DNA from: Actinomycetota bacterium | Lineage (GTDB): Bacteria; Actinomycetota; Geothermincolia; Geothermincolales; RBG-13-55-18 | DNA length: 64,000 bases | Reading direction: 5' to 3' | NCBI GenBank assembly: GCA_030019255.1 | Contig: JASEFK010000006.1 | Location: forward strand, 154,553-218,552 | Shown here: positions 1-64,000 of the stretch, one piece after another | Layout of the letters: every line of letters starts with the position of its first letter | How positions within the stretch are numbered: the stretch's first letter is position 1 | Program-made: the position numbers and the translations under genes | The notes under the pieces: model-generated | Seen by the model: only the letters and a program-made list of their open reading frames with translations | Database searches by the model: none | Told to the model about the DNA's origin: nothing

Positions 1-395
1 GAGGCGGTGACCAAGGCGTGGCCTCCGCTGTAGGAGGATCCCCACAGGCCGACCCTCGACCCGTCCACCTCCTTCAGGGAACGCACGTAGGAAAGGGCAT
101 GTCTCCAGTCCCGGAGATGACGCCAGGGATTCACCAGGTTGCGGGGCCTTCCCTCGCTGGCCCCGAAGTTCCGGTAATCGAAGAGGAAGACCGCCAATCC
201 TACCGAGGCGAACCTCTCCGCATAGGCGGGAAGCCCGAAATCCCTCTGGGCCCCGAAGCCGTGGGCCATGACCACCACCGGTGGCCTGTCCACCCCCTCC
301 GGAAGGTAAAGCCAGGCCGCGCAGCGCAGCCTCCCCACCCGGAAATAGTGGTCGGACCTGGTGAAATTCGTCTTGTCAGGCCCTGCTCCCGCCAT
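1..395 (-). CDS. alpha/beta-fold hydrolase (partial; the 3' end lies beyond the window start)
   Basis: Minus-strand reading from the ATG at 395 gives MAGAGPDKTNFTRSDHYF...VVVMAHGFGAQRDF...VGLWGSSYSGGHALV. This has an HGFG oxyanion-hole region and a GSSYSGG nucleophile elbow (GxSxG). An AAAGGGGG RBS sits 4 nt upstream. The listed + ORF 18..536 is its antisense shadow. Confidence 0.6.
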   Translation of the reverse strand, partial: MAGAGPDKTNFTRSDHYFRVGRLRCAAWLYLPEGVDRPPVVVMAHGFGAQRDFGLPAYAERFASVGLAVFLFDYRNFGASEGRPRNLVNPWRHLRDWRHALSYVRSLKEVDGSRVGLWGSSYSGGHALVTA

Positions 396-604
396 TTTTA
401 CCCCCTTTCGACCGTCGCCGTTCCCGGATTTCTTTTTATTCCAAGTTCTTACCGCGAATCAACTCCCTTTACACGTCCCCGGCATGTCCTGCCTTGGAAA
501 GCCGGAGCAGGAATGACGGCCAACCGCTTCTTGTGATAATATCCGGCTGGATCGCACGCATCGGGGTAGTGACCTGGATGGCATATTCTGGCAGGAGGAA
601 GAGG

Positions 605-1048
605 ATGAAGCTTTTTCCGCAGTCGCGCCTGGATGAGCTGCTTTCCGCCTATCTTGGGAATTCGTCCTCCCTCCCCCCGCCCGATCCCGAGGGACAGGCG
701 GCCTTCATGGAGGAATATTTCCGGGCCGGCGCCCCGGAGCTGCCCTATCTTTACCGGTACTGCCTGTACTCCTTGCACCTGCTCTGCCCGTTCATGACGG
801 GTAAACCCTTTTCCCGCCTGAACCCGCAGGCCAGGGAGGACTTTCTCAACCGCCTGCTCGCCTCGCGCAATCCCCTCCTACGGGGGGTGGCCCTGCTGGC
901 GGGGATGCCTCTCTACATGTCCTATTACCGGCGCCCGGAGGTCTCCGTCCCCCTGGGGTTCGACCCCCAGGCCCTCCGGGAGGAGGCCGACCTTCGCGTG
1001 GTTACCAGGGACGGCACCCTTCCACCCCGCAAGGAGGGAGAGCCATGA
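605..1048 (+). CDS. small accessory subunit encoded with a GMC oxidoreductase (gluconate 2-dehydrogenase subunit-3-like, tentative)
   Basis: A GGAGG RBS (594-598) precedes ATG 605. Its stop overlaps the start of the downstream GMC oxidoreductase (ATGA at 1045-1048), which is the typical two-gene arrangement. Sequence ...FLNRLLASRNPLLRGVALLAGMPLYMSYY... The start at 494 in the ORF track is probably too far upstream. Confidence 0.4.
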   Translation: MKLFPQSRLDELLSAYLGNSSSLPPPDPEGQAAFMEEYFRAGAPELPYLYRYCLYSLHLLCPFMTGKPFSRLNPQAREDFLNRLLASRNPLLRGVALLAGMPLYMSYYRRPEVSVPLGFDPQALREEADLRVVTRDGTLPPRKEGEP

Positions 1049-2571
1049 TCATCACCCCGGACATGGTCTCCACGGACCTGCGGCTTGAAGCCGACGTGGT
1101 CATCGTCGGCAGCGGTGCCGGAGGTGGACCCCTGGCCCGGGAGCTGGCTTCGGAGGGACACCGGGTGGTGGTCCTCGAGGAGGGAGGGTATTTCACCCGC
1201 GAGGACTTCAACCTCCGGCCTTCCGAGGCCTACATGCGCATGTACCGGGACGCCGGACAGACCGTGACCCTGGGCATGCCCTTCATCCTCCTCCCCCTGG
1301 GGAAGACGGTGGGCGGCACCACCACCGTCAACTCCGGAACCGCACTGCGCATGCACCGTCCCGTGCTCAAGAGGTGGCAGATGACCCACGGGCTCCGCGA
1401 GATAACCGAGGAGGAACTCAACCTCATTTACTCCCACCTGGAAGAGTACCTCTTCGTGAAAAGGGCCGACCCGGAGGTGGCGGGAAAGGTGGCGCAAACT
1501 TTCCTGGCCGGGGCGGAGAGGCTGGGCCTGTCCTGCGGATGGCTTCCCCGCAACGCCAAGGAATGCGAGGGTTTCGGGTCCTGCGCCTTCGGGTGTCCCT
1601 CCGGCTCCAAGCAGAGCGTGGACGTCTCCTTCATTCCCGATGCCCTGGCCTTCGGGGTCGACATATATACGCGCTGCCGGGCGGAGCGCATCCTGGTCCG
1701 CGACGGGCGCGCCGCCGGCGTCGCCGCCTCTTTCCTGGACCCGGGGAGCGGGAAGCCGAACGGCCGCCGCCTGGAGGTGGAGTCCCGGGTAGTGGTGCTC
1801 TCCGCCGGCGCCGTTTACACTCCCTTCCTCCTCCTGCGGCAGGGCCTGGCCAACTCCAGCGGCCAGGTGGGGAGGAACCTACAGATCCATCCCGCCGTGC
1901 AGACGGTGGCCCTCTTTGACGAGGTACTGGGGCCGCCCCGGGGCATCCCCCAGGCCTGCTACGTGGACGAGTTCCAGGGGGAAGGCATCATGCTGGAGGG
2001 CGGCACGGTACCCCCCGAGGTGCATGCCCTGGCCCTGCCCTTCGCCGGCCGACGCCACATGGAACTCATGGAAAAATATCCCAATATGGGCATTTTCGGG
2101 GGCATGGTCTCGGAAAGCGACTCGCGGGGAAGGGTGGTGGACCTGCGCAGGCCGGGGAATCGACCCGCCATGCTCTACAACCTCCGCGGCCGCGACGTGG
2201 AGAAGGCCAAGGCGGCGGTGGCGCTCATGGCCGAGATATGGTTCGCCGCGGGGGCCCGCCGGGTCTTCACGCCCATCGCCGGGCATTACGAGCTGAGCGG
2301 GCCCGGGGACCTCCGCCGCCTGGAGCGTGCCAGGGTGAGAGCCTCGGACTTCTACGGCATGAGCGCCTACCACCCCCTGGGGACCTGCCGCATGGGGGAC
2401 GACCCGGCATGGTCGGTGGTGCGCCACACCGGGGAGACCTGGGACGTGGAGAACCTCTTCATCTGCGACGGGAGCATCCTTCCCTCCTCGCCGGGGGTCA
2501 ACCCCCAGCTGACCATCATGGCCATGGCCATGCGCATCGCCGGGTTCATCGATGAAAGGCTTTCCGCCTGA
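1045..2571 (+). CDS. GMC-family FAD-dependent oxidoreductase
   Basis: N-terminal Rossmann/FAD motif ADVVIVGSGAGGGPLARELASEGHRVVVLEEGG. Length 508 aa. C-terminal GMC region ...SAYHPLGTCRMGDDP...FICDGSILPSSPGVNPQLTIMAMA with the conserved His/Asn-type active-site block. Confidence 0.8.
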   Translation: MIITPDMVSTDLRLEADVVIVGSGAGGGPLARELASEGHRVVVLEEGGYFTREDFNLRPSEAYMRMYRDAGQTVTLGMPFILLPLGKTVGGTTTVNSGTALRMHRPVLKRWQMTHGLREITEEELNLIYSHLEEYLFVKRADPEVAGKVAQTFLAGAERLGLSCGWLPRNAKECEGFGSCAFGCPSGSKQSVDVSFIPDALAFGVDIYTRCRAERILVRDGRAAGVAASFLDPGSGKPNGRRLEVESRVVVLSAGAVYTPFLLLRQGLANSSGQVGRNLQIHPAVQTVALFDEVLGPPRGIPQACYVDEFQGEGIMLEGGTVPPEVHALALPFAGRRHMELMEKYPNMGIFGGMVSESDSRGRVVDLRRPGNRPAMLYNLRGRDVEKAKAAVALMAEIWFAAGARRVFTPIAGHYELSGPGDLRRLERARVRASDFYGMSAYHPLGTCRMGDDPAWSVVRHTGETWDVENLFICDGSILPSSPGVNPQLTIMAMAMRIAGFIDERLSA

Positions 2572-2588
2572 GGGAAGGGGGCGGGAGC

Positions 2589-3431
2589 ATGGTCGACATG
2601 GAGGAAAGGGAATTCCTGGAAACCTTCCATTCCCTGGTGGGCAAGGCCCAGCACCACAACATCCAGGACCTCAACCTCCTGGACGAGGCGACCAGGGAAA
2701 GGGTCTACGCGCTGCTCATCCCCGGGAAGATATTCGACCTCTTCGGCATCGACCGCGAGACCCTCACCAACCCCCGGGGCGAGAAGGTGGTGGAGATAAA
2801 GGCCCCCACCCGGTCCACCTTCGCCATCATCGAGGTGCGGGAGAACCCGGGGGACCGGGACTACATCTTCTACTTGGAGATAGAGGACACCCCCCTCTAC
2901 AAGATCGAGATAAACTTCCTCATCATCAACGACCCGCGCAGCCCGCGCTTCGACACCGACGTGGACGAACAGGGGCGGCGCACCAAGTTCGCCACCGTGC
3001 GCCGCAACATCCCGGAGGAGATCCGGGCCATGGAGGCCGGGCTGGCCCCCGGACAGGTACGGCGCGGCCTGCGCCTGCTGCGGGACTTCGTCTCCCTGGC
3101 GGAGAAGTTCATCACCGCCATGGGCCAGGACATGGTCATCGCCGAGCCCCTGACCTACAACACGGCCATCCTCTTCGAGTACTACGGTTTCAACTACATC
3201 CGCGGCCGCCGCAGGATGGAGGAGATCCACGCCGGGTTCCAGCCGGGCGGCGAATTATTCCAGAAGCTGGACGGGAGCACCCCCTTCCGCAGGCCGGGAA
3301 TGGAGAAGACGGTGCGCGGCCGGGCCTGGGCCATCCACGACGGCATCCTGGGGGAACCCTGGCGGGGCATCGAGATGTACCGCACCCGGGAACCGGCCAA
3401 CGTGTGCACCTTCCCCGGCTGGGTATACTGA
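2589..3431 (+). CDS. hypothetical protein (no family recognised)
   Basis: Clean 280-aa ORF with an AAGGGGG RBS 7 nt upstream of the ATG. Composition is non-repetitive, unlike the GC-driven junk ORFs. No motif I can name. Confidence 0.5.
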   Translation: MVDMEEREFLETFHSLVGKAQHHNIQDLNLLDEATRERVYALLIPGKIFDLFGIDRETLTNPRGEKVVEIKAPTRSTFAIIEVRENPGDRDYIFYLEIEDTPLYKIEINFLIINDPRSPRFDTDVDEQGRRTKFATVRRNIPEEIRAMEAGLAPGQVRRGLRLLRDFVSLAEKFITAMGQDMVIAEPLTYNTAILFEYYGFNYIRGRRRMEEIHAGFQPGGELFQKLDGSTPFRRPGMEKTVRGRAWAIHDGILGEPWRGIEMYRTREPANVCTFPGWVY

Positions 3432-3432
3432 T

Positions 3433-3936
3433 TCACCGCCCCGGGAAACGGTAACCCTTTACTCCCTCCACCCTGGCGCCCCTGAGCCTGGCGTCCGTTA
3501 GGTCCACGTCCTCCATGTTCGCGCCGGTGAAATCGGAGTTCTCCAGGTTGGTTCCCAGCATCATGGCCGAACGCAGGTCCGCCCCGGAAAAATCCACCCC
3601 CGTCGCCAGGGACTTATTGAGCACCGCACCCACCAGCCGGGCCCCGCGCAGGCTGGCCTCGCTCAGGTGACAGCCGCGCATGTCCGCCCCCTCCAGGTCA
3701 CACCCCGAGAGGTCGGCGCCGTGCAGGTAGGCACCCACCAGGTAGGACTTGCGCAGGTTGCACCCGGCCAGGTTGGCCTCTCCCAGGTTGGTGCGCATGA
3801 AGTGCACGTACTGCAGGTCCATGCCCCGCAGGTCGGCGCCGTAAAGGTCGGGGACGACGTAGACGTTGTTCCTCCTCCACTCGTTCCAGGCCTCCACTCC
3901 CCGCTTGAGTATCTCCAGGTGCTCGGGGTCCGCCAT
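3433..3936 (-). CDS. pentapeptide-repeat protein
   Basis: Tandem A(D/N)LxG pentapeptides along most of the length (ADLRGMDL, ANLAGCNL, ADLSGCDL, ADMRGCHL, ASLRGARL, ADLRSAMM, ANMEDVDL...). Confidence 0.85.
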   Translation of the reverse strand: MADPEHLEILKRGVEAWNEWRRNNVYVVPDLYGADLRGMDLQYVHFMRTNLGEANLAGCNLRKSYLVGAYLHGADLSGCDLEGADMRGCHLSEASLRGARLVGAVLNKSLATGVDFSGADLRSAMMLGTNLENSDFTGANMEDVDLTDARLRGARVEGVKGYRFPGR

Positions 3937-4241
3937 CCGTGCTCCCTCCCTCGGTCCTCTTTCGTCCGCCGTCTTTCGCCCATGCCCATTCCCCGGGCAC
4001 CGGCGTCACTTGAATCCTCCCCGATCGTGCCCTCCCACCGGGCCCGAATCTTCCTCCCGCCTCTACGCCGGCCCTGTAAGCCGGGGTGGACAGGGTAGAG
4101 TATACAATGCCCCGGAGCGCCGGGTTGGCATCCCGGGGGTGTACATCCTCGTTACTTGAGGGGACCATGCGCCCGGCGCACGTTCGGGGTGAGCCCGCCG
4201 GCGGGGCACGGGACAGGCGAAAAAACAGGCTTTACCGAACC

Positions 4242-4667
4242 TCACACCCGGCGAGGGAACTTCCCGCCTTCCGCGAGCTCCCACACCCTTTCCAGGACCA
4301 CGCGCCTGGCTCGCGCGGCCAAAAATAGGTTGACCGCCAGGAAGACGACCGCGGCGCCCAGGGTGGGCCAGGAACGGAAACCCAGGGCCACCCCCAGGTG
4401 CATCGCCCCCCTGGCCCATACCAGGGGATACCCCCCGGGGAACATCCGCCGCCTCCCCCTCCCCCGCCGCGCCTTCCATTCGCCGCGCCGCCTCAGGGTG
4501 TACAGGAGGCCGCCGCCCCACAGCAACACCCCGGCGGGCACCGCCAGCCAGGCGGGAAGCGGGATGCGCCAGTGCAGGAGGTAGGCGGCCACCACGCTGC
4601 CCATTATCAGCAGGGACTCCACCCATAATAGGGCGCGCAGTCGGTAGCCCGCTCGACGTGCCATCAT
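4242..4667 (-). CDS. small integral membrane protein (hypothetical)
   Basis: 141 aa with 3-4 hydrophobic helices (LLWVESLLIMGSVVAAYLL, WLAVPAGVLLWGGGLLY, LGAAVVFLAVNLFLAA). Its ATG overlaps the stop of the upstream TolB-like gene (ATGA), which implies co-transcription. Confidence 0.5.
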   Translation of the reverse strand: MMARRAGYRLRALLWVESLLIMGSVVAAYLLHWRIPLPAWLAVPAGVLLWGGGLLYTLRRRGEWKARRGRGRRRMFPGGYPLVWARGAMHLGVALGFRSWPTLGAAVVFLAVNLFLAARARRVVLERVWELAEGGKFPRRV

Positions 4668-6061
4668 CCACCTCCCGCGTACTCATCGTGCAGGGTCAGG
4701 ATATAGAGGTAGGAGGGGATGCCCAGGGCGGAATCCAGGGGATCGCCGGTCGGGCGGCAACGCCCGAAGACGATCCTCTTCCCGTCCGGACCGAAGCACA
4801 TCTCGGTTATCTGGGTGCCGGAGGGACGATACTCGTACGGACCCGTTTCCTCCATGACGTAGACAGGGTCATATTCCGGGTAACCGGGCTCGGTGAAGTG
4901 AGTAAGCCGGGTCTTACCCGATCCGTCGACCCGCACGATGTATATCTCGTCCTCGTGGCCCACGATACCCTTGGTCTCCTTGAAGGCGATGAGGGTGCCG
5001 TCGGGCGAATAAGAGGGGTCCTCGTCGTGCAGCCAGACGCTGTCCGTCAGCCTTTCCACCAGCCTCCCCTCCAGGTCGCAGGTGAACAACTCCCCGGCCA
5101 CCGCCCGCCCGTTGGTCTCGGCGAGCACGGAGTAGCAGCCTATGAAACCCTGGTCTCCGGGCACGAACCCGTTGGCCTCGTTGAGGGTGTAACCCGGGGG
5201 CGGCTCCAGCTTCCTTAAGTTGGAAAGCTCCGGCCCCTCCGGCCCGAAGGCAATATCGGCGTAGACTATCCTCCAGGCCAGCATCTCCTCCCCCACCCGG
5301 TAGGTGAACTGCTCGGAGGAATGGTAGGCACCGGGGTGACCATAGGGCGGGCCGGAGGGCCGGTCTCCCGGAAGAAGGAGGTCCCCCTCCTTCCCGTTGG
5401 GATATTTTTCCATGGAATATTCCTCGCACCAGAAGACCTTGCTCCCATCACCTGAAAAGGAGGGCTCTATGACCGCCCAGTTCTCGGGGTAGTCGGTCAG
5501 CCTCCAGAAGCGGGAACCGTCCGCGGTCATGATCCACACGTTGTGGTTCCGCCCCCAGCCGGGCCGCGCCGATGCACCGTGTTTTAAGCGAGGATAGGCG
5601 GCGTTCTCCGCGGTGAAGATGATGTAATCCCCGCTCGGGTGCCATGCCGACTGGCCGCGGTGCCCGCATCCCTCCAGGGCTTCCTTTCCCGCCGTGAGGC
5701 ATACCGCGTCGCTTCCGTCCGGACGGCAGACGAAAACTTCGTACCGGCCATCCACGAGGTCGGTGAAGGTGATCAGGTCGCGGCTCCAGGACCAGCGGGG
5801 GAAGGATCCGGTGCGGATGCGCTCCACGGTCACTGCCCCGGGCTTTTCCGGCTGGGCCGCTTTCCCTCCGCATCCCAGGTGGAGGGCGACCAGGATCAAA
5901 GTGGCCAGGAGCGCCGGCCGGAACGCAATCCGGCCCCGGGGCACGCCCCCCGGGGAAAAATCGCGGACCTGAGGTTTGAGACCTGCGCTCTTGGCTTCCA
6001 GGCCAGGGTTCCGAAACCCGTCCCGAGCGACATCTCTCCTCTTTCTCAGTCCTTTACGCAT
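4664..6061 (-). CDS. TolB-like / PD40 beta-propeller repeat lipoprotein
   Basis: Repeated PD40-type segments (WHPSGDYIIFTA, SFSGDGSKVFW, YSPDGTLIAF, CFGPDGKRIVF). A lipoprotein signal ...RPALLATLILVALHLGCGG carries a lipobox. The first ~40 codons of the listed ORF are Arg/Gly-rich, so the true start is probably the in-frame GTG near 5944 (MPRGRIAFRPALLATLILVALHLGC...). Confidence 0.7.
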   Translation of the reverse strand: MRKGLRKRRDVARDGFRNPGLEAKSAGLKPQVRDFSPGGVPRGRIAFRPALLATLILVALHLGCGGKAAQPEKPGAVTVERIRTGSFPRWSWSRDLITFTDLVDGRYEVFVCRPDGSDAVCLTAGKEALEGCGHRGQSAWHPSGDYIIFTAENAAYPRLKHGASARPGWGRNHNVWIMTADGSRFWRLTDYPENWAVIEPSFSGDGSKVFWCEEYSMEKYPNGKEGDLLLPGDRPSGPPYGHPGAYHSSEQFTYRVGEEMLAWRIVYADIAFGPEGPELSNLRKLEPPPGYTLNEANGFVPGDQGFIGCYSVLAETNGRAVAGELFTCDLEGRLVERLTDSVWLHDEDPSYSPDGTLIAFKETKGIVGHEDEIYIVRVDGSGKTRLTHFTEPGYPEYDPVYVMEETGPYEYRPSGTQITEMCFGPDGKRIVFGRCRPTGDPLDSALGIPSYLYILTLHDEYAGGG

Positions 6062-6587
6062 CCTGAGCCCCCTGCCCGTTTCCGCACCGGCGGCGCGGAT
6101 TACTTAATCACCGCGATTACAAGCCATTTGGGCGAAGAGCGTTTCGACACATGAATTGTCCCGCTTTACAATACCGCACACTTGCACCTATGCATGATTC
6201 CGCGAATGGAAACCGGCTTACCCTTACCATCATCTTCATCCCAGCACCTCCCGCTATCACTATGCCGGCGCCGCACGATTTCCGGGTCCGATCCTCTACC
6301 TGTCTTATGGCCCGATTTTCGTCCATAAATGTTAAGAATCCTTTATGCGCGGATTAAGCATTTCAACGCCTTGGGACGCTTCATCCAAAGGCGGGACGCA
6401 CGAAGCCGGGGTGAGTTTGCCCGGATGAGCCCGGATATGACCGGCCGGAGAGGACGCATACCTTTTCCGGTTCTATACGCGGCTTCGGCTCTTTAAAGAA
6501 GATTTTTCTCGCGGAAACTCGGGCAGAGATGCATGGTTGATTTTATCTCTCCTCATCCATCTTGCCAGGACACCGAATATATAATAA

Positions 6588-6603
6588 CTTTAGTAAAAGT
6601 GAA
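6588..6603. promoter_or_regulatory. 16-nt motif TTTAGTAAAAGTGAAC (reverse complement GTTCACTTTTACTAAA) in an AT-rich island upstream of the mutase operon
   Basis: Exact 16/16 reverse-complement match to 16264-16279 and a 15/16 match to 24126-24141. All three lie in AT-rich islands 100-500 bp upstream of + strand operons. Confidence 0.5.
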
Positions 6604-6844
6604 CTGAGCTGGTCGGTGGTGCGGCTGCGCACGGCGAGAAGGGTCAGGGGGGCGGGTTGGGAACGGGAATTTGCCGCTCCCTGGGAAATGAACCGTAAGA
6701 GCAGGATACAAGGATGCGGGAATTTATAATCTTTATGTCGGCCGGATGCCATGCTCCTTGCTCCCTGGGCAATCCCAAGGAGACATATCGAGCTTTTAAA
6801 GTTCTACGACCCACGTGCACCACGAGCAGGGAAAGGGGGATGAG

Positions 6845-8608
6845 ATGACCGAGGACCTGGACCGGATAAGCGAGGCGCGCCGTGCCTGGGAGGAGGGGCC
6901 CCTGGCCAAGGCCCTCCAGAGGTTCCCCTACCTGAACAAGGACAGCTGCCGCTTCTACACTCCCCTGGACATCGAGCCCTTCGACTTTTTGGAGAAGGTC
7001 GGCTTCCCGGGCACCTACCCCTTCACCGCCGGCACCTTCCCCATCGAGCCCATGGCCGGCCTGGCCCGCCTGGCCTCCCTGGCCGGGGGAAAGGGGGAGA
7101 TACCCGGGGCCGGTGGCCAGACCCGCGCCGCCATCTACTCCGGGTACGGCACCCCGGAGGACACCCGGGACTACTACAGGGGCCTTATCGAGCAGGGGGG
7201 ACGGGGAGGTCCCAACCTGGCCTTCGACCTCCCCACCCAGTGCGGCTACGACTCCGACCATCCCCTGGCCGAGGGGGAGGTGGGCAAGGTGGGGGTGTGC
7301 GTGGACACCCTGGCCGACTTCGAAATCATCTACGAACCCTACCGAGGGGACCTCGACCTGGACCGCATCGCCTCCAACTTCACCATCAACGCCCCGGCCA
7401 ACGTGATCATCGCCATGTACGCCGCCCTGGCCGAGAAGCGGGGCATACCCCTGGAAAAGTTGCGGGCCACCCCCCAGAACGACATCCTTAAGGAGTACAT
7501 CGCCCGGGGGACCTATATCTTTCCCCCGCGGCACGCCCTGCGCATGTTCCGGGACAGCCTGGTGTTCATCACCCGCCACATGCCCAACGTGAACATCACC
7601 AGCATCGGCGGCTACCACATCCGGGAGGCCGGGGCCACCCGGGAACAGGACCTGGCCTTCTCCATGGCCATCGCCATCGAGTACCTCAGGGTGGGGGTGG
7701 ATGCAGGCCTCCAGGTGGACGAATTCGCCCCCCGCTTCACCTTCAATGCCTTCGGAGGCTCCATGGAGATGCTCAAGGAGATCGCCTTCCAGCGGGCGGC
7801 GAGGCGCATGTACGCCAGGATACTGAAGGAGCGTTTCGGGGCCCGGGACGAGCGGAGCATGCGCATCCGCCAGGCCCTGGGGGCTCACATCGGGCCCTCC
7901 TCCACCACCCTACAGCGCCCTCTGAACAACCTCACCCGGGCGGTCATCGGGGCGGTGGCCAGCGCCCTCTCCGGCGGCCGGCCCCTCCCCTTCCCTCCCT
8001 ACGACGAGCCCCTAGGCCTGGGGTGGAGCCTGGAGGCCCTCCAGCTGGCCCAGGACGCGGGAAGGATCATCGCCTGCGAGGCGCGGCTCCTCGAGTATGC
8101 CGATCCCTTCGCCGGCTCCTACTGCATGGAGTCCCTCACCGACGAGATCGAGAGCGCCGCCTGGGAGGAGCTGGAGAAGATAGAGAAGATGGGCGGGGCG
8201 GTGGCGGCCATCGAGAACGGCTACATGCAGAGGGAGATATCCCGCAGCGCCTACGAGCGCCAGCGGGCCATGGAGCGGGGGGAGAGGCTGGTGGTGGGGG
8301 TGAACTGCTTCACCGGGGAGCACGAGCTGGAGGTGACCACCAACCGGCTGGTCCCCAACCCCTACGACCCCGAGAGGAGGGAACGGGCGGAGGAGAGGCA
8401 GAAGGCCCGCCTTTCGGAGATCAAAAGGTCCCGGGACAACCGGGAGGTGGCCCGGCTCCTCCGGGAACTGGAGGCCCTGGCCAAGAGGGAGGAGGAGAAC
8501 CTCATCCCTCACCTCATCCAGTGCGTCAAGGCCTACGTGACCGAGGGGGAGATATGCGAGGTGCTGCGGGGAGTCTTCGGGGAGTACCAGGCGGTCTCCC
8601 CCTTCTGA
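6845..8608 (+). CDS. divergent acyl-CoA mutase large (substrate-binding TIM-barrel) subunit, methylmalonyl-CoA-mutase family, lacking a fused B12 domain
   Basis: 587 aa. The first half ...YTPLDIEPFDFLEKVGFPGTYPFTAGTFP...AFDLPTQCGYDSDHP... and the C-terminal half with the acidic/Arg-rich coiled tail (LIPHLIQCVKAYVTEGEICEVLRGVFGEYQAV) match the MCM alpha / IcmA architecture. The canonical FTRG(P/V)Y-P-MY motif is replaced by FTAGTFPIEPM. AAAGGGGGA RBS 4 nt before ATG 6845. The B12 domain is encoded separately at 10937. Confidence 0.75.
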   Translation: MTEDLDRISEARRAWEEGPLAKALQRFPYLNKDSCRFYTPLDIEPFDFLEKVGFPGTYPFTAGTFPIEPMAGLARLASLAGGKGEIPGAGGQTRAAIYSGYGTPEDTRDYYRGLIEQGGRGGPNLAFDLPTQCGYDSDHPLAEGEVGKVGVCVDTLADFEIIYEPYRGDLDLDRIASNFTINAPANVIIAMYAALAEKRGIPLEKLRATPQNDILKEYIARGTYIFPPRHALRMFRDSLVFITRHMPNVNITSIGGYHIREAGATREQDLAFSMAIAIEYLRVGVDAGLQVDEFAPRFTFNAFGGSMEMLKEIAFQRAARRMYARILKERFGARDERSMRIRQALGAHIGPSSTTLQRPLNNLTRAVIGAVASALSGGRPLPFPPYDEPLGLGWSLEALQLAQDAGRIIACEARLLEYADPFAGSYCMESLTDEIESAAWEELEKIEKMGGAVAAIENGYMQREISRSAYERQRAMERGERLVVGVNCFTGEHELEVTTNRLVPNPYDPERRERAEERQKARLSEIKRSRDNREVARLLRELEALAKREEENLIPHLIQCVKAYVTEGEICEVLRGVFGEYQAVSPF

Positions 8609-8612
8609 TTGC

Positions 8613-8638
8613 GGCGGAAGGGGGGGCGGCCTTCCGCC
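8613..8638 (+). terminator. GC-rich hairpin (9-bp stem GGCGGAAGG/CCTTCCGCC, 8-nt loop) 5 nt after the mutase large-subunit stop, with no U-tract
   Basis: Read directly: 8613-8621 GGCGGAAGG, loop gggggcgg, 8630-8638 CCTTCCGCC. It sits between the mutase large subunit and the radical-SAM gene. Confidence 0.35.
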
Positions 8639-8740
8639 CGGAGGGCCCGGGCGGGGCGGGCGTCCCGCGGACGGGTGCGCGGAGTTCGCGACCCGGGCGC
8701 CGTGCGGACCCCGGACCGGCATCCGGAGGTGGGGGCGGAG

Positions 8741-10840
8741 ATGGACGAAGGGCAACCCTTGCCGGTAACCGAGAGGGCAAGTCCCGGACCTGAAACGGCG
8801 AAGCCAGCGGAGGAGGGCGCGCTCTTCCGCTACCCCCTGCACCCCCCGGCGGAACCGCGGACCGGCGATCCCCCCCTGGTGGAGTTCACCCGAGGCCTGC
8901 TGCGCGACCTCCTCTCCATCCTCCGCCTCCGGAGCGAAGGAAGGGAGGTGGAGGTGGAGGGGTTCCGCTTCCTGGGCCCGGATAAGGCGGTGCATTCCAT
9001 CCATGTCCCGCCCCGCGAGGGAGCGGAGGAACTCGAAGATTCCGGGATGGCCGGCCCATCCGCGCCCCGTCCTCCCCTCCCCGGATGCCGGGGGGAACAC
9101 CCGGAAGGAAAGGGAGACCTGGGGGCCGGCTCCGATGCAGTCCCCAGCCCGGGGAAGGGGCGATTCCCTCCCGGCGCGGTAAAAGGACTTTTGGCAAGGA
9201 AAGAGATCTCAGAGGCACCGGTCCGGGAAGGGATCCAGGGCCTCCCGCCCTTCCTCAACCGGGAGAACGCCGCCCTCTACGAGCCCCGGTTGGAGTTTTT
9301 GGCCCGGCTGCTGGAGAACCTGCTCTCCCTGGTGCAGCTGGAGGCCGGAGGTCGGCCGGTGGAGGTGGACGGATTCCGCCTGCGCCGCCTCTCCGACTGG
9401 GCGGACGCCCCGGTGCCGAGCGCCCAGGACGTAATCCTTCACGCCGCCGACCGCTGCTCTTGCCGTTGCCGGTTCTGCTACCTGCGGGGTTCCCCGCCCA
9501 CCCTGCATTACCATCCCCCCTTCGACCCGGGGGACGACTGGAGGAGGCTGGAGGCCAGGATTCGTCACTACCGCCCCCGGGCGCGGCGGGGGCTCTTCCC
9601 CACCTTCGGTGGCCCGCGGGAGCCGTTCGCTCATCCACAAATTCTCCCCTTGCTCCGATCCCTCCGCGAGACCACCGATGAACCCTTGCGCCTCTCCACC
9701 AACGGATGCGCTCTAAGTCCCGATCTCATAAGCGAACTGGCGAAGCTGGCCCCCCTCTTTCTGGACCTCTCCCTCAACAGCTCCGACCCCGCCCGGCGCT
9801 CCTTCCTCATGGGTGACCCCGAGCCGGGGAGGGCCATCTCCTCCCTGCCCCGCCTGGCGGAGGCGGGCATCCCCTTCGCCGTGACCGTGGTGGCCTGGCC
9901 GGAGCCCTCCCTGGAGGAGATGCTGGAGGACCTGGGAAGAACCTGCCTGTACGCCGCGGGTTGCGGGGCCCGCATGGTACAGGTCAACCTGCCGGGTTAC
10001 TCCCGGTTCTTCTCCCCGCGACCCCTCTTCGATACCGACGAGGTGTGGGGAGCCGTGGTGCGGCGGGTGCGGGAACTGCGCCAGGACATCCCCTGCCCGG
10101 TGGTGGTGAGCCCCGCCCTCTACGAGGAAAACCTCGTCCGGGAACGGAAGAACCTTGCGGAGGTGATAGGGGTGGTGCCCAACTCCCCGGCCGCCTCCTG
10201 GGGGCTTGAGCCGGGAGACGTCATCCTCCGCCTGAACGGGATCAACGTGTTTAACCGCCCCCAGGCCCGCGACCTGCTCACCCTTTTGCAGGAGAGCGGG
10301 AAGGGGAGGATGTCCATCCTGGTCGACCGGGGGGGTAAGAGGGTGGAGCTGGAGGGGGAAAGAAGCCGGTGCCGCTACCCCTTCGATTTTCATACCGGGA
10401 CCCACCTGGGGGTGGTGTTCATGGGGAGCGGTCTGCGCCTCTCCTACCTGCGGGACCTGGAGGACCTCATCCGCTCCTCTGGGGCGCGCCGGGTGCTCTT
10501 TCTCACCTCCCGGCTGGTCCGCCCCACCCTCGAACAGATGCTGCGCGAACGCCCGCTGAGCCTCCCGGAGGGCGTGGAGCTGCACTTGAGCGTGCCGGAG
10601 AACCGCTTCTTCGGGGGAAACATCATGCTCGGCGATCTTTTGGTGGTGCAGGACTTCATCGATCACCTCCGGGAGTGGAGGGAGAGGAAGGGGTTTGCGC
10701 CCCACCTGGTGGTCATACCCTCCTCGCCCTTCCGCCTCAGCGGCTGGGGGAGGGACCTGACCGGTCGGGTGTATCTGGACATCGCCCGGGAGACCGGGAT
10801 GCGGGTGGAACTCCTGGAATGCGAGGCGGTCATGGACTGA
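8741..10840 (+). CDS. radical SAM enzyme with internal PDZ domain (DUF512-like radical-SAM/PDZ family), inserted between the mutase subunits
   Basis: CxxxCxxC radical-SAM cluster motif C-SCR-C-RF-C at about 9455-9478 (HAADRCSCRCRFCYLRG). PDZ-like segment EVIGVVPNSPAASWGLEPGDVILRLNGINVFNRPQARDLLTLLQESGKGRMSILVDRGGKRV (about 10150-10330). GGAGGTG RBS 9 nt before ATG 8741. The listed ORF start 8609 (TTG) would add a 44-codon Arg/Gly-rich extension overlapping the hairpin, which is probably not translated. Confidence 0.75.
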   Translation: MDEGQPLPVTERASPGPETAKPAEEGALFRYPLHPPAEPRTGDPPLVEFTRGLLRDLLSILRLRSEGREVEVEGFRFLGPDKAVHSIHVPPREGAEELEDSGMAGPSAPRPPLPGCRGEHPEGKGDLGAGSDAVPSPGKGRFPPGAVKGLLARKEISEAPVREGIQGLPPFLNRENAALYEPRLEFLARLLENLLSLVQLEAGGRPVEVDGFRLRRLSDWADAPVPSAQDVILHAADRCSCRCRFCYLRGSPPTLHYHPPFDPGDDWRRLEARIRHYRPRARRGLFPTFGGPREPFAHPQILPLLRSLRETTDEPLRLSTNGCALSPDLISELAKLAPLFLDLSLNSSDPARRSFLMGDPEPGRAISSLPRLAEAGIPFAVTVVAWPEPSLEEMLEDLGRTCLYAAGCGARMVQVNLPGYSRFFSPRPLFDTDEVWGAVVRRVRELRQDIPCPVVVSPALYEENLVRERKNLAEVIGVVPNSPAASWGLEPGDVILRLNGINVFNRPQARDLLTLLQESGKGRMSILVDRGGKRVELEGERSRCRYPFDFHTGTHLGVVFMGSGLRLSYLRDLEDLIRSSGARRVLFLTSRLVRPTLEQMLRERPLSLPEGVELHLSVPENRFFGGNIMLGDLLVVQDFIDHLREWRERKGFAPHLVVIPSSPFRLSGWGRDLTGRVYLDIARETGMRVELLECEAVMD

Positions 10841-10936
10841 GGGGAAGGTGGCCATCCGGAAGACCGAAAGGGATGGGACTAGGTGATGGACAGAGCGTCA
10901 GGAGCGCGAAAAGGTGAAGGACAAGGGAGGCAGGAA

Positions 10937-11353
10937 ATGGCATCGAAGACGGAGGGCAAGGTCATCCGGGTACTTATCGCCAAGCCCGGTCTTGACGGGC
11001 ACGACCAGGGAGCCAAGGTCATCGCCTACGGCCTCAAGGACGAGGGGTTCGAGGTCATCTACACCGGCCTGAGGCGCACCCCGGAGGAGATCGTCAACGC
11101 GGCCGTGGACGAGGACGTGGACGTCATCGGCCTCTCCATCCTCTCCGGGGCTCACCTGAGCATTGCGCGGCGTGTCATGTCCCTTCTCCGGGAAAAGGGC
11201 GTGGAGGACAAGATGGTCCTGGTGGGAGGCATCATCCCTCCCGAGGACATCCCCAAGCTCAAGGAGATGGGCGTGGCCGAGGTCTTCGTCTCCGGGACCT
11301 ATATCTCCCAGGTGGCGGAATTCATCCGCTCCCGGTTGGGTGTCTCTTCCTGA
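10937..11353 (+). CDS. cobalamin-binding small subunit of an acyl-CoA mutase (B12-binding Rossmann domain)
   Basis: [73 protein letters not shown]... contains the DxHxxG B12 lower-ligand motif (LDGHDQG) and the MCM small-subunit fold. AGGGAGG RBS before ATG 10937. Confidence 0.9.
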
Positions 11354-11401
11354 GGCAACCCCGGTTATCTGCACCAGAGGCGGCGTGAGTCGGACAGTGC
11401 C

Positions 11402-12763
11402 TCAACCCTGGTAGGCACGCACCAGCCTATTCACGTGCTCCAGATTCTCCAGATCCCGCAACATCTCCAAGGTGGAATCGGCGACCCGGTAGCTCAAAAC
11501 GCTCCCCACGCATTCGCGGTATTTATCGTAGATCTGCTCCTCGCTCATGGGATTGCCGGGTTCGCCGAGGGGCCTTTCGGCCTTCCCCACCGCTTTCCCG
11601 CCGGACTTCAGGTGCACTACCACCTCGGAGGCGAAAGGGCTAGTGATCTCCCCTTCCAGGTCCTGCCAGTCGAAGCGGCGTATCACATGCACTATCGGCT
11701 CCGAGGTGACCACCTGGTCCCTGAACTGCCCCACTCCCACCTTGCCCCAAAGCAGGGCGGCGGCCACGCAGAACTCCAGGCTAAACTTTCCCTCCGTGCC
11801 CGTCTTCGGCTCGTGGTAGACGAGCACCGATCGCAACCAGGAGGGCACCCGGCACTCCACCCTCTCCACCTCGGAAGCGTCGATATTTCCCATCTTCTTC
11901 CATTCCTCCCTGGCCGCCAGGGCGGCGTCGATAGCGCCCTGGGGGCCGCGGCAGCAGGGATAGGGCTTGTAGGAGAGACCGGGGTCGATGAGCTCATAGG
12001 GCTCTCCGAGGGTCCCGGGTAGCTCCCCCGCTTTCTCCAGGTCGGAAGTGAAGACCCGGGCGAATCCGTTCTCCCCGTAGAGAGCATCCGGGTTGGCGGT
12101 GAACCCCCGGGAGGCCAGCTGGGCGGCCATAATCCCGTTCATGGCCGCGACTCCGGCGTGGAGGGGCTTGGTCATGGTTCCGAAGTTAGCCCGGATGCCC
12201 GTGGCCAGGGAGCAGGAGATGCCTAGGGCATGGACCATCCTTTCCTCGGCGAGCCGCAGGAGCTTGCCGCAGGAGGCGGCGGCGCCCAGGACCCCCAGGG
12301 TACTGGTATGGTGCCAGCCCAGCATGTAGGAGTTCCCGCCCAGGGCCGCTCCGACCTTGGCTGCTACCTCCAGGCCGGCCACGTAGGCCAGTAGGCAGTC
12401 CCTTCCCGGGGACTCCAGAACCTCCCCCAGGGCCAACACGGCCGGGACCAGGGCCACGGAAGGATGGCCCATCATGCGGAAACTGACGTCGTCGTAATCC
12501 AGGGCGTGGGCGGCTGTCCCGTTGGCCAGGGCAGCCCAGGGTGCCGCGCTTTTCTTGAAACCGTAGAAGAGGGTGGCTTCACCCTTTGCACACATGGAAT
12601 CCACCCACTCGGCGGCGATGCGTGAACTCTCATCCTCCAGGCCGGCTATGGTGACCCCCAGGCAATCGATGAACGGGAGCTTGGCCGCCTCCACCACCTC
12701 TCCCGGCAAGTCCTCGTACTTCAGGCCACAGACGAACTTCCCCACTTCCAAGAGCTCGTTCAT
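11402..12763 (-). CDS. MmgE/PrpD-family protein (2-methylcitrate dehydratase / cis-aconitate decarboxylase superfamily)
   Basis: Minus-strand translation MNELLEVGKFVCGLKYEDLPGEVVEAAKLPFIDCLGVTIAGLEDE...HALDYDDV...GHPSVALVPAVLALGE...TKPLHAG... is typical of PrpD/MmgE. An AAGGGGGG RBS 6 nt upstream supports the ATG at 12763. The listed ORF start 13102 adds about 113 junk codons. Confidence 0.8.
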   Translation of the reverse strand: MNELLEVGKFVCGLKYEDLPGEVVEAAKLPFIDCLGVTIAGLEDESSRIAAEWVDSMCAKGEATLFYGFKKSAAPWAALANGTAAHALDYDDVSFRMMGHPSVALVPAVLALGEVLESPGRDCLLAYVAGLEVAAKVGAALGGNSYMLGWHHTSTLGVLGAAASCGKLLRLAEERMVHALGISCSLATGIRANFGTMTKPLHAGVAAMNGIMAAQLASRGFTANPDALYGENGFARVFTSDLEKAGELPGTLGEPYELIDPGLSYKPYPCCRGPQGAIDAALAAREEWKKMGNIDASEVERVECRVPSWLRSVLVYHEPKTGTEGKFSLEFCVAAALLWGKVGVGQFRDQVVTSEPIVHVIRRFDWQDLEGEITSPFASEVVVHLKSGGKAVGKAERPLGEPGNPMSEEQIYDKYRECVGSVLSYRVADSTLEMLRDLENLEHVNRLVRAYQG

Positions 12764-13099
12764 TTTCGACCCCCCTTGTTCGTTTTTCATACCCTTAACC
12801 GGTATCAACCCGTCCACTTCCCGGCTCCACCCCCGTTGACGCCCCGGGGTTCCGGGGCTGGCCCACGGGAGGGTATACCGGGTACCGCTCACGCATCCAT
12901 GCCCCTTTTCAGATCGCCTCTCGCCCGAAGAAGCCCCCGTCAAACCCCGGATCACCGTAACGGTAGAGGAAGCCGACTCCCGCCCTTTCGAACCGTGGCT
13001 CAACCAATGGTATCCTTTCCACTCCCCTCCGGAAAAGACCAGCAGCCGGAGTGAGGCCACCACGGTTATCGATATGAAACCGAAGCCCAGCCGACACGA

Positions 13100-13330
13100 C
13101 AATTATGCACCATGAACTTAACCTTCAATTTTCCTGATGATATCAAAGATACCAACGGGCGTAAAGAAGGGGTTCATGTTTCAAATTTTTTCTTTATTTA
13201 AGCCAGATATAAAAATTCTGTCGGCGCATCTGCGCATTAATTATTTTAGGATTGTTGTACTTTCCTACTTTACATATAGTGAACTTTCCTCCATAATTAT
13301 TCGCGCGGGCTGACGGACGACAACGGGCGG
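13100..13330. promoter_or_regulatory. AT-rich divergent promoter island between the PrpD-family gene (-) and the acyl-CoA ligase gene (+)
   Basis: About 230 bp at roughly 30% GC inside a ~67% GC genome (…caaattttttctttatttaagccagatataaaaattctg…ttattttaggattgttgtactttcctactttacatatagtgaactttcc…). The genes on each side diverge from it. Confidence 0.5.
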
Positions 13331-13480
13331 CTGCTAAATTCGTCTTGGCGACCGTGTGAGGAACTTCCTTGAGGACTTCGCCGAACCATTTTCCGCAGCC
13401 ATCGTCGCCCACTTATTCGCATTCTCGAAAGAAAGGTTCCGCGGCCCGGGGCTCAGGGTGAAGCACGGGTATGAACGGGG

Positions 13481-15031
13481 GTGACAACGATGAACGTGGG
13501 CAACTGGGCCACCAAGCGGGCGCTCTTCCCGCTCACCAGGGACAAGACGGCCTTCATCAGCGGTGACCGCTCCCTTACCTACACGGAGTTCAACCACCGT
13601 GTTAATCAAGTGGCCAACGGCTTACTGGAGGCGGGCCTCAAGAAGGGCGAGCGGGTGGCCGCCCTCTTCTTCAACAGCATAGAGTTCATGGAGGTGTACT
13701 TCGCCTGCGCCAAGGCGGGGTTCATCTTCATCCCCCTCAACTTCCGCCTCACGCCCCAGGAGCTGAACGATATATTCACCGACACCAATCCCCGGGCCTT
13801 CTTCTTCCACCCCGAGTTCGCGGGCACGGTGGGACAGCTGCGGGAACTCTACCGCGAACCGATAGAGGTTTTGGCCACCGCCGGGGAGCCAGTGCCGGAG
13901 TTCGCCTCCCCTTACGAGGAGTGGCTCTCGGAATTCGGGGAGGAGGAGCCCGCGGTCCACGAGCCCCCGGGCATGGAGGACCCCCAGATGATCATGTACA
14001 CCTCGGGAACCACCGGGCGGGCCAAGGGGGCCGTGCTCCCCCACCGCAAGACCTTCTGGAACACCTTCAACGACACCCTGGAGCTGCTCTTCGACATGGA
14101 GGCCGTATCTCTGGTCTCCATACCCCTGTTCCACTCCGGGGGCCTGAACATCATCACCATGCCCACCTTCTACATAGGGGGCACCACGATCTTCCAGAGG
14201 TTCTGGAACCCCGAGGAGGCCCTGCGCCTCATCGAGCGCCACCGGGTCACCCACTTCGGGGCCGTGCCCACCATGCTCCAGATGATGCTGGACGTTCCCG
14301 ACTTTTCCCGCTACGACCTGAGCTCCCTCAAGGGGGTGGGGGTGGGAGGAGCCCCCGCCTCCCGGGAGCTTTTGGACCGCATCCTGGAGCGGATGAAGGT
14401 GCCCCACCTCATCCAGGTCTTCGGGTGCACGGAGACCTCCATCGTCCTCTCCTGCTCCAACATGGAAAAGATCGGCAGCGCCGGCATCCCCATGTTCCAC
14501 GCCGAGGTCCGGGTGCTCAAGGAGGACGGCACGGAGGTGGTACCGGGATCCGGCGAGGTGGGGGAGATATGCACCCGGGGCCCCTACGTCATGCTCGGCT
14601 ACTGGAACCTCCCCGAGGAGACCGCCGAGGCCATGAAGGACGGGTGGTTCCACTACGGGGATCTGGCCACCGTGGACGAGGACGGGTACGTATATATCGT
14701 GGACCGCAAGAAGGACATGATCATCTCCGGGGGGGAGAACATCTACCCCGCGGAGGTGGAGAAGGTGCTCGCCGAGCACCCCAAGGTGAGGGACGTGGCG
14801 GTCATCGGCATGCCGGACGAGAAGTGGGGGGAGGTGGGCCACGCCCTGGTGCTCCTGGAGGACCCCGAGGACCCCCTGAGCCTGGAGGAGATGGAGGCCT
14901 TCTGTGCGGGGAAGCTGGCCCGTTACAAGATACCTAAAAAGATCACCTTCGTGGATGCCATCCCCCGCACCCTCACCGGCAAGATATTGAAGAAGGAACT
15001 GCGCAGGCTCTACGGCGGGGGCCGGGATTGA
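13481..15031 (+). CDS. AMP-forming acyl-CoA synthetase / ligase (ANL superfamily)
   Basis: AMP-binding P-loop MYTSGTTGRAKGAVLPH, plus the GYWN...ET, GDLAT...DEDGYVYIVDRKKDMIISGGENIYP and TLTGKILKKELR motifs. 516 aa. Confidence 0.9.
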   Translation: MTTMNVGNWATKRALFPLTRDKTAFISGDRSLTYTEFNHRVNQVANGLLEAGLKKGERVAALFFNSIEFMEVYFACAKAGFIFIPLNFRLTPQELNDIFTDTNPRAFFFHPEFAGTVGQLRELYREPIEVLATAGEPVPEFASPYEEWLSEFGEEEPAVHEPPGMEDPQMIMYTSGTTGRAKGAVLPHRKTFWNTFNDTLELLFDMEAVSLVSIPLFHSGGLNIITMPTFYIGGTTIFQRFWNPEEALRLIERHRVTHFGAVPTMLQMMLDVPDFSRYDLSSLKGVGVGGAPASRELLDRILERMKVPHLIQVFGCTETSIVLSCSNMEKIGSAGIPMFHAEVRVLKEDGTEVVPGSGEVGEICTRGPYVMLGYWNLPEETAEAMKDGWFHYGDLATVDEDGYVYIVDRKKDMIISGGENIYPAEVEKVLAEHPKVRDVAVIGMPDEKWGEVGHALVLLEDPEDPLSLEEMEAFCAGKLARYKIPKKITFVDAIPRTLTGKILKKELRRLYGGGRD

Positions 15032-15290
15032 GACCGCGGGAGGGAAGCCTCCCCGCCCCGGAGGGAGGCCCTGGACCGTGTTTTCCGGGGGGATCCCGCT
15101 CCCCTTGGCCAAGGGTAAGGAGGCCCCCGCCCTTCGGCCCGGGCCCTGTGCGACCGCGCCGGTGGAGGCGGCCGCCCCGGGCGGAACGTCCTCCAACGGG
15201 GAAGGGAGATGACCCGTTTAAGGAGAAAAAGTCAACGGCTTGTCCTGGAAGGAGAAGGCCAAAGGCCTTGGGACGTGAAGGGAGGTCCCC

Positions 15291-16091
15291 ATGAACCAAG
15301 AAGAGGAGCTCCTGGTGGAGGTGAGGGAGCCCCTGGCCTTCCTCACCATCAACCGGCCGGAGCGCCGGAACGCCCTCTCCGTCTCCCTCCTCGTCTCCCT
15401 GGCCCAGGCCCTCCAGGACCTGGCCGAGAAGGGAACGGTGCGCTGCGCCGTGCTGCGGGGGGCGGGGGACCGGGCCTTCTCCGCGGGCATGGACCTCACC
15501 GCCATCCCCGAGGGTCTCCCCGCGGAGGTCCAGGAGCGCATCCAATCCCAGGGCCCCCTGCAGTACGGCCTGGAGGCCATCGAGGAGTGCCCCTTCCCGG
15601 TCATCGCCATGATCCGCGGCTACTGCGTGGGGGCGGGGTGCGAGACCAGCATGGCCTGCGACCTCCGGGTGGGGGCGGAGGACTGCCGCATGGGGATGCC
15701 CCCCGCGCGCCTGGGCATCGTCTATCCCCCCGAGGGCCTGCACCGCTTCCTGCGCACCATCGGCCTGGCCGCCACCCGGAAACTCTTCCTCACCGCAGAG
15801 CTCTTCGGTGCCCACGAGGCCTACCAGATGGGCATGCTGGACTACCTGGTCCCCGTCCCGGAGCTGGAGGCCTTCACCGAGGATCTGGCCCGGCGCATAG
15901 CCTCCAACGCCCCCCTCTCCATCTCCGGGCACAAGCGCATGCTGCGCATGCTCACCCACCCCCTTCCCCTGGCTGAGGAGGAGCGCCGGGAGGCCGATGC
16001 CATCATGGCGCGGGCCCTGGCCAGCGAGGACGCCCGGGAGGGCATCGCCGCCTTCCGCGAGAAGAGGGACCCGGTGTTCAGGGGTAAATAA
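15291..16091 (+). CDS. enoyl-CoA hydratase/isomerase (crotonase fold)
   Basis: LTINRPERRNALS...LRGAGDRAFSAGMDL...IAMIRGYCVGAGCE... show the classic crotonase oxyanion and catalytic segments. GGGAGG RBS. Confidence 0.85.
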   Translation: MNQEEELLVEVREPLAFLTINRPERRNALSVSLLVSLAQALQDLAEKGTVRCAVLRGAGDRAFSAGMDLTAIPEGLPAEVQERIQSQGPLQYGLEAIEECPFPVIAMIRGYCVGAGCETSMACDLRVGAEDCRMGMPPARLGIVYPPEGLHRFLRTIGLAATRKLFLTAELFGAHEAYQMGMLDYLVPVPELEAFTEDLARRIASNAPLSISGHKRMLRMLTHPLPLAEEERREADAIMARALASEDAREGIAAFREKRDPVFRGK

Positions 16092-16263
16092 GGGCCTTTC
16101 TCCCGCGGACTTGACCTCCAGTGGAGCAACCTGAACGAGACCCGGAAGGCTCGTTCCCCTAACCGCTCGTCGCTTACGGAGATGACCCGAGACGGCGCAT
16201 GGCAGCGGAATGCCGAGCCGGGAAAGGCAGTTGAAGGATTTCAAAAAACCCCTTGAAAAATAT

Positions 16264-16279
16264 GTTCACTTTTACTAAA
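16264..16279. promoter_or_regulatory. 16-nt motif GTTCACTTTTACTAAA in the AT-rich island upstream of the GRE operon
   Basis: Identical to the reverse complement of 6588-6603, and 15/16 identical to 24126-24141. Confidence 0.5.
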
Positions 16280-16333
16280 ATAAGCCTCAAGATGATTGCT
16301 GTTATTAAGGCATAATAAGAAATATTAATAATT

Positions 16334-16349
16334 TATTACTATAGTAATA
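16334..16349. promoter_or_regulatory. perfect 16-bp palindrome TATTACTATAGTAATA (candidate operator) upstream of the GRE operon
   Basis: Read directly. It is its own reverse complement. It lies in the 16240-16400 AT-rich island, about 400 nt upstream of the GRE start. Confidence 0.45.
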
Positions 16350-16748
16350 GTGTAAATTGCTTACTTAAACGCTTTTGAATTTTGACTAACTAGGATTCGG
16401 AAAAACGTCTGTACCACCGCCCGATTATTCCGCAGCAGGATTCGCCCCACGTGATAAGCAGCCATCGAGGGGGTGAGCTTTCCCCGTTTGAGGAACCGTG
16501 AAAGGCGAATCGGCCGATGAGCTCCGCAGGAGCGTGAAAGAGAAGGTGCGCGGTTTTCGTCTCAAATAGGGGGCTCGTGAATGGAAAGGCGTGCCATTCG
16601 CGAGGGCAACGGGCACGGACATCCGGCCGGAGAGGCTGTCGGGAAGGGAGGGATGAAAACCCGAAAGGAAAGCAGTGGGATTTTCTCGGTTTGAAGGAAA
16701 GAACGTTGCTTTCACAAGCGGGGGGCAACCGGAAGAAGAAGGGGGTAG

Positions 16749-19241
16749 ATGATGTCGGCGGTTGAGATGCGAACCATCGAGGAGATCGAAAAGAGCGGTC
16801 AGTGGTGGTGGTGGGCGGAACACAAGAGGTCGAAACGCCTGGATTACCTGCGCAAGGCGGTATGGAAAAAGGGGGCCAAGGGCTCCGGTTACCAGCCGGG
16901 AGTGAAGGTGGACCTGGAGAGGGCCGTCCTCTTCACCGAGGCCTTCAAGGCCAACGAGCACGACTCCCTGCGCATGCGCTATGCCAAGGCTCTGGCCAAC
17001 GTGTTCGACAACATCACCATCTTTATCCAGGACCACGCCCAGATCATGGGCTACCTGGGTTCCCGGCCCCACACCATCGTGTGGCACCCGGAGATCCTCT
17101 TTCTGCTCAACGAGGACCTGTATAACGACCGCACGGTCATACCTGAGCCTGTGGATGAGAACCTGAAGCTCATCCGGGAGCTCTGCGACTACTGGAACCC
17201 CCAGACGGCGGGGGCCAAGGTCTTCAACCTGGTCCCACCGGAGGAGATCGTCAAGCTCCTAACCGGGGTTATCGGTTGGGGGCTTCCCATCTCCCGCATC
17301 GGCTACGCCACCAAGCAGTGGGACTACATGTTCCGCTTGGGTCTGGAAGGCATCATAGCTGAAATAGACGAGCGTATTAAGGAGGCCGAGGAACGCATTT
17401 ACAACAAGGTGCCCGATCCCGAGGACCTCCCCTACTACGAGAAGCTTGACGTCTGGAAGTCCATGAAGGTGGTGCTGGAGGCGGTCATCCGCTGGGCACG
17501 CCGCTACAGCCGCCTGGCCAGGATCATCGCCGAGCACTTCGAGACCGACCCCCAGCGCAAAGAGGAGCTCCTGCGCATCGCCGAGGTCTGCTGGAAAGTG
17601 CCAGCCAAGCCCCCGGAGCACCTGCACGAGTCCCTGCAGTTCGACCATTTCATCCAGATTGCCTGCCGCTACGAGGCCTGCGAGGGCGCCTGGCCGGCCC
17701 GCCCCGATTACTGGCACGGTCCCTTCTACGACAAGGACGTCAACCGGGACAAGATCCTTACCCGGGAGGAGGCCCTGGATCTCACCGGAGAGTTCCTCAT
17801 CCGCTGCTACGAGGTGGGATGGTTCTGGTTGATGCTGGCCCGCGACACCCTGCAGGGCATCACCGGGACCTGGGTATGGACAATCGGCGGGGTTAACGAG
17901 GACGGGACCGACGCCTGTAACGACATGACCGACTGCCTGCTGGAAGCGGCCCGCCTGGTACGGGTGGCCAATCCCACCTTCGCCTTCCGTTACCATCCCA
18001 ACGTGAGGATGCAGACCCTGCGCCAGGTCTTCGAGTGCATCCGGCAGGGATTGGGATATCCTTCCATGCGCAACGATCCCATCCTCATCACCAACGCCAT
18101 GCATTGGCACAGGCATCCGTTGCGGGAGGCGCGGCGCTGGGTGCACCAGGCCTGCATGTCCCCCTGCCCGGATACCAAACTGGGATGCCAGCCCTTCCGC
18201 ATGGCCAACGCCACCATCATCGCCGCCAAGGCCATCGAGTATGCCCTATTCGACGGGTACGACAACGTGCTCCAGATGCAGTTCGGACCCCATACCGGGG
18301 ATGCCACAAAGTTCGAGACCTTCGAGGAGCTCTACCAGGCTTGGTACACGCAGATCAAATGGATGATGGACACCCTGGTAAAACTGACTAACGGCGGCCG
18401 CTTCATGGCCCAGTTCCTGGACCCCCGCCCCCTGCTCTCCGGACTCTACGAGCGCTGCGTGGAGCTGGGCGTGGACTCCTCCCATCCCTCGGAGCGCGGC
18501 AATTCCTGGATTACCTTCTTCGCCTGGATGGAGACCGGGGACAGCCTGGCCGCGGTGAAGAAGCTGGTTTTCGACGAGAAGAAGTACACCATGGCCCAGC
18601 TCATCGAGGCTCTCAAGGCCAACTGGGAGGGCTACGAGGAGATGCGCATGGACTTCGTGCGCGCTCCCAAGTGGGGCAACGACGACGACTACGTGGACCA
18701 GATCCACATCCGCTGCCACCGCGACGTGGCCAGGCACTCCTGGGAAATAATGGATCCCACCGGGAATCCCTGGCCTCCGCTGCCGGAGAACATCGCCGCC
18801 TACGTGACCAACGCCACCAAGGTTTGGGCGCTGCCCAACGGGAGGAGGCTTGGCGACACCCTCTACGACGGCGGGTGCTCCCCCGGGGCGGGGCTGGACA
18901 AGAAAGGTCCCACCGCCGTCCTGCGCTCGGTGGCCAAGATCGACCACATCGGGGACGTGCGAGCCACCCTGCTCAACCAGCGCCTGTCCCCCCAGCAGCT
19001 GGCCGGCGAGAAGGGCTTCCACATCTGGCACTCCTACATCAAGACCTGGGCCGAACTGGGTATCGACCACGTGCAGTTCAACATGGTGGACAACGAAACC
19101 CTGAAGGCGGCCCAGAGGGAACCGGAGAAGTATCCCGAGCTCATCGTGCGCATCGCCGGTTACAGCGCCCATTTCGTGGACCTGAACAAGAAGACCCAGG
19201 ACACCATCATCGCCCGCAACGTGCAGGAACTGGGCGTATGA
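16749..19241 (+). CDS. glycyl radical enzyme, pyruvate formate-lyase family; X-succinate-synthase-like (fumarate-adding, AssA/BssA-type) catalytic subunit, inferred
   Basis: 830 aa. C-terminal glycyl-radical motif RIAGYSAHFVDLNKKTQDTIIARNV (about 19155). Candidate thiyl Cys loop QACMSPCPDTKLG (about 18151-18165). The fumarate-adding subtype is inferred from context: two small 4-Cys subunits, ferredoxin-domain activases, and adjacent CoA-ligase, mutase and carboxylase genes. Confidence 0.8.
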   Translation: MMSAVEMRTIEEIEKSGQWWWWAEHKRSKRLDYLRKAVWKKGAKGSGYQPGVKVDLERAVLFTEAFKANEHDSLRMRYAKALANVFDNITIFIQDHAQIMGYLGSRPHTIVWHPEILFLLNEDLYNDRTVIPEPVDENLKLIRELCDYWNPQTAGAKVFNLVPPEEIVKLLTGVIGWGLPISRIGYATKQWDYMFRLGLEGIIAEIDERIKEAEERIYNKVPDPEDLPYYEKLDVWKSMKVVLEAVIRWARRYSRLARIIAEHFETDPQRKEELLRIAEVCWKVPAKPPEHLHESLQFDHFIQIACRYEACEGAWPARPDYWHGPFYDKDVNRDKILTREEALDLTGEFLIRCYEVGWFWLMLARDTLQGITGTWVWTIGGVNEDGTDACNDMTDCLLEAARLVRVANPTFAFRYHPNVRMQTLRQVFECIRQGLGYPSMRNDPILITNAMHWHRHPLREARRWVHQACMSPCPDTKLGCQPFRMANATIIAAKAIEYALFDGYDNVLQMQFGPHTGDATKFETFEELYQAWYTQIKWMMDTLVKLTNGGRFMAQFLDPRPLLSGLYERCVELGVDSSHPSERGNSWITFFAWMETGDSLAAVKKLVFDEKKYTMAQLIEALKANWEGYEEMRMDFVRAPKWGNDDDYVDQIHIRCHRDVARHSWEIMDPTGNPWPPLPENIAAYVTNATKVWALPNGRRLGDTLYDGGCSPGAGLDKKGPTAVLRSVAKIDHIGDVRATLLNQRLSPQQLAGEKGFHIWHSYIKTWAELGIDHVQFNMVDNETLKAAQREPEKYPELIVRIAGYSAHFVDLNKKTQDTIIARNVQELGV

Positions 19242-19305
19242 GGGAGATCGCGTTGAAACCGCCGGTGCTACCACCAGCGGGGTCGCTTGAAAAGGGGGTA
19301 GAGCG

Positions 19306-19605
19306 ATGAGCGACTGGGAACAGCTCCGCCAGCAGTGGCTGCAGGGGGCCATCTCCAAGGGGCGCCGTGATATGCCGGAGAAGGCCTGCGGCATTTGCAG
19401 TAACTTCCGGCAGAATTCGGCCTCCGCGGCCGGTGATGGTTTCTGCACGGCCATCAAGATGGGGGAGAAGAACAAGCCGGTCTTCGACAATACCGATGCC
19501 GCCGACTGCCCGCACTTCCGGGAGATCGACCGCGTGCGGACGGACACCAGTGAGTTCATGTGGGATCCCCAGTTCCGGCCGCAGAGGCAGATCCAGGAGA
19601 AGTAG
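19306..19605 (+). CDS. small 4-Cys subunit, candidate FeS-binding beta-like subunit of the X-succinate-synthase-type GRE
   Basis: 99 aa directly after the GRE gene, with an AAGGGGG RBS. Cys ligand pattern C28-x2-C31-x15-C47-x20-C68, comparable to the HiPIP-like small subunits of benzylsuccinate synthase. It is a paralog-like pattern match to 22139-22294. Confidence 0.55.
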   Translation: MSDWEQLRQQWLQGAISKGRRDMPEKACGICSNFRQNSASAAGDGFCTAIKMGEKNKPVFDNTDAADCPHFREIDRVRTDTSEFMWDPQFRPQRQIQEK

Positions 19606-19623
19606 GAGCAGCAACCGGAGAAG

Positions 19624-19851
19624 ATGGTCACCTGTTCCAGGTGCGGAAGGTCCGGCTCTTTAGCCGAGTTCGCCTACGTGGGGCAGGCCGTGGAGGTGGG
19701 ACCCGTTTCCCTGAGGCGGTGCCCTGCCTGCGGTGAACTCCTGGTCGTGGACGAACTGGAGCTGGAACGGGATGGATCATCATCTCCCGGTCCCTGGGGA
19801 CTGAGCGACATCTGGGGTAGAAAATTTACCTGTAAGAACGGGGAGGTGTGA
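19624..19851 (+). CDS. zinc-ribbon mini-protein, paralog 1 (CxxCG...EF-Y...CPxCG family)
   Basis: 75 aa: MVTCSRCGRSGSLAEFAYVGQAVEVGPVSLRRCPACGELLVVDELE... with two CxxC knuckles. It shares the pattern TC-x-RCG-xxG-x2-AEF-x-[YH]-...-R-x-CP-x-CG with the ORFs at 19855 and 22633. Confidence 0.55.
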   Translation: MVTCSRCGRSGSLAEFAYVGQAVEVGPVSLRRCPACGELLVVDELELERDGSSSPGPWGLSDIWGRKFTCKNGEV

Positions 19852-19854
19852 ACT

Positions 19855-20034
19855 GTGGTCAAGTGCGACAACTGCGGATACCAAGGGGTGAAGTCGGAGT
19901 TCCGTTACCTCTACAACACCACCCTGGACGCGGAGACAGCATACCGCGAATGTCCGCAATGCTACGCCTGGGTGGTGGTCAACGAGCTGCAGGAGGAAAA
20001 GGCCGAAAAGGAGCTCCAGAAGGGAAAAGCCTGA
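19855..20034 (+). CDS. zinc-ribbon mini-protein, paralog 2 (absent from the ORF track; 59 aa, GTG start)
   Basis: GTG at 19855, 4 nt after the stop of paralog 1. Translation VVKCDNCGYQGVKSEFRYLYNTTLDAETAYRECPQCYAWVVVNELQEEKAEKELQKGKA*. It has the same CxxCG...EF-Y...CPxC pattern. The alternate-frame ORF 19848..20234 is low-complexity. Confidence 0.45.
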   Translation: MVKCDNCGYQGVKSEFRYLYNTTLDAETAYRECPQCYAWVVVNELQEEKAEKELQKGKA

Positions 20035-20118
20035 TTCCCCCGTGGGAGTTCACGCTTTTTCCTGTGACGCTTTCCGGCTTCCCCGGCGTGTCGAGAGAAA
20101 CGGAAAAGGAGTCCTTTC

Positions 20119-21057
20119 ATGCCCGAGCAGGTATTAATCACCAACATCCAGCGCTATTCCATAAACGACGGGCCGGGAATCCGCACCACCGTCTTCCTCA
20201 AGGGCTGCAAGCTCAACTGCGCGTGGTGCCATAACCCGGAGTGTATCCATTTTTACCCGGAGATCTACTGGAAGCCCTCGCTCTGCCGGCAGTGCGGGAT
20301 ATGCTTCGACGCCTGCCCGAGGGGTGCCATACAGCCGCCTATTCCGGTAACGGGGGAAGAAGACAACGAGCACTATTACAAGATCGACCTATCTCTATGC
20401 GACCACTGCATGGAGTGCGTGGAGGCCTGCTTCTACGGCGCCCTGGTGAGGGTGGGAGAGCCGAAGACGGTGGAGGAGATACTCGACGAGGTGGAGAGGG
20501 ACATGCCCTTCTACCTGAACTCGGGAGGAGGCATGACGGTAACGGGAGGCGAGCCCACTGCCTTCCCCGAGTTCACCCTCGAGCTCCTGCGCAGAGCCAA
20601 GGAACGAGGGATTCACAACTGTCTGGACACCAGCGGGTTCTGCGCCTGGGAAATCCTGGATTCCCTGCGCCCCTACGTGGACATCTTCCTCTACGACATC
20701 AAGTGCATGAGCGCCAAGCTGCACGTCATGCGCACCGGGGTGAACAACTCGCCCATCCTGGCCAACCTGCGCCGACTGGTGGAGGTGGGAGCCGAGGTCA
20801 TCGTGCGCGTCCCGGTGATTCCCGGCTTCAACGATTCACCGGAGCACATGGAGAGGGTGGCCGATTTCCTCGCCGACCTGGGGTCCTCCATAGTTCGCGT
20901 GGACCTACTCCCCTTTCACAACTGGTGCCAGGACAAGTATCGCTGGCTGGGAAGGGAATGGGAATACCGGGACGTGGAAAGCCTGGCCGCGAGCGAGATA
21001 AGCGACCTGCAGGACATCCTCAAGGAACGCGGGCTGGCGACCACCATCGGAGGATGA
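20119..21057 (+). CDS. glycyl-radical enzyme activating enzyme (radical SAM) with a ferredoxin-like 2x[4Fe-4S] insertion, copy 1
   Basis: N-terminal IRTTVFLKGCKLNCAWCHNPE (the GRE-activase CxxxCxxC). Insertion with two Cx2Cx2Cx3CP motifs (LCRQCGICFDACPRG; LCDHCMECVEACFYG), typical of non-PFL activases such as BssD, CutD and GD-AE. This is followed by the SAM-binding G-rich GGGMTVTGGEP. Confidence 0.85.
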   Translation: MPEQVLITNIQRYSINDGPGIRTTVFLKGCKLNCAWCHNPECIHFYPEIYWKPSLCRQCGICFDACPRGAIQPPIPVTGEEDNEHYYKIDLSLCDHCMECVEACFYGALVRVGEPKTVEEILDEVERDMPFYLNSGGGMTVTGGEPTAFPEFTLELLRRAKERGIHNCLDTSGFCAWEILDSLRPYVDIFLYDIKCMSAKLHVMRTGVNNSPILANLRRLVEVGAEVIVRVPVIPGFNDSPEHMERVADFLADLGSSIVRVDLLPFHNWCQDKYRWLGREWEYRDVESLAASEISDLQDILKERGLATTIGG

Positions 21058-21066
21058 GGCGGTAAG

Positions 21067-21996
21067 ATGGGAAGCGGCGAAACCTCGGGCTACGTCAACG
21101 ACATCCAGTTCTATTCCCTGAGCGACGGGCCGGGGATACGTACCACCGTCTTCCTCAAGGGATGCCTACTCAACTGCCGCTGGTGCCACAACCCTGAAGG
21201 CCACCGCCGATTCCCAGAGGTCCTCCCCTATCGCAACAACTGCACCGGGTGCGGTAAATGCCTGGAGGTGTGCCCCTCCGGGGCCATCGAGATGGAAGGC
21301 CCCTGCCTGCCCCGTATCCGCCGTGAACGCTGCATCGACTGCTTTCGCTGCGCCGAGGCCTGCCCGGAACAGGCCCTTGTGGTGTGGGGAAAGCTGATGA
21401 CCGTGGACCAGGTATTGGCGGAGGTGGAGAAGGACAAGCCCTTCTACAAGCATTCCGGCGGAGGGCTCACGGTTTCCGGCGGAGAACCCCTGGCCCAGCC
21501 GGAATTCACTCATGATCTCCTGGCGGAGGCCAGGGCAAGGGGAATGAACACCGCGCTGGATACGTGCGGGTTCGCCCCCTGGGAAGTGCTGGAAAAGGTG
21601 CTGCGCGTCGCCGACCACGTGCTCCTGGACCTCAAGCACATGGATTCCGCGGCGCACCGCGCCTACTGTGGGGCTCCCAACGATCTCATCCTTGCCAACG
21701 CCCGGCGCCTGGCGGAAGAGGCCCGCGAGCTGCGCTTCCGGATCCCCCTCATCCCGGGCTTCAACGACGGGGAGGAAAACCTCGCCCGCACGGCGGATTT
21801 CATTCGCGGGTTGTGCCGCAATGGGAAGGAATGCGAGGTGGACATCCTGCCTTATCACCCTTACGCCGGAGCCAAGTACCGCATCTTCGGACTGGAATAT
21901 CCCTTCCCGCGGGGAGAGGGATACCCCGAGGAAAAGCTGTGCGGAATTGTGAAGATCTTCACCTCCCGGCGTCTCACGGTCACCGTGGGAGGTTGA
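21067..21996 (+). CDS. glycyl-radical enzyme activating enzyme with a ferredoxin-like insertion, copy 2 (tandem paralog)
   Basis: IRTTVFLKGCLLNCRWCHNPE; ferredoxin motifs CTGCGKCLEVCPSG and CIDCFRCAEACPEQ; GGGLTVSGGEP. Collinear with copy 1. Confidence 0.85.
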   Translation: MGSGETSGYVNDIQFYSLSDGPGIRTTVFLKGCLLNCRWCHNPEGHRRFPEVLPYRNNCTGCGKCLEVCPSGAIEMEGPCLPRIRRERCIDCFRCAEACPEQALVVWGKLMTVDQVLAEVEKDKPFYKHSGGGLTVSGGEPLAQPEFTHDLLAEARARGMNTALDTCGFAPWEVLEKVLRVADHVLLDLKHMDSAAHRAYCGAPNDLILANARRLAEEARELRFRIPLIPGFNDGEENLARTADFIRGLCRNGKECEVDILPYHPYAGAKYRIFGLEYPFPRGEGYPEEKLCGIVKIFTSRRLTVTVGG

Positions 21997-22138
21997 AATC
22001 ATGGAGGGTCGTTGGCCAAGGCGGAGGCCGGGCACCGGCAAGGCGGAACGGGCGAGCGTGGAACGATGAGAGCGTTCGGGAATTCGCGATGGAGATCGAC
22101 ACTTGGTTGAACGCTGCAATGGAGCAGGAGGTGCGACC

Positions 22139-22294
22139 ATGAGCTGTGGAGATTGCAAGTGGTTCTTCCCCCTGGAAGAAGACCCCAGCAGGGGAGACTG
22201 CGTGCGGCGCGAATCGGACGGAAAGAGCGAGTACTACACGGCCAAGCCCCATAACGCCGACGACGCCGAGTGCGAGAACTTCGAGGCCCGCTGA
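22139..22294 (+). CDS. small 4-Cys subunit, candidate gamma-like subunit of the X-succinate-synthase-type GRE
   Basis: 51 aa from ATG 22139, with a strong GGAGCAGGAGGTG RBS. Sequence MSCGDCKWFFPLEEDPSRGDCVRRESDGKSEYYTAKPHNADDAECENFEAR. Cys pattern C3-x2-C6-x14-C21-x23-C45, parallel to the 99-aa protein at 19306. The listed ORF start 22103 is a TTG extension. Confidence 0.5.
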   Translation: MSCGDCKWFFPLEEDPSRGDCVRRESDGKSEYYTAKPHNADDAECENFEAR

Positions 22295-22632
22295 GGGCGC
22301 GCAACGAACGGCGGGGGTCTTGCAACCCGTGGCCCGCTCCCGGGAACCTCGACGCATGCGTTGGTGACACGATAGTTGGCGGGTGGAAGAGGGTAACAAC
22401 GCTGCCTTGCGCCATCCCGCAAGGTATTGACCGGTATGTTCTTGCGTAGTAACGTCCGCCGCCGCAAGAGCCTCCCGGCCTGGATGTAATGCACAAGTTC
22501 AGCTCCGGCGGCGGTAAGCAAGAATCGGTCCGCGAACGCAAGGGGGGAGACGGGTTGACCCAGCTTGATCCACGCGAAAGGAAAAATGGAACATACCGGG
22601 TCGTGTAACGGCAAATGACAAGGAGAAAAGCC

Positions 22633-22980
22633 ATGCTCATTACCTGTGATCGCTGCGGCTATGAAGGCGAGGGCGCGGAATTCCGGCATATCGGCAACGT
22701 GATGTGCTGCGGCCCGCTCATCTTCCGGGAGTGCCCGAGCTGCGGCAACCCGGTGATTTGCGACCGGCAGGAGATGCGCGAGGAGATCGAGGACACGGCG
22801 CGGGAGCTATCATGTCGGGTGGAGTCGGCCATCGCTTCCGGAGACGCCGCTCGAGCCAGGGCGCTGCTTAAGGACCTGTCCTTCCTCAATCAGTGCCTCA
22901 ACCTGGAAGCCATCGACGAGTACATCCGCCTGAAAAAGAGGGAGATTCGCTTCCTGGAAAGTACTTCCACTCCGCCATGA
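22633..22980 (+). CDS. zinc-ribbon mini-protein, paralog 3 (with a C-terminal helical extension)
   Basis: AAGGAGA RBS before ATG 22633. Sequence MLITCDRCGYEGEGAEFRHIGNVMCCGPLIFRECPSCGNPVICDRQE... has the same signature as 19624 and 19855. Confidence 0.55.
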   Translation: MLITCDRCGYEGEGAEFRHIGNVMCCGPLIFRECPSCGNPVICDRQEMREEIEDTARELSCRVESAIASGDAARARALLKDLSFLNQCLNLEAIDEYIRLKKREIRFLESTSTPP

Positions 22981-23181
22981 TGCCGAAGTCGTGGCAGGCC
23001 ATAGCGGAGGGAGAAACCGACCCGGGTTCAAACCACTCCCGCCGTCGCGAAGCTCGTTGGCCGGAATCCCTCTTACCGACACATGGGTCCTGGGCAAGGG
23101 AGAAATCTCGTTGCCGGGCTTGGCAAGTTCGCAGGTAGTGATTTTCCTGTTTCCGCGCATCCGGCGTTGCGGACCGTGCTC

Positions 23182-23967
23182 TCAGTCCGGCAGCGGGGCG
23201 AGATCGCCCGCGGACACCGGGAGGACCTTCCCCCCCACCTCGAGCAACAGGTTGCCCAGCTCGTCGACCCCCACCAGAAGGCCCTCGAGTAGCGCGCCCC
23301 TCCTTTCCGGCGCCACCTCCCCTTCCTCCCGACCTCCGCGCCTCAGGCCGCATATGACAAAATCTTCCACCACTACCTGCCGCCCGCGGTAAGCCAGGTT
23401 GGCGCGGTATTCCTCCACCAGGTTTCTCCCCTCCTCCCGCAGCCGATTTTCCATTTCGCCGAGAAGGGCGTGCAGAAGTTCCTCGACGCCCCAGAGCCTG
23501 CCTTCCTCCAACAGCAGGGAGGTGGGCGGAAGCCGAGCCGGAAAATTCAACTCCTCCGGCAGGTACCCGACGTTTAAACCCAGGCCCACGATGAGGAAAT
23601 GGTCCCCGTCCCGGCGGAAGGACTCGGTGAGCACGCCCCCCACCTTTCTGTCCCCGTAGACCAGGTCGTTGGGCCACTTGCAGAGGGGCCCCGCACCTCC
23701 CAGCCTCCTCACCGCCGCCCGGGCCGAGAGCGCCGCCAGCGCCGCGGCACGGAAGGGCTCCACGTCCCGGAGTGCCAGGCTCACCAGAAGGCTCTTTCCG
23801 GGTCGGTCCAGCCAACTCCGGTCCATCCTCCCGCGTCCCGCCGTCTGGTGGACCGCGGTCACCACCAGCCCTTCCGATGCCCCCCGGGCCAGGAGCCTCC
23901 TGGCCTCCAGGTTGGTGGAGTCCAGGCTCTCGTAACGACGCACGTCCCAATGGATATCACTGCCCAA
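23182..23967 (-). CDS. birA: biotin--[acetyl-CoA-carboxylase] ligase, group I BirA without an N-terminal HTH
   Basis: BPL catalytic domain ...LDSTNLEARRL...VVTAVHQTAGRGRMDRSWLDRPGKSLLVSLAL... (GRGRxxRxW biotin-binding loop). The listed ORF start 24234 runs into the bioY coding region. The in-frame TTG at 23967 is preceded by GGAGGT and gives a 262-aa group I enzyme. Confidence 0.7.
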   Translation of the reverse strand: MGSDIHWDVRRYESLDSTNLEARRLLARGASEGLVVTAVHQTAGRGRMDRSWLDRPGKSLLVSLALRDVEPFRAAALAALSARAAVRRLGGAGPLCKWPNDLVYGDRKVGGVLTESFRRDGDHFLIVGLGLNVGYLPEELNFPARLPPTSLLLEEGRLWGVEELLHALLGEMENRLREEGRNLVEEYRANLAYRGRQVVVEDFVICGLRRGGREEGEVAPERRGALLEGLLVGVDELGNLLLEVGGKVLPVSAGDLAPLPD

Positions 23968-24125
23968 GGCGACGAGACCTCCGCTGGGTAGTGGCCCGAC
24001 CTTCCCGCAATCAGCACGGTTGCGGGCTGGAAGGGCGGCTGCTCCGCCACGCTTCACGCTGCCGGGGTGCGCTTCCCGCTTCGTTTCGAGAGCCGGGGCG
24101 ACCCTCGAAACCGATTTTTCATAAA

Positions 24126-24141
24126 GTTCACCTTTACTAAA
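24126..24141. promoter_or_regulatory. third copy (15/16) of the motif GTTCACCTTTACTAAA, upstream of the bioY-carboxylase operon, next to a near-consensus -35
   Basis: Read directly. TTGACA at 24162-24167 lies about 20 nt downstream of the motif, and the bioY ATG is at 24220. Confidence 0.45.
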
Positions 24142-24219
24142 CTTAAATTCCGCGTAACCTATTGACAATGCGCATGTTTTCCTATACAAATATAACAAAC
24201 TTCCAAAGGAGAGAAACCC

Positions 24220-24822
24220 ATGAAAACAGCTCAAGCGGGAAAGTTTACACCAAAAACGGCCGCTCTTGAATGGGAGTGGGTGGCCAATGCCGTGCTCTTC
24301 GCCGCCCTCACCGGCATGGGCGCCATCATCAGGATTCCCTTAAGTCCTGTCCCGGTAACCATGCAGGTTTTCTTCGTCCTCCTTTCCGGGTTGGTGCTGG
24401 GGCCGTTCTGGGGGATGGCCAGCCAGATGACCTACCTGGTGATGGGAGCCTGCGGGGCTCCCTTCTTCGCCGCTCCTCCCCATGCCGGTCCCCTGGTGCT
24501 CTTCGGGCCCACCGGAGGATACCTGTGGGGCTTCGTGCTGGCGGCTGGCTGCGCGGGGTGGGTCTCGCGAAACCTCCCGAGCCGTATCCGGCTCCGTGGA
24601 ACACCCGCCCGCATCCCGGTCATCGCCGCGTCTCTGGCCGGTATAGCCATCATCTACGCCTGCGGGGCCTCCTGGCTCGCGACCTGGCTTGCCATGCACG
24701 GCAAGAAAGCTTCACTGGCCTTTGCGCTGGGGGTAAAACCCTTCATTCTCGTCGACGTGGCCAAGGCCGCGGCGGCGGCGGCGGTCGCCCACCTCATCCC
24801 GGGAAAAAGGTCCGGCACCTGA
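24220..24822 (+). CDS. bioY: BioY-family biotin transporter S-component
   Basis: 200 aa with five or six TM helices. BioY-like segments ...ALTGMGAIIRIPLSPVPVTMQVFFVLLSGLVLGP...LVLFGPTGGYLWGF.... Confidence 0.8.
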   Translation: MKTAQAGKFTPKTAALEWEWVANAVLFAALTGMGAIIRIPLSPVPVTMQVFFVLLSGLVLGPFWGMASQMTYLVMGACGAPFFAAPPHAGPLVLFGPTGGYLWGFVLAAGCAGWVSRNLPSRIRLRGTPARIPVIAASLAGIAIIYACGASWLATWLAMHGKKASLAFALGVKPFILVDVAKAAAAAAVAHLIPGKRSGT

Positions 24823-24987
24823 GGGCCGCGGAAGGCATCCGGATTTACCCGGTGAATTTACACGGTGTAGCGTGGGTCTTCCGGGAAAGCGAAGGGCTTT
24901 ACCGCCGGGAAAGCCGTGCTTCATGAAAATAAGGCGCGGGAAAGATTACAATGGTTTCGAAGGCCCGAATCCGGTGAAGGGGTGAAA

Positions 24988-26829
24988 ATGGATAAAAAGA
25001 AAAGGCTGGTGATGGTAACCGACACCACCCTCCGGGACGCCCATCAGTCCCTGTGGGCCACCCGTATGCGCCTCACCGACATACTACCCATCGCCGAGCG
25101 CATCGACGAGGTAGGTTACCATTCCGTGGAGGTCTGGGGCGGGGCCACCTTCGACGTCTGCATGCGTTACCTCAACGAGGACCCCTGGGACCGCCTGTAC
25201 CGCATCCGGGAGAAATTCAAGCGAACCAAGCTCCAGATGCTCCTGCGCGGCCAGAACCTGGTGGCCTACCGTAACTTTGCCGACGACCTGGTGGAGGAAT
25301 TCATCAAGCGGGCGGTAGCCGGGGGGATCGACATCATCCGCATCTTCGACGCCCTCAACGACGTGCGGAACATGCAGAAATCCATAGAGGTCACCAAGCG
25401 CGAGGGCGCCCACGCCCAAGGCACCATCTGCTACACCATAAGCCCGGTCCACACCATCGAGGGTTACGTGGAGACGGCCAAGACCCTGGTGGAGATGGGG
25501 GCCGACTCCATATGCATCAAGGACATGTCCGGCATCCTCGCCCCTTACGTGGCCTACGAACTGGTCAGGCGCCTCAAGGAAGCGGTGGAAGTGCCCGTCC
25601 AGCTCCATTCCCACGCCTCCACGGGAATGGCCTCCACTTCTTACCTGAAGGCCATCGAAGCGGGCGCGGACATCGTGGACTGCGCCGCGGCGCCGCTTGC
25701 CCTCTATACCAGCCAGCCGGCCATAGAGACCCTGGTGGCTTCCCTCAAGGACACGGAGTACGAGCTGGATTTGGACTTCGAGGCCATCCGCGACGTGTCG
25801 GAATACTTCGAGGTGGTGTCCAAGAAGCGCAAGCTGATGGGTGCCGAGCAGCCCCTCATCGACATCACAGTTATCTCCCACCAGATACCCGGCGGCATGG
25901 CCACCAACCTCATCGCCCAGCTGGAGCAGCAGAACGCCCTGGACCGCATGGAGGAGGTCCTGGAAGAGATTCCCAGGGTAAGAAAGGACATGGGCTACCC
26001 TCCCCTGGTAACCCCTACCAGCCAGCTGGTGGGAACCCAGGCCGTCTTCAACGTGCTCCTAGGGGAAAGATACAAGATAATCCCGCGCGAGATCGTCAAC
26101 TACGTGAAGGGCTATTACGGAAAACCTGCCGGGCCCATAAGCGAGGAGCTCATGGAGAAGGCGCTGAAGGGCGAGAAGCCCATCACCTGCCGGCCGGCGG
26201 ACCTCCTGGAGCCTGAGCTACCGAAGGCCAAGAGGGAGCTCGACCCCTCCCTGGTGGAGAAGGAGGAGGACTATATCTCCTACGCCATATTCCCGGACGT
26301 GGCCCTCAAGTTCTTCCAGTGGAGGAAGAACCCGGTCATCGACGAGGAGGAGGAGGAGCCCCCGCAGAAGGCCATGGAGAGGCGGGAAAGGGCCATGCTG
26401 GACGGGACCTACCTGGAGGAGCTTTCGGCGAAGCTGGCGGACGTGGTCAGCGAGGGGGTGAGCAGGGCCCTGCAAAACCTGACAGTGACCATAAGCTTGG
26501 GGGGGCAGGTCGCGGCGGCGGAGGCGGCCCCGGCCCCTTCCCGGCGGGCGCAGGTGGCGCAACTGGAAAGGGAGGAGCTGGGGTTGGTACAGGTGAGGTC
26601 CCCCATGGTGGGTACCTTCTACCGCACCCCCTCTCCCGGCGCGCCGCCCTTCGTGGAGGAGGGCGACGAGGTCAAGGAGGGCCAGACCCTCTGCCTCATA
26701 GAGGTCATGAAGCTCTTCAACGAGATACCCTCCCCAGTGGACGGCCGGGTGAAGCGCATCCTGGCCGAGCACGGCAAGGGCGTGGAATACGACGAAGTGC
26801 TCATGGAAATCGAGCCCTCGGGAGGGTAG
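24988..26829 (+). CDS. pycB: pyruvate carboxylase subunit B-like protein: 5S carboxyltransferase (HMGL-like TIM barrel) plus C-terminal biotin carboxyl carrier domain
   Basis: N-terminus VMVTDTTLRDAHQSLWATRMRLTDILPIAERIDEVGYHSVEVWGGATFD... (pyruvate/oxaloacetate carboxyltransferase). C-terminal biotinyl domain ...GQTLCLIEVMKLFNEIPSPVDGRVKRIL... (biotinyl-Lys in the E-x-MK-x motif). GAAGGGG RBS before ATG 24988. The ORF track start 24916 is an upstream extension. Confidence 0.8.
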   Translation: MDKKKRLVMVTDTTLRDAHQSLWATRMRLTDILPIAERIDEVGYHSVEVWGGATFDVCMRYLNEDPWDRLYRIREKFKRTKLQMLLRGQNLVAYRNFADDLVEEFIKRAVAGGIDIIRIFDALNDVRNMQKSIEVTKREGAHAQGTICYTISPVHTIEGYVETAKTLVEMGADSICIKDMSGILAPYVAYELVRRLKEAVEVPVQLHSHASTGMASTSYLKAIEAGADIVDCAAAPLALYTSQPAIETLVASLKDTEYELDLDFEAIRDVSEYFEVVSKKRKLMGAEQPLIDITVISHQIPGGMATNLIAQLEQQNALDRMEEVLEEIPRVRKDMGYPPLVTPTSQLVGTQAVFNVLLGERYKIIPREIVNYVKGYYGKPAGPISEELMEKALKGEKPITCRPADLLEPELPKAKRELDPSLVEKEEDYISYAIFPDVALKFFQWRKNPVIDEEEEEPPQKAMERRERAMLDGTYLEELSAKLADVVSEGVSRALQNLTVTISLGGQVAAAEAAPAPSRRAQVAQLEREELGLVQVRSPMVGTFYRTPSPGAPPFVEEGDEVKEGQTLCLIEVMKLFNEIPSPVDGRVKRILAEHGKGVEYDEVLMEIEPSGG

Positions 26830-26833
26830 AAAC

Positions 26834-28174
<1,341 letters not shown>

Positions 28175-28283
28175 GACGGAGGGACACAGCTCTTCGGGAC
28201 GGCACGAACCTCGCCCCCTGGAACCCGGTGCTCCGGGAAAGAACGCACCTACAGCTTTATATATTTTCTTCCAAAGGTCCGGC

Positions 28284-29180
28284 CTAGCCCCGCTCCGGGA
28301 CCCACGCCCGGCGGATGACCATGGCCCCGGCCAGGATGATGAGCAGACCTCCTGCCAAATCCTGCCATCCCATGCTCTCCCCCAGGAACAGCAGGCCATA
28401 GAGCATAGCGCTGGCCGGCTCAAGGTAGGCGATGATCCCCACGTGTTGAGCCTTCACCTTCTTCACCGCGAACACGTACAGCAGGCCCGCCAGCCCGGTG
28501 TGCACTAGGCCCAGCACGATCAGGGACGCCCAACCCCGCGGGGAGACCGTGAAATCGCGGAAAGCGCAGAAAGGCAGGAGCAAGGATGCGTTGACCGCCG
28601 TCTGGTAAAAGGTCACGGTGAGGGTCGGGGTGTCCTCGCGAAGGTACTTGAGGATGAAGAGGAGCAGGGCATAAGATACCGCCGAGCACAGGGCATAGGT
28701 TATTCCCGCCGCCGGAGAACCGGTCCCGGCCTTGGACCTGGTGAGCGAGATCAGCCCCATGCCCGCCAGGGCCAGGGCCAGGGCTAGCAGGGTCGTTCCC
28801 TCCAACCTCTCCCTGAGCACCAGGGGGGCCAGCAGCGCCACCAGCACCGGGGCGAGGTAGGTTATAAACTCCGCATCCCCGATGGGCAGGTTGTTCAAGG
28901 CCTTGAGGAAGAGCACCCAGTGCAGGGTGAGCAGCGCTCCGCTCGTCAGGAGGAGCACCGGGTGCCCGCCGAGCCGAAAATCCCCCGTCCTCCCGCTCAA
29001 GGCCATCACCGCCGCCAGGAAGGCCGCGCTGATCATGGAGCGGATGAAGACCACGAAATGTTCGCTGCCCGGAAGGTCTATCCACCGCAGGAAGACACCC
29101 ACCGACCCCCAGAGAGCCGCAGCACCGGCGATAAGGAGATATTCGAGACCCGCCGCTCCCCTTCCCTCCCTCGCTTCCAA
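28284..29180 (-). CDS. EamA/DMT-superfamily transporter
   Basis: 298 aa with ten predicted TM helices in two EamA half-domains (AALWGSVGVFLRW..., ...LGLVHTGLAGLLYVFAVKK...). Confidence 0.75.
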   Translation of the reverse strand: MEAREGRGAAGLEYLLIAGAAALWGSVGVFLRWIDLPGSEHFVVFIRSMISAAFLAAVMALSGRTGDFRLGGHPVLLLTSGALLTLHWVLFLKALNNLPIGDAEFITYLAPVLVALLAPLVLRERLEGTTLLALALALAGMGLISLTRSKAGTGSPAAGITYALCSAVSYALLLFILKYLREDTPTLTVTFYQTAVNASLLLPFCAFRDFTVSPRGWASLIVLGLVHTGLAGLLYVFAVKKVKAQHVGIIAYLEPASAMLYGLLFLGESMGWQDLAGGLLIILAGAMVIRRAWVPERG

Positions 29181-29344
29181 TCTTCCACTCTCCTTTCCCG
29201 TCGGTTCAACGTGTTCTGAAAATACTGCGTCGGCAACAAATCCGCGAGAAATTCTCCGCTTTCACCCCACCTGGTTGGTGGTAACCCTGATGACGGAGGG
29301 CTGGGGAGAGGAACCCACCCCGCGTTCCATCACCGGGAGGGGGA

Positions 29345-30496
29345 TCAGGCTGCCCTTATGGAGATGGATAACCGTCCTTCTTCGTTGAGTTCCCACTCGG
29401 CGATGGTGCTCTCGTTTCCGGAGGTGATCTCGTAGAAAGCCTGGGTCATGCCCACCATGAAAAGCTCCAGGCAGGCGTTGTGGAGCGTCATTTCCAGCTT
29501 CTTCCTATCCCCTTCCAGGGAAACCAGGTAACCCAGGCCCCTGCGGGCCATGTGCATCTTGAGCATGCCGGTTATGGTGGAGACCAGCTCCCGGTCCACC
29601 CTTTCGTGTATGTAGCGCCTGTGCGCCTCCACCACCGCCCTTCGAAGGGCCGGTCCGTGTTCCTCGGCCAAGTCATCGAACACCGCCTCCAGGGCCAGGG
29701 GGCCGAAGACGGCCACCCTCCTTCCGGTATCCGAGGCGGTGATGATCCCCCTCTCCAGGTCCCAATGGTACCCGGAGATGAGGGAGGGAACACCGCAGGA
29801 AGGGCACTTTTCGTGTTCCACGTCCCCGGCTACGAACTCGTACCTTTTTCTGCGCCTCAGCTTGCCCCCGAGCTCTACGGGGTGTTCGGAGGGAAAGAGG
29901 TGCAGCCTGAAGACGTCTTCTTCCATCTCCTCCCCCTCTATCCACATGTCCAAGCCCTCGAAGGCTTCGACGGTCCCCAGGATGTCCGCCTTCCAGAGGG
30001 GAACGGAATAAGGATACCTCATCACCAGCCGGCGCCATGGATAAGGCTCATCCTCCGCCCAGTCCACGGATACCTCCCCGTACCCGAAAACGCGGGCCAC
30101 GCCGGAGACCCTTTCCACCAGGTCCTCCCTTATCCGGACCACGAAATCGGCCATGGCCCGGCTGAGCGGAGAGTCCTTCGCCGTGGGTCCCGCATCGCCC
30201 AGAAGAAGGGTGTTCCGGATCTCGAAGGGAAAGCTCCTCTCGATGAACCTCCTGGTCTCCCTGCGCCGGCTCTCCACAACCATCGGCTCTATGCTCCGTC
30301 CCAGAATCCCCTCGATTCCCCGGAAGACGTTGTCTATGATGTTGGACTCGTAGATCACCATGCGGTTGTGAGGAGACTGGGCCAGGCTGATCACCCCGCC
30401 GCTTTCCCACCGCAGCTCGTTTCCCATCAGGGCGGGAACCCCGCACTGCTCACACCTTTCAATAGGTTGTGCCATTCCGCCCGTGCCCCCCTTCAC
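29345..30496 (-). CDS. uncharacterised protein, paralog A of a tandem pair; internally duplicated CxxCG(VP)...HNRM...IIDN module
   Basis: 383 aa. N-terminal half: CEQCGVPALMGNELRWESGGVISLAQSPHNRMVIYESNIIDNVFRGIEGILG. C-terminal half: CPSCGVPSLISGYHWDLERGIITASDTGRRVAVFGPLALEAVFDDLAEEHG. About 45% identical to the protein at 30840-31976. A likelier start is M8 (ATG about 30475), which has an AAGGGGGG RBS. Confidence 0.6.
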   Translation of the reverse strand: MKGGTGGMAQPIERCEQCGVPALMGNELRWESGGVISLAQSPHNRMVIYESNIIDNVFRGIEGILGRSIEPMVVESRRRETRRFIERSFPFEIRNTLLLGDAGPTAKDSPLSRAMADFVVRIREDLVERVSGVARVFGYGEVSVDWAEDEPYPWRRLVMRYPYSVPLWKADILGTVEAFEGLDMWIEGEEMEEDVFRLHLFPSEHPVELGGKLRRRKRYEFVAGDVEHEKCPSCGVPSLISGYHWDLERGIITASDTGRRVAVFGPLALEAVFDDLAEEHGPALRRAVVEAHRRYIHERVDRELVSTITGMLKMHMARRGLGYLVSLEGDRKKLEMTLHNACLELFMVGMTQAFYEITSGNESTIAEWELNEEGRLSISIRAA

Positions 30497-30839
30497 CAGG
30501 CTTTAATAACTTTGATAAGCATGTTCGGGTCTCCATCCTCCGAATACTCCCTTTCGTGGGAAAAATCCTCCACGCCGAGCGCGATCTCGAACCTACTTAT
30601 CTTCCTGTTTTGATTAATGACCGGTTTGCCAGCTTTACCTTGCTTAACGCTCTTCCCTTTCTTTACTCCCTCAAGCTTGCTTTCCGGGTGAAAGAGGGTT
30701 TGCATCTCTAGGGATTTATTCGCCTTCTCGCAGCCCGACCTTGAGTAAATGTCGGAAAGTCTTCCGGCGGATCGACCGGCAGCTCCTCGCGGGCCGCGCC
30801 CGGGGAGACATCCCTCAACCCGATATCTGAAGGATACCC

Positions 30840-31976
30840 CTAAAGAGTGACCTCTATCTCTAGGTCACCGTCGTCGCGCAGGCTCCATCTGACCTCGGAA
30901 TTCTCCCTGCCCATGGCGATCTCGTAAAGGGCCTGCGCCATGCCCACGTTCAGATAGGGCATACAGGCGTTATGGAGGGTCACCGAGAGGTGCTCTGTGT
31001 CCGCTTCGAATCTGGCCACGTAGCCCAGCCCCCTGAGGGCAGCCATGTGCATGAAATCGGTGCCCCTCTTCCTCCAGTTCTCACCCGCGACGCGCGATTT
31101 CACGTACCTCCTCTGGGCTTCCACGGCGGCTGCGGGCACCTCATCGCCCAGCTCCGCTTCCAGGTCCTGCAGGACGGCATCCACGGCATGGGGACCGAAG
31201 AGGGCCATCCTCCTCCCGCTATCGGTATCGGTTATGATTCCCCTGTCCAGGTCCCAGTTCAAGCGCTCAACTTCACGAGGCACGCCGCATCCCGGACAAA
31301 GGTCATAGTGGAGTTCACCAGGCTTGAAAGGGTAGCGCTTTCTCGCCAGGCGTTCCCGGAGAGCCACGGGGTGTTCTCCGGGCTGGACCTCGAAAAGATA
31401 GACTCCCTCCTCAAGTTCACGGTAGGTGACGCAGTGGTCCTTGCCCTCGAAGGCCTCCACGGAAGCCAGGCACTCCGCGGCGAAAAAGAGCACCGAATAG
31501 GGATTGTGGACTACGGTGGAGCGCCAGGGATGCACGTCACCCTCCTCCCACAGGGGACCCGGCCTGGAGTCCCCGTAACCGTATACCCTGCCTACCTCGA
31601 AGACCCTGCCGGCCAGAGCCTTTCCCAGCGGCCCGCGAACCGCCCGCGCCAACCCTTTCAATCCCGGCATCCCGCTGAGGCGCTCGTTGAGTGTCACCAA
31701 GGGCCGCCGTATCCAGGCGGGGAATACCCCCTCGATGTACTTCCTCACCTCCCGGCGCCGGCTCTCGATGACGATGTGCTCGATGGAAACGCCGATGAGC
31801 TCCTCGATGCCCCGGAAGAGATTGTCGATGATGTTGGACTCGTAAAGAACCATGCGGTTGTGGGGTGCCCTGGCCAGGTGAATGACCCCGTCGCTTCCCC
31901 ACCGCAGTTCCCTGCCAATGAAGAGCGGCACACCGCAGGAAGGGCATTTTTTCCTGAGTGAAGATCCTCCCGGCAT
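30840..31976 (-). CDS. uncharacterised protein, paralog B of the tandem pair (same two-module architecture)
   Basis: 378 aa. CPSCGVPLFIGRELRWGSDGVIHLARAPHNRMVLYESNIIDNLFRGIEELIG and CPGCGVPREVERLNWDLDRGIITDTDSGRRMALFGPHAVDAVLQDLEAELG. Collinear with paralog A. Confidence 0.6.
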   Translation of the reverse strand: MPGGSSLRKKCPSCGVPLFIGRELRWGSDGVIHLARAPHNRMVLYESNIIDNLFRGIEELIGVSIEHIVIESRRREVRKYIEGVFPAWIRRPLVTLNERLSGMPGLKGLARAVRGPLGKALAGRVFEVGRVYGYGDSRPGPLWEEGDVHPWRSTVVHNPYSVLFFAAECLASVEAFEGKDHCVTYRELEEGVYLFEVQPGEHPVALRERLARKRYPFKPGELHYDLCPGCGVPREVERLNWDLDRGIITDTDSGRRMALFGPHAVDAVLQDLEAELGDEVPAAAVEAQRRYVKSRVAGENWRKRGTDFMHMAALRGLGYVARFEADTEHLSVTLHNACMPYLNVGMAQALYEIAMGRENSEVRWSLRDDGDLEIEVTL

Positions 31977-32305
31977 TTCCGGTTCCTCCCCCGGCTCTTT
32001 CCCCGGTGGGGTTATAAATATGCGCCATTCATTCCCTGCGCCTCTCCTCCTAAGAGGCGCCCGGTCCTTTTTACGCCGGGTTTAAGTTTATACCAAGTAA
32101 ACTTGTTGTCAACCACGCAGAGGCAGCCATCATCTTTACGGATTCCCGTGCGGTTTACCATGAACCTGCTGAAGGTGATGGAGATTTTCGTTGGGCGCAT
32201 GACCTGAGGAGGGCGGTAATGATCATATTCCGATGAGATCACCACGAGGTCTCGGCAGGCGATCTTCCCCTTCTCCTCCACGGCCCTGGTAGCGTTCCCC
32301 GCCGC

Positions 32306-32956
32306 CTAAGGGCCGCCGTAAGGCTCTTCCGATCCGGTTTCGTGTATCATCCATCTCTTTCCATCGTTGCGCAACCCCAGGCGGAACCGACTGCCCCCGC
32401 CGTCACGCAATAGTTCCACGTCCACGTAGGCCCTGGAGCCGGTCAGGTGCGAAAGATGCGTCTTCCAGCCCGTGACCGAATCCATCCGCTCCTTCATGAG
32501 GCTCAGGTATCCCTCGAAATCCCCTTCCTCCTTAAACCTAGAGGTGACGTGAAGCATCTCCCATGCCTCGCCCAGTCGGCCTTCGTTCAGGGTCAGTAGG
32601 TAATGTTCAACCGTCTCGACCGGCGCATGCGCTGCTTGGACGGCCAGAAAGGAGAAGGCGGCCAGGGCCAGCACGGCGAAGGCGGCGGCCATCATAATCC
32701 GGGCCAGCAAGCTCCAGGTTCTTCCGCCCATCCCCCCGGAAGGGGGACCGGAAAAGGCGGAAATGCCTTCAGAACCGACCTCTGGAATCGGGCCCGACGC
32801 TTCCTCTACCGCAGGCTCATGCGGCCCGCCTCCATCGGGAGATATTCCTTGCGTCCTCCCATGCTTTTCCTGATCGGCTCCCTTGCCCGGGCGATCGTCG
32901 TCCTTCCTCCTTCCATTCACCATTACCTTCGCTCCTTGTAGGTCTTGAATGTCCAC
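32306..32956 (-). CDS. membrane-anchored hypothetical protein
   Basis: Single TM LLARIMMAAAFAVLALAAFSFLAV, then a ~120-aa soluble domain. The N-terminal 75 aa are low-complexity (G/P/D-rich), so the start may be internal, for example at MGGRTWS. Confidence 0.4.
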   Translation of the reverse strand: MDIQDLQGAKVMVNGRRKDDDRPGKGADQEKHGRTQGISPDGGGPHEPAVEEASGPIPEVGSEGISAFSGPPSGGMGGRTWSLLARIMMAAAFAVLALAAFSFLAVQAAHAPVETVEHYLLTLNEGRLGEAWEMLHVTSRFKEEGDFEGYLSLMKERMDSVTGWKTHLSHLTGSRAYVDVELLRDGGGSRFRLGLRNDGKRWMIHETGSEEPYGGP

Positions 32957-33403
32957 CTTGCCGCTTGGCCCTCTTTATCCGCTCCTCAAGCCGCTTCGAG
33001 CCTCCTTGTCCCTTCCTCGAGGAGATGCCTCTCCGGTAAGTCCTCCCAGCTTTCTCGCTTCTCCATCCCAGCCGACTTCCATACCTTTCCCGGGAGGCCG
33101 GAAAGGCGACCCTTCTTCCGCCACGCCGGTTAAAGAGTCGCCTGTGATGTATTTCTTCCATTCCATGGAAAAACTAAACCTGGCCATATTTTCATCGGAT
33201 TTTTCCACCGGAACTTTATCCGACCGAACCGTACGGGTAAAAGCCGTGCTTGGATAAATGCGACCGGTCTTCCCCGGCGGAACGATACACCCTGCGGGGT
33301 AATGATCTCCTTACCTGTGGGAAACCGGATTCCGGCGCCAACGACGTTCTTTCGCATAAAATATATCCATGATCAGTATTCGGAAAGGCGTGAGGGGGCC
33401 GTC

Positions 33404-34723
33404 ATGGAGGCAGGAAAACTGGCCGATGAGGCTGTAGAGGTGCTAAGCGCCTACCTACGCGTTGACACCACCAACCCACCCGGCAACGAGGCGGCCGGCG
33501 CTTCCTTCCTGGCGGGCGTCCTGCGCGACTACGGACTGGAATACCAGGTCTACGAGACGGCGCCTGGGCGTTCCTCGCTTCTCGCCCGCCTGCCGGGAAG
33601 CGGGGAGGGTAAACCCCTCGTCTTCCTCAACCACATCGACGTGGTGCCGGCGGACCCGGAAGGTTGGCAGGTGGCGCCCTTCTCCGGGGAGATAAGCGAC
33701 GGCTTCGTGTGGGGAAGAGGGGCCCTGGACATGAAGGGCATGGGAGTCATGCAGCTCATGGCCTTCATCGCCGTGGCCGGCGAAAACATTCCGTTGCGCA
33801 GGGACCTGGTTTTTTTGGCCGTCGCCGACGAGGAAGCGGGTGGATACGCGGGAGTGAAGCTCCTCCTGGAAAAGTATCCCAGGGAGCTGGAAGCGGACCT
33901 GGTGATCAACGAGGGAGGCTACGCCCTCCTGGACCTGGTTCCGGGAAAGCCCTTCTTCATGGTCGCCTGCGCCGAGAAATACGGGCTCTGGCTCCGCCTG
34001 CTCCAGCATGGCCAGGGCGGCCACGGTTCCATGCCCACAGGAAAGGGCGCCCTAGAGCTCCTGGTCGTTTCCCTGGCCCGTTTCCTGGAACACAAGAGGC
34101 CCCTCCGGATCAACCCGGTGATGCAGGCCTTCTTCGCCAGGCTGGCCGAATACTGGGAGGTCCTCAGGCCTTACCGTGAGGACGGGAAGGCGGAAACCCT
34201 GCTGCACATCATCGAGGAGAATAAACTAGACGCCGTACCGGCCCTCAACGCCGTGCTTCGCGATACCGCCAGCCTGAACGTGCTCCATGCCGGCAACAAG
34301 ATCAACGTCATCCCGGACCGCGCCGAGGCCTTCCTGGACTGCCGGCTCCTGCCGGAGACGGAGGCCTCGGAATTCGAAGATTTCGTGCGTAAGACCCTGG
34401 ATGGAGAGGACCCGGAAATCCATCACTACCTGGAAATGGAAAAATCTCCTCCCTCCCCCTGGGACGGCGAAATCTACCGCGTGGTGGAGGAGAGTATCCT
34501 CGAGTGCTATCCGGACGCCGTGGTCTCCCCTTTCATGCTCTCCGGCCTCTCCGATTCGCGCTTCTTCCGCGCCCGCGGGGTCCCCTGCTACGGCATTATC
34601 CCCGCGCGTATCGGCCTCTCCGACCTCCCCCGCATCCACGGCGCGGACGAGCGTATCTCCGTCCGGGACGTGCGAGATGGCGTGTTCTTCCTCCGTAACC
34701 TGGCCTTGCGGTTCTGCGCCTGA
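33404..34723 (+). CDS. M20-family metallopeptidase (ArgE/DapE/dipeptidase-like)
   Basis: ...VDTTNPPGNEAAG...LVFLNHIDVVPADPEGWQVAPFSGEISDGFVWGRGALDMKG... contains the M20 metal-ligand His (HIDVV) and the GRGxxDxKG block. GAGGGGG RBS before ATG 33404. Confidence 0.8.
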   Translation: MEAGKLADEAVEVLSAYLRVDTTNPPGNEAAGASFLAGVLRDYGLEYQVYETAPGRSSLLARLPGSGEGKPLVFLNHIDVVPADPEGWQVAPFSGEISDGFVWGRGALDMKGMGVMQLMAFIAVAGENIPLRRDLVFLAVADEEAGGYAGVKLLLEKYPRELEADLVINEGGYALLDLVPGKPFFMVACAEKYGLWLRLLQHGQGGHGSMPTGKGALELLVVSLARFLEHKRPLRINPVMQAFFARLAEYWEVLRPYREDGKAETLLHIIEENKLDAVPALNAVLRDTASLNVLHAGNKINVIPDRAEAFLDCRLLPETEASEFEDFVRKTLDGEDPEIHHYLEMEKSPPSPWDGEIYRVVEESILECYPDAVVSPFMLSGLSDSRFFRARGVPCYGIIPARIGLSDLPRIHGADERISVRDVRDGVFFLRNLALRFCA

Positions 34724-34747
34724 GGTCCGGGTGCCGGGAAGCCGGTC

Positions 34748-35812
34748 CTACTGCAGGGCCACCATCTCGTGCAGGGTGGTACCCGTCTCCTCGACGGAAC
34801 GCCCATCATGGTTCACGCGGAGGGTAAAATCCGACTCGAAGCGGAACCATCCCGGGCGCATGAAACGGTTCACCAACCACTTGACGGCCGGGTTCATGAT
34901 CACCGGGTTGAGCTCGGAGAGGAAATCGTTGGCGTCTATGATGCGCCTCACGTCCAGTCGCAGGAAGACCCGGTCGGGGATTTCCATTTCCAGGAAAGTG
35001 GGATAGGTGCGGTTGGCTGCAGGATGGAAGTCCGGCGGCCCCTCCCTCAGCCGCATCTCCCCGGAGCTGAGAATCACCTCGCCTCCCCGGGCCAGCATGA
35101 GCGGCCTGGAGGCCTTCCCCCCGAAGCGTTTCCGCGTCTTCACGTAGGCGTAGAGCAGGGTGTGTTCCGGGGTGTACAGCCTTCCCCAGTACCAGAAGGA
35201 GAGGATGCGCCGCATGTCCGCGGTGACCACATTGTGGTCATGGTAGCCTATCCCCCGGGCCCGCAGGGTGGTGCCCCCGTAACGCACTGTTCCCTCCACT
35301 TCCGCCCGCGGCGCGGGGACCACCCAGGCGAAGTAACCGCGGTCCCCGTACCTGGTGAGACCCTTTCCGGGTTTCCATCCCGGGACCTGGCTGCGGAAAG
35401 TGAGGTCCGCTTCCATGCCCTCCTCGGCGATGTGCAGGTAGTGCACGGGCAAGTTGCCGCCCTCGGGAAACTCGGCGTAGCAGTGGTTGTCCCCCACCCG
35501 CACGTCACACTTCTCGGTGGAGGCCTTCAGCTGGGAGTGCGGGAACTTCTTGACCACGGAGAGCTTCTCTCCGTCCGGCTTATAGACATGCAGTTCTATG
35601 CCCGGCTTACGGGACATAAGTTCCGAGGCCTGGAGGAAACCAACCACCACGTGTCCGTCATCCAGGCGGGCGTCGAAATACCACCATTCCCCGTAGTAGC
35701 GGCTGCTCCTTGCTTCGGGATGCAGGGCGTTCTCTTCGGGAGTCAGAGGAATTATTTCCCCGTCCTTCTCCCCGGGACCTAACCACTCGTCGACAACCGG
35801 CTCTATCCTCAT
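34748..35812 (-). CDS. CrtC/AttH-like (hydroxyneurosporene-synthase-type lipocalin-like hydratase) family protein, tentative
   Basis: 355 aa from the ATG at 35812, with a GGGAGG RBS 5 nt upstream. Trp/Tyr-rich beta-rich sequence (YYGEWWYFDARLDDGHVVVGFL...GYFAWVV...). The family assignment rests on overall resemblance only. Confidence 0.4.
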   Translation of the reverse strand: MRIEPVVDEWLGPGEKDGEIIPLTPEENALHPEARSSRYYGEWWYFDARLDDGHVVVGFLQASELMSRKPGIELHVYKPDGEKLSVVKKFPHSQLKASTEKCDVRVGDNHCYAEFPEGGNLPVHYLHIAEEGMEADLTFRSQVPGWKPGKGLTRYGDRGYFAWVVPAPRAEVEGTVRYGGTTLRARGIGYHDHNVVTADMRRILSFWYWGRLYTPEHTLLYAYVKTRKRFGGKASRPLMLARGGEVILSSGEMRLREGPPDFHPAANRTYPTFLEMEIPDRVFLRLDVRRIIDANDFLSELNPVIMNPAVKWLVNRFMRPGWFRFESDFTLRVNHDGRSVEETGTTLHEMVALQ

Positions 35813-36428
35813 CTCTACCTCCCTCTCCGAGACGCCTCGTGCCGTCACTCCGCCCTTTATGGACGGAAACCGTAAATGAAAACCTTCGGCCCACGGATCC
35901 ACCCGATTTCCCGCTTGCCTCTACCCACGATCCGCCAGGAGAGCCCTGGAACGACAGGGCAGGGACGCCTCGTCTCCTGGTACCATCCATTATAGACAAG
36001 ATCCCTTGTTCTGTTTTATGCTTATCCCGGGCTCCCCGTGAGTTCAAGGCATCTTCCAATCCCCCGAAGCTCGCCTTGATGCGGAAGCCTGGTGTGGATG
36101 ACACTGGTGGTTCCAACCCGGCCCCTCACCCGGACGCCCCTTCATTTCCCTCGACACAGGCCGGGCACAGGGATGTTCGCCATGTTCCGGGACCGGGGCC
36201 ATCCCTCCCCGGAAGCACTCACTTGCCCCCCGAGGCGCCGCGGGGCCCTGGCGGCCAGGCAAGGTGAGCCCCTGCCGGCTCCCTAAGTCGTTCCTCCTGG
36301 AAAAACCGGGGAAAGGGTGATCACATGGGAAGAGAGCGGCACCGGGCCTCTTGCCGCCGCGCGCGGGATATGGCGCCGCAAGGTGGTCGAGCGTCATCTT
36401 CCCGGTCAGAACCGGGGCCGGGAGGGGA

Positions 36429-37277
36429 TCACCTCGGCTTCCTGGCCCGGAGCCCCAGGCTCCTGACCCCGCGCAACAGGCGGTTTGCCTCCTCCAGGGG
36501 CAGCCCGAGTTCGGCGAGCAGCGCCTTGGCAGTAGGGTCGTTGCTCATGAGCTCGATGGGGAAGGGCGATTCCGCCACCACCTCCAGGTTCCGAAAGCCG
36601 GCCTGCTCGATCATCTCCAGGTAATCCTTCTTGAGGGCGGCGCCGGAGATGCAGCCCAAGTAGGCGGCCGTCGACTTCCGCACTGCCTCCGGGAGTTCCT
36701 CCTCCAGGACGATGTCCGAGACCATGAGCCTGCCGCCCGGCTTGAGCACCCGGTATGCCTCCCGGAAGACCCGGGGCTTGTCCGGGGAGAGGTTGATCAC
36801 GCAGTTGGAGATGATCACGTCCACCGAATTATTAGCCACCGGGAGGTTTTCTATCTCCCCCAGCCGGAACTCCACGTTGGAGTAGCCGCCGCGCCGCGCG
36901 TTTTCCCGTGCCCTCTCCAGCATCTCGGGGGTCATGTCCACGCCGATAACCCTGCCCTTTTCTCCCACCCGCCGGGCGGCCAGGAAGCAGTCCAAGCCGG
37001 GGCCGGAACCGAGGTCCAGGACCGTCTCTCCCTCCCGGAGGGAGGCCAGGGCCACCGGGTTTCCGCATCCCAAGCCGAGGTTGGCCCCCTCGGGGACGGA
37101 TTCTAACTCTTCCCTGGTATATCCAATGCGTATGCCGATCTCATCCGCCCGTGCGGGTCCGCAACAGCACAGCTGGGCAGAGCCACAGCAGGAAGATCCA
37201 TTTCCGGCGATAGCTCCGTATCCCTCCCTGACCACCTTCTTCACGTCCCTCTCCTCCATCTCTTCCTCCTTATCCAA
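36429..37277 (-). CDS. arsM: arsenite S-adenosylmethionine methyltransferase
   Basis: VREGYGAIA...SCCGS...LCCCG N-terminal Cys motifs. SAM-binding motif I VLDLGSGPGLD. Third conserved Cys region ...YLGCISGA. AAGGAGG RBS. Confidence 0.85.
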   Translation of the reverse strand: MDKEEEMEERDVKKVVREGYGAIAGNGSSCCGSAQLCCCGPARADEIGIRIGYTREELESVPEGANLGLGCGNPVALASLREGETVLDLGSGPGLDCFLAARRVGEKGRVIGVDMTPEMLERARENARRGGYSNVEFRLGEIENLPVANNSVDVIISNCVINLSPDKPRVFREAYRVLKPGGRLMVSDIVLEEELPEAVRKSTAAYLGCISGAALKKDYLEMIEQAGFRNLEVVAESPFPIELMSNDPTAKALLAELGLPLEEANRLLRGVRSLGLRARKPR

Positions 37278-37396
37278 TCGGGTTATCCTCGACCAATCGA
37301 GTTGTAAAACGCGTTCTTACCGCACCTGCAGGCAATAACGTCCACGGTGGTATCGACTCCCCCACCTCCACGGGAACCGGGTGGAAAAACGTCCGT

Positions 37397-37666
37397 TCAG
37401 GCCAGCCCCCGAAGGACCGGGCCCAACTTCTCCCTCACCAGTTCCCCGAGCTCATCGGCCCTCATGAGGACCACGCAGCAGATCCGGCCGTCCCTCTCCC
37501 AGCTCACCAGGGCCAGGCGGTCCCCCGCCTTGATGCCGGCCCGCTCGCGGAAATCCTTGGGAAGGACCATCTGCCCCCTCTCATCCACGCTCACCAGCGT
37601 CTCCACCCGGCAACCGGTGGACCCGGACGGGGCACAGCAGGCCTCCTCCGCCTTCCTCGCCGCCAT
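37397..37666 (-). CDS. AbrB/MazE/SpoVT-type (swapped-hairpin) DNA-binding protein with an N-terminal Cys triad, immediately upstream of arsM
   Basis: 89 aa from ATG 37666, with a GAGGAGG RBS 5 nt upstream. Sequence MAARKAEEACCAPSGSTGCRVETLVSVDERGQMVLPKDFRERAGIKAGDRLALVSWERDGRICCVVLMR.... It carries the SpoVT/AbrB signature (QMVLPKDFRE..GIK.GD.L). The listed ORF start 37843 lies in AT-rich non-coding DNA. Confidence 0.6.
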   Translation of the reverse strand: MAARKAEEACCAPSGSTGCRVETLVSVDERGQMVLPKDFRERAGIKAGDRLALVSWERDGRICCVVLMRADELGELVREKLGPVLRGLA

Positions 37667-37706
37667 GGACGCCTCCTCGCTCTCCACTGCGATCTGTGTT
37701 TGAATT

Positions 37707-37731
37707 TTCTGAATATTCTTATATTTCAGAA
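37707..37731. promoter_or_regulatory. imperfect palindrome TTCTGAATAT-tctt-ATATTTCAGAA in an AT-rich promoter upstream of the AbrB-like/arsM operon (candidate operator)
   Basis: Read directly. TTCTGAA (37707-37713) and TTCAGAA (37725-37731) are reverse complements flanking AATAT/ATATT. It sits 40-65 nt upstream of ATG 37666. Confidence 0.4.
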
Positions 37732-38822
37732 AATTACTGCAAAAGTCAAGCCGCACCCGGAGGTGCGGCGGAGGGCCAGGGAGACCATTCCCCGGAGCAG
37801 GCTCCGGAAGTATTCGTGCCGGGTCCCGTCGGCCCTTCCCCACAGGCGGCGGACCTTATCCGCCCAGGGGCCGAAGAAGGCGGGGTGTTCCGGGTAGTCC
37901 CCGTACGACCTACGCAGGGCCGCGGCGGTGCCGGCCAGGGCGGCCATGCGCGCCAGGGAGGAGGGGCGCAATTTCCCGGAGGCGATCCCCCGGGCCATGG
38001 TGGGAAGCCCCCCTGGCCACCTCCGCGAGGTCGGACCTCAGCTCGTATTCCAGGTTGAAGCCACGGTCCCCTCCTCGCTGAAGATGCCGGGCACGGAATA
38101 GAGGAAGTCTGTCCCCCTTTCCATGACTCCATGTACACCACCAGGGTGTCCAGGTCTTCCGGGGGGTCGTCCTCCCATCAGGGACTTACGGGAACCCTCG
38201 TCCTCACCGCCCCCCGGAGCCCGGAGGCGTCCACCACCAGGCGACCGCGCAGTTCGTACTCCGAATCCCCCCTGCGGACCCTCATTCCCTTCGGGAATCC
38301 CCTCTTCCAAAGCAGGTCCAGGAATTCCGTCTCCTCCCGGAATTCCACCCCCTCCTCCGCCGCGTAACCCCGCAGGCGCCTCATGAAAGCCGGTTTGTCC
38401 ATGTCCAGGGTTACCAGGCGGGCGGTGACCCGATGTCCGCCCCCCGTGGACCACATGGTAATGGTTTCCAGGCGGTGCAGCAGCTTCTTTCCCCGCGGGA
38501 GGGGGATGGCGAACCTCTCGAAGGAAGGTTTTTCCATGTGGAAGGGCCCTATGGACCTGCCCAGCGAATCCAGTCTCTACCTCTCCAGCACCAGGCAGCG
38601 GAAACCCGCCTCTGCCAGCTTCCAGGACAGATAGGTGCCCGACGTCCCCGCGCCTACGATGATCGCGTCGTATTCATCCGCCACCGTTGGTCGCCCCTTT
38701 TCTCTCCCCGCCTTCGCCGTCCCCGGAAGGACGAGGGATACTCTCCCCTCTCCTCTCTCCCCTTCCCCCGCCACCGCGCATCCCGCCATCGTCGCCTGTT
38801 CCCTTTTCCGGGCCGGCCCCAC
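37726..38822 (-). pseudogene. geranylgeranyl-reductase-family FAD-dependent oxidoreductase, disrupted (at least 3 frame changes and stops)
   Basis: Three same-strand fragments in different frames together cover one GGR-type protein. N-terminus YDAIIVGAGTSGTYLSWKLAEAGFRCLVLER (38577-38822). Middle ...EYELRGRLVVDASGLRGAVR (38178-38537). C-terminus ...GIASGKLRPSSLARMAALAGTAAALRRSYGDYPEHP... (37726-37998). Confidence 0.55.
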
Positions 38823-39115
38823 CCCGGCCTTCTCGCGGCCTTTCTATATATATGACCCAAGGTGGGAGCCTTCGATTTTCCCGTGGGACCCGGCTCCCTG
38901 CCTCCCATCCGTCGCCGACCTCGATTCCGCCTGCTGCCCGCAAGGTCTTGCCCGGGCCCGCACCGCATGCCTGCCGGGCACAATCTCACCGCGGACCCGG
39001 ATATTACTCCTATCTCTCGCCGCCGTGAACCGTTCCCGACCCTCCCTCCGGGTCTCGTAGCCCGCAGGGCCAAGCCATGATCTTCCCTTGAATCGGCAGC
39101 GTTCCTCCCGCTTCC

Positions 39116-39916
39116 TCAGACCAGGATATCGCGCCGCTCGAACAGGTAGACCGAAAGCGCTTCCAGCGCCAGCGACGCGGCCAGGAGCACCAGGACGTGC
39201 ATGGCGTTCAGCCCGTTCTTTAGGGGGTCGGCCGCGATGTAGTAATAGAAGGGAGATACCCTGCTCCAGGGCTTGAGCCCCTCCACCAGGCTGGAGAGGG
39301 AGTAGAGGAAGAAGGAGGCCACCGCCACGGCGGCGGCGACGCCCACCGCCCGCCCGCGCCTGCCGGTCAGGCAACCCACGGCCAGGGCCAGCGAGCCGAA
39401 GAAAAGGGCCAGGAGGACGCAGGAGAGACATGCCGCCGCCAGCCGCGCGGCACTGATATCCATTCCCACCCCGGCGGCGCCCAGGGCCAGGGAGGCCCAG
39501 AGGACCAGCCCCAGGCAGAGAACCGCGGTGAACATGGCCGCCGCCTTCTCCAGCACCACCCGGCGCCGGGACACGGGATTGGCCAGGAGGATGTCCAGGG
39601 TTCCCTTCCCCTCCTCTCCGGCCACGGCCGCGCTTCCCCGGGAGACGGCGAAGATGATGAAAAGGATGGGGGCCATCATGAAGAACAGCTCTCCCTGGAG
39701 GTACCCGGCCGGGGAGGTGTAATCCTCCGCGTTCTCCCCGATGAAGGCCTTCATCCACTCCGGCGCTTCCTCCAGGAACTCGGTCACCGCCGGAGTCCTG
39801 GAGATGGTGGGATAATAGGCCACCAGGAAGACGCAGAGGGCTACTATCCCCACCGTCCACCAGGCGAAGGAGACCCGCTGGTCCCGCAGGGTCTTCAGGT
39901 ATATGTTCCTAAGCAT
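39116..39916 (-). CDS. ABC-2-type transporter permease
   Basis: 266 aa, six TM helices, typical ABC-2 permease. It overlaps the upstream ATPase gene by 8 nt. Confidence 0.75.
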   Translation of the reverse strand: MLRNIYLKTLRDQRVSFAWWTVGIVALCVFLVAYYPTISRTPAVTEFLEEAPEWMKAFIGENAEDYTSPAGYLQGELFFMMAPILFIIFAVSRGSAAVAGEEGKGTLDILLANPVSRRRVVLEKAAAMFTAVLCLGLVLWASLALGAAGVGMDISAARLAAACLSCVLLALFFGSLALAVGCLTGRRGRAVGVAAAVAVASFFLYSLSSLVEGLKPWSRVSPFYYYIAADPLKNGLNAMHVLVLLAASLALEALSVYLFERRDILV

Positions 39917-40829
39917 GGCTCGCGCCTCCGGATTCCCCGCCCCCCTCGCGGTACATCTCCAGGAATATCTCCTCCAGGCCCACCTCGGGACTTACCACGT
40001 TGAGGACCTCGAAGCGGGCCACCGCCTTCACCAGGGCATCCACGCTCCCGGTCACCGTGCAGGTAAGTACGCGGTCCTCCAGGCGCAGGTCCCGCACCCC
40101 CGGGATATCCCGGAAATCCCGCGGGGATACCGGGTTCGCGAAGTGGATCTCCAGCCTGCGCAGCGCCTTCCGCTTCAGCGCCTCCACCTCGTCCACGGCC
40201 ACCAGGGTGCCCTCGCGGATCATCCCCACCCGGTCACACATCCTCTCCACCTCCGGGAGGTTGTGGGAGGAGATGAAATATGTGGTGCCCTCCCCTGCCG
40301 TCTCCCGCACTAGGCGGTGGAACTCGTTCTGCATCAGGGGGTCCAGGCCGCTGGTGGGCTCGTCCATGATCAAGAGTTCGGGGCGGTGGATGAAGGCCTG
40401 GAGGATGGCCAGCTTCTGGCGGTTACCCCGGGAGAGGGTCCTGATGGGACGGTCCAGGTCGCACTCCAGGCGCTCGGCCAGGAGGGAGACGTAGCCTCGG
40501 TCCACCCCGCCCCTCAGGTTCCCCAGGAAGCGCAGGAACTCCTCGCCGGTGAGGTTCTCGTAGAGCACGGGTTCCCCGGGCAGGTAACCCACCCGCCGCC
40601 GTATTTCCACGGAGCGCGAACGTACGTCCATGCCCAGGACCTCCGCCCTCCCGGCGCTGGGCCGGATGAGGTCCAGGAGCAGGCGGATGGTGGTGGTCTT
40701 TCCCGCCCCGTTGGGTCCCAGGTAGCCGAAGACCTCGCCGCGCCTCACCTCGAGGTTCAGGTCCCTGACCCCGCGGGCGCGGCCGTAATACTTGGTCAGT
40801 CCCTCGGTGAGTATGACCGTGTCGGCCAT
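39909..40829 (-). CDS. ABC transporter ATP-binding protein
   Basis: Walker A GPNGAGKTT, signature LSRGNRQKLAI, Walker B LLIMDEPTSGLD, H-loop. Confidence 0.9.
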   Translation of the reverse strand: MADTVILTEGLTKYYGRARGVRDLNLEVRRGEVFGYLGPNGAGKTTTIRLLLDLIRPSAGRAEVLGMDVRSRSVEIRRRVGYLPGEPVLYENLTGEEFLRFLGNLRGGVDRGYVSLLAERLECDLDRPIRTLSRGNRQKLAILQAFIHRPELLIMDEPTSGLDPLMQNEFHRLVRETAGEGTTYFISSHNLPEVERMCDRVGMIREGTLVAVDEVEALKRKALRRLEIHFANPVSPRDFRDIPGVRDLRLEDRVLTCTVTGSVDALVKAVARFEVLNVVSPEVGLEEIFLEMYREGGGESGGASHA

Positions 40830-40935
40830 CCGCCGACTCCTTTCCGCCCTCTCTCATCACGCCGGACCCGAGATCCTCCTCCGCGGGCCGCCGGACCCGC
40901 GGCCCCCGTGCAAGCACTGCGCCTCCGGGTGCATC

Positions 40936-41904
40936 TCAGCCCGACGCCTTACTTCTCACCTCCGCCCGCATGAGTATCCTACCACAGGCTCCCCGCGGCC
41001 AGGCGTCACCGTAGCAGGAGATGGGGATGTCGAAAAGGGTTCCCGAGAACTCTGGTTCCTCCTCCACTCCCTGGGCCATCCTCTCCAGGAGGAGCATGAC
41101 CCGGAACCAGGCCTTGTGCAGGGCCATGATGCAGGGGTCCTTTCCCGTTTCCCGCCGCAGCACACGTCCCACGGAATCCAGGACCACCTCGTCGCCCGAC
41201 ACGTGGCCGGCGGGGCAGCCCACCGCCTCCACCACCCTGAGCACCACCCGGAGGTCCCGGAACCTCTCCATGGCCCGCAGGCGCATGACCCTCTCGGGGC
41301 GGGAAAGGAAGACCTCCATCTCCTCCGGGGAGAGGGGCAGGTCGGACGAAGGTGCGGGGGCGCAGGTGGCGGCATCGCGCTCCCCCGCGGAGTCCTTGAA
41401 CGCCCGGTCCCGCCCCCGCTGCCGCCGGTCGGTGATAAAAAGGTAGGGAAGGAGGCGCAGCATGCCGCGCACCGCCTCCAGGAAGGGCATCCTCTCCCTG
41501 CTCACCCGGAAAACGCACCTCCCCAGGCCGCCCTGCTCCAGGCCCGGGTCCGTACAGGCCACGGTGTGGAAGACCATGTCGTTGGGGTCCCTGCCCCGCA
41601 GCATGTGGTCATAATAGGAATAGATGACCGGCGAGAGCTGGGAAAGGCCGTGGACGCATATGGTGGCCGGACTTTTCCTCCTGATCAGTCCCCCCATGGC
41701 ATCGAAATACAGGGGACGTCCCTCGTAGTTCTGGCCCATGCAGTGGCGCGAGTACACCGGCTCCGCCTTTATCCAGTAGAACATGTCCCTGACGCTGATG
41801 GCATCCAGCAGGCCGGTGCGCCTGGCCTTCTCCAGCTCCTCCGGGGTGTAACCCCAGCGGTTCCTTATCAACCTCATGGTAACTTTTTCCATCAGGCCAC
41901 CCAT
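40936..41904 (-). CDS. conserved hypothetical protein (Cys-containing, possibly internally duplicated)
   Basis: 322 aa from ATG 41904, with a perfect AAGGAGGTG RBS 6 nt upstream. The listed ORF start 41991 is a junk extension. No family recognised. Confidence 0.5.
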   Translation of the reverse strand: MGGLMEKVTMRLIRNRWGYTPEELEKARRTGLLDAISVRDMFYWIKAEPVYSRHCMGQNYEGRPLYFDAMGGLIRRKSPATICVHGLSQLSPVIYSYYDHMLRGRDPNDMVFHTVACTDPGLEQGGLGRCVFRVSRERMPFLEAVRGMLRLLPYLFITDRRQRGRDRAFKDSAGERDAATCAPAPSSDLPLSPEEMEVFLSRPERVMRLRAMERFRDLRVVLRVVEAVGCPAGHVSGDEVVLDSVGRVLRRETGKDPCIMALHKAWFRVMLLLERMAQGVEEEPEFSGTLFDIPISCYGDAWPRGACGRILMRAEVRSKASG

Positions 41905-42338
41905 CCTCGCCACCTCCTTCTCTCTATATCCCGCCCGGCCCCACTCCCGGACGGGAGAAAGACCGGGCCTCCCCGCCCTTCCCTCGTCCATCCCCTACGG
42001 TCGGCAAGTGATTCCCGAAAGGAACAGACCTCTTATCTCCCCGGCCACCATCCCGCGTTCCGATCCCTGTCCTGGTCAACGGGCCAGGGACATCTCACCG
42101 GTAGCGGTTTCTATTCTCTTCCCCGCCTCGATCCGGGGCAACCCACCGCCTCCACCCGCAAAGCCGGCATACGGCTCCGAATGCTGAAACCAGGCCGGTT
42201 TCAAGGCCCCTACCGGGAGGAGGCTGCATTATACTTAAGGTTGATGCTTCCGGCCCCGCGGGAGGATAAACCGGGAGCCGGAGGACGGGTCCACGGGGGC
42301 GGATGGTAACGTGCCTCACGCGCCGGAAGGGAGGAGAA

Positions 42339-43529
42339 ATGAACCGGGGCTACCCTTTCTTCGACCGGGAGAGCTGTGACCTGTGCGGGGAATGCCTGGC
42401 CCGCTGCCGATACCTGGGCCTTTCCCTCCCGGAGGCGCGCGAGGAGATGCGGCGCCTGGTGGAGGGCCTTCCCACGCGGGTGGTGCACCGCCGGTGCATA
42501 AGCTGTTACGCCTGCGACGCCTTTTGCCCCCGGGGATGCCGCCCCTACGAGCTCATCATCTCCGCCTGGCACCGCCGCTACCGCGAGCGGGGCCTGCCCG
42601 TTAGGGCCGCCTACCTCATGCCCGCTTCCCGTCCCAACTTCCGCACGGACCTGGTGCAGACCATGAGTCCCCGCGAAAGGGAGCTTCTGCGGCGGTGGCG
42701 GGAAACGTCCCCCGAGGGCGAGCTGGTCCTCTACCCCGGCTGCAACGCCCTGGCCCTTCCCCACCTGCTCGACGCTCCCTTCCTCCGGGAGGTGGTCGTC
42801 TCCGGCGACTTCGACCTCTGCTGCGGGGAGATGTACTTCCGCATGGGCCTCTTCGACGTGGTCCAAGAGACGGCCGAAAAACTTACCGCCTATTACCGTG
42901 GCCGATCCATCGGCACCATGCTCTTCGTGTGCCCCGCGGGCCTGAACATGTTCCGCAACGTCCTCCCCGGCCTCTTCGGGGCGAGGTTTGACTTCCGGAC
43001 CATGTACCTGGGCGAGTACCTATGGCAGAAAGTGGAAAGCGGCGAGCTGTCCATAAAGAAGAAGCTCGGCCGCCGGGTGGCGGTGCACGATTCCTGCCAC
43101 GGGAGGATACTGGGGGAGGAGGTCCAGGGCTCGGCCCGCCGCCTTTACACGGCCATGGGGCTGGACCTGGTGGAGCTTTCCGCGGACCCCGGGGAGGGAC
43201 TGTGCTGCGGCATGGCCGCCGGGTGCAACCGTTACCGTCCCGAGGACATGTACCGGGCGGCGGTCATGGAGCTGCGCGAGGCCGCGCGCACCGGGGCCGA
43301 CGAGCTGGCCGTCTACTGCGGGGGTTGCCAGCTAACCTTCTCCCTCATGCGTTGGCTCTACCCCACCCGGCAGCCCGTCCGCCACCTGCTGGAATATCTC
43401 CAGGAGGCCACGGGAGCGCCCGTCCACCATCCCGCTTCCCGTCGCGCCCTGCATCTGCTGGGAAATATTACCATTAAAGCCCTTCCCGGGATGCTTTCCC
43501 GCCGTTCGTACCGTATCCGGATCCCCTGA
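42339..43529 (+). CDS. HdrD/GlcF-like iron-sulfur oxidoreductase: 2x[4Fe-4S] ferredoxin motifs plus two CCG (Cys-rich) domains
   Basis: CDLCGECLARCRY...CISCYACDAFCPRG, then CCG-domain signatures ...LCCGEMYF... and ...GLCCGMAAGCN.... GGGAGGAGAA RBS before ATG 42339. Confidence 0.75.
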   Translation: MNRGYPFFDRESCDLCGECLARCRYLGLSLPEAREEMRRLVEGLPTRVVHRRCISCYACDAFCPRGCRPYELIISAWHRRYRERGLPVRAAYLMPASRPNFRTDLVQTMSPRERELLRRWRETSPEGELVLYPGCNALALPHLLDAPFLREVVVSGDFDLCCGEMYFRMGLFDVVQETAEKLTAYYRGRSIGTMLFVCPAGLNMFRNVLPGLFGARFDFRTMYLGEYLWQKVESGELSIKKKLGRRVAVHDSCHGRILGEEVQGSARRLYTAMGLDLVELSADPGEGLCCGMAAGCNRYRPEDMYRAAVMELREAARTGADELAVYCGGCQLTFSLMRWLYPTRQPVRHLLEYLQEATGAPVHHPASRRALHLLGNITIKALPGMLSRRSYRIRIP

Positions 43530-44050
43530 CCGGGATTAACATATCCTCGAACCCCGAGACCCCCTCTCCCTATCTCGCCTTCGAAGCTCGCCCCCCAGGC
43601 CCGAACGGGCGACCGCGCCGCCACCGTTCCCCGAGGAAAGCCAGCCTCCCCCGGGGGACTCCCGTCCACTCTCGCGCGCTGCACCATCTCCTACCCATGC
43701 GTTACCACCCTCGTAGTCACGTCATCGCGCATCCGCACAAGCGTCCCGGCCACGCACATCCCCAAGACCCCGGAAACACCCACCACGTTCCGGCACGCCG
43801 GGGACCCGCACCCCCTCGTTCCGCTGGGGCGAGAATGCCGCCACCACTACCAAAACGCCGGGAGCGACGCGGGATTCACCGTCCACCAACTCCGCGGCGG
43901 CCTCCCCGGCCGATAGGGGCCTCGCGGAGCGGCCTTCCCGTGCGGCGAAAGTTGAAGCGGCTCCCGGGGATGAAAGATAATGGGCTTGCCCCCGCCGGCA
44001 GGCGGGGCACATCACGGGAAGGAGAATGGCACCGAGAGGGAGGGGGAAAG

Positions 44051-45193
44051 ATGGACTTCGCACTCACCGAGGAACAAAAGGCCCTGCAGCGGACGGTGCA
44101 CGAGTTCGCCGCCAACGAGATCCGGCCCGTGGCCCGGCAGTACGACGAGAGCGGCGAGTTCCCCTGGGAGGTGATCCGCAAGGCGGCCCGGCTGGAGCTC
44201 ACCTATTCGGGCGTACCCGAGGAATACGGGGGGCCCGGCCTGGGAATGCTGGACAACGTGATCATCATCGAGGAGCTGGGTTGGGGGTGCGTGGGCATAG
44301 CCTCGGCCATCGCCCTCAACCAGATCGCCATCCTCCCCGTTCTGCTGGCGGGTACCGAGGAACAGAGGCGGGAATACCTGGGCCGTCTCACTGACCCCGA
44401 CAATCCACGCCTGTGCGCCTTCGGTCTTACCGAGCCGGAGGCGGGTTCCGACGCCGCCTCGCTCAAGACCCGCGCCGTCCGGGACGGTGACGAGTACGTG
44501 CTCAACGGGCAGAAATGTTTCATCACCAACGGCGGGGTGGCCGACTTCTACACCATCTTCGCCACCGTGGACCCGGAAAAGAGGTACCAGGGCATCACCG
44601 CCTTCCTGGTGGACGCGGACACCCCTGGCTTTTCCATCGGGAAGATAGAGCACAAGATGGGCATGCGGGCCTCCCAGACGGCGGAGCTGATCCTCGAGGA
44701 CGTGCGCGTGCCCGCCTCCAGCGTCCTGCGGGGCGAGGGCCAGGGCTTCTACGTGGCCATGGAGACCCTGGACACCTCCCGGCCCGGGGTGGGAGCCATC
44801 GGGGTGGGCCTGGCCCGCGCCGCCTTCGAGGAGGCCCTGGCCTACTCCAAGCAGCGGGTGCAGTTCGGGAAACCCATCTGTCGCCAGCAGGCCATCGCCT
44901 TCATGCTGGCGGACATGGCCACCAAGATCGACTACGCCCGCCTCCTCTGCTACCGCGCCGCCTGGATGCTGGACCAGGGGATGAACGCCATCAAGGAATC
45001 CTCCATGGCCAAGTACGTGGGAACCGACGTGGCCATGGAGGTGTGCACGGACGCGGTGCAGATCCACGGCGGGTACGGTTACATGAAGGACTACCTGGTG
45101 GAGAAGCTCTTCCGGGACGCCAAGATCCTGCAGATCGTGGAGGGCACCAACCAGATCCAGCGCCTGGTCCTCTCCGCCCAGCTCTTGGCCTGA
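44051..45193 (+). CDS. acyl-CoA dehydrogenase
   Basis: MDFALTEEQKALQRTVHEFAANEIRPVARQYDESGEFPWEV...AFGLTEPEAGSDAA...YVLNGQKCFITNGG... and the C-terminal QIHGGYGY...IVEGTNQIQRLV catalytic-base region. 380 aa from ATG 44051. The listed start 43697 is an extension. Confidence 0.9.
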   Translation: MDFALTEEQKALQRTVHEFAANEIRPVARQYDESGEFPWEVIRKAARLELTYSGVPEEYGGPGLGMLDNVIIIEELGWGCVGIASAIALNQIAILPVLLAGTEEQRREYLGRLTDPDNPRLCAFGLTEPEAGSDAASLKTRAVRDGDEYVLNGQKCFITNGGVADFYTIFATVDPEKRYQGITAFLVDADTPGFSIGKIEHKMGMRASQTAELILEDVRVPASSVLRGEGQGFYVAMETLDTSRPGVGAIGVGLARAAFEEALAYSKQRVQFGKPICRQQAIAFMLADMATKIDYARLLCYRAAWMLDQGMNAIKESSMAKYVGTDVAMEVCTDAVQIHGGYGYMKDYLVEKLFRDAKILQIVEGTNQIQRLVLSAQLLA

Positions 45194-45217
45194 GGGATAC
45201 CGCCGGCCCGCGCCGCC

Positions 45218-45496
45218 TCACGTTTTCTCGTAGGTCACGCCCGTGCCGGCGGGTGGGTAGCTGAAATCCACGGCTCCCTTCTCGCAGGCCAGGTAGCAGC
45301 TGCCGCATTCCAGGCACCATTGCCGGTACCTGGAGGAGAGGGCGGCCCTGCCCTTGCTTACCTTCCATAGGTCCATGGGACAGATGACCGCGCAGGCGCC
45401 GCATCCGTCGCACCCTTCCTCCCGGAGGAAGATGAAGTGGCGGGGGGAAGGCCTTATTCTTACCAGTTTCTTCCTGTCGATGCGCAGGGGCTCCAT
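45218..45496 (-). CDS. fixX: FixX-type ferredoxin-like protein
   Basis: 92 aa with one full Cys cluster motif (CDGCGACAVICP) and a second Cys-containing region (CLECGSCYLACEKG); this size and pattern is typical of FixX. Immediately downstream of the fixC-like gene. Confidence 0.75.
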   Translation of the reverse strand: MEPLRIDRKKLVRIRPSPRHFIFLREEGCDGCGACAVICPMDLWKVSKGRAALSSRYRQWCLECGSCYLACEKGAVDFSYPPAGTGVTYEKT

Positions 45497-45647
45497 TCAA
45501 TTCCCTCCTTCGTCCTCGACCGGGAAGGTCGCGTGCATTCCGATCGTCTTCCGGGTCCCCCTCCCCCTTGCCTCCCGGGTCCCACCCGGATTCATCCGGC
45601 ATCCGTCCCCTCCCGGGACCTTCGTCCACTTCCGGGTCCGACCGTCC

Positions 45648-47051
45648 TCACAGGTCCGTGAAGTCGGGCAGGAAACGGCCGAGCAGGGCGCGCAAACCCC
45701 GAGCCAGGCCAAGGTAGAAACGCGCTCGCTCCTCCCCCACCTCCATAAGGAGGGGAAGGTAGACCCTGGCCAGGGCCAGGATGGCTGGGAGGTTCTCCGC
45801 CACTATGGGAAGCACCCGGGCCATGGCCTCCGCCTTGGGTTCCTGGCCGGACATGAGTAGGTGCACGGCCAGGTCCACAGCCATCTCCTCCAGCTCGCGG
45901 CAGACCACCGGGTCCCCGAGCAGCTCGAAGAGCCTGCGCAGCTGCTCCCCGGCCACGAACTCCTGACCCACCGGGCTCTCCCGGAGCCTCTCCCGGTACC
46001 TCTCCAGGAAGGCCGGGGAGGCGTCGTTTTCCTCCAGCGACTCCGCGGCCACCTCGGCGGCCAGGCGGCCGGAATACATGGCCTGCCACACTCCCTCGGC
46101 GTACAGGGGTTCGGGAAGTCCCGCCGCGTCGCCCACCAGCATGAGGCCACCACAGAGGATGTCCTCCGGCATGCGCTCCATCCAGGTCAGGCAGTGGGCC
46201 TGCCACTCCCGCGGCTCCGCCTCCAGCGCCCGCAGCAGCCGTTGCACGGGAGGGGCGAGGATGGTGTCCAGGAGCTCCCGGGCCGGCTTGGCCCGCCTGC
46301 GCACCGCCCTGGAGATCAGGCTGTTGGTCACCCCGGGTCCTCCCAGGTGAACCCCGTCGGCGTAGGCGATGAGGAAGTTACCCCCCAGCCCGGGACCGAA
46401 GAAGGCATGGAATGCGGCCTCGTGGATGACGCAGTCCATCCTTTCCCGGGGAGCGGCGAAATCGATGATGCAGGTGCTGGTGACCTGGTGCGGTTTCCAC
46501 CTTTCGCGCAGGCCCGCCGCGCGGGCCACCGTGGAGAGAACCCCGTCCGCCCCGATGGTCAGCGGGGCGCGGTATTCCTCCCCTCCTTCCAGGCGCACTC
46601 CCACCACCTTCCCGGCCTCGCGGACCACGCCGGTGACCAGGGAGCGCGTGCGCAGCTCCGCCCCCGCCTTCACCGCCAGGCCCGCCAGGTAGGGATCGAA
46701 CTCCCGCCGCAGCATGCCCACCACGAAGAAGTCGCGGGCCTGGGGATAGGACATGCGCCTGGAGGGACCGGAGGCCAGGACGAACCTCTCCTCCATCTCC
46801 GGGGGTGGGGAGAGGAAGTGGGCCACGCACTCCCGGCCGTAGCGCATGGAAGGAAGTTCCATCTCCCGGATGAAGGGGAAATCCCTCCAGGCCTTGCTGG
46901 AAAGCGCGAAGCCGGAGGCGTTCTTCTCCCCCGGGGTATCCGCCCTCTCCAGCAGGAGGGTCCTCAGGCCCGCTTCCGCCGCCGCCAGGGCAGCCGTGCT
47001 CCCGCCCGGCCCGGCCCCCACCACGATGAGGTCGTAGCTCTTCACCGCCAC
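45648..47051 (-). CDS. fixC: FixC-type FAD-dependent electron-transfer-flavoprotein:quinone oxidoreductase
   Basis: MAVKSYDLIVVGAGPGGSTAALAAAEAGLRTLLLER... FAD Rossmann at the N-terminus. 467 aa. Followed by fixX. Confidence 0.75.
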   Translation of the reverse strand: MAVKSYDLIVVGAGPGGSTAALAAAEAGLRTLLLERADTPGEKNASGFALSSKAWRDFPFIREMELPSMRYGRECVAHFLSPPPEMEERFVLASGPSRRMSYPQARDFFVVGMLRREFDPYLAGLAVKAGAELRTRSLVTGVVREAGKVVGVRLEGGEEYRAPLTIGADGVLSTVARAAGLRERWKPHQVTSTCIIDFAAPRERMDCVIHEAAFHAFFGPGLGGNFLIAYADGVHLGGPGVTNSLISRAVRRRAKPARELLDTILAPPVQRLLRALEAEPREWQAHCLTWMERMPEDILCGGLMLVGDAAGLPEPLYAEGVWQAMYSGRLAAEVAAESLEENDASPAFLERYRERLRESPVGQEFVAGEQLRRLFELLGDPVVCRELEEMAVDLAVHLLMSGQEPKAEAMARVLPIVAENLPAILALARVYLPLLMEVGEERARFYLGLARGLRALLGRFLPDFTDL

Positions 47052-48526
47052 CCCTCTCTTCCCAGCCAGTCCCTTTCCTCCAACAGTCTTTTCAACTCCG
47101 CGGCCTCGCCCTCCTTTATGCCGGAGAGGTCCATTTCCTCCTCGCCCACGTAGAGGTACGCATCCGCGGCTCCCCGCGGGTCCAGCCGGCGCAGTATATC
47201 CTGTTGCCAGCGATTAAAATCCCCCTGCAGGGGTCCCACGACCTTCCGCTGTTGAGGAAAAATGTTCCAGGGCTGGTCGCAGCATTCCCGCAGGGCCTGG
47301 AGGAAGAAGTCCAGGACCAGTCCCCTCGCCGCTTCCTGGTGCCCTTCGTCCCGGGGATCGTAATACCACAGCTCCTCGCTGTGGCCGATGGCGCCGCCTT
47401 CCCAGGCCATGTCCACGCAGGCGTCGCCCATGTCGTCCACGCAGCCGTTCCTTTCTATCCACTTGCGCTTGATGCCCTCGCTCAGGCGATCCCAGGTGAC
47501 GGCACTGTCCCAGGAATCGTTGGGCCCCAGCCCGGACTGCATCTGCCCTCCCGGCCGGAAGGCCAGGCCGGGCACCGCTCCGCTGACTATGCTCCAGGTA
47601 AAGGAGGGGCCGAGGGGGGTGCTGCCCAGGTCCAGGGCGATACCCCCGTACCTTCCGGTCACCGCCCTGGCCACCCCTTCCTTGAACTTCATCTCCTCCA
47701 CCGACTCCGCGGCGATCACCAGCATGATGCCGTGCCGCAGGGCCTGGAGAGCGTCCCTTATCCCGCTTCTCCCTTCCAGTAGCCTGCCCAGGTGGGGGAA
47801 GAGGATGAGGGGCACCACGCCCACGGCCGCCTTCTGCATGTTGTAGTCCACCCCCTCCTGGGCCAGGTCGTAGAAGGCCTCCCCGAAGGACCGGTAGTCC
47901 GGGAAAACCAGGTAGTAGAGCCGGAGCCCGGGTGGCATCTCCATCTCCAGGTCGAAGAAGAGGCCGCGCGGTCGCGGTTGCGGGGGGCCAGGCCAGGGAA
48001 AGAGCTTGAGCGCGCAGGCGGTGAAGATGCCGTTGCCGGAGAGGGCTCCCGCCTTACCCCTCATGATGCCGCGCAGGGAAGGGCCCGGGCCGTCGCCGCA
48101 GAACCACCCGCATCCCGAACCCAGGGTCCCCAGCCTCAGGACCTCGCCGTCGGGGAGCACCCATTCCACTCCCAGGAGATTGCGCGGGCTGTAGGTCCCG
48201 TCGGTCCCCGGTCCGAAGGCGGCACAGGCGCTGGCCAGGGGGGAGACTCCCGCGCCCGCGGAGATCATGTGCACGTTGAGTCCCCGCTTCATGGCCTCGG
48301 CCCTCACCTGGCCGCCGCAGGCGTAGGGCTGCACCACGGCGATCATGTTCTTCTCGTCGATGTCCAGGACGCGGTCCATGCGCCTCAGGTCCACCTGGAC
48401 CACGCCGCCGCCCGACGGTCCGGCCCACGCTCCCCAGCCGGTGGAAAAGGCCTTGAACCTCAAGCCGTGGCGATTACATATCCTTACCACTTCCTGGACC
48501 TCTTCGGTGCACCCGGGAAGGACCAC
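47042..48526 (-). CDS. FAD-linked oxidase (PCMH-type FAD_binding_4; GlcD / D-lactate-dehydrogenase-like); the N-terminus continues upstream across an in-frame TAG
   Basis: ...VVLPGCTEEVQEVVRICNRHGLRFKAFSTGWGAWAGPSGGG... The same frame upstream reads MISGEVYRELVEAVGEENVSREPAVLDGYAFQPTFNDELGL-TAG(48545-48547)-VPRPEA-, which is the canonical N-terminus of this family, from the ATG at 48670. Confidence 0.65.
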   Translation of the reverse strand: MVLPGCTEEVQEVVRICNRHGLRFKAFSTGWGAWAGPSGGGVVQVDLRRMDRVLDIDEKNMIAVVQPYACGGQVRAEAMKRGLNVHMISAGAGVSPLASACAAFGPGTDGTYSPRNLLGVEWVLPDGEVLRLGTLGSGCGWFCGDGPGPSLRGIMRGKAGALSGNGIFTACALKLFPWPGPPQPRPRGLFFDLEMEMPPGLRLYYLVFPDYRSFGEAFYDLAQEGVDYNMQKAAVGVVPLILFPHLGRLLEGRSGIRDALQALRHGIMLVIAAESVEEMKFKEGVARAVTGRYGGIALDLGSTPLGPSFTWSIVSGAVPGLAFRPGGQMQSGLGPNDSWDSAVTWDRLSEGIKRKWIERNGCVDDMGDACVDMAWEGGAIGHSEELWYYDPRDEGHQEAARGLVLDFFLQALRECCDQPWNIFPQQRKVVGPLQGDFNRWQQDILRRLDPRGAADAYLYVGEEEMDLSGIKEGEAAELKRLLEERDWLGREGWR

Positions 48527-48668
48527 CGCCTCCGGCCTGGGTACCTAGAGCCCCAGCTCGTCGTTGAAGGTGGGCTGGAAAGCGTAACCGTCCAGCACCG
48601 CCGGCTCCCGGGAGACGTTTTCCTCCCCCACCGCCTCCACCAGTTCCCGGTAGACCTCCCCGGATATC

Positions 48669-51600
48669 ATGTCCCCTCCCTCGGTCGATAAGGATGCGGG
48701 CACACCTGTCATCCCCCCACGCCTCTGTCATCCCCCACGCCTATTATGGTACGCGTGCGAGCCGCCGGAAACCGGAAAGGGGGTGATCCGCCTGGAGGCG
48801 GGGGGAAAAAACCGGGCCAATCGACTGGTCACGAGCATCGCGGACCTCTGCCGGCGCTTCCCCACGCAGGAGAAATGGCTGCTGGTGCCCGGCTACCGCC
48901 TGGGTTACCAGTGGCTGGAGAACGTGGCCCTGGGAGGGGTTGCGGTGTTCAACCTCCGCCTTTTCACCTTGCCGTCGCTGGCCCTGCGGCTGGCGTCCCG
49001 GGCCATGCAGGACCAGGGGCTACGCTACGTGCAGGGGTTGGAATACGACCTACTGGTGGGGGAGTTGCTCTCCCGCGTCCTCCCGGAAGACGCTTACCTC
49101 CCTCGGGACCGGCTCGAACCCGAGCTGGTGCGGGCAGTGCGCAGGACCCTATCCGACCTCAGGAAAGCAGGCCTGCGCCCGCAGGACCTGGACACCCGGG
49201 CCTTCTCCCCTCCACGGAAGGGACATGAACTCAAGGCCCTGCTCGCCGGGCTGCAGGAGGAGCTTCAACGGCGGAAGCTGGTGGACTACGCCGACGTGCT
49301 GCGGATGGCCCGCCAGGCGCTCCAGCGGGGCAACCACTTTTGGCCCGAAGGGTTGCGCATCGCCGCCCCCGGGGACCTGGAATCGGACCTGGTGGGACTG
49401 GAAAGGAAGCTCTGGGAGAAAATACCAGCTCCCCTGAAGGAGGTCCTCGAGGTGGACCGTCCCGGCTCTCCCGGAGAGGAGGGAAGCGACGTGGCTCTCC
49501 TGGGCTGGCTGGGCAGACCCCACCAGGCTCCTCCTCCCGCGGGGGACGGGGCGGTGCGCATCTTCCGGGCCGTGGGGGAGACCAACGAGGTGCGGGAGGT
49601 CCTCCGCCGCTGTCTCAGGGAGGGGATACCCGCCGACCGCGTGGAGATCCTGCACACCGACTACGGTACCTATGTCCCCCGCGTCTTCGAGCTGTGCTCC
49701 CTTCTCTTCCCGGACCCGGGCGGGGATCCGCCGGCGACCTTCGCCGAGGGGCTTCCCCTGCGCCTCACCCGGCCGGGTCGGGCCCTGCTGGGATGGATAC
49801 GATGGCTCCAGGAGGACCTTTCCCCGCAGCGCCTGGCGGAGCTGGTCCAGGACGGCCTTTTGCACATCACCGCCGAGGGTGAAGATGAAGGCCGCTTCGA
49901 CCGCCTGGCCGCCCTGCTCCGAGCCCTTCCCATCCCGCGGGGGAGGGACGGTTACGACCTCATCCTCCGATCCCCGACCGCGGAAATCCCTCCCCCTCCG
50001 GAAACGGAGGGTGAGAACGGGCCCAGCCCGGCGGCCGCCTTGAGACCCGGACCGGGGGAGATGGAGCTCCTGCGGGGACTGTGCGCCGGTCTCCTCGCCA
50101 CCGTACCCGGGGATCCCTCCGACGCGCCGGGACTGCTCCGGGGAGCCGAGGAACTGCTCTCCCGGTGGGTGCGTGCCCTGGACAAGGCGGACCAGTTCGC
50201 CCTGCACCTTTTGCGGAGACGGGTGCGGGAGTTCCAACTCTCCATCAAGGGTTCCGGTCCGGACTCCCTTCCCGCCCTGGACTGGCTGGAGGACCTGGTC
50301 CGGAGCTCCAGGGTCCTCGGGGAAGGCCCCCGTCCGGGTCGCCTGCACGTGGCTCCCCTGGGAGGCGGCGGTTCCTCGGGAAGGCCGGTGACCTTCATCC
50401 TGGGGCTGGACGACGGCCGTTTCCCGGGTGCAGGACTGCAGGATCCCCTTCTCCTGGACAGCGAGCGGGAAAGCCTGTCCTCCTCGCTGGCCACGGCCGC
50501 GGACAGGCTGGCCGCGTCCCTGGAGGAACTCTCCTCGCTCTTCTCCCGTCTGCGGGGAAAGGTCGCCCTCTCCTTTTCCGGGTACCAGGTGACCGAGGAC
50601 CGCGAGATGTTTCCCTCCCAGGCCCTGGTGACCTCCTTCCGCCTTCTCACCGGGTCCCTTACCGCCACCCAGGAGGACCTTCTCCTCCACCTGGCGGACC
50701 CCGCCTCCTTCGCCGCCCGGGACCCCGAAGACGCCCTCCTCCCCTCCGAGTGGTGGCTCAGCGCCCTGGGCGGATCGCTACACGACCCGGTCCCCGGTAT
50801 CATCCTCCCGGCCCACTTTCCCCACCTGTGGCGGGGGCTCCAGGCCACCCGGGCCCGGTGCGGGGAGAACTTCACCGCCTACGACGGGTACGTGCCGGAG
50901 GCGGGCCGCGACCTGGACCCGGGGGCGGAGGGCGGCCCGGTGGTCTCCGCCAGTCGCCTGGAAACATATGGCAGGTGCCCCCTAGAGTACTTCTTCCGCT
51001 ACGTGCTGGAGGTCACCCCCCCGGAGGAATACGGCGACGACCCGGGGACTTGGCTCTCCCCGCTGGAGAGGGGGAACCTCCTGCACACCGTCTTCCGGAG
51101 GTTCCACCAAGGCTTGTCCGCCGAGGGGCGCAGCCCGAGTACCAAAGGTGATTGGCATATCCTTGAAAATATACTCCGGGAAGAGGTGGCGCGGTGGTGC
51201 CGCATGAAGCCTCCCCCCTCCCCCCGGGCCCTCGAGGAGGAGGTCCGCGAGCTGGAGAGGACGGCGCGCATCTTCCTGCAGGAGGAGGAACTCTGCTGCC
51301 GCGAGAGGGAACCCGTCTACCTGGAGGTGGCCGTAGGCATGGAAAGGGAAGGCCTCGGCAATCCCATAGACCGGGCGGAACCCCTGGAGATCCGTCTCCC
51401 CGGGGGTGAGCGTATCCGGGTGCGCGGCCGCATCGACCGTGTCGACAGGGTACGGGCAAGCACCGCCGACACCTTCCTGGTCTGTGACTACAAGACGGGC
51501 TCCAGCGGTGGTTACGACCCCTCGGATCCCTTCGGCAAGGGAAGGTTCGTCCAGAACTACCTCTACAAGGTCATGGCGGAGGACTGCCTGCGCGGTCTGC

Positions 51601-51911
51601 ACCCGGAAGCCAGGGTCGCCGGTTTCGAGTACTTCTTCCCCGGCACGCGGGCGCACGGTGAACGCATATACTGGGAATCCGACCTCCTCTCCGAGGGTGA
51701 TCGCGTACTCCACGACCTCTACCTCTCCCTGGCCGCGGGCTGCTTCCCGGCCAGCGACGATCCCAACGACATGCGATACAGCGATTTCCTGCCCGCCCTG
51801 GGGGACCCGGACGAGGCGGCGGCGTCCGCCCGAATGAAGCTGGAAAATACCGCCAACCAGATGCTGGAACCCCTGCGAAGGCTGAGGGGGTACGGGGAGG
51901 TGAAACGATGA
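48669..51911 (+). CDS. AddB/RexB-like helicase-nuclease subunit (degenerate helicase-like N-terminus, C-terminal PD-(D/E)xK nuclease)
   Basis: C-terminal nuclease ...RIDRVDRVRASTADTFLVCDYKTGSS.... It is co-oriented with the following AddA-like gene and overlaps it (ATGA at 51908-51911). The first ~38 codons cover a tandem repeat and may be untranslated. An alternative in-frame GTG at 48783 gives (V)IRLEAGGKNRANRL..., resembling the AddB N-terminus. Confidence 0.6.
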   Translation: MSPPSVDKDAGTPVIPPRLCHPPRLLWYACEPPETGKGVIRLEAGGKNRANRLVTSIADLCRRFPTQEKWLLVPGYRLGYQWLENVALGGVAVFNLRLFTLPSLALRLASRAMQDQGLRYVQGLEYDLLVGELLSRVLPEDAYLPRDRLEPELVRAVRRTLSDLRKAGLRPQDLDTRAFSPPRKGHELKALLAGLQEELQRRKLVDYADVLRMARQALQRGNHFWPEGLRIAAPGDLESDLVGLERKLWEKIPAPLKEVLEVDRPGSPGEEGSDVALLGWLGRPHQAPPPAGDGAVRIFRAVGETNEVREVLRRCLREGIPADRVEILHTDYGTYVPRVFELCSLLFPDPGGDPPATFAEGLPLRLTRPGRALLGWIRWLQEDLSPQRLAELVQDGLLHITAEGEDEGRFDRLAALLRALPIPRGRDGYDLILRSPTAEIPPPPETEGENGPSPAAALRPGPGEMELLRGLCAGLLATVPGDPSDAPGLLRGAEELLSRWVRALDKADQFALHLLRRRVREFQLSIKGSGPDSLPALDWLEDLVRSSRVLGEGPRPGRLHVAPLGGGGSSGRPVTFILGLDDGRFPGAGLQDPLLLDSERESLSSSLATAADRLAASLEELSSLFSRLRGKVALSFSGYQVTEDREMFPSQALVTSFRLLTGSLTATQEDLLLHLADPASFAARDPEDALLPSEWWLSALGGSLHDPVPGIILPAHFPHLWRGLQATRARCGENFTAYDGYVPEAGRDLDPGAEGGPVVSASRLETYGRCPLEYFFRYVLEVTPPEEYGDDPGTWLSPLERGNLLHTVFRRFHQGLSAEGRSPSTKGDWHILENILREEVARWCRMKPPPSPRALEEEVRELERTARIFLQEEELCCREREPVYLEVAVGMEREGLGNPIDRAEPLEIRLPGGERIRVRGRIDRVDRVRASTADTFLVCDYKTGSSGGYDPSDPFGKGRFVQNYLYKVMAEDCLRGLHPEARVAGFEYFFPGTRAHGERIYWESDLLSEGDRVLHDLYLSLAAGCFPASDDPNDMRYSDFLPALGDPDEAAASARMKLENTANQMLEPLRRLRGYGEVKR

Positions 51912-54900
51912 AGTTTCCCGAAGGCCACGGGACACGGGCCGAGGTTTCGCCCCCGGACGTGGAGGCACGTTCCCTTATCGTCACCGCCCTGGACAGGAAC
52001 CTACTGGTGGAGGCGGCGGCGGGAACCGGGAAGACCTCGGCCATGATTGCTCGCATGCTGGCCCTGCTGCGCTCCGGCTCCTGCCGCCATGTCCGGCACC
52101 TGGCGGCGGTCACCTTCACCCGCAAGGCGGCGGCGGAGATCCGCGTCCGCTTCCTGTCCGCCCTGGAACAGGCCTGGCGGGAAGCCGAGGACGGGAAGGA
52201 GAGAGAAAGGCTGGAACGTGCCCTGGAGGAAGCGGAGCAGTGCTTCATCGGTACCATCCATTCCTTTTGCGCGCGCATCCTGCGGGAAAGGCCGCTGGAG
52301 GCGGGGTTGGGGCTGGAGTTCCGGGAGATCGACGACCTGGAGGATCGGCTCCTGCGCGAGGAGGCCTGGCGGGAATTCAGTAACCGGCTCTTCCTGGGGG
52401 ATGACCGGGGACTGCTCGCCCGCCTGGAGGAGAAGGGCCTGCAGCTCTCCGACCTCGAGTCTGCTTTCCTCTCCTACGCCGATTTTCCCGACGTGGAGGA
52501 ATGGCCGCGTCCCGAAGACGTCGTGGACCTCGCCATGCTGGAAAGAGTCCGGGAAGGGCTGAGGGATTACCTCCGCCACGTGGAGGAGCTGGCCCCTTAC
52601 CTTCCCCGGGACGCGGAGAGGGACACCCTCATCCCGTTGCTGCGCCGCCTCCCCCGCGTCATCTCCCACTACCGGCTGGAAGAACCGGCGGAGCTCATGG
52701 AGGCGCTGGAACACCTGGACAGGAGCGTCTCCATAGTACAACGGGTGTGGCGGGAAAGGGCCGGCCTCAGCGGGGAGAAAGCCAAGGAGGAGAAAGAGCG
52801 CTGGGAGAGCTTCCGCGACGAGGTGGTCCGGCCCGCCCTTTCCCGGTGGCGGGAATCCCGCTACGCCCTGTGCCTGGAGGTGCTGGAGGCGGCGCGCGGC
52901 GTCTACGACGAGATGCGCAGGGAAAGGAAGCTGCTCAACTTCCAGGACTTGCTGGTGGAGGCGGCCCGCCTGCTGCGGGAAAACCCCGCGGCCAGGAAGG
53001 AGCTCCAGGGACGCTTCACCCACCTCCTGGTGGACGAGTTCCAGGACACCGACCCGGTGCAGGCGGAGATCATCTTCCTGCTCGTTTCCACTGATCCAGA
53101 GGAAAGGGACTGGCGGAAGTGCGTCCCGCGTCCCGGGTCCCTCTTCCTGGTCGGTGATCCCAAGCAGTCCATCTACCGCTTCCGCCGCGCGGACATCTCC
53201 ATCTACAACGAGGTCAAGGAGCTCGTGCAACGAGGTGGAGGACATGTCCTCAACCTGGCCGCCAACTTCCGTTCCCTGCCCGAGATCACGCACTGGGTGA
53301 ACTCCGTCTTTTCGCCGCAGGGAGGCGGGGACCCCGATACGGACGAAGCGGGAGGGTTCCCTTCCCGGGCCACCGAGTTCTCGCCCGCCTACGTGGAACT
53401 GTTCCCCGCCCTCCCGGAAGTCCCGGAGGATGGTTTCCGCGGCATATACCGGCTTACCATCCCGGGGGAACATGGCCGGACCGAGGAGGCCCTCCCCTAT
53501 CTCGCCGATCGTATCGCCCGTTTCATCGCCGGCGCCTGCTCGGGAGGGTTGAAAGTCCTGCGCCGCACCGGCAAGGAGCCTTTCTGGAGCTGCGGTCCCG
53601 CCGAGCCCTCCGACTTCCTGGTCCTCACCTACCAGAAGGGGGACCTCGCCGTCATCGCTGAAAAGCTGCAGGAGCACGGCGTACCTTGCAGGGTCAGCGG
53701 GGGGGAATCCCTGAACCGGGTGCCGGAGCTCCGGCTCCTTCACCTCTGCCTGCGAGCGGTCCTGCGGCCTTATGACTCCCTTGCCCTGCTCGCCGTCCTG
53801 CGCAGCGAGCTCTTCGGGTTCAGCGACGCCCAGCTCTACGCCTTCAAGAAGGCGGGGGGAGTCTTCTCCTACCTGGCTTCCCTCCCCTCCACCCTGGACC
53901 CGGAATTGCGGGAGCTCTTCGGTGACGCCTTCGATCGCCTGGGAGAATACAGGCGCTGGTTTCATCGCCTCCCCCTCCTGTCCGCCCTGGAGAGGATGGT
54001 CGACGACCTCGGCCTGCCGGTCTCCGCCGCGCTGCGACCGGGAGGGGACGTACAGGCGGGAAGCCTGGCCAAGGCCCTGGAGGTGCTGAGGGAGGCCGAG
54101 GAGGAGACCTGGACCACTTCCCGGCTGCTCGACCGCCTGGGGCGCCTGGCGGAAAACCGCGAGAGCTACGATGGGATATCCGCCCTTTCCGAGGAGCCCC
54201 CGGCGGTAAGGGTAATGAACCTGCACAAGGCCAAGGGGCTCGAGGCCCCGGTGGTCTTCCTGGCCGGGGTCCGCGGAGGGGGAAGCACCAGTGTGGAGAG
54301 GCACGTGGATCGATCGCCCGCCGGCACCCGCGGGTACCTGGCCATCCTTCGCGATATCTCCTCTTATAAACGGCAAGTCCTGGCCCACCCCGCGGGCTGG
54401 GAGGAACTGGAAGCCAGGGAGCAACGCTTCCTGGAAGCGGAGGCCCTCCGGCTGAGGTACGTGGCCGCCACCCGCGCCTCCAGTGCCATCGTGATAACGG
54501 TCCGGGAGAGAAACGACGCCAACCATCCCTGGCGACACTTCGCCCCGCACCTCGAGGAAGCTCCCGAACTTCCGGACCTCTCTTCCCCGGAGGGGAAGGA
54601 GGAATCCTCGCCGAAATACCAGGTGCCGCGGGTGGAGGAATTCGTCCTCTCTTCCGCCGCAAGGCGGGAATCTTTCCTCCGTCCCACTTACCAGGTTTTC
54701 GCCGCCGGGGGGCTGGCCCGTACCCCCCAGGGGGAAATCCTACCCGAGACGGGCAAGATGGAGGCGTGGTTGGAACTGGAGGAAAGCCCGCGGTCGCCAT
54801 CTCCTCCCGGCGACACCATCCTATCAGGGCAGGAGAGGACGAGGGCCGATTGCCAGGCCCCCTTGGACACGCCACCATCTCCTGCCAGCGGCAACGCCCC

Positions 54901-55546
54901 ATCAGAAAGCGGGGTTCGGCATCCCCCCTTCTCCCGCGGATCCCCCGACCCCTCGGGCGGGAAAGGGCGAGGCGAGGAGATGAGAACCCGGGACACCGTA
55001 GGAGAATCCTCCCAGAATGGGGAACCCGGCGAGGATGTTCATGGGCCGGACTTCGGGGAGGTGGTCCACCTTCTCCTCCAGGCGGCCGCGGAAGGTCCCC
55101 CCGAGGGCCTGCCCACCCTGGCCACCGCCCTATTGGAGGAGAGAGACCTGGCCCCGGAGCTGGCGCCTGAGGCGCTGCGACTGGTGGAAAGGGTAAGGTC
55201 CTCCTCCCTCTGGGCCCGGGCACTGGCCAGCCGGCAGAGGCTGGTGGAAGTGCCATTCCATTACTTGGAGGAAAAGGCCTTCCCCCTCCCCACCTTGATC
55301 AGGGGCGTAGTGGACCTCGCCTTCCGGGAGGAAGACGGCTGGGTCCTGGTGGATTACAAGACGGACCGGGAGGCCTCACGGGATCCCCTGCGCACGGCAC
55401 GCAGGTATCTCCCCCAGGTCCGCCTTTACGCCTCCGCCTGGGAACGCATGCTCGGGGAAAGGGTTAAGGAGGCCTTCATCTACCTGCTGGAGCCTGACCT
55501 TGTGTATCGCTTAAGGCCCGTGGCGGATGGCCGGGGTGCAGGTTGA
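51908..55546 (+). CDS. addA: AddA/UvrD-family helicase with a C-terminal PD-(D/E)xK nuclease
   Basis: Walker A EAAAGTGKTSAM. Motif II LLVDEFQDTDPVQ. Motif III FLVGDPKQSIYRFRRAD. Motif VI-like VMNLHKAKGLEAPVVFLAG. Nuclease VVDLAFREEDGWVLVDYKTD. 1212 aa. Confidence 0.8.
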   Translation: MKFPEGHGTRAEVSPPDVEARSLIVTALDRNLLVEAAAGTGKTSAMIARMLALLRSGSCRHVRHLAAVTFTRKAAAEIRVRFLSALEQAWREAEDGKERERLERALEEAEQCFIGTIHSFCARILRERPLEAGLGLEFREIDDLEDRLLREEAWREFSNRLFLGDDRGLLARLEEKGLQLSDLESAFLSYADFPDVEEWPRPEDVVDLAMLERVREGLRDYLRHVEELAPYLPRDAERDTLIPLLRRLPRVISHYRLEEPAELMEALEHLDRSVSIVQRVWRERAGLSGEKAKEEKERWESFRDEVVRPALSRWRESRYALCLEVLEAARGVYDEMRRERKLLNFQDLLVEAARLLRENPAARKELQGRFTHLLVDEFQDTDPVQAEIIFLLVSTDPEERDWRKCVPRPGSLFLVGDPKQSIYRFRRADISIYNEVKELVQRGGGHVLNLAANFRSLPEITHWVNSVFSPQGGGDPDTDEAGGFPSRATEFSPAYVELFPALPEVPEDGFRGIYRLTIPGEHGRTEEALPYLADRIARFIAGACSGGLKVLRRTGKEPFWSCGPAEPSDFLVLTYQKGDLAVIAEKLQEHGVPCRVSGGESLNRVPELRLLHLCLRAVLRPYDSLALLAVLRSELFGFSDAQLYAFKKAGGVFSYLASLPSTLDPELRELFGDAFDRLGEYRRWFHRLPLLSALERMVDDLGLPVSAALRPGGDVQAGSLAKALEVLREAEEETWTTSRLLDRLGRLAENRESYDGISALSEEPPAVRVMNLHKAKGLEAPVVFLAGVRGGGSTSVERHVDRSPAGTRGYLAILRDISSYKRQVLAHPAGWEELEAREQRFLEAEALRLRYVAATRASSAIVITVRERNDANHPWRHFAPHLEEAPELPDLSSPEGKEESSPKYQVPRVEEFVLSSAARRESFLRPTYQVFAAGGLARTPQGEILPETGKMEAWLELEESPRSPSPPGDTILSGQERTRADCQAPLDTPPSPASGNAPSESGVRHPPFSRGSPDPSGGKGRGEEMRTRDTVGESSQNGEPGEDVHGPDFGEVVHLLLQAAAEGPPEGLPTLATALLEERDLAPELAPEALRLVERVRSSSLWARALASRQRLVEVPFHYLEEKAFPLPTLIRGVVDLAFREEDGWVLVDYKTDREASRDPLRTARRYLPQVRLYASAWERMLGERVKEAFIYLLEPDLVYRLRPVADGRGAG

Positions 55547-55690
55547 TCTTTCCATGCACGGGGTATGATGGATAAAGGAATGCGTGAAGTCCGGCGACAA
55601 GCCCGGCCAGTTAAAGCATGCAAGCGCATCCGCGGACCGGATGATGGATGGATAAATACGCGAGGTCCGGCGACGAACAAGGGAGGTAAA

Positions 55691-56284
55691 ATGAAATATC
55701 GCCTGTTAATCTTCATCCCGGCCTCGGTATTCCTTCTTTCCATCGGCCTCCTCGTCGGATGCTCCAGAACGGAGGTGGAAGGGACCCGGGGACAGGATTC
55801 CGGGAGCCTGCAGACCGACCCACGCTACCAGGATGGTTACGGCGCTGGCTTCCGGGAAGGCTACAAACGCGGATACGCGGACGGCGGCCTGGGAGCCCAC
55901 GACCCCCAACCTGAAACGGACCCCGGATGGGACCCTTACTACGCTTCCGGTTACCGGGATGGTTTCCTCGAGGGCTACGAAAAGGGCTACGCGCGAGCCC
56001 GGGGCGAAGCCGCCGAAAGGGAGGAAGAAGGCGAGGAAAGCGGAGACGAGATGGCGGAGGTGGAGGCGGCGATGCTCGCCTTCGCCAAGTTCTGCTCCTC
56101 CTCAGGCCTGGAATTCCGCATCCAGGACATCGTCATCCATGGGGACGAGGCGGCCGGGATAGCCGTGTGCACCAACGAGATATTGGAGCACGCCCTGGTG
56201 ATCGTGAGGAAAGGGCCTTCGGGCTGGTACGGCGTGGATTTCGGGACCGGTATCGAGCCTCCGCCCTGGTACCCCTACTACTGA
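55691..56284 (+). CDS. lipoprotein with a duplicated GY-rich motif (hypothetical)
   Basis: AAGGGAGG RBS before ATG 55691. Signal peptide plus lipobox MKYRLLIFIPASVFLLSIGLLVGCS. Duplicated motif QDGYGAGFREGYKRGYADG / ASGYRDGFLEGYEKGYARA. Confidence 0.6.
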   Translation: MKYRLLIFIPASVFLLSIGLLVGCSRTEVEGTRGQDSGSLQTDPRYQDGYGAGFREGYKRGYADGGLGAHDPQPETDPGWDPYYASGYRDGFLEGYEKGYARARGEAAEREEEGEESGDEMAEVEAAMLAFAKFCSSSGLEFRIQDIVIHGDEAAGIAVCTNEILEHALVIVRKGPSGWYGVDFGTGIEPPPWYPYY

Positions 56285-56360
56285 CGGGAATTAAGTATTT
56301 TTCCGCGTTCCGCCGGAAAACCCGGTCCATGCGGGAATGTGAACAGGAACCTCACCGGGC

Positions 56361-58745
56361 TCAGCGGCCGGTATAGGCCTCGGCGAAGTACCACGCGGGC
56401 CTACCGCCGTTCACTCCCGGGGAGACGTGACCCCCGCGAATGGCCTCCCTCCCATCCCCTCCCCTTCCCATGTCGAAGTACATGGCCCTCTCCGCCACCA
56501 CCGGCCGGTCCGAGGAGATGATGACGGCCACCTGCGCGGGGGTGCCCAGGGAGGAGAGCTCGGCGTTGACGTTCAGGCTCAGCCTCTGTTCCCCCTTCAG
56601 TCGGTAGACAGCTTCCCGGGTCCCTTCACCGGGGCCCAGGAGGTAGGTGACCTTCAGCAGAGTCTCGTCCTTTCCGGGATTCATGACCAGAAGGTATTCC
56701 TGGATTCCGGGATAGGCGGAACCCTCGGCGAAATACCAGGTATTGGAAGGTGTCGGCGTGCCGGGAGCCACGTGCCCGTCGTCCCACAAACCGTTAAACA
56801 CGAAGTACATGGCCCGCTCGCAGGCTATGGGCCTGTCCGCCCGGATAACCGCGGAGACGTCCGAGGCAACGGTACCCTCCAGGCATCGGTTGACCATCAG
56901 GGTGGCACGCCCACGGGCGGGAATCTCCACGCGCCACGGCCCTATCTTGCCCCCCGGGGTGACAAGGTGGACGTCGGCCAGGGCCCGCTCCTCCCCCGGG
57001 TTGGCCAGGCACAGCCACTCCTCGAAATCCTGGCTCACGTGGCCTTCCGCGAAATACCAGGTGTCGGAGAGCGAGGTCAGCCCGGCTTTCGTGTGTCCTC
57101 CGTCGGCGACGAAGGACCCCTTCACGGCCCGGTATTGGAAATACATGGAACGCTCGGCCACCACCGGCGTGTCGGCCTCCAGGACCGCGGAAACCTCGCC
57201 CTGAAGATAGCTGTTGACCAGGAAGGTGCGGCGCGAGCAGGCGGGAAGGATATATTCATGGGAAAGGATGCTGCCATGATTTCCCATCAAGGTGAGCTTC
57301 AACCTCGCCTCCCGGGAATTGAAGTTTGCCACGCAGAGATATTCGTGGAAGGGCAGGCCGTCGGATGTGTAACCCTCGGCGAAATACCAGGTATCGTCGG
57401 GCTCCGGGGTCCCGAAGGAATCCGAGCCCCCGTCCATCCATCCGGCGTAACGGAAATACATGGGTCGCTCGGCGAGCAGGGGTGTCCCGTCCACCGATTC
57501 CACCCGCACGGCGAGGTTCTTGTTCCTGAGGTAACGGTTGGCGTTGCAGTCCAGGGTTATCCGGGAGAGACCGGGAACCTCCCGGTACACGGTGAGGTAT
57601 TCGCTCTTCTCGTCCAGGAAGGTGATCCTGGCCCAGGTGCCTGCGGGCTCCGGGTTGGCGATGCAGAGGAAGGGAAAGAAGCCATAGGAGGTATCCTCGG
57701 CCATGAAGATGTCCCGGCTGTCATGGGGGAAACAGGGCTCCCCCAGGTCGGTATTGTCCCCGTCGCCGTTCCTGTCCCCCGGCACCCGGCCGAATATCCA
57801 GGAGGGAGTGGCCTGGGGATTGCCGGCCCAGGCCGCCTGCCCCCATACCTGCGTGTTGCTGGAACCCGGCATGCGGTTCTTGCGGTATACGCAACCTGCA
57901 GAACCGAGGTAATAATGGGGCCCGGTGAGCAGCCGGTACCCGCTCCCGGCCGCGTAGTCCGCGGAGAGGTCGGGGACGGTCACCTGCCCCACCGGTCGAG
58001 AGTGTTCCCGGAAGATGCTCTTCAGGTAGGAGGGAGTGAAGTTGTAGCTGGCGGAAGCGGTGTAGGAGACTATTCCGGTCCGGGGTTGAAGGAAGGTATA
58101 GGAATACTCGTTTATCCTCCTGGCAACCTCCGCGTCAGGGAGCAGGGGAGCCCCGTTCTGCATGTCCGCGACCTCCAGCCCCGCCGCATAACAGGTGTGC
58201 CGGAGGATGACCATGGCCCGGGGAGCCAGGTTGATGTCCTTTTGCCAGTGGGAGCGGAGGTCCCCGAACTCCACGGTCTCGTAATATCCCTCCTCGGTAT
58301 CCGTCCTACCCACCCAGGCGGGGTCCTGGGGGAGACAGAAGGCCCAACGGGAGGCATCCCCGTGCCCGTAGTAGATGAGCAGCTGGTAAAGGTTGTCCTC
58401 CAGGTGGCGGTGCAGCCGGTAATGAGGACAGGAGGACACGGTGCCGTCAGGGTTATAGGTATCCAGCAGGGAGACCTGGAAGCCGAACTCCTCCAGGGTG
58501 TCCACCGTCTCCTGAAGTTCGCTTTCCGCGGCCTGGCGCAGCGGGTCCCCGGCCGAGAAGGCCATGACCAGTAGGGCCTGGAGAGATTCCTCCGCCCGGG
58601 GGGAAGGCGAAAACGGGGGCAAGGCGAGGAAGAAGGCCAGCCAGAGGACCACGGCCAATACCCGGCCCGCCGACTTTACTTTCAAGCTTCCGCCACTCCT
58701 CAACTCCTCACCCTTCCCCTCTTCACCCACCGGAATCGCGGACAA
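56361..58745 (-). CDS. secreted/membrane-anchored multidomain protein: N-terminal clan-CD-like cysteine-peptidase domain plus 4-5 tandem ~100-aa repeats
   Basis: N-terminal hydrophobic anchor VLAVVLWLAFFLALPP. His and Cys each preceded by a hydrophobic block (LLIYYGHGD; AMVILRHTCYAAG), which is the clan-CD (C11/C25-like) arrangement. Repeats are bounded by (D/N)TWYFAEG...L(C/L)xANP...(A)ER(A/S)MYF, four full copies, and the protein ends just after a fifth PAWYFAEAYTGR. Confidence 0.6.
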   Translation of the reverse strand: MSAIPVGEEGKGEELRSGGSLKVKSAGRVLAVVLWLAFFLALPPFSPSPRAEESLQALLVMAFSAGDPLRQAAESELQETVDTLEEFGFQVSLLDTYNPDGTVSSCPHYRLHRHLEDNLYQLLIYYGHGDASRWAFCLPQDPAWVGRTDTEEGYYETVEFGDLRSHWQKDINLAPRAMVILRHTCYAAGLEVADMQNGAPLLPDAEVARRINEYSYTFLQPRTGIVSYTASASYNFTPSYLKSIFREHSRPVGQVTVPDLSADYAAGSGYRLLTGPHYYLGSAGCVYRKNRMPGSSNTQVWGQAAWAGNPQATPSWIFGRVPGDRNGDGDNTDLGEPCFPHDSRDIFMAEDTSYGFFPFLCIANPEPAGTWARITFLDEKSEYLTVYREVPGLSRITLDCNANRYLRNKNLAVRVESVDGTPLLAERPMYFRYAGWMDGGSDSFGTPEPDDTWYFAEGYTSDGLPFHEYLCVANFNSREARLKLTLMGNHGSILSHEYILPACSRRTFLVNSYLQGEVSAVLEADTPVVAERSMYFQYRAVKGSFVADGGHTKAGLTSLSDTWYFAEGHVSQDFEEWLCLANPGEERALADVHLVTPGGKIGPWRVEIPARGRATLMVNRCLEGTVASDVSAVIRADRPIACERAMYFVFNGLWDDGHVAPGTPTPSNTWYFAEGSAYPGIQEYLLVMNPGKDETLLKVTYLLGPGEGTREAVYRLKGEQRLSLNVNAELSSLGTPAQVAVIISSDRPVVAERAMYFDMGRGGDGREAIRGGHVSPGVNGGRPAWYFAEAYTGR

Positions 58746-59532
58746 TCCGCCAACGCACCCGAATCGCTTATCCCGGGCAGGGGTCCCCGGCTCGCTCGAC
58801 CTCGTCTTTCAATAAACCCTCTCTCGTCTACTACCACCCCTGGAAAGAACCCTGCCGCTACCTTCCCATCCCCATCCCGGTAACCAGTCCCGGCCCTTCC
58901 GTACTTTCCTATCCACGATCCTCATTCGTCCAACACCGGCCTTTAAAACATTTTCATCTTCGCCTTCCGGCATCCGACCCCCTGCCGGGCGTCCCCTCCC
59001 CACCGCGGAGGATGCCGTGCCTGATTCCATCCCCTCTCCCGCGAGCTGCATACGAAGCGGAGGCGATACCGCCTTTCCCCTGCTCCCGGACGATACCCGA
59101 TACAAGTGCGGCCTCTTCCTCTCTCCCGAAAAAGCTCCAGGGTGGATCCCAACCCCATGGTCGTGTTCCCATAACCCTATCCCCGATCCTTTATCCGGAG
59201 GTTGACCGTTTTCAACCCCTCCGGCCATAACACCATCCTTTCTGTAAATCCTTCTCTACCTTACCGACCTCCTCCTTGCCCCTCCATCCAGACACTTTCC
59301 GTGATCAGCGCCACGCCTTCCTTGATCGCTCCCCCGCCTCCAGGGCCCCTCCCCGCCAGGTCGAGGAGTGGTGTTGCCCGCTCCTGGCCTCTACTGGCCC
59401 ATCCCTGCCTCTCCCATGTGACGAACATGTTACCGCCAAATGTATATCCTGTTACGATTCCACCGCAGGCATAAACATACAAGACAAGAACAACGATATT
59501 ATTCATGAGCCTAGCGGTTGAAGGAGTGAGGG

Positions 59533-59754
59533 ATGCAAAACAGGGAAACGAAGGGATTCTTCTTCAACAAGGTGCTGAAGCGTCCGGTGATCCTGCGCAC
59601 GTTGCTGCGGGGGCTCAGCCACCACCGGGAGGAGAAGGGCGAAGGAGACGAAGAAAGGGCCGACCTTCCCTCTCCTCCCGGTTTGCCTTTCCAGCGGCTA
59701 AAGGGAGATCCTTCGCGGGGCGACCAGACCCTGAAGAAGATATGTGGCCTCTGA
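59533..59754 (+). CDS. small basic hypothetical protein (73 aa)
   Basis: Good AAGGAG RBS 7 nt upstream of the ATG, after about 0.8 kb of non-coding DNA. No recognisable domain. It could be spurious. Confidence 0.25.
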   Translation: MQNRETKGFFFNKVLKRPVILRTLLRGLSHHREEKGEGDEERADLPSPPGLPFQRLKGDPSRGDQTLKKICGL

Positions 59755-59821
59755 GCCTCCGGGGCACCGGCCCGGTGGTGAAGGATTCGCTTCCACCCTG
59801 CTTGCCCTCCCCTTTTCCGCC

Positions 59822-60991
59822 CTAAAGCGAAGGGGTGGTGGTATACAGGCAGAGGATGCCCTCTTGGTGGTTGACCTCCGCCCGGGTGGGTTCGCCCCCC
59901 AGCACGCGCAGCAGCAACTCGCGGAGTTCCCGGGCTACCTCTCGCAGGGACCTCCCCTCCAGGACCGTGCCGGCGTTGACGTCCATGTCGTCACGCATGG
60001 CCTCGTAGAGACGGGTGTTGCTGGCCACCTTGATGACCGGGACGGCGGGAAATCCGATGGGGTTGCCCCGGCCGGTGGTGAAGATGATGACCTGGCATCC
60101 CGCCGCCGCCAACCCGGTCATGGATTCCACGTCATACCCCGGGCCGTCCATGATCACTAGCCCCCGCCTGCCGGGAGGGCAGGCGTAGTCCACCACCTCC
60201 GTGACGGGGGAATCGCCTCCCTTGAGGATGCAACCCAGGGATTTCTCCCGGATGGAGCTCATGCCGCCGTCCATGTTCCCGGGAGCTATGGCCAGGTTGG
60301 CGAAGGGGCCCAGTATCTCCCGCGTCCTCCGCTCCGCGGCCTCGATGCGTTCCCTCACCACCCTCCCGGTTTCGGGGTCCACGGCGCGACGCTCCAGGAT
60401 GTGGGCGGTCCCGATCATCTCCGTGGTCTCGGTTAGGACAACCGTTCCGCCCTTTTCCACCAGCCAGTCGGCCACCAGGCCCACGGAGGGGTTGGCGGTG
60501 ATGCCGGAGAAGGCGTCCGAACCCCCGCACTCTAGTCCCAGGACCACCTCGCTCAGGGGGATCTCCTCCCGCTCCACTCTGGCCGCCTCGTTCCATAAAG
60601 CCTGTGCCAGTTCCACCCCCCGCCGCGCTGCCTTGCGTGAACCTCCCACTTCCTGGATCTCCAGGTATTCCACCCTCTTGCCGGACGCCGCTATGTTTTC
60701 CGCCAGGTAGGGGGCGCGGAGGGCCTCGCAGCCCAGCCCCACCAGGAGCAGCCCGTAGATATTGGGGTTACGCCCCAGGTTGGTTAGGGTGCGGTAGTGC
60801 AGTCCCAGGTCCTCTCCTCCCCTGCCGCAACCGTGCCCGTGGAGCATGGCCACCGCGCCCGGCACCCGGGCCGCGATGGCGGAGGCCACGCCGTTGGCGC
60901 AGGCCACGGAGGGGAGGACGGCCACGTGATTTCTCACTCCCACCCTCCCGTCCGGGCGGCGATACCCGAGAAAGGTGTCTTTCCCGCTCAT
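59822..60991 (-). CDS. UxaA-family sugar-acid dehydratase, large (C-terminal) subunit (altronate/galactarate dehydratase-like)
   Basis: MSGKDTFLGYRRPDGRVGVRNHVAVLPSVACANG... and ...GLECGGSDAFSGITANP... are typical of the UxaA/GarD catalytic portion. Confidence 0.75.
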   Translation of the reverse strand: MSGKDTFLGYRRPDGRVGVRNHVAVLPSVACANGVASAIAARVPGAVAMLHGHGCGRGGEDLGLHYRTLTNLGRNPNIYGLLLVGLGCEALRAPYLAENIAASGKRVEYLEIQEVGGSRKAARRGVELAQALWNEAARVEREEIPLSEVVLGLECGGSDAFSGITANPSVGLVADWLVEKGGTVVLTETTEMIGTAHILERRAVDPETGRVVRERIEAAERRTREILGPFANLAIAPGNMDGGMSSIREKSLGCILKGGDSPVTEVVDYACPPGRRGLVIMDGPGYDVESMTGLAAAGCQVIIFTTGRGNPIGFPAVPVIKVASNTRLYEAMRDDMDVNAGTVLEGRSLREVARELRELLLRVLGGEPTRAEVNHQEGILCLYTTTPSL

Positions 60992-60996
60992 CTACC

Positions 60997-61260
60997 TCAC
61001 TCCTCCAGGACCAGGTTGTGGGTGTGCACCCACGATCCGCGGGCGATGTTCTCGGCGGCCCTCCCGATGATCTCCCCGTACTTGATGACCTCCGTCCCCT
61101 TGGGAATATCTACCAGGGCCACCTTGTGGCTGCAGGGGATGTCCTCAATCGCCTGCAGACTCTCGCCTCCGGCAAGTCTCACCGTGCCTCCCCTGGGGAC
61201 GTCCTTCAGGACTACCGCTACGTTGTCCCGGGGATTGATGACCAGGGCGTTGACTTCCAT
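60997..61260 (-). CDS. SAF-domain protein, small (N-terminal) subunit of the split UxaA-family dehydratase
   Basis: 87 aa from the ATG at 61260, with an AAGGAGG RBS 8 nt upstream. Sequence MEVNALVINPRDNVAVVLKDVPRGGTVRLAGGESLQAIEDIPCSHKVALVDIPKGTEVIKYGEIIGRA... is a SAF domain. The gene ends 6 nt upstream of the large-subunit start. Confidence 0.7.
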   Translation of the reverse strand: MEVNALVINPRDNVAVVLKDVPRGGTVRLAGGESLQAIEDIPCSHKVALVDIPKGTEVIKYGEIIGRAAENIARGSWVHTHNLVLEE

Positions 61261-61443
61261 CCTTCCCGCCTCCTTAATGACCTCCTCCTTCCCATCGAGC
61301 CCCCTTCTTCCGCTCCCCGTCGAACCACGCGTCGGGGCCACGCCGGTCCCCATCCCCTTGAGCAGGTTCAGCCCCCTCCGCCCGCTCCACCCCCGCTTCA
61401 CCCACGGACTCACGACGCTTGCCAGGCGCGCCCCCGATACGCC

Positions 61444-62532
61444 TCACTCCCAGCGGAAGAACCTTACCGCGGCCAGGAAGGCCGCTACCCCCACGCCCAC
61501 CAGGACCACCACGTCTACCCAGATATCGGCCAGGTGGGCGGCGTCTATCATCACCCCCCGCAGGCCGTCACCCAGGTAATAGAGGGGGAGGCACCGGGCG
61601 ATGACCCTCACCGGCACCGGGACCCACTCCAGGGAGAAGAAGATACCGGACAGGAACATCATGGGCAGGCCGATGGCCTGCGCGGCCAGTCCTGCGCTCC
61701 GCGAGTTGCGGGTCAGGGAAGCGATGAGGAATCCCACGGCCAGGAAGGAAAGGGAGCCGAGGAGAACCAGCAGGGCCATGCCCAGGTAATTGCCCTGCAG
61801 CTTCATCCCGAAGGCCAGCACGCCGAAGGCCACCAGCACCACTGCCTGGAGGATGGAGAAGAGCAGAACTGAAACGATGCCGCCGGCCAGGAAGGTGGAC
61901 AGCGGTAGGGGAGAGACCCTGATCCTCCTCAGTATCCCCTTCTCCCGGTAAGTTGCAATCTCCAGCGAGTAACCGGTGAGGCCGGAGAACATGATGACCA
62001 TGGCCAGGATGCCAGGGATCATGAAGTCGATGTACTCGAAGTCCTTGGTACCGCCGGCTTCCTCCTCCCTCACGGCGATAACCTCCGGGGCCCCGGTCAT
62101 CGCCTGCCCCACCTTCTCCAGTATTCCCCTGAGGGTGGAGGAGGTGACCTGGGCAGTGGTCATCTCCGAGCGGTTGACCAGCATCACCACCTCGCCGGTC
62201 CGGCCCGCGGACACCCGGTCGCCGAAGCCCTCGGGGATGATGAGGATGGCGTTTCTCTTCCCCTCCCGGAGGGCCTCGCGCTCCACCCCCTCCTCCCCCA
62301 CCTCCACCTTCAGGGCATCGATACCCTCGAAGGCCTCCACCACCGCGCGGCTGACGGGGGAGCCGTCAATATCCACCAGCCCCACGCTGAGCCTTATCTC
62401 CCCCGAGCCGCCGAAGACCAGCCCGAGTATGGCCATGAGTAGGATAGGGAAGAGCAGGAGCCAGAACACGGCCTCCCGCTGGCGCAGGGTCATCTTCAGG
62501 TCGTAGATGACGACTTTCAGGAAAGCCCTCAT
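61444..62532 (-). CDS. ABC-2-family transporter permease
   Basis: 362 aa from the ATG at 62532 (MRAFLKVVIYDLKMTLRQREAVFWLLLFPILL...). Six TM helices and an ABC-2 signature. It overlaps the ATPase stop by 4 nt. The listed ORF start 62940 reads through the ATPase gene in another frame. Confidence 0.75.
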   Translation of the reverse strand: MRAFLKVVIYDLKMTLRQREAVFWLLLFPILLMAILGLVFGGSGEIRLSVGLVDIDGSPVSRAVVEAFEGIDALKVEVGEEGVEREALREGKRNAILIIPEGFGDRVSAGRTGEVVMLVNRSEMTTAQVTSSTLRGILEKVGQAMTGAPEVIAVREEEAGGTKDFEYIDFMIPGILAMVIMFSGLTGYSLEIATYREKGILRRIRVSPLPLSTFLAGGIVSVLLFSILQAVVLVAFGVLAFGMKLQGNYLGMALLVLLGSLSFLAVGFLIASLTRNSRSAGLAAQAIGLPMMFLSGIFFSLEWVPVPVRVIARCLPLYYLGDGLRGVMIDAAHLADIWVDVVVLVGVGVAAFLAAVRFFRWE

Positions 62533-63450
62533 GAACGGATGGTCCTCCCCGTGAGCTTGAGAAAGACGTCCTCCAGGGAGGCCCGCCTCATGTTCACCTC
62601 GTGGGCCTCCACGCCCTCCTCTCGACAGAGGGCCATGATCTCCATGAGCGCCTCTTGGGGCCGAGTGGTGATCACCTTGTAGTTGCCTTCGTCCACGCTG
62701 GCCATCACCACCCCCGCCAGTCCCGCCAGCCTCTCCACCTCGAGAGGGGGAAGGAGACGAAAGCTGATGTTGCTCTCCGGCACGTGCTCTGATACCAGGT
62801 CGCGGGGAACCCCCTGGGCGATTATCCTGCCGTGGTCCATGATGGCCACCCGGTCGCAGAGCGCCTCGGCCTCCTCTATGTAGTGGGTGGTGATGACCAC
62901 CGTCTTTCCCCGCTCCCTGAGGTGTCCCACCATCTCCCATATGTGCCTCCTAGCCTGGGGATCCAGGCCGGTGGTAGGTTCGTCCAGGAATACCAGGCGG
63001 GGGTCGTTAACCAGGGCCAGGGCGATGGACAGGCGCTTGTGCTGCCCCCCCGGAGAGGGTGTTCACCCTCGACTTCGCCTTCTCCCGCAGCTCCGCCAGC
63101 TCCAGGAGCGCCCAGGGAGAAAGGGACCGGGTGTAAAAGGAAGCGAAGAGGTCCAGGGTTTCCCACACCGTGAGTTCCTCGAAAAATACCGTGGTTTGGA
63201 GCTGGACCCCGATCGACTCCCGTATCTTCCTCTGCTCCCGGCGGGCATCGAGTCCCAGAACGGAGATCTCCCCCGCGTCCGGGTCCCGCAGGGTCTCTAT
63301 CATCTCCAGGGTGGTGGTCTTACCGGCTCCGTTGGGCCCCAGTATCCCGAATACCTCTCCTTCCTCTATATCCAGGTCCACGCCGTCCACGGCGCGCACG
63401 TCCCCATAATATTTCTTCAAACCTCGCACGCTGACGGCTAGCATCCTCAA
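62529..63450 (-). pseudogene. ABC transporter ATP-binding protein interrupted by a +1 frameshift in a C7 homopolymer (63045-63051)
   Basis: N-terminal part (63007-63450): GPNGAGKTT Walker A ... ending LSGGAAQAPV out of frame. C-terminal part (62529-62933): ...VVITTHYIEEAEALCDRVAIMDHG.... Removing one C restores [33 protein letters not shown]. Confidence 0.6.
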
Positions 63451-64000
63451 CCTCCAGGAGCCGAAGACGATGTAAAACTTGGTGCGACCTCCTTCCGCCT
63501 ACCCGGACGATCCGTGGAACTCACGCCCATAATACCCTGCCTTGCCCTTCTGGGATCCAGGAAGGACCGTTTTTTTACCCCCATTACCGGTCCTCCTTAG
63601 AAGGAGGTCGCCTGGGGATCCCGGGCCGCCGATACGGTAATGCGCATCTATCATTAGTTTAAGGGATCCGCGTTCAGGGATGAGGAGAGCAAGATGCTAT
63701 TTCCTTATCCCCGAAGAATGCTTTCCGTTCCCCCAGGAGCTCGTGGGAGAAGGGAAAACCACGGCACCCTCGCCCGCACAGGCTGGACCACGCGGCGCCT
63801 CATCCCGGTCCAGGAGCTGAATCTTGCGGCATCCACTCTTCAGATGTCGGTGGGACGAGCTGGCGAACCAGGACCCGTGGGGGCAGGAGCCCATTTACCC
63901 TCCCGGTAGTAAAAAGGAAGGCCTTTGCGCAAGCTTCGCCCTTTCCGCTCGGAATCAGGCAAAACGCGATACAGCCCTTCCTCGCTAGCTCCTTCGTTCG

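Follow-up and report, generated by a model that had tools for sequence, protein, structure and literature searches.

A putative complete (1-methylalkyl)succinate synthase gene set, in lineage-specific order, in Candidatus Solincola sp.

Eight genes on the plus strand of an actinobacterial genome very likely constitute, to judge from their sequences, a complete (1-methylalkyl)succinate synthase (MASS/ASS) set in Candidatus Solincola sp., built of parts that are old and shared and laid out in an order that is lineage-specific. MASS/ASS is the multi-subunit glycyl radical enzyme (GRE) that starts anaerobic alkane degradation by joining alkane and fumarate. The genes occupy positions 16749-22980 of the window, the 64,000-nucleotide stretch of DNA that was analysed, and their translations give the succession alpha, beta, d1, d2, AE1, AE2, gamma and d3, or AbddEEgd in a code where A stands for alpha, b for beta, g for gamma, d for a delta-like gene and E for an activase. 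What is new here is the host and the gene layout, the machine itself being already known, because the locus holds the complete gene set of a known enzyme, in shuffled order, in an uncultured hot-spring actinobacterium. A sequence-only reading had proposed these eight genes in this order and the cysteine spacings of both four-cysteine proteins, which the open reading frames and their translations bear out. It had also proposed a GRE of the X-succinate-synthase type that carries small FeS subunits, and this is supported as well.

The gene starts were revised at two of the open reading frames. That of gamma is most likely the ATG at 22139, with AGGAGG 7 nt upstream, in place of the TTG at 22103 of the mechanical ORF, and that of d3, the third CxxC...CxxC gene, is most likely the ATG at 22633, preceded by AAGGAG, within a mechanical ORF of 22615-22980. 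The same locus is present in four other assemblies, whose independent gene calls yield proteins of exactly 830, 99, 59, 312, 309, 51 and 115 aa; the 75-aa d1 gene was skipped by the automatic callers in all four. The d3 protein is 100% identical to one named Candidatus Solincola sp., the closest of 78 AssA/MasD loci compared with the window are those of Ca. Solincola/Geothermincola metagenome-assembled genomes (MAGs), and the 22-kb neighbourhood is colinear as a whole in related MAGs.

The catalytic alpha subunit (830 aa; 16749..19241, +) belongs to the GRE superfamily by its Pfam domains (PFL-like PF02901, E=5e-130; Gly_radical PF01228, E=2e-28) and is an AssA/MasD homologue, scoring 1128 bits (E=0) against MasD (PDB 9o8u_A), 559 bits against BssA (4pkc) and 173 bits against the 4-hydroxyphenylacetate decarboxylase (HPAD) structure 2y8n. 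In BSS and MASS a fumarate carboxylate is bound by an active-site arginine, Arg508 and Arg492 respectively (PMC12358834). Arg484 of alpha aligns with the latter, and the radical site Gly804 (RIAGYSAHF) and the Cys469 loop are present too, so the check for fumarate-binding residues that the earlier reading had proposed came out in its favour. The further key residues Glu680, Tyr186, Thr589, Phe591 and the gate residue Trp177 correspond, together with Cys469, to Glu690, Tyr194, Thr598, Phe600, Trp185 and Cys477 of MasD, and all are invariant across a 12-sequence homologue alignment. At the positions of Gln707, Ser199 and Asn615 of benzylsuccinate synthase (BSS), alpha has Glu680, Tyr186 and Thr589, in a comparison that combines the window-MasD alignment with the published MASS-BSS correspondence (PMC12358834). 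Closer to MasD than to BssA, and with the MASS-type Glu, Tyr, Thr, Phe and Trp kept, alpha belongs to the alkane (MASS/ASS) subclass, and the BSS-like framing given to the locus by the sequence-only reading is not supported.

The substrate of an ASS-type enzyme need not be a medium-chain n-alkane, and gaseous alkanes such as propane and butane, long-chain paraffins, cycloalkanes or some other saturated compound of geothermal fluids together form an alternative that we regard as possible, if the less probable one. Alkylsuccinate synthases cover C3-C16 substrates (PMC13450708); Phe192, part of the lining of the extended alkane pocket in MASS (PMC12358834), is replaced by Ile184 in alpha; and the actinobacterial alphas group separately, sharing no more than 74% identity with any locus among the 78 that is not actinobacterial. 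Against this, the other pocket and fumarate residues that were mapped agree fully with MASS, and the sequence indicates no specific alternative substrate.

Within the MASS/ASS set, beta (99 aa; 19306..19605, +) is homologous to MasB (9o8u_B, E=9e-12) and has the pattern C28-x2-C31-x15-C47-x20-C68, whose four cysteines align with C32, C35, C51 and C86 of MasB and are predicted ligands of a [4Fe-4S] cluster. Compared with MasB, the loop that shields the cluster lacks about 14 residues, and the AF2 model of beta (pLDDT 46) was unusable. The gamma subunit (51 aa from the ATG; 22139..22294, +; C-x2-C-x14-C-x23-C) matches the family model BssC_TutF (PF08201; E=1e-13, 51.5 bits, cutoff 25), MasC (9o8u_C, E=2.5e-11) and TutF (E=3.7e-7), with its four cysteines aligned. 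It had been suggested that profiles would reveal BssB- and BssC-like subunits; gamma is indeed a true member of the BssC/TutF family of X-succinate synthases, but a search with BssB_TutG (PF18512) gave no match for the 99-aa beta, which is of the MasB type instead, and gamma itself stayed below the threshold of that model (17.6 bits, cutoff 25.6). The paralogy of beta and gamma, also suggested, shows only faintly in the sequences (hhalign P=0.005, probability 6.9%, with the four cysteines in register) and is credible mainly because of the common HiPIP-like fold reported for MASS. The notion that small FeS subunits are unique to fumarate-adding GREs was wrong, because HPAD carries one too (PMC12358834, PMC13450708).

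The three genes earlier taken for additional Zn-ribbon genes turn out to be homologues of MasE (9o8u_D), the rubredoxin-like, Fe-binding delta subunit of MASS, the structure of which was solved in 2025 (PMC12358834), and each matches best the HMM of a different delta subfamily. The first, d1 (75 aa; 19624..19851, +; MasE E=5e-6), combines CxxC-x25-CxxC with a C-terminal tail, PWGLSDIWGRKF, and scores best with the T3 HMM, which was built from non-actinobacterial sequences (42 bits vs 36 for T1). The MasE orthologue type, T1, is represented by d2 (59 aa, GTG start; 19855..20034, +; MasE E=2e-10; T1 HMM 60.7 bits), in which Cys4, 7, 33 and 36 align with Cys3, 6, 32 and 35 of MasE and the FRYLYN core is kept, while the PWGKS tail, by which the MASS delta binds the glycyl radical domain (PMC12358834), is missing. 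The third, d3 of subfamily T2 (115 aa; 22633..22980, +; MasE E=1.4e-3; T2 HMM 52 bits), joins a rubredoxin-like N-terminal domain (C5, C8, C34, C37) to a C-terminal three-helix bundle and has an additional conserved C25-C26 dyad and C43, its cysteines being invariant; its AF2 model (pLDDT 80) matches 9o8u_D in Foldseek with probability 0.98 and an rmsd of 2.4 A over 45 columns. The rubredoxin-like core is thus found in three genes, with a PWG-containing tail on d1 only, and since d2, the closest of the three to MasE, has no tail for the glycyl radical domain, the delta role may be divided differently in this lineage.

Both activases exceed the 174-bit cutoff of the NCBIfam model for GRE activating enzymes, TIGR02494, and are 44% identical to each other. 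AE1 (312 aa; 20119..21057, +; 344.8 bits) has C30-x3-C34-x2-C37 and two ferredoxin-type motifs, and AE2 (309 aa; 21067..21996, +; 332.9 bits) has C33-x3-C37-x2-C40 and two such motifs. A neighbour-joining tree separates two activase clades, each spread across phyla; AE1 sits in the canonical clade that contains all single activases, and AE2 in a second conserved clade (E2) common to Desulfatibacillum-type dEE loci. Among the non-actinobacterial loci, the second activase clade occurs together with a T3 delta in all nine that carry the clade, and a T3 delta is found in none of the 21 that lack it.

Over the 78 loci, tandem activases are common, as are two or three delta-like genes, and the whole parts list (alpha, beta, gamma, three delta-like paralogues, two activases) recurs in Desulfatibacillum-type clusters. 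By sequence, the three delta subfamilies and two activase clades are old and are shared with those clusters, and they are no local oddity. The long delta-like protein probably contains selenocysteine in 18 of the 78 loci. Nine actinobacterial loci alone show the order AbddEEgd, and EbgAdd, EgAbdd, dEEbgAd, Adbgd and more are found elsewhere. The placement of gamma downstream of the activases, singled out by the sequence-only reading, is therefore unusual as claimed, being confined to those nine among the 78 loci and the window, but the single textbook ass/mas order with which it had been contrasted does not exist.

It appears highly unlikely that the cluster is a remnant of horizontal transfer, non-functional or in decay, whose small ORFs, especially d1, are no real genes. 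The cluster has a G+C content of 58-62%, compared with 65-69% in parts of the flanks, AE2 has been lost in three related MAGs, and d1, passed over by gene callers, is weakly constrained, with a low GC3 of 0.68 and non-synonymous changes at least as numerous as synonymous ones against most orthologues. Yet the eight reading frames are intact in the window and in eight related MAGs, the catalytic and ligand residues are all conserved, and in the orthologue comparison third-position changes dominate in d1-d3, purifying selection being clear for d2 and d3. The four cysteines of d1 are moreover kept in 9/9 actinobacterial loci, and its tail motif survives in six of these, precisely those with AE2 retained.

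For a functional MASS/ASS, a mechanism and subunit roles can be proposed from homology with the MASS structure of 2025 (PMC12358834). A radical-SAM activase would place a radical on Gly804 of alpha, from where it would move to Cys469; the resulting thiyl radical would take a hydrogen from the alkane, and the alkyl radical would then combine with fumarate, kept in place by Arg484, the Cys loop, Glu680, Tyr186 and Thr589. The MasC-like gamma, with its predicted [4Fe-4S] cluster, would stabilise alpha, and the MasB-like beta, likewise predicted to hold a [4Fe-4S] cluster, would act with Trp177 as a gate for the incoming alkane. The rubredoxin-like deltas may govern how the glycyl radical domain moves and may compete for one surface with the activase. 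Further, we tentatively suggest, as an idea we hold to be rather less probable than its opposite, an accessory apparatus larger than that of the solved alpha2-beta-gamma2-delta complex, in which T1 corresponds to MasE, T3 is paired with the second activase clade, and T2 acts as a redox-active Cys/Sec-Cys protein that carries a helical domain. The functional pairing of T3 with the second activase is suggested by the co-occurrence (9/9 vs 0/21) and by the decay of the T3 tail where AE2 is lost, and because the tail of the T1 delta is gone from the actinobacterial version, T3 (d1) may now gate the glycyl radical domain in its place. If this were true, it would point to a second circuit, specific to alkane-activating GREs, for activation, re-activation or radical protection, and Geothermincolia-type Actinomycetota would be anaerobic alkane oxidisers in hot springs.

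The flanking genes would supply known downstream steps through a CoA ligase, mutase, MmgE/PrpD protein, hydratase and biotin carboxylase. The large subunit of the methylmalonyl-CoA mutase family (6815..8608, +; Pfam MM_CoA_mutase, E=6e-137) is, as predicted from its sequence, the enzyme that rearranges the carbon skeleton in the alkylsuccinate pathway, and an AMP-dependent acyl-CoA ligase (13481..15031, +; Pfam AMP-binding, E=3e-89) is the probable alkylsuccinate-CoA ligase. Pfam also identifies an MmgE/PrpD family protein (11402..13102, -), an enoyl-CoA hydratase/isomerase (15291..16091, +; ECH_1, E=9e-50) and a biotin-dependent carboxylase pair (24916..28174, +), in which a 5S carboxyltransferase with biotinyl carrier precedes a biotin carboxylase; BirA (23182-24234, -) and BioY (24220-24822) lie upstream of the pair, and this region is colinear in loci L001 and L002.

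Among known systems, BSS (bssDCAB/tutEFDGH; PDB 4pkc, 5bwe) shares with the window the GRE class, fumarate addition, a homologous alpha, gamma and activase, and HiPIP-like small subunits. Very slim is the chance of a BSS-like enzyme for aromatic or allylic substrates with BssB/BssC-type beta and gamma and the Zn-ribbon genes as unrelated neighbours, for although alpha matches BssA, gamma passes BssC_TutF and matches TutF, and AE1 reaches 292 bits with the BssD model (below its cutoff of 496), the score of alpha is double against MasD, its active site carries the MASS variants, beta matches MasB and belongs to a family other than that of the BSS beta (BssB_TutG), and the Zn-ribbon genes match MasE, a subunit absent from BSS. 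HPAD likewise has a small FeS subunit with a HiPIP-like fold (HpdC), but its chemistry is decarboxylation and its one small subunit holds two clusters; HPAD itself was rejected as an identity for the locus, with 240 bits on NF033715, for an HpdB-type large subunit (cutoff 1150), and a faint match of beta to the HpdC model NF033716 (E=0.052, 13.9 bits, cutoff 50). MASS of the betaproteobacterium Azoarcus/Aromatoleum sp. HxN1 (masBCDE and masG; PDB 9o8u; PMC12358834) has the same four subunit types and a radical-SAM activase, with identical fumarate-binding and gate residues and all metal-ligand cysteines aligned. The actinobacterial locus differs from it in host, in order (AbddEEgd vs masB-C-D-E-(transposase)-G), in having three delta-like paralogues and two activases where HxN1 has one of each, and in its MasE-type delta without the glycyl-radical-domain tail, its shorter beta loop and the exchange of Phe192 for Ile. 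The ass clusters of Desulfoglaeba alkanexedens share, as reported, the ancillary mutase, MmgE/PrpD (in cluster 1) and carboxylase (carboxyl transferase; PMC7180275). Relative to the Desulfatibacillum and Desulfoglaeba ass clusters, whose alphas are about 60-63% identical to that of the window, the order is permuted, with six genes between alpha and gamma and the T1 delta standing between the T3 delta and the activase pair. The Desulfatibacillum alkenivorans locus (dEEb..Agd..d; L060 in the comparison set) matches the parts in full, with T1, T2 and T3 deltas and both activase clades.

Anaerobic alkane activation through fumarate addition is a major hydrocarbon sink. Judged from its sequence, the locus at 16749-22980 of the window is a complete system of a known kind, a (1-methylalkyl)succinate synthase or alkylsuccinate synthase (MASS/ASS), housed in an actinobacterial host and encoded by a permuted operon. 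Translation of the ORFs bore out the sequence-only reading in its eight co-oriented plus-strand genes, in their order and in the Cys spacings of the small 4-Cys proteins. The catalytic glycyl radical enzyme (GRE) subunit, alpha (16749-19241, 830 aa), is followed by a 4-Cys protein, beta (19306-19605, 99 aa), the CxxC...CxxC mini-proteins d1 (19624-19851, 75 aa) and d2 (19855-20034, 59 aa), the radical-SAM activases AE1 (20119-21057, 312 aa) and AE2 (21067-21996, 309 aa), a second 4-Cys protein, gamma (51 aa), and a third CxxC...CxxC protein, d3 (115 aa). The starts of the last two were corrected, gamma most likely running from an ATG at 22139, preceded by AGGAGG, to 22294, and d3 from an ATG at 22633, preceded by AAGGAG, to 22980. 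Independent gene calls for the same locus in four other public assemblies give 830, 99, 59, 312, 309, 51 and 115 aa; the 75-aa d1 gene is left uncalled there by the automatic gene finder. It has a lower GC3 (0.68) than its neighbours and evolves faster than they do, and its frame and four Cys are kept in 9/9 actinobacterial loci.

Upstream of alpha lies a non-coding stretch of 657 nt (16092-16748), which may hold the operon promoter or another regulatory region; it contains the best sigma-70-like site that a promoter scan picked out in the region (TTGAAA-17-TAAAAT, 16253-16281), which matches at 10 of 12 positions. The 338-nt spacer between gamma and d3 (22295-22632) is overlapped by a probably spurious antisense ORF (22234-22689) and showed no DNA-level conservation in related MAGs. 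An Rfam scan of 15900-23400 returned no RNA family at E<=1, and terminator-like matches were no more frequent than shuffles predict.

The structure of MASS, solved only in 2025, has revealed an alpha2-beta-gamma2-delta assembly in which MasB (beta) and MasC (gamma) are HiPIP-like [4Fe-4S] proteins and MasE (delta) is rubredoxin-like with a single Fe bound (PDB 9o8u; Andorfer et al., PNAS 2025, PMC12358834). Each part of the window locus has a homologue among subunits of known structure, and conservation extends to the residues of catalysis, fumarate binding and metal ligation. Alpha carries the Pfam PFL-like and Gly_radical domains. The Pfam/NCBIfam scan of the small proteins assigned a curated family to gamma alone (BssC_TutF, 51.5 bits against a cutoff of 25) and gave sub-threshold zinc-ribbon or HiPIP noise for beta and the delta proteins, whose identities came from a subsequent sequence search of solved structures. 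In that search beta matched MasB (9o8u_B) at E=9e-12, its four Cys aligning with the MasB [4Fe-4S] ligands C32/C35/C51/C86, gamma matched MasC at E=2.5e-11 as well as TutF, and MasE (9o8u_D) was matched by d1 (E=5e-6), d2 (E=2e-10) and d3 (E=1.4e-3). Both activases pass NCBIfam TIGR02494, each with a CX3CX2C motif and two ferredoxin motifs, and are 44% identical to one another. The AF2 model of beta was unusable (pLDDT 46). The third and fourth ligands of beta are spaced C-x20-C, against C-x34-C in MasB, so that the window protein is about 14 residues shorter in the loop described as enclosing and shielding the [4Fe-4S] cluster of MASS beta. The sequence-only reading had also held beta and gamma to be paralogues; their four Cys are in register and the HiPIP-like fold is common to both subunits in MASS (PMC12358834), but the sequence evidence is weak (hhalign P=0.005, probability 6.9%).

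The active site of alpha was mapped through the window-MasD alignment and the residue roles described for MASS (PMC12358834; PDB chain numbering equals that of the paper plus 12). Window Cys469 corresponds to MASS Cys477, Arg484 to the fumarate-binding Arg492 (Arg508 in BSS), Glu680 to Glu690, Tyr186 to Tyr194, Thr589 to Thr598, Phe591 to Phe600, Trp177 to the gate Trp185 and Gly804 to the radical glycine. All eight are invariant across 12 aligned homologues of 61-88% identity, and the sole mapped difference is Ile184 in place of MASS Phe192 at the distal end of the alkane pocket. The membership of the X-succinate synthase family proposed from sequence alone is upheld, the fumarate residues being present in alpha and the small proteins matching known subunits. 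A benzylsuccinate synthase (BSS) would share the fumarate Arg and a TutF-like gamma; however, the window has the MASS variants Glu, Tyr and Thr rather than BSS Gln707, Ser199 and Asn615, and its alpha scores 1128 bits against MasD (9o8u_A), its best solved relative, versus 559 against BSS alpha, and a BSS-type enzyme is rejected. Small FeS subunits are not peculiar to fumarate-adding GREs, as had been supposed, since 4-hydroxyphenylacetate decarboxylase (HPAD) carries one too; an HPAD-type enzyme was rejected, and against GREs other than MASS and BSS alpha scores at most 345 bits. A decaying remnant was likewise rejected.

By homology, the MASS/ASS system of the window would work as a radical relay, in which an activase generates the radical at Gly804, which passes to Cys469 and on to the alkane C-H, followed by addition to fumarate. 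Gamma would act as a stabiliser, beta together with Trp177 as the alkane gate, and delta would gate the glycyl radical domain. In MASS, the C-terminal tail of MasE holds the glycyl radical domain and MasE occupies the site needed by the activase, and the authors of the structure term the role of this rubredoxin-like subunit enigmatic (PMC12358834). A 2026 review of GREs speaks of a single delta, whose role it still lists as undefined (PMC13450708).

The delta proteins fall into three subfamilies: T1, MasE-like, with a FRYLYN core and a PWGKS tail; T2, of ~112-116 aa, in which a helical C-domain follows a rubredoxin-like N-domain; and T3, encoded directly upstream of activase pairs. With HMMs built from non-actinobacterial sequences only, each window protein scored best in a different subfamily, d1 in T3 (42 bits, against 36 for T1), d2 in T1 (61 bits) and d3 in T2 (52 bits). 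Here and across the actinobacterial clade, d2 ends straight after the rubredoxin-like domain, lacking the PWGKS tail of ~20 residues through which MasE contacts the glycyl radical domain in MASS (PMC12358834), and d1 bears a PWG...WGRKF tail; one may speculate that d1 stands in for the missing tail of d2. In a neighbour-joining tree the activases form two clades, one of which (E2) supplies the downstream member of every tandem pair in Deltaproteobacteria and Actinomycetota alike, which argues that the duplication is old. A delta-like gene of the T3 type lies directly upstream of the activases in 9/9 non-actinobacterial loci with E2 (L017, L024, L025, L032, L043, L046, L058, L060, L067) and in 0/21 without it. 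The d1 tail motif has decayed in the actinobacterial loci devoid of AE2 (L003, L004, L008), which may reflect no more than one or two separate loss events, and is kept in the six that have AE2. Co-occurrence and tail decay together suggest that T3 and AE2 are functionally paired, and it is conceivable that AE2 works with d1. A search of the literature on assD/assE/assF naming found little for the T2 and T3 genes or for the second activase in strain AK-01.

In the AF2 model of d3 (pLDDT 80), residues 1-43 make up a beta-rich metal-knuckle domain, and a three-helix bundle comes after it; Foldseek aligned the N-domain to 9o8u_D over 45 columns (probability 0.98, rmsd 2.4 A) with an E-value of 0.36, which for a domain of this small size falls short of significance. 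Selenoprotein genes are classically recognised by an in-frame TGA, coupled to a downstream hairpin, where relatives encode Cys. The T2 gene carries such a TGA in 18 loci (L011, L013, L020, L022, L026, L039, L043, L045, L046, L055, L061, L065, L067, L068, L071, L073, L075, L078), exactly at the Cys position of other T2 proteins (CKNG[C/U]PA[C/T]GESD). A hairpin begins 10-11 nt past the TGA in most of these loci and is not evident in L011 or L078; in the inspected Cys loci a synonymous CTC-to-CTG change disrupts it. The window counterpart is C25 (about 22705-22707) of the d3 C25-C26 dyad, at which L011 reads U-C. In the TGA loci T2 is probably a selenoprotein whose dyad is redox-active, and d3 might, more speculatively, serve as a thiol-based redox partner. 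No paper was found tying selenocysteine to ASS accessory proteins.

As for the host, d3 is 100% identical to a protein recorded as Candidatus Solincola sp., and the closest of 78 AssA/MasD loci compared come from Ca. Solincola, Ca. Geothermincola and other Actinomycetota MAGs (alpha 86-98% identical), two of them (L001, L002) being colinear with the window over 22 kb at ~72-90% nucleotide identity per aligned block. The flanks encode a methylmalonyl-CoA-mutase-family protein, an MmgE/PrpD protein, an AMP-dependent CoA ligase, an enoyl-CoA hydratase, BirA, BioY and a biotin-dependent carboxylase pair. This neighbourhood fits the known alkylsuccinate pathway, since the ass clusters of Desulfoglaeba alkanexedens have likewise been reported to contain mutase, MmgE/PrpD and carboxyl transferase genes (PMC7180275). 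Directly after the mutase-family gene, 8609-10840 encodes a protein of 743 aa that combines a radical-SAM domain with a PDZ domain at its C-terminus and is conserved in related MAGs. Downstream of the cluster, a CCG-domain (HdrD-like) protein and an acyl-CoA dehydrogenase (42303-45193) may belong to beta-oxidation, and an AddAB-type helicase-nuclease pair (48669-55546) looks ordinary. Two extra activase HMM matches near 42 and 46 kb are no activases, since Pfam assigns them to a CCG-domain protein and an FAD oxidoreductase. The G+C of the synthase cluster (16001-24000) is 58-64%, against 65-70% in parts of the flanks, which is compatible with horizontal acquisition long ago; outside the Actinomycetota the nearest alphas, 74% identical, belong to one deltaproteobacterial MAG, whose loci show the order A-b. 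In the searchable literature, no paper was found joining Geothermincolia or Solincola with alkylsuccinate or fumarate addition, and with 'hydrocarbon' the only papers were a review of cultivation methods and a list of Candidatus names. The locus extends the range of alkylsuccinate synthases to an uncultured actinobacterial hot-spring lineage.

Finally, an HMM was built for each part and mapped onto the 78 loci and the window (A, alpha; b, beta; g, gamma; d, delta; E, activase). The order AbddEEgd, shortened to AbddEgd in loci without AE2, is confined to the window and eight actinobacterial loci (L001-L008) and is therefore a lineage-specific permutation. The architecture, called non-canonical from the sequence alone, is so in its order but not in its content: the compared loci as a rule carry two or three delta-like genes, tandem activases occur in nine deltaproteobacterial loci, and all eight kinds of parts recur in the D. 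alkenivorans locus L060. While the window locus itself is a complete, if unexceptional, instance of a known system, the more novel by-products of the comparison are testable leads on accessory proteins, namely the three subfamilies of delta paralogues, the pairing of delta with the second activase and the Cys/Sec redox dyad. Orders elsewhere are diverse and include EbgAdd (e.g. one D. alkenivorans locus), dEEbgAd and Adbgd; the MASS genes of HxN1 run masB-C-D-E-transposase-G, and the EgAbdd(d) of Desulfobacterales is the order of bssDCAB plus delta genes. Overall, the gene order of these operons is fluid and their parts list is conserved.

Follow-up and report, generated by a model that had tools for sequence, protein, structure and literature searches.

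The locus which we describe here belongs to a Candidatus Solincola genome (Actinomycetota) and is a complete, canonical alkylsuccinate synthase operon. (1-Methylalkyl)succinate or alkylsuccinate synthase belongs to the glycyl radical enzymes (GREs) and adds alkanes to fumarate. We have analysed a stretch of 64,000 nucleotides, which we will call the window. The genes of the operon are found in it in the order AssA, MasB, Z1, Z2, AE1, AE2, MasC and Z3, and related loci show the same arrangement. The nearest AssA locus is found in an Actinomycetota MAG, with 98% identity; the next ones are found in Candidatus Solincola and Geothermincola MAGs. The positions of all genes, together with two possible signals for transcription, are given in Table 1.

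Table 1. Genes and sequence signals of the alkylsuccinate synthase operon, in window positions
Feature	Position	Strand	Size	Evidence and remarks
Promoter-like site	16253..16281	+		TTGAAA-17-TAAAAT in the AT-rich gap 5' of assA; 10/12 consensus matches, consensus match only
AssA/MasD, catalytic alpha subunit	16749..19241	+	830 aa	PDB 9o8u_A (MasD), E = 0, 1128 bits
MasB-like beta subunit	19306..19605	+	99 aa	PDB 9o8u_B ('MasB protein'), E 9e-12; NCBI label hypothetical
Z1	19624..19851	+	75 aa	MasE-like paralogue, type C; ribbon and PWG...WGRKF tail
Z2	19855..20034	+	59 aa	GTG start; MasE-like paralogue, type B; tail-less
Terminator-like hairpin and T-run	20033..20054	+		Directly 3' of Z2; consensus scan
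Activase AE1	20119..21057	+	312 aa	TIGR02494, GRE-activating protein, 3.7e-103; radical SAM and two ferredoxin motifs
Activase AE2	21067..21996	+	309 aa	TIGR02494, 1.6e-99; 44% identical to AE1
MasC/BssC-like gamma subunit	22139..22294	+	51 aa	Pfam PF08201 BssC_TutF, 6.6e-14
Z3	22633..22980	+	115 aa	MasE-like paralogue, type D; ribbon, Cys25-Cys26 loop and three-helix bundle

The catalytic subunit is clearly of the alkane type: its match with the alpha subunit of BSS (4pkc_A, E 1.8e-166) lies far below the match with MasD. It has the Pfam domains PFL-like and Gly_radical, a RIAGY glycyl motif which starts at residue 801 and the cysteine of an ACMSP motif at 469. It is a catalytic GRE of the X-succinate synthase (XSS) clade, with a glycyl motif and a single catalytic cysteine. 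The gamma subunit is named 'benzylsuccinate synthase gamma subunit family protein' by NCBI. Another ORF, at 16577-16765 and thus 5' of assA, was also considered as MasC and discarded: its translation is arginine-rich nonsense, and the gamma subunit is the product of 22139-22294. The flanks of the operon contain genes for a methylmalonyl-CoA-mutase-like protein, a B12-binding protein, MmgE/PrpD, a CoA ligase, an enoyl-CoA hydratase, a biotin carboxylase/carboxyltransferase, BirA and BioY. They correspond to the known downstream pathway of alkanes and agree with the published cluster of Desulfoglaeba (ALDC).

The promoter-like site is contained in an AT-rich stretch at positions 16240-16400. The hairpin which follows Z2 is a lead only, and the terminator-like sites of the region are no more numerous than in shuffles; if it is a terminator, AssA, MasB, Z1 and Z2 would belong to the abundant portion of the transcript. 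A scan of the whole window with Rfam gave no match. The gap of 338 nt between MasC and Z3 has a fold which is no more stable than that of shuffles (z = 0.85), so that we do not propose any structured RNA in it.

The three small genes Z1, Z2 and Z3 are real coding genes under purifying selection. When they are compared with their orthologues in related MAGs, the dN/dS values are 0.03-0.13 for Z2, 0.08-0.25 for Z3 and 0.12-0.53 for Z1, on which constraint is weakest. With these values and with the conservation across phyla, we have rejected the possibility that they are non-coding DNA or ORFs which arise by chance. In Z2 a Shine-Dalgarno sequence, GGGAGG, is conserved 6-9 nt 5' of the start codon; 11 orthologues have either GTG or ATG at this position. 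The ribosome-binding sites of Z1 and Z3 are GGAG and AAGGAG. NCBI records already contain the three proteins, including Z2 with its GTG start, under the name 'hypothetical protein [Candidatus Solincola sp.]': Z1 is MDI6874069.1, Z2 is MDI6874070.1 and the exact Z3 sequence is P0001. A search of the 64-kb window with the family HMM did not find any further copy.

A sequence-only reading of this DNA had already delimited the three ORFs, and both its coordinates and its translations are correct. It had also proposed that they are paralogues. This is confirmed by pairwise BLASTP, with E values of 1e-11 (Z1/Z2), 6e-13 (Z2/Z3) and 2e-13 (Z1/Z3) and 37-40% identity across a ribbon of ~48 residues. 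All of them have a common layout: a CxxCG knuckle at the start, an EF motif, 11 residues and finally R-x-CP-x-C. Some details of the earlier description have to be modified. The spacer ahead of (A/S)EF has two residues instead of three. The spacer between both knuckles had been given as 9-11 residues; the value of 11 stands for Z1, Z2 and Z3, the shorter ones do not occur. The tail of Z3 is predicted to be helical, as proposed, but it has three helices and a length of ~70 residues instead of ~60. Finally Z1 and Z2 do not overlap: the stop codon of Z1 occupies 19849-19851 and is followed by three bases before the GTG of Z2 at 19855.

A protein of this kind has been described in another species. 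The gene masE received its name in 2008, as part of the HxN1 mas operon (PMC12358834). In the structure solved in 2025 its product forms the delta subunit of (1-methylalkyl)succinate synthase (MASS), with a rubredoxin-like fold and a single Fe which is held by Cys3, Cys6, Cys32 and Cys35 (PMC12358834). Comparison with its sequence identifies Z1, Z2 and Z3 as paralogues of MasE, not as a new kind of protein. In a phmmer search against MasE (PDB 9o8u_D) we obtained E values of 2.1e-10 for Z2, 5.2e-6 for Z1, whose alignment extends through the PWG of the tail, and 1.3e-3 for Z3, which is marginal for a match on sequence alone. With hhalign, the comparison with MasE proper gave 1.4e-22 for the Z2 type (type B, see below) and 1.9e-16 for the Z1 type (type C), in the latter case with the WG residues aligned. 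The ligand cysteines are found in the same columns as those of MasE: they are C4, C7, C33 and C36 in Z1 and Z2, and C5, C8, C34 and C37 in Z3.

The two-knuckle, rubredoxin-like fold which had been suggested for these proteins agrees with the AF2 model of Z3, which superposes on 9o8u_D with 2.3 Å over 40 columns (Foldseek probability 0.97, 35% identity). The fold was computed for Z3; that of Z1 and Z2 we infer from sequence homology. The association with a glycyl radical enzyme also holds: homologues without a link to GREs elsewhere would have refuted the sequence-only reading, but they are found overwhelmingly in AssA loci. The guess that the three proteins are extra subunits is supported by their homology with a delta subunit. 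Two statements of the sequence-only reading are not supported. It knew of no such accessory proteins in the GRE systems described, whereas MasE had already been reported as a delta subunit (PMC12358834). The metal was said to be zinc: it was modelled as iron in the solved MasE, and in Z1-Z3 it is not readable from the sequence.

No Pfam or NCBIfam model matches Z1-Z3 above the cut-off of its family, which explains why they are labelled as hypothetical. We have discarded their assignment to zinc-ribbon, DUF7479, DVU_1557 or MqsA-type families, since all such Pfam and NCBIfam matches are sub-threshold. These proteins might nevertheless be taken for generic zinc-ribbon nucleic-acid-binding or regulatory proteins (for transcription, translation or as antitoxins), which merely happen to be beside GRE genes. 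The weak matches with zinc-ribbon families, DUF7479 and MqsA-type fingers, as well as JGI labels such as 'RNA-binding Zn-ribbon protein', point in this direction. We find such an interpretation most improbable: every one of these matches stays below its curated cut-off, while the homology with a subunit of a solved enzyme complex is direct and the position in the operon is conserved across phyla.

We have scanned 73 AssA loci from species genomes with an iterated HMM and have prepared a tree from the ribbon domain alone. In 28 of the 73 loci there is at least one MasE-like ORF; often there are two or three in the same locus. They form four types. Type A is MasE proper, with a tail ...GEAPWGKSAGIEGL, and is found in Deltaproteobacteria and in HxN1. 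Type B, to which Z2 belongs, is the sister clade of A with a common FRYLYN core; it is short and has no tail. Type C, represented by Z1, is a clade of its own with a WG...G..F tail, in which WG is aligned with the WG of MasE. Type D, represented by Z3, contains the ribbon followed by a helical domain. These types are found in different combinations. Actinomycetota loci have C, B and D; the same set is present in a deltaproteobacterial locus (L054). A Peptococcaceae locus (L055) has C and B up to the end of the contig, whereas one Desulfatibacillaceae locus has C, A and D. Many deltaproteobacterial loci have A and D, and Dehalococcoidia loci have B and C. From the tree and from these combinations the Z1, Z2 and Z3 types can be recognized as three old lineages, which recur in several phyla. 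In some AssA-like loci a delta-like gene is lacking within 10 kb, so that a delta-like subunit is not universal.

The presence of three copies raises the question of whether all of them are required. Only one of them could be the working delta subunit, the others being redundant duplicates in the process of loss, or being devoted to AssA paralogues found elsewhere in the genome. HxN1 works with a single MasE (PMC12358834), many genomes have several AssA paralogues, and Z1 is the copy which evolves fastest, with a tail which has decayed in four related genomes. However, purifying selection is found in the three genes, and the three old lineages occur jointly, and repeatedly, in loci of Actinomycetota, of deltaproteobacteria and of Peptococcaceae. 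Furthermore each lineage has conserved features of its own: the WG tail, the invariant CC loop and the helical domain. That only one copy is the working subunit appears quite improbable to us.

The AF2 model of Z3 has a pLDDT of 81 and shows a five-strand ribbon followed by helices 43-69, 72-89 and 92-111. Residues 24-26 are the only run of at least three residues with pLDDT < 50. A fold search with the helical part gave only generic three-helix bundles (S20, MIT domains, designed proteins), from which no function was inferred. Across 23 actinobacterial homologues C25, C26 and C43 do not vary.

The Z3-type ORF of seven genome loci appears to be split by a single in-frame TGA, which in all seven cases is found in the column of Cys25. 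Thus UCGP stands against CCGP in locus L054, and G-U-P-A-C-G against G-C-P-A-C-G in locus L068. In 50 further metagenome loci the codon of this column is TGA in 37 cases and TGC or TGT in the other 13, with no other codon present. For the metagenome scan we used the alignment of the D1 subgroup (A5), the broad Z3-type alignment (A4) being too diverse. A hairpin of 7 bp with a GUCNGA-type loop begins 8 nt 3' of the TGA. Pairing amounts to 91% over 32 distinct TGA sequences; over 14 Cys forms, whose sequences code here for an identical G-E-S-D-L-R peptide, it is only 57%. The pair 11-30 of the hairpin covaries (CG 13, GC 9, GU 2) and the observed hairpin score was reached by no shuffle. The alternation of TGA and Cys in the column of Cys25 and the hairpin specific for the TGA forms therefore identify the Z3 type, at the level of sequence, as a selenocysteine/cysteine (Sec/Cys) family. 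In the window codon 25 of Z3 is TGC: it is a Cys form and not itself a selenoprotein.

We also considered the TGA forms as split genes, which would code for a 22-aa peptide and an 80-aa protein. This possibility was rejected: no stop other than TGA is found there, both halves and their reading frame are conserved, close relatives have Cys in the same column and the hairpin is specific for TGA.

Z3-type genes are found in XSS loci, defined by AssA or by the small subunits, in 19 of the 22 metagenome contigs with at least 5 kb. One Z3-type gene has an activase on each side, and stop and start codons overlap. A distant relative (P0043) has no adjacent GRE. The Z3-type family is small, with only 41 clusters in a library of 1.84 billion proteins; several of these clusters are fragments of 78-88 aa which start just 3' of the TGA, as gene callers truncate the TGA forms. 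The NCBIfam model NF041197, for dual-CXXC small (seleno)proteins, matches Z1 with 12.9 bits (E 0.096), below its cut-off of 40 bits; it does not match the Z3-type read-through proteins at E up to 1, and these have no significant match with other NCBIfam models either. A Sec/Cys protein of the Z3 type is not mentioned in the 2026 reviews on the selenoproteome and on GREs.

We now consider the tail of Z1. In MasE a C-terminal tail of ~20 residues contacts the glycyl radical domain (PMC12358834). In the HxN1 complex the delta subunit is found on alpha, beside beta, at the surface which is required for activase docking; in the published model delta must shift before the activase can reach the glycyl radical domain (PMC12358834). 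The role of delta is treated in two sources (PMC12358834 and PMC13450708); according to a review on GREs of June 2026, delta has been observed in MASS alone, and the role which it plays 'remains to be defined'. The PWG of the Z1 tail aligns with PWGKS of MasE, while Z2 has no tail and Z3 has a three-helix bundle instead. Considering the loci with activase genes inside the fetched DNA, the tailed type C is present in 11 out of 15 loci which have both AE1 and AE2 types and in none of the 27 loci with AE1 only (Fisher p = 3e-7, with loci counted without phylogenetic correction). In four relatives with one activase (L003, L004, L008 and L047) the ribbon of Z1 has been kept, but its tail is lost in every reading frame. 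Few independent lineages contribute loci in which the tailed Z1 type and AE2 are found together: besides the Actinomycetota, there are two or three groups of deltaproteobacteria and a single other group. We consider that the association of tailed Z1 with AE2 is a signal of co-inheritance, short of proof of interaction, which fits the published model of delta movement.

The same association could be interpreted in a different way: Z1-Z3 might be electron carriers in the style of rubredoxins, one for each activase, which reduce its [4Fe-4S] cluster, with Z3 providing a selenol/thiol-coupled input, and they would not be gating subunits. The tailed Z1 type goes together with the second activase, the Z3-type genes either adjoin activase genes or lie between them, the solved homologue has a rubredoxin-like fold with one Fe, and the Sec/Cys position of Z3 implies a chemistry which goes beyond structure. 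However, the Fe of delta faces outwards, at 39 Å from the active site, and electron transfer there was deemed unlikely by its authors (PMC12358834); it should be added that this speaks against a transfer of electrons to alpha and does not concern the activase. Pfam Rubredoxin does not match Z1-Z3 at E up to 0.1, although Z2 has partial, sub-threshold matches to RUBY_RBDX and Zn_ribbon_LapB. Furthermore MASS delta co-purifies with alpha as a subunit (PMC12358834). Overall we judge it unlikely that these proteins act as electron carriers, but such a role towards the activases is a rival to be taken seriously.

The interpretation which we prefer, and which we hold with good confidence, is that Z1, Z2 and Z3 are paralogues of the MasE delta subunit in a complete operon, with a different role proposed for each of them. 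We infer these roles from the solved HxN1 complex, having established the family, the fold of Z3, the ligand cysteines, the genomic context and the selection. Z2, whose ribbon is the nearest to that of MasE, would be a constitutive delta-like subunit, which docks beside MasB. The tail makes most contacts of delta with the glycyl radical domain and Z2 does not have it, so that Z2 cannot act exactly as MasE. Z1, with its tail, would provide the glycyl radical domain with a second gate and may act together with AE2. Z3, whose Cys-Cys pair is found in a flexible loop between both knuckles, might be a redox-active or extra-metal-binding partner, either of the synthase or of the activase, rather than a plain structural subunit.

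Selenocysteine may be a metal ligand instead of a redox centre: to call Z3 redox-active is one of its possible readings.

A more ambitious proposal can only be put forward tentatively, and we do not give it the better chance. Z3 would be the Cys form of an undescribed Sec/Cys family, made up of a MasE-like ribbon, a loop with U/C-C or U-x-x-C and a three-helix bundle. As a rule this family would be present in alkylsuccinate synthase operons as their fifth component, and it would act on the synthase or on its activase through selenol/thiol or extra-metal chemistry; the tailed Z1 would be the dedicated partner of the second activase. If this were true, selenium would be tied to the anaerobic activation of alkanes, and the delta-like proteins would be a modular gating system instead of a single subunit.

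The family of MasE, or MASS delta, and the canonical operon were already known. In the literature searched we have not found the architecture with three paralogues, a delta without tail, the association of tailed Z1 with the second activase, or the extended Sec/Cys paralogue. We did not find any published name for the Z1 and Z3 types in that literature either, most subscription papers lying outside the search. The delta subunit comprises at least three old paralogue types, and its clamping tail is separable from the MasE-like ribbon. The Z1-Z3 types thus offer experimental handles on the installation and protection of the glycyl radical in alkane-activating enzymes. They also have consequences for annotation: proteins of these types are labelled as hypothetical or mislabelled, and their TGA forms are cut short by gene callers.

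Several known systems can be compared with the proteins of this locus. Among small Sec/Cys selenoproteins (NF041197; the 2Fe-2S-binding CopZ-like proteins with CU/GxUC, PMC13188914) Sec and Cys are exchanged beside a Cys, as they are in the Z3 type (UC, UxxC, CU), which also has a hairpin after the TGA. They differ in that the knuckle cysteines of the Z3 type are never Sec and in the link of its family with XSS operons. A knuckle fold of the Fe(Cys)4 type and a tie to an alkane-activating enzyme are common to Z1-Z3 and to rubredoxins such as AlkG, which donates electrons to the aerobic alkane hydroxylase AlkB.

The beta subunit of BSS (BssB/TutG) is likewise a small metal-binding accessory subunit, which contacts the glycyl radical domain and regulates the installation of the radical; MASS delta has been proposed to have assumed this half of its role (PMC12358834). 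In contrast with Z1-Z3, with which it has no sequence similarity, BSS beta is HiPIP-like in its fold and contains a [4Fe-4S] cluster; the HiPIP-like subunits of the Solincola locus are MasB and MasC.

The closest system is MasE of Azoarcus (Aromatoleum) sp. HxN1. It has the same CX2C...CX2C ribbon, and its gene is also found beside MasD and MasB. Its FRYxYN core is common to Z2 and the PWG of its tail is common to Z1. However, HxN1 has one copy with 71 aa, in which ribbon and tail are combined, whereas the Solincola locus has three: Z2 (59 aa) is without tail, Z1 belongs to a separate clade, and Z3 (115 aa) has a three-helix bundle in place of the tail and an additional, invariant Cys-Cys.

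Z3-type genes of Deltaproteobacteria and other groups have a single in-frame TGA at the column of Cys25 in the window Z3, followed on its 3' side by a conserved hairpin. Gene callers cut these genes to fragments of about 80 amino acids. From their sequence they look like an unannotated selenoprotein family of alkylsuccinate synthase operons. The metagenome gene in L127 has another in-frame TGA four codons on (G*PAC*EAD), which may mark a second site of recoding, come from an error in sequencing or show that the gene is a pseudogene. Three metagenome loci (L120, L124 and L125) show two genes similar to MasE, the rubredoxin-like delta subunit of (1-methylalkyl)succinate synthase, two activases, and after these two or three consecutive Z3-type genes, at least one of which carries the TGA.

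Features of the window and of the comparison loci.
Location	Coordinates	Feature
L027	11629-11973	Z3-type gene, TGA form
L061	12019-12351	Z3-type gene, TGA form
L024	12839-13171	Z3-type gene, TGA form
L054	9579-9902	Z3-type gene, TGA form
L084-L133		Z3-type genes with TGA forms (metagenome)
L127	1998-2261	Z3-type gene, two TGA
L125	1631-5387	MasE-like genes, activases, Z3-type run
Window	6815-8608	Mutase-like gene
Window	8609-10840	Radical SAM/PDZ gene
Window	10883-11353	B12-binding gene
Window	16240-16748	Promoter-like site and leader
Window	19624-19851	Z1, tailed
Window	19855-20034	Z2
Window	20033-20054	Terminator-like hairpin and T-run
Window	21067-21996	AE2, second activase
Window	22295-22632	Gap between gamma-subunit gene and Z3

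Proteins identical or nearly identical to Z1 and Z2 are named in JGI/IMG as 'sarcosine oxidase delta subunit' and 'RNA-binding Zn-ribbon protein (DUF1610)', respectively; both names are probably over-annotations from weak zinc-ribbon matches.

Upstream of assA, the gene of the catalytic alpha subunit, the sequence is strongly AT-rich at about 16240-16400 and contains a promoter-like site matching 10/12; after this comes an untranslated leader of about 470 nt. The terminator-like hairpin follows Z2, ahead of the first activase gene, in a region where such sites are no more frequent than in shuffles; by attenuating transcription, it could leave the activases less strongly expressed than the subunit genes. 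The 338 nt gap before Z3 contains no notable ORF, matches nothing in Rfam and folds no better than shuffles do. Elsewhere in the window, a radical SAM protein of 743 amino acids with a PDZ domain is encoded between the mutase-like and the B12-binding gene, an unusual insertion within such a mutase pair.

The tail of Z1 goes together with a second activase paralogue: the tailed type is found in 11 of the 15 loci which have one, as in the window (AE2), versus none of the 27 which do not. Single-activase relatives (L003, L004, L008 and L047) have lost the tail. Eight AssA-like loci (L009, L010, L011, L015, L017, L036, L045 and L051) have no MasE-like gene within their full 10-kb flanks, so the delta subunit is not universal. 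Several of them also have no nearby activase, and tandem AssA paralogues occur instead in some.

What the first reader, a model, noticed from the sequence alone, without database searches (positions are those of the whole stretch)
29345..31976. Tandem paralogous pair of uncharacterised ~380-aa proteins, each built from two CxxCG(VP)...HNRM...IIDN modules
Both proteins are on the minus strand with a 343-bp spacer. They share an N-terminal module, CxxCGVP...LRW.S.GVI.LA..PHNRMV.YESNIIDN.FRGIE, and a C-terminal repeat of the same fold, CP.CGVP......W.L.RGIIT..D.GRR.A.FGP.A..AV..DL. This shows an ancient internal duplication followed by a gene duplication. I cannot assign a family. The conserved Cys pairs and invariant His/Asn suggest metal or cofactor binding. 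The location is three genes from the GRE operon, and the recurring CxxCG theme suggests a link to it.
Basis: seen in the sequence. Interest (0 to 1): 0.55.

Follow-up and report, generated by a model that had tools for sequence, protein, structure and literature searches.

The report
Duplicated sensor-fold proteins, Geothermincolia-specific family
These two neighbouring genes are old copies of an unnamed protein family found only in one class of uncultured Actinomycetota; each protein is a doubled small-molecule-sensor fold with four invariant cysteines, and it has no real link to the nearby glycyl-radical enzyme genes.

Summary
Two minus-strand genes, B (30840-31976, 378 aa) and A (29345-30496, probably starting at 30475, 376 aa), are 47% identical (E 1e-108). 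Each is a tandem duplication of a whole ~170-aa domain (N-half vs C-half hhalign E 1.3e-28). No Pfam, NCBIfam, PADLOC, PHROGs or PDB sequence match exists. A confident AlphaFold2 model (pLDDT 88.8), and a model of one repeat, place each repeat in the fold of the aromatic-effector sensor domains of MopR, PoxR and DmpR (XylR_N+V4R; Foldseek E 3e-6, TM about 0.6). H-NOX, YslB, BcsD and Bet3 follow. Each repeat starts with a CxxCG knuckle. All four Cys are present in all 135 full-length members examined, whereas the His of 'HNRM' is not conserved. The family has at least 481 clusters at 50% identity, every named member is 'hypothetical', and it was seen only in Candidatus Geothermincolia. Single MAGs carry up to at least 13 copies in at least 10 conserved paralog lineages. 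The GRE link is local synteny only: at least five unrelated genes intervene, about 65 of 76 family loci have no GRE nearby, and the GRE shows no fumarate-adding match. Best reading: stand-alone, covalently fused pseudo-dimeric ligand-binding proteins stapled by a Cys4 metal site. The ligand and partners are unknown.

The parts
30840..31976 (-). Gene B: 378-aa family member, ATG start with a GGGGGAGGA ribosome-binding site 7 nt upstream; soluble, pI 6.2
   Evidence: AlphaFold2 model pLDDT 88.8, pTM 0.88
29345..30496 (-). Gene A: paralog of B (47% identity). The ORF runs from GTG 30496 (383 aa); the likely real start is ATG 30475 (376 aa). pI 5.3
31353..31976 (-). B, N-terminal repeat (residues 1-208): CxxCG knuckle plus a XylR_N/V4R-like fold, with an extra helical hairpin insert of about 32 residues (roughly residues 87-118) that is the most paralog-specific segment
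   Evidence: hhalign N-half vs C-half E 1.3e-28; secondary structure; entropy analysis
30843..31352 (-). B, C-terminal repeat (residues 209-378): the minimal repeat, a CPxCG knuckle plus a MopR/PoxR/DmpR-like sensor fold
   Evidence: single-repeat model pLDDT 81.4; Foldseek PDB top 10 are MopR, PoxR and DmpR, E 3.4e-6 to 3e-4, TMq 0.58-0.62
31935..31946 (-). B knuckle 1, Cys11-Pro-Ser-Cys14
31287..31298 (-). B knuckle 2, Cys227-Pro-Gly-Cys230 (invariant across the whole family)
30443..30454 (-). A knuckle 1, Cys-Glu-Gln-Cys (residues 15-18 in the 383-aa numbering)
29795..29806 (-). A knuckle 2, Cys-Pro-Ser-Cys (residues 231-234 in the 383-aa numbering)
30497..30839 (-). Intergenic spacer between B and A. 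It has no significant remnant of a family gene and no Rfam match. In Ca. Solincola tengchongensis a third paralog lies between the B and A orthologues
32085..32112 (-). Sigma-70-like promoter match (TTGACA-16-TAAACT, 10 of 12) about 110 bp upstream of B. The number of such sites in the region is no more than chance gives
28284..29180 (-). EamA-family transporter gene, 164 bp downstream of A on the same strand. It is the only neighbour consistently adjacent to this locus type (16 loci including the window)

Best explanation
A and B are two anciently diverged members of a large, unnamed protein family that has been seen only in the actinobacterial class Candidatus Geothermincolia. Each protein is a soluble, acidic polypeptide of about 42 kDa made of two copies of one domain. 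Each copy starts with a CPxCG-type metal knuckle, followed by the two-layer alpha/beta fold of the effector-binding domains of the aromatic-responsive activators MopR, PoxR, DmpR and XylR (XylR_N+V4R; the same fold group as H-NOX and TRAPP Bet3). Those domains work as dimers and hold a small hydrophobic ligand in an internal cavity, so the tandem duplication most likely gives a covalently fused pseudo-dimer with two pockets (inferred). The four invariant cysteines are the only conserved metal ligands. They most likely bind one structural metal ion, probably zinc, contributed half by each repeat, in place of the canonical V4R zinc site, which is absent (inferred). There is no DNA-binding, ATPase, kinase or catalytic domain. 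The proteins therefore most likely act as stand-alone binders of small molecules, either as sensors that signal through protein partners or as carriers or buffers that hand ligand to, for example, the adjacent EamA exporter (inferred). The many conserved paralog lineages would then be specialised for different ligands or partners. The proteins are not functionally tied to the glycyl-radical enzyme cluster. Shown here: the paralogy, the internal duplication, the fold, cysteine invariance, lineage restriction and expansion, and the lack of GRE association. Inferred: ligand binding, the shared Cys4 site, and the mode of output.
For: Paralogy at 47% identity, E 1e-108. Whole-domain internal duplication, hhalign probability 99.8%, E 1.3e-28. 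Confident models: pLDDT 88.8 and pTM 0.88 for full-length B, pLDDT 81.4 for the C-repeat. Foldseek against the PDB: for the full-length model the best hits are H-NOX, PoxR, YslB, Bet3 and BcsD, each covering about half the query. For the single repeat the top 10 are MopR, PoxR and DmpR sensor domains, E 3.4e-6 to 3e-4, TMq 0.58-0.62, 175-181 aligned columns, which is the whole repeat. Both repeats align co-linearly and in the same register with a XylR_N+V4R profile, although not significantly (pairwise E about 0.02). Literature: V4R/TRAPPC3-fold domains dimerise through their N-terminal helices, hold hydrophobic ligands in cavities, and carry structural Zn sites whose position varies (PMC10933270). 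MopR has a structural Zn site (C155, C181, C189) about 10 A from a hydrophobic phenol pocket (PMC9556785). All 135 full-length members keep all four Cys, and no other Cys or His is conserved family-wide. The knuckle pLDDT is 93-96 in the full-length model but 73-79 in the isolated repeat, which fits the knuckle packing against the other repeat. The proteins have pI 5.3 and 6.2 and no hydrophobic run longer than 6 residues. No other domain is found, and the one apparent fusion is a read-through artefact. There are at least 10 paralog lineages, each well conserved internally, and the lineage-specific positions cluster at residues 87-131 and 295-311. Stand-alone XylR_N+V4R proteins do exist, for example P0288, named 'predicted hydrocarbon binding protein'. 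EamA lies immediately downstream in 16 loci, including the window.
Confidence: 0.55

Rival explanations
1. Assembly or scaffold protein without a small-molecule ligand. Like Bet3/TRAPP subunits or BcsD, the fold would serve as a protein-protein interaction module, and the paralogs would form hetero-oligomeric assemblies.
For: Bet3/TPC6 and BcsD are among the fold matches. The many co-encoded paralogs in tandem arrays would suit hetero-oligomers. The helices alpha1 and alpha2 of each repeat are strongly conserved.
Against: The best fold matches by a clear margin are ligand-binding sensor domains. Even TRAPPC3 binds palmitate in its cavity (PMC10933270). No partner gene is consistently co-encoded across the locus types.
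Confidence: 0.15
2. Redox protein. The two CPxCG knuckles would form a rubredoxin-like Fe(Cys)4 centre or an Fe-S cluster, and the proteins would act as electron carriers or redox sensors in these strict anaerobes.
For: CPxCG is the classical rubredoxin knuckle, and there are weak sub-threshold Pfam matches to rubredoxin-like and zinc-ribbon models. Four Cys are strictly conserved. The genomic setting is anaerobic (GRE, radical SAM enzymes).
Against: All rubredoxin and zinc-ribbon matches are below the gathering thresholds. The knuckles are 216 residues apart and embedded in a sensor fold of about 170 residues per repeat. The metal sites known in this fold group are structural zinc sites (PMC9556785, PMC10933270). 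No redox partner is conserved nearby.
Confidence: 0.12
3. Enzyme. The family would be a catalytic member of the fold group, with the conserved Arg, Asn and Glu residues forming an active site.
For: R41/R256, N336 and E275 are at least 90% conserved.
Against: Very few polar residues are invariant across the family. The conserved ones are duplicated symmetrically in both repeats, as expected for structural positions, and the corresponding Arg of the 'RM' strand is also present in the non-catalytic XylR sensor domain. No enzyme family matches.
Confidence: 0.06
4. One reading: accessory proteins of the neighbouring glycyl-radical enzyme, for example substrate delivery or sensing for a hydrocarbon-activating GRE.
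For: The same relative arrangement (family array, EamA, PycAB, BioY, BirA, then activase or GRE) recurs in L005, L010, L011, L014, L015 and L034. The sensor fold is that of aromatic or hydrocarbon effector binders.
Against: Housekeeping genes on mixed strands lie between the pair and the GRE cluster. L001 and L002 have the same block without a GRE within 10 kb. About 65 of the 76 family loci from reference genomes lie elsewhere, with no GRE or activase within 10 kb. The GRE is dehydratase/eliminase-like and matches no fumarate-adding family among its hits.
Confidence: 0.05

Closest known systems
Effector-sensing 'A' domains of the sigma-54 activators MopR, PoxR, DmpR and XylR (Pfam XylR_N PF06505 + V4R PF02830)
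   Same: Each repeat has the same fold over its whole length (Foldseek E 3.4e-6, TMq about 0.6, 175-181 aligned columns). The N-terminal 'G-x-I ... R-M-x-L ... L...LG' segment aligns in the same register. Both carry a structural metal site and have a dimeric organisation.
   Different: Sequence identity is only 12-16% and no Pfam match is found. The canonical V4R zinc ligands are absent and replaced by an N-terminal CxxCG knuckle. Two domains are fused in one chain instead of forming a homodimer. There is no AAA+ or HTH output domain. The family is confined to Geothermincolia and multiplied to at least 13 copies per genome.
Stand-alone V4R / 'predicted hydrocarbon binding' proteins (COG1719-type; for example P0288 found here) and BchJ-type V4R proteins
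   Same: They are stand-alone proteins of the same fold without an output domain, and are presumed small-molecule binders.
   Different: They have a single domain of about 200-240 aa that Pfam recognises. Our family has a double domain, is invisible to Pfam, and has a different arrangement of cysteines.
H-NOX haem NO/O2 sensors
   Same: They belong to the same fold group (probability 1.0, E about 1e-3). They are stand-alone sensors that act through partner kinases or cyclases encoded nearby. One locus type of our family flanks a histidine kinase and response regulator pair.
   Different: No His is invariant across the family that could ligate haem. TM scores are lower (0.41-0.45) and rmsd values higher than for MopR and PoxR.
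TRAPP subunits Bet3/TRAPPC3/TPC6 and archaeal TRAPPC3-like proteins
   Same: They have the same two-layer fold, dimerise through their N-terminal helices, have a hydrophobic cavity, and carry a Cys4 Zn site whose position varies in the archaeal forms (PMC10933270; fold hits).
   Different: They are eukaryotic or Asgard vesicle-tethering subunits made of single domains that assemble non-covalently.
YslB (DUF2507) of Bacillus subtilis and BcsD of cellulose-secretion systems
   Same: They are fold matches at E about 1e-3 and TM 0.5-0.58.
   Different: They are single domains of about 140-150 aa with no cysteine knuckles. YslB has no known function, and BcsD is a filament-forming subunit.

Membership tests
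XylR_N + V4R sensor domain (MopR/PoxR/DmpR/XylR type) | Match to Pfam PF06505 or PF02830 at or above the gathering score | tested here: not met
   No hit for A or B even at E <= 1, and none for any of 103 family members at E <= 10. The positive control, the XylR A domain, scores 108 and 42 bits.
XylR_N + V4R sensor domain (MopR/PoxR/DmpR/XylR type) | Three-dimensional fold of the sensor domain over its full length | tested here: met
   For the single-repeat model, the top 10 PDB hits are MopR, PoxR and DmpR: E 3.4e-6 to 3e-4, TMq 0.58-0.62, 175-181 aligned columns. For the full-length model, PoxR gives TMt 0.55.
XylR_N + V4R sensor domain (MopR/PoxR/DmpR/XylR type) | Statistically supported profile-profile sequence homology | tested here: inconclusive
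   hhalign of each repeat against a 27-sequence XylR_N+V4R alignment gives pairwise E 0.018-0.023 and probability 2-3%, but the alignment is co-linear and in the same register for both repeats. A single-repeat profile against PDB sequences does not retrieve MopR, PoxR or DmpR.
XylR_N + V4R sensor domain (MopR/PoxR/DmpR/XylR type) | Canonical structural zinc site in the V4R part (C155, C181, C189 in MopR; invariant C149 and C175 in the XylR alignment) | tested here: not met
   No Cys or His is conserved in the C-terminal part of either repeat; only the N-terminal CxxC pairs are conserved. In the permissive alignment, the XylR Cys positions fall opposite non-ligand residues.
XylR_N + V4R sensor domain (MopR/PoxR/DmpR/XylR type) | Hydrophobic effector pocket that binds an aromatic ligand | not testable with these tools
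The only indirect hint is that paralog-specific positions cluster at residues 87-131 and 295-311.
XylR_N + V4R sensor domain (MopR/PoxR/DmpR/XylR type) | Fusion to a sigma-54 AAA+ ATPase and an HTH output domain | tested here: not met
   The two repeats fill the whole 376-378 aa. No other domain is found, and no genuine fusions occur among the representatives.
H-NOX | Conserved proximal His that ligates haem | tested here: not met
   No His is invariant or at least 90% conserved in the 103-sequence alignment. There is no Pfam HNOB hit.
Rubredoxin / zinc-ribbon domains | Two CxxC knuckles within one small domain of about 30-55 residues, and a match to a family model | tested here: not met
   Only sub-threshold single-knuckle matches are found: zf-Mss51 at 17-20 bits against a cut-off of 27, and RUBY_RBDX at 11-15 bits against 26.5. 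The knuckles are 216 residues apart, one per repeat.
Cys4 metal-binding site (generic) | Four strictly conserved cysteines | tested here: met
   135 of 135 full-length members have C11, C14, C227 and C230; only fragments lack them. Whether the four come together in space could not be tested.
GRE accessory / GRE-operon component | Conserved co-occurrence and co-orientation with GRE or activase genes | tested here: not met
   GRE or activase genes lie within 10 kb in only 8 of 76 family loci from reference genomes (L005, L010, L011, L014, L015, L034, L023, L029) and in neither of two further relatives (L001, L002). Where present they are separated from the family genes by Pyc, BioY and BirA genes on mixed strands.

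The most novel reading that the evidence does not exclude
The family is a new kind of stand-alone sensor. It would be a single-chain pseudo-dimer of V4R-type pockets whose two halves are clamped by an inter-repeat rubredoxin-like M(Cys)4 centre. Ligand binding, or the redox or metal state of that centre, would open or close the clamp and so control partner proteins such as the flanking GAF histidine kinase or the EamA exporter. The 10 or more paralog lineages would then form a Geothermincolia-specific chemosensory repertoire that replaces conventional one-component regulators.
Probability: 0.15. Interest if true: 0.6.

Novelty: new variant of a known kind. Interest (0 to 1): 0.4.

Why it matters
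The finding defines a sizeable protein family with no name in any library searched: at least 481 clusters at 50% identity, and up to at least 13 copies per genome. It gives that family a concrete, testable structural identity. The architecture has not been described for the V4R/H-NOX/Bet3 fold group: a covalent tandem of two sensor domains, with the usual zinc site replaced by one CxxCG knuckle per repeat. Candidatus Geothermincolia are uncultured anaerobes of hot springs and the deep subsurface. A lineage-specific family expanded this far is probably central to how they sense or handle small, possibly hydrophobic or aromatic, molecules. The result also removes a misleading association with the glycyl-radical enzyme cluster, which would otherwise invite a wrong annotation as a GRE accessory.

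Tried and rejected
(1) Sequence-family searches found nothing significant: Pfam on A and B and on 103 family members, NCBIfam, PADLOC, PHROGs, and PDB sequence searches with one protein, with the full-length profile and with the single-repeat profile. Only generic zinc-knuckle noise appeared (zf-Mss51, L37e, S14).
(3) Model coordinates are not exposed to scripts, so Cys-Cys distances and cavities could not be measured.
(4) A search of the 5.8-billion-protein set with the single-repeat profile found only shorter members of the same family, with no one-repeat ancestors or bridging relatives in other taxa.
(5) The one long representative, P0122 (549 aa), is a low-complexity read-through and not a fusion.
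(6) I tested whether the 343-bp spacer is a decayed third paralog; there is no significant similarity.
(7) Rfam finds no family in the window. Promoter and terminator consensus hits are at chance level.
(8) The window ORFs at 32306-32956 and 32012-32281 are not family fragments.
(9) GRE-accessory, anti-phage defence and nucleic-acid-binding roles were rejected on context, library searches and acidic pI.
Full report

Yes. The minus strand carries two ORFs, 30840-31976 (B, 378 aa, ATG) and 29345-30496 (A, 383 aa from GTG), 343 bp apart. They align end to end at 47% identity, E 1e-108. B has a GGGGGAGGA ribosome-binding site 7 nt before its ATG. For A, the ATG at 30475 behind GAAGGGGGG gives MAQPIERCEQCGVP, which is in register with the homologues, so A is more likely 376 aa.

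**2. The internal duplication is real and covers the whole protein.**

BLASTP already links the C-module of A to the N-module of B at E 4e-6. On a 103-sequence alignment reaching down to 23% identity (A2), an hhalign comparison of the N-half with the C-half gives probability 99.8%, E 1.3e-28, over 156 columns (residues 5-199 vs 221-378). So each half is one complete repeat, and the N-repeat carries an extra helical insert of about 32 residues. The positions conserved family-wide come in equivalent pairs: C11/C227, C14/C230, P17/P233, W26/W241, G30/G246, R41/R256 and G62/G277. The His of 'HNRM' is not conserved, and His202 is invariant only among close relatives.

**3. No sequence family matches.**

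Pfam, NCBIfam, PADLOC and PHROGs give no significant match for A or B. They give only sub-threshold single-knuckle matches such as zf-Mss51 and rubredoxin-like models. PDB sequence searches with one protein, with the full-length profile and with a single-repeat profile find nothing significant.

**4. The fold.**

- AlphaFold2 on a 59-sequence alignment gives a confident model of B (pLDDT 88.8, pTM 0.88).
- Foldseek against the PDB with this model returns H-NOX domains, the PoxR phenol-sensing domain (TM 0.55 normalised to the target, 176 columns), YslB, Bet3 and BcsD. Each covers about half of the query.
- A separate model of the C-terminal repeat alone (pLDDT 81.4) sharpens the result. Its top 10 hits are all aromatic-effector sensor domains of MopR, PoxR and DmpR, with E 3.4e-6 to 3e-4, TMq 0.58-0.62 and 175-181 aligned columns, which is the whole repeat. 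H-NOX, BcsD, YslB and Bet3/TPC6 follow.
- For a sequence-level test I took the XylR A domain from plasmid pWW0, collected 27 genuine XylR_N+V4R proteins and ran hhalign against each repeat. The result is not significant (pairwise E about 0.02, probability 2-3%). Both repeats nevertheless align co-linearly and in the same register, starting with W..G.I...RM.l....L...LG against F..eG.IWL.e.RMLL....LRkEL..LG. The V4R zinc-ligand positions of XylR fall opposite non-ligand residues.
- Conclusion: each repeat works like, and is probably a very distant relative of, the XylR_N+V4R sensor domain. Membership by sequence is not met, and the canonical zinc site is absent.

**5. What the literature says about this fold.**

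V4R/TRAPPC3-fold domains have two layers, four helices on a four-stranded sheet. They dimerise through the two N-terminal helices and enclose cavities that bind hydrophobic ligands (phenols in PoxR, palmitate in TRAPPC3). They often carry a structural Zn site whose position is not conserved (PMC10933270). In MopR the zinc site (C155, C181, C189) lies about 10 A from a hydrophobic phenol pocket anchored by H106 and W134, and its role is structural (PMC9556785). A tandem duplication of such a domain is therefore most simply read as a covalently fused pseudo-dimer.

**6. The cysteines.**

In 149 family ORFs from 79 loci plus the window, all 135 full-length members have all four Cys. Only contig-end fragments and split genes lack a pair. 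No other potential metal ligand is conserved within a repeat. Each repeat thus offers only half of a tetrahedral site. The most economical reading is one M(Cys)4 site shared between the two repeats, with pairing between chains as the alternative. The only structural hint available is that the C-repeat knuckle has pLDDT 93-94 in the full-length model but 73-79 when modelled alone. Coordinates could not be read, so this step is inference.

**7. Distribution and expansion.**

- A word-indexed search finds 318 relatives. A full HMM scan of 1.84 billion cluster representatives finds 481 at E <= 1e-3 and 159 at E <= 1e-30, almost all 340-380 aa.
- Every name attached to a member is 'hypothetical protein', and every organism name is Actinomycetota, Geothermincolales or Anoxymicrobiaceae. 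This holds even for the most distant representatives shown.
- A scan of GTDB species representatives returns 76 loci in 32 MAGs: Ca. Solincola, Ca. Geothermincola, Anoxymicrobiaceae and unclassified Actinomycetota. The named genera and family belong to class Ca. Geothermincolia. Two odd labels are probably binning or naming errors (see section 10).
- Copies recovered per MAG are lower bounds and reach 13, 9 and 8. The closest relative of the window is Ca. Solincola tengchongensis, at about 80% identity for both genes.
- The copies fall into at least 10 lineages at 60% identity or more. Each is well conserved internally (within-group entropy about 0.3-1.0 bit, against 1.7-3.2 bits overall). Lineage-specific positions cluster at residues 87-131 and 295-311, between helix alpha2 and the GYG/RGLG motif.
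- A and B belong to different lineages, each with positional orthologues, so the duplication long predates these species.

**8. Genomic context and the GRE hypothesis.**

The window order is: PrpD-like (-), AMP-ligase (+), GRE 16749-19241 (+), activases 20119-21057 and 21067-21996 (+), BirA (-), BioY, PycB and PycA (+), EamA (-), A (-), B (-), a 216-aa ORF (-), and an M20 peptidase (+).

- The block of family array (2-6 copies), EamA, PycA, PycB, BioY and BirA recurs in about 16 loci, including the window.
- In six of the reference-genome loci with this block, activase or GRE genes follow BirA, as in the window. L023 and L029 also have a GRE or activase gene nearby. In L001 and L002 there is none within 10 kb.
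- About 65 of the 76 reference-genome loci lie elsewhere with no GRE or activase gene within 10 kb.
- A second conserved locus type places family members on both sides of a GAF histidine kinase and a LuxR-type response regulator, next to a B12-binding radical SAM protein, PASTA kinases and a geranylgeranyl-reductase-like gene. This may also be plain synteny.
- The GRE belongs to the PFL2-3 subfamily. Its best scores are to sulfopropanediol dehydratase, hydroxyproline dehydratase and choline lyase models, all far below their cut-offs, and no fumarate-adding family appears among its hits.
- Conclusion: the proposed GRE link is not supported. EamA, 164 bp downstream of A on the same strand, is the only consistent neighbour of this locus type.

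**9. Other properties.**

Both proteins are acidic (pI 6.2 and 5.3) and have no hydrophobic run longer than 6 residues. They are therefore cytoplasmic and unlikely to bind nucleic acids. No genuine domain fusions exist. Rfam finds nothing in the window. One sigma-70-like site lies about 110 bp upstream of B, but the number of such sites is at chance level.

**10. Verdict.**

- The genes encode two old paralogs of an undescribed, Geothermincolia-specific, highly expanded family. Each member is a tandem pair of MopR/PoxR-like sensor-fold domains, and each domain is headed by a CxxCG knuckle.
- The most likely mechanism is a stand-alone, pseudo-dimeric small-molecule binder stapled by a Cys4 (probably zinc) site, which acts through protein partners or as a carrier. 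Confidence is about 0.55. The structural identity is well supported, while ligand binding, the shared metal site and the output are inferred.
- Rivals are a ligand-free scaffold (0.15), a rubredoxin-like redox protein (0.12), an enzyme (0.06) and a GRE accessory (0.05).
- Novelty: a new variant of a known kind. Interest is moderate at 0.4. This is a solid new family with an undescribed architecture, but its function is unknown and it bears on no long-standing question.

Noticed in passing
window 16749-21996 (+), with 11402-15031 upstream: The glycyl-radical enzyme (830 aa) is followed by two separate activase genes. It scores far below every NCBIfam equivalog cut-off; its best matches are the sulfopropanediol dehydratase, hydroxyproline dehydratase and CutC models. 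Its substrate is therefore unknown. A PrpD/MmgE-like gene and an AMP-dependent ligase lie just upstream.
   Followed up: partly
L002 12651-13736 (same in L003); L081 5504-6636; L082 269-922 and 2371-2994: Split or degenerate family copies recur in different assemblies: a 99-107-aa N-terminal piece (knuckle plus first helices) and a 207-217-aa piece (C-repeat), next to intact 375-aa copies. The V4R-like part of the N-repeat is missing. They could be pseudogenes or single-repeat derivatives.
   Followed up: partly
L057, L063, L065, L068, L069, L073, L075, L076 (for example L075 9989-16798): A second conserved locus type has this order: PASTA Ser/Thr kinases, geranylgeranyl-reductase-like gene, B12-binding radical SAM gene, one or two family members, MazG-like gene (-), a 355-aa membrane protein, a GAF/HisKA_3 histidine kinase, a LuxR-type response regulator, and a very remote family member on the opposite strand. 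Family members thus flank a two-component system, which recalls stand-alone H-NOX sensors.
   Followed up: partly
L004 6452-7612; window 30497-30839: Ca. Solincola tengchongensis has a third paralog between the B and A orthologues, whereas the window and L005 have only a spacer there. One frame of the window spacer just upstream of A (FEIALGVEDFSHEREYSEDGDPNMLI) faintly resembles the family's C-terminal tail, but not significantly (E about 0.5).
   Followed up: yes
L037 (labelled uncultured Thermoplasmata archaeon) and L028 (labelled Acidimicrobium ferrooxidans): These are the only two family loci whose organism label names a lineage outside Geothermincolia. Both share a neighbouring-gene cluster with Geothermincolia and unclassified Actinomycetota loci (L012, L031, L035, L036), so the labels probably reflect mis-binning or mis-naming rather than horizontal transfer.
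   Followed up: partly
window 34748-35902 (-) and 32306-32956 (-): Two further ORFs have no Pfam or NCBIfam family. The 384-aa ORF is conserved (74-89% identity) next to the M20 peptidase in L002, L004, L005, L006 and L034. The 216-aa ORF directly upstream of B is conserved only in the closest relatives (L004, L005, and weakly in L015).
   Followed up: partly
window 32012-32281 (-): This 89-aa ORF upstream of B overlaps the promoter-like site at 32085-32112 and has no homologue in L001-L003. It is probably not a gene.
   Followed up: partly
window 8609-10840 (+): A 743-aa protein combines a radical SAM domain with a PDZ domain, which is an unusual pairing. It was not examined further.
   Followed up: no

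Follow-up and report, generated by a model that had tools for sequence, protein, structure and literature searches.

We identify, on the minus strand of a stretch of 64,000 nucleotides of DNA (the window, analysed at its full 64 kb), a small cysteine-rich gene of the AbrB/SpoVT fold that directly precedes arsM and whose upstream region carries a repeated, phased sequence motif. We propose that its 89-aa product is an AbrB-type, autoregulating repressor acting on a two-gene operon and that As(III), or some other thiophilic metal(loid), releases it; to this reading we give somewhat better than even chances. Relatives of the protein stand before arsM or hgcAB together with the same repeated motif, so the arrangement is probably a shared metal(loid)-sensing switch; because the same family also precedes hgcAB, its ligand is possibly not arsenic.

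The regulator gene (37397..37666, stop included) starts with an ATG at 37666, behind an AGGAGG at 37672-37677, and its product begins MAARKAEEACCAPSGSTGCRVETLV. A 148-aa form starting from a GTG at 37843 was rejected, as its frame would cross the promoter and the operator as well as the upstream terminator hairpin. The 89-aa form has the AGGAGG site and is the one found in homologues and in NCBI. arsM (36429..37259) encodes an As(III) S-adenosylmethionine methyltransferase of 276 aa counted from its ATG, with a ribosome-binding site GGAGG at 37265-37269 and, in the list of open reading frames, an alternative TTG start at 37277. Its product scores 362 bits against NF008823 (arsenite methyltransferase, cut-off 263) and also matches PF13847. 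Besides an N-terminal Cys cluster, it has cysteines in the motifs GLGCG (C65), SNCV (C153), and LGC (C203), presumably the counterparts of CmArsM C72, C174, and C224. The regulator gene lies 137 nt upstream of arsM on the same strand, and no terminator-like site was found between the two. On the other side of the regulator gene, a terminator-like GC hairpin at 37750..37769 (minus strand, 8-pair stem with 7 GC pairs, then TTGACTTTTG) would close the upstream (pseudo)gene and insulate the cassette. An Rfam scan of 36300-38000 returned no riboswitch or leader, only a single sub-threshold chance match.

Profile comparison places the 89-aa protein in the AbrB/SpoVT fold family, as the preliminary description had read it. 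It matches PF04014 at 33.8 bits (cut-off 24.7) and TIGR01439 AbrB at 35.6 bits (cut-off 28.3), and neither of the winged-helix models HTH_5 and HTH_20 was matched in Pfam or NCBIfam at E up to 0.01, in line with the earlier call of a regulator outside the ArsR type. The MraZ model NF001476 reaches 17.9 bits against a cut-off of 162, and over 23 residues only. By profile search of the PDB, the nearest solved relatives are SpoVT (2ro5, E=5e-4) and AbrB-family regulators (E=7e-3 to 1e-2), which are transcription factors and not toxin-bound antitoxins. The AF2 monomer model has a pLDDT of 78.5, and Foldseek against the PDB returned noise (best E=1.6), as expected for a single chain of an intertwined dimer. 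The protein belongs to an already catalogued family, NCBIfam NF040962 'HgcAB-associated protein HgcC', which it matches at 115.2 bits (cut-off 70) with residues 19-86 aligned on model positions 2-69 of 70; an identical NCBI protein bears the name 'HgcAB-associated protein HgcC [Candidatus Solincola sp.]'.

The most conserved part of the family is a predicted DNA-contact loop and helix, D28-ERGQMVLPKDF-R40 (37547..37585, minus strand), which aligns with the DNA-binding loop of SpoVT and AbrB-family regulators. Seven residues of this stretch (D28, R30, G31, Q32, P36, K37, and R40) are invariant in a 60-sequence alignment and 91-99% conserved in 150 diverse representatives, where they are the family's most conserved positions; R30, K37, and R40 among them are basic. 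On the comparative evidence as a whole, DNA binding by the 89-aa protein is strongly supported.

We compared 80 species-level loci. The next gene downstream, on the regulator's strand, is arsM at 46 of them and hgcA at 30; of the remaining four, three run into a contig edge and one is ambiguous. As the loci were the top matches to a query that is itself arsM-linked, the 46:30 ratio carries a bias, and the split itself means that the HgcC name fits only part of the family. The median gap between the regulator gene and arsM in related loci is ~42 nt. No hgcAB genes were found in the 64-kb window by a six-frame search for the HgcA cap-helix N[VI]WC[AS][AG]GK and HgcB motifs. The upstream neighbour is unconserved (99 Pfam families in 73 loci), and ArsR was not found as a conserved neighbour of the regulator gene among related loci. 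In a neighbour-joining tree, weak at ~80 residues, arsM-linked and hgcA-linked proteins interleave, and a clean division into two subfamilies was accordingly rejected; the nearest neighbour has the same type of cargo for 66 of 73 proteins.

The synteny also bears on whether the protein could be an orphan or mis-paired type II antitoxin, MazE- or PrlF-like, that sits beside arsM by chance. Its best Pfam name is indeed MazE_antitoxin, and JGI and KEGG label relatives 'antitoxin PrlF' (PMC10349881). Against this, arsM or hgcA follows the gene in 76 of the 80 loci, and conserved cysteines and a conserved C-terminal helix mark a distinct family, for which NCBIfam has a separate model. An overlooked toxin gene, which the preliminary description had named as a possible objection, was found neither beside the regulator gene in the window, on either side, nor at conserved neighbour positions in 73 related loci: toxin families are absent from the upstream neighbours (73 loci) and from the second downstream genes (70 loci). 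We regard the antitoxin explanation as very improbable and effectively refuted.

Our analysis of the upstream region redefines the site that such a repressor would occupy. An imperfect palindrome, TTCTGAATATTCTTATATTTCAGAA, occupies 37707-37731. Its distance from the ATG, 41-65 nt, is as had been described before; the pattern TTCTGAA-N5-20-TTCAGAA has one match in the 64 kb window, against 0.01 expected from shuffles. Comparison with the promoters of relatives resolves it into the outer part of a longer candidate operator (37699..37730, minus strand) composed of four pentamer cores phased at 9 bp, whose sense-strand sequences are TCTGA (37726-37730), TAAGA (37717-37721), TCAGA (37708-37712), and TCAAA (37699-37703). 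The palindrome is built from the two perfect TCWGA cores, the only two in the window's array. The earlier reading of a palindrome in the promoter thus holds as to a promoter-specific element conserved across phyla and both domains of life, but the element is a phased array and not a two-arm site.

The statistics of the array are distinctive. ATCAGA/TCTGAT occurs in 86% of 77 family promoters versus 11% of AT-matched controls. Measured centre to centre, neighbouring cores in relatives stand exactly 9 bp apart in 125 of 179 adjacent pairs (controls, 5 of 442) and 18 bp apart in 29 of 179 (controls, 10 of 442). Chains of at least three phased cores are a feature of 56 of the 77 promoters, and the 564 kb of flanking sequence contains no others. 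In loci with both arsM and hgcA, no second array was found before the second cargo gene. In bacteria the array lies downstream of a TTGACA -35 box, a hexamer present in 57% of family promoters, and in archaea it abuts a TATAAATA box. Counted from the start of TTGAC, the median core centre in family promoters is +30 for the first core and +50 for the last, which means that the array spans the -10 box to about +15. A strict sigma-70 scan of 36300-38000 found no promoter in the window, so the promoter was placed by alignment with relatives: a putative -35 box TTGACT (37744-37749), a 17-nt spacer, and a weak -10 box AAATAT (37721-37726), together 37721..37749 on the minus strand. In the alignment this -10 box falls under TAATAT and TATAAT of two relatives (L088 and L089, respectively), each 16-17 nt after TTGACA/TTGAAA. 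The four cores are therefore predicted to overlie the -10 box and the transcription start.

The cysteines are the second distinguishing feature of the protein and lie at residues 10, 11, 19, 63, and 64. The N-terminal triad of the preliminary description is present as three clustered cysteines before strand beta1 (37610..37639, minus strand; C10 and C11 encoded at 37634-37639, C19 at 37610-37612), although its spacing is CCx7C and not CCx6C. As a triad it is not the conserved core of the family. For C19, conservation reaches at least 90% in close homologues and 75% in the 150 diverse representatives, but C10 and C11 are variable, the distal CC being swapped for CxC or missing in some lineages, and a second, internal vicinal pair had been missed: C63-C64 (37475..37480, minus strand), on the final beta-strand of the AbrB domain. 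This pair is invariant among the 120 closest homologues and in the 60-sequence alignment, and is found in 78 of 79 locus-encoded homologues where the region is present; one arsM-linked member (P0179) is without it. Retention across the 150 diverse representatives is 89% for C64 and 79% for C63. The best-conserved cysteines are C19, C63, and C64. The AF2 model has a pLDDT of <50 for residues 1-9 and ~62 for residues 11-20, from which the N-terminal tail is predicted to be flexible. At least two N-terminal cysteines are present in 79 of 79 locus-encoded homologues; as all close homologues carry clustered cysteines, the objection that Cys-less homologues might be equally associated with arsM is not borne out among them. 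Towards the edges of the family, among the diverse representatives, conservation of the cysteines falls below that of the DNA loop. In one Cys-poor relative (P0213) the array is retained and stands before a ferredoxin and an aldehyde:ferredoxin oxidoreductase in place of arsM or hgcA, which fits a barrel that reads DNA and cysteines that are a specialisation for metal(loid) cargo.

This pattern of conservation informs a second explanation, in which the protein is a metal(loid) chaperone, ArsD-like, that takes up As(III) or Hg(II) on its cysteine pairs and passes it to the thiol-lined active sites of ArsM or HgcAB, with DNA binding secondary or vestigial. In 76 of 80 loci the gene lies beside arsM or hgcA, which encode enzymes that accept soft metal(loid)s bound to thiols, the CC pairs with a further single Cys recall the ArsD site C12/C13/C18, and the ArsM of the window likewise has its N-terminal Cys cluster. 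A chaperone, however, fits poorly with a DNA-contact loop more conserved than the cysteines and with a highly specific phased operator that accompanies the gene in both domains and occurs nowhere else nearby. The Cys-poor relative retains that operator with unrelated cargo, and no fusion of the AbrB-type domain to ArsM or HgcA was found among 270 homologues. We consider this explanation quite improbable.

A more serious contender, still unlikely in our estimate, is a regulator that acts on the TCWGA array and whose cysteines sense a signal other than arsenite, for which Hg(II), methylmercury, thiol-disulfide redox state, an Fe-S or Zn centre, and a methylation by-product are candidates. One point against it is that a vicinal CC pair is a usual mark of As(III), Sb(III), or Hg(II) sites rather than of Fe-S clusters. 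The interleaving of arsM-linked and hgcA-linked proteins in the tree argues for one shared ligand class, and the commonest cargo is arsM (46 of 80 loci, in a sample biased to an arsM-linked query), whose product has As(III) as its substrate. In favour of another signal, the same family and operator stand at hgcAB in 30 of the 80 loci, and the hgcA-linked Methanoregula proteins differ at the N-terminus, where the pattern is CxCx5C. Five cysteines per chain also exceed the need of one As(III) site. In addition, an ArsR-like regulator of hgcAB has been reported to respond to SAH besides arsenic (bioRxiv 10.1101/2022.10.17.512643).

We return to the reading we favour, a repressor released by a thiophilic metal(loid). 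The regulator gene and arsM would form a single two-gene operon with arsM as the cargo, and the protein would be a homo-oligomeric, swapped-hairpin (AbrB/SpoVT-type) DNA binder. We infer that one palindromic TCWGA pentamer is read per two-fold symmetric barrel, with several barrels side by side along the 9-bp phased array (-10 box to about +15), and that occupancy of the array silences both the regulator gene and arsM. The repressor would be freed from DNA by a thiophilic metal(loid), for which As(III) is the obvious candidate since it is the substrate of ArsM; responsiveness to arsenic is thus suggested by the cargo gene and the cysteines. The ligand site may comprise C19, at the base of the flexible N-terminal tail, and C63/C64 in the last strand, with C10/C11 as auxiliaries. 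Ligand binding would then disturb the barrel or barrel-barrel contacts, release the DNA, and induce ArsM. In other organisms the same sensor and operator module would control hgcAB. Whether all of this amounts to a new class of metal(loid) sensor, namely an AbrB-fold repressor with a ligand site formed by tail and last-strand cysteines, a 9-bp phased array, and both arsM and hgcAB as cargo, we rate at slightly less than an even chance; the array of such a class would work in bacterial and archaeal promoters alike.

An AbrB-fold arsenite sensor, if true, would mean that metalloid sensing was invented here a separate time, and would offer a new scaffold for biosensors. Arsenic and mercury methylation in anaerobes would share one regulator and one operator, and the mercury methylation genes would be natively wired into an arsenic, or general thiophilic-metalloid, response. 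The control of hgcAB and its native role are open questions in the field (PMC10349881; bioRxiv 10.1101/2022.10.17.512643), and the module could provide a long-sought handle on hgcAB expression control in methanogens and syntrophs. The TCWGA/9-bp operator can be searched for in genomes and could define a regulon. With a precise operator and a short list of candidate ligand residues, the proposal is directly testable.

The closest precedent is the HgcC family itself. The preliminary description took the sensor architecture to be undescribed; the family had already been named, and was flagged in 2023 by Zhang et al., who put forward, purely as a hypothesis, that the AbrB/PrlF-like gene preceding hgcA regulates hgcAB (PMC10349881). 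There, too, a small AbrB-fold gene lies directly upstream of a methylation gene on the same strand, but the partner is hgcAB, whereas in the window and in 46 of 80 loci it is arsM. Within the searchable text, the HgcC name and Zhang et al. 2023 contain neither the link to arsM nor the conserved cysteines nor the operator, and our search of the literature on HgcC or AbrB-type regulators of arsM or hgcA found only that study.

ArsD was first described as a weak trans-acting repressor. Like the 89-aa protein it is small, encoded in an ars operon, and equipped with a vicinal Cys pair and a nearby single Cys. It differs in fold and in having ArsA as a partner, which is not present at the locus described here, and, unlike ArsD, the family of the 89-aa protein bears strong signatures of sequence-specific DNA binding.

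With MraZ and AbrB/SpoVT the protein has in common the swapped-hairpin 'cradle' DNA-binding domain, and MraZ autoregulation provides a model for the proposed occupancy, with one cradle per box on four repeated boxes in its own promoter (PMC12957436). MraZ is a tandem UPF0040 protein and SpoVT has a GAF domain, whereas the 89-aa protein is without a second domain of either kind. Its loop reads DERGQ in place of the DxxxR quoted for the AbrB/SpoVT/MazE superfamily, and its candidate box, TCWGA with a 9-bp period, is unlike those of MraZ, AbrB, and SpoVT. Its Cys cluster is also absent from these proteins, which suggests a direct ligand switch.

All repressors so far characterised as responding to arsenite are members of the ArsR winged-helix family (PMC11868830), and a protein of the ArsR type, responsive to arsenic, regulates hgcAB as well (bioRxiv 10.1101/2022.10.17.512643). 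In R773 ArsR, AfArsR, CgArsR, and ArArsR, the last of which controls arsRMC, a small repressor gene likewise comes first in an ars operon, and the operator lies on the repressor's own promoter, as we propose for the 89-aa protein. Three-thiolate As(III) sites have evolved repeatedly within ArsR/SmtB and include combinations of a vicinal CC pair with one further Cys, such as C95/C96/C102 of AfArsR and C15/C16/C55' of CgArsR (PMC11868830). The folds, however, are unrelated, a winged helix in ArsR and a swapped-hairpin beta-barrel here, and the single dyad of the ArsR operator contrasts with the 9-bp phased pentamer array that we identify as the candidate operator of the 89-aa protein.

We identify a conserved pairing of an AbrB-fold gene with arsM. 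The regulator ORF (37397..37666, minus strand) encodes 89 aa, MAARKAEEACCAPSGSTGCRVETLVSVDERGQMVLPKDFRERAGIKAGDRLALVSWERDGRICCVVLMRADELGELVREKLGPVLRGLA, with AGGAGG 5 nt before its ATG, and the protein exceeds the cut-offs of Pfam PF04014 (33.8 bits; cut-off 24.7) and of the AbrB domain model TIGR01439 (35.6 bits; cut-off 28.3). arsM (36429..37259 from its ATG, minus strand, GGAGG ahead of the start) begins 137 nt downstream; its product matches NF008823, arsenite methyltransferase, at 362 bits (cut-off 263) and retains the Cys of the GLGCG, SNCV, and LGC motifs. These matches bear out the gene pair named in the preliminary description. No terminator-like site was found between the two genes, and a GC hairpin (37769..37750, minus strand) lies just upstream of the regulator promoter. 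A six-frame search of the whole window detected no hgcA cap-helix motif. The family, initially taken as undescribed, already carries a name: the protein scores 115.2 bits (cut-off 70) against NCBIfam NF040962, "HgcAB-associated protein HgcC", and an identical NCBI entry reads "HgcAB-associated protein HgcC [Candidatus Solincola sp.]". It is therefore a member of a named family, not an unknown protein. Zhang et al. (2023, PMC10349881) observed that ~39% of hgcAB contigs, most of them archaeal, carry an AbrB/PrlF/MazE-like gene immediately before hgcA, and suggested that it might regulate hgcAB. Searching 1.84 billion cluster representatives by profile returned a compact family of 371 clusters at E<=1e-10.

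Scanning one genome per species yielded 276 relatives, of which the best 80 loci were kept, including Syntrophales, other Desulfobacterota, Chloroflexota, Nitrospirota, Actinomycetota/Geothermincolia, Methanoregula, Methanothrix, and Thermoplasmata. The next gene downstream, in the same orientation, is arsM in 46 and hgcA in 30 of these best 80 loci, a ratio that is biased and not a frequency, as the loci are best matches to an arsM-linked query; three others run into a contig boundary, and the downstream gene of one is unclear. The regulator precedes arsM in all four closer Geothermincolia relatives. The gap to arsM has a median of ~42 nt, and apart from HgcB ferredoxin no second downstream gene recurs. 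Upstream neighbours vary (99 Pfam families over 73 loci, any one in at most three), with neither a toxin family nor a conserved ArsR upstream of the regulator among these 73 loci. The antitoxin reading fails its defining test on these neighbours, arsM or hgcA downstream and no toxin family upstream, making an orphan antitoxin extremely improbable.

Several loci depart from the simple pair. In two Syntrophales loci both cargoes lie behind a single regulator copy (L007, hgcA at ~4664 and arsM at 7552-8118; L022, arsM at 4273-5094 and hgcA at ~6266), and no second phased operator array was found before the second cargo in either. In a Syntrophaceae locus (L005, 2494-3189), the regulator and arsM are separated by another gene for a SAM-dependent methyltransferase, whose N-terminus bears a CCGHTC motif. 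Upstream of the cassette in the window (37726-38822, minus strand) lies an FAD-dependent oxidoreductase gene that is intact in the relatives L087 and L089 (457-458 aa) but here falls into three ORFs (81, 119, and 90 aa) lying in different frames. Five independent assemblies show the same broken state, which marks the gene as a true pseudogene rather than a product of misassembly. The region is flanked by conserved minus-strand genes at 40936-41991 (351 aa) and 34748-35902 (384 aa), neither with a Pfam match; the latter, for which several loci have a 354-aa call, also comes after arsM in L086, L087, and L089. Tandem minus-strand paralogues (29345-30496 and 30840-31976; 383 and 378 aa) each bear two CxxCGVP zinc-ribbon-like motifs, and the sole one scanned, 30840-31976, has no Pfam match.

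The regulator promoter contains a distinctive array. The palindrome noted earlier, TTCTGAATATTCTTATATTTCAGAA, is present at 37707-37731, and TTCTGAA-N5-20-TTCAGAA has this single match in 64 kb (0.01 expected); it consists of two perfect cores that are in fact part of a four-unit, 9-bp phased array. Across 77 loci, ATCAGA/TCTGAT occurs in 86% of promoters (105 nt before the start codon) versus 11% of AT-matched control windows. The core is a TCWGA pentamer, itself palindromic, with A/T flanks, averaging 4.2 copies per promoter against 0.5 in AT-matched controls. Of 179 adjacent pairs, 125 have core centres exactly 9 bp apart and 29 have them 18 bp apart, compared with 5 and 10 of 442 pairs in 4,192 control windows. 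A phased pair is found in 43 of 44 arsM-linked and 29 of 29 hgcA-linked promoters; chains of at least three phased cores are present in 56 of 77 promoters and absent from the rest of the 564 kb of loci. The bacterial array follows a TTGACA -35 box, which 57% possess. Its first and last core centres lie a median of 30 and 50 nt from the TTGAC start, so that it spans the -10 box to about +15; in archaea the array directly adjoins a TATAAATA box. An alignment of the window and four close relatives gives four 9-bp candidate operator units centred at 37728, 37719, 37710, and 37701 (sense strand TCTGA, TAAGA, TCAGA, TCAAA). A strict consensus scan found no promoter, so we infer from alignment with relatives a -35 box, TTGACT (37749..37744, minus strand), and, after a 17-nt spacer, a -10 box, AAATAT (37726..37721, minus strand), aligned under their TAATAT and TATAAT.

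Conservation extends to the protein. An AlphaFold2 monomer from a 60-sequence alignment (pLDDT 78.5) has a disordered N-terminal tail (residues 1-9 below 50), strands at 18-26, 50-58, and 61-69, and helices at 37-43 and, C-terminally, 70-88; the nearest solved sequences by profile are SpoVT (E=5e-4) and AbrB-family regulators. The N-terminal cysteine cluster proposed earlier exists, with CCx7C spacing one residue longer than described, and a second pair, C63-C64, had been missed. Nearly all of the 120 closest homologues carry CC near the N-terminus and then, 6-10 residues further on and just before beta1, C or CC; all 120 have the internal CC. Every one of 79 proteins (loci plus window) has at least two N-terminal Cys, and one lacks the internal CC; hgcA-linked Methanoregula proteins carry CxCx5C at the N-terminus instead. 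In the best 150 of the 371 clusters, C64 is conserved at 89%, C63 at 79%, C19 at 75%, and C18 at 61%. Judged by these figures, the conserved core is C19, C63, and C64, with C10/C11 common and replaceable. DNA-loop residues D28, R30, G31, Q32, P36, K37, and R40 are 91-99% conserved in the same set. An ArsD-like chaperone role seems quite improbable, given that the cysteines are less well conserved than this loop and that the regulator gene has an operator specific to it. Residues 28-32 read D-E-R-G-Q family-wide, with R30 and Q32 invariant, whereas the AbrB/SpoVT/MraZ motif is D-x-x-x-R; this shift may underlie TCWGA recognition. Of two divergent members, P0179 lacks the internal CC, keeps the N-terminal CC...CC, and precedes an arsM-like methyltransferase. 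The Cys-poor P0213 (L091 57-344; L092 143-430) has no N-terminal Cys, reads "HC" at the internal pair, and precedes ferredoxin and aldehyde:ferredoxin oxidoreductase (AFOR) rather than arsM or hgcA. Its TCTGA cores retain the 9-bp spacing after a TTGACA box, and the DNA-reading module therefore appears reused with a non-metalloid cargo.

We consider DNA-binding autoregulation by this protein highly likely. The two-fold symmetric swapped-hairpin barrel fits the palindromic pentamer, and in a recent MraZ-DNA structure each of the four repeated boxes of MraZ's own promoter is occupied by one such "cradle" (PMC12957436). On these two grounds we propose that several barrels would line up along the 9-bp array, with C-terminal helices probably holding neighbours together. 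The target of the block would be RNA polymerase in the bacterial case and TBP/TFB in the archaeal one, and the regulator-arsM operon would thereby be repressed. The Cys cluster would be the likely switch and a candidate As(III) site, in part because As(III) is the substrate of ArsM. Precedent adds to this: the known As(III) repressors rely on three thiolates, a recurrent arrangement being a vicinal pair and one further Cys, as in AfArsR (C95/C96/C102) and CgArsR (C15/C16/C55') (PMC11868830), and the ArsR-type regulator that precedes hgcAB in other organisms is arsenic-responsive (bioRxiv 10.1101/2022.10.17.512643). That regulator is not homologous to the AbrB-fold protein; two unrelated repressor families thus share a position ahead of the same pair of cargoes. 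The full model, a predicted autoregulating repressor induced by a thiophilic metal(loid), most likely As(III), is in our judgement moderately probable. That the same regulator would instead answer to Hg(II), redox state, a metal centre, or SAH seems rather unlikely.

The preliminary description is partly supported: its direction stands, with its cysteine-site and operator details and its claim of an undescribed family revised. The family name and the suggestion of hgcAB regulation are already known, and we found nothing in the searchable literature tying NF040962 to arsM, cysteines, or an operator. Four elements appear undescribed there: arsM as the predominant partner in the 80-locus sample, the conserved Cys core, the 9-bp phased TCWGA operator common to bacteria and archaea, and the resulting model, in which a metalloid sensor with an AbrB fold, not an ArsR, would serve both arsenic and mercury methylation. 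The proposed role is similar to that of known metalloregulatory repressors, but the scaffold, an AbrB fold, is different.
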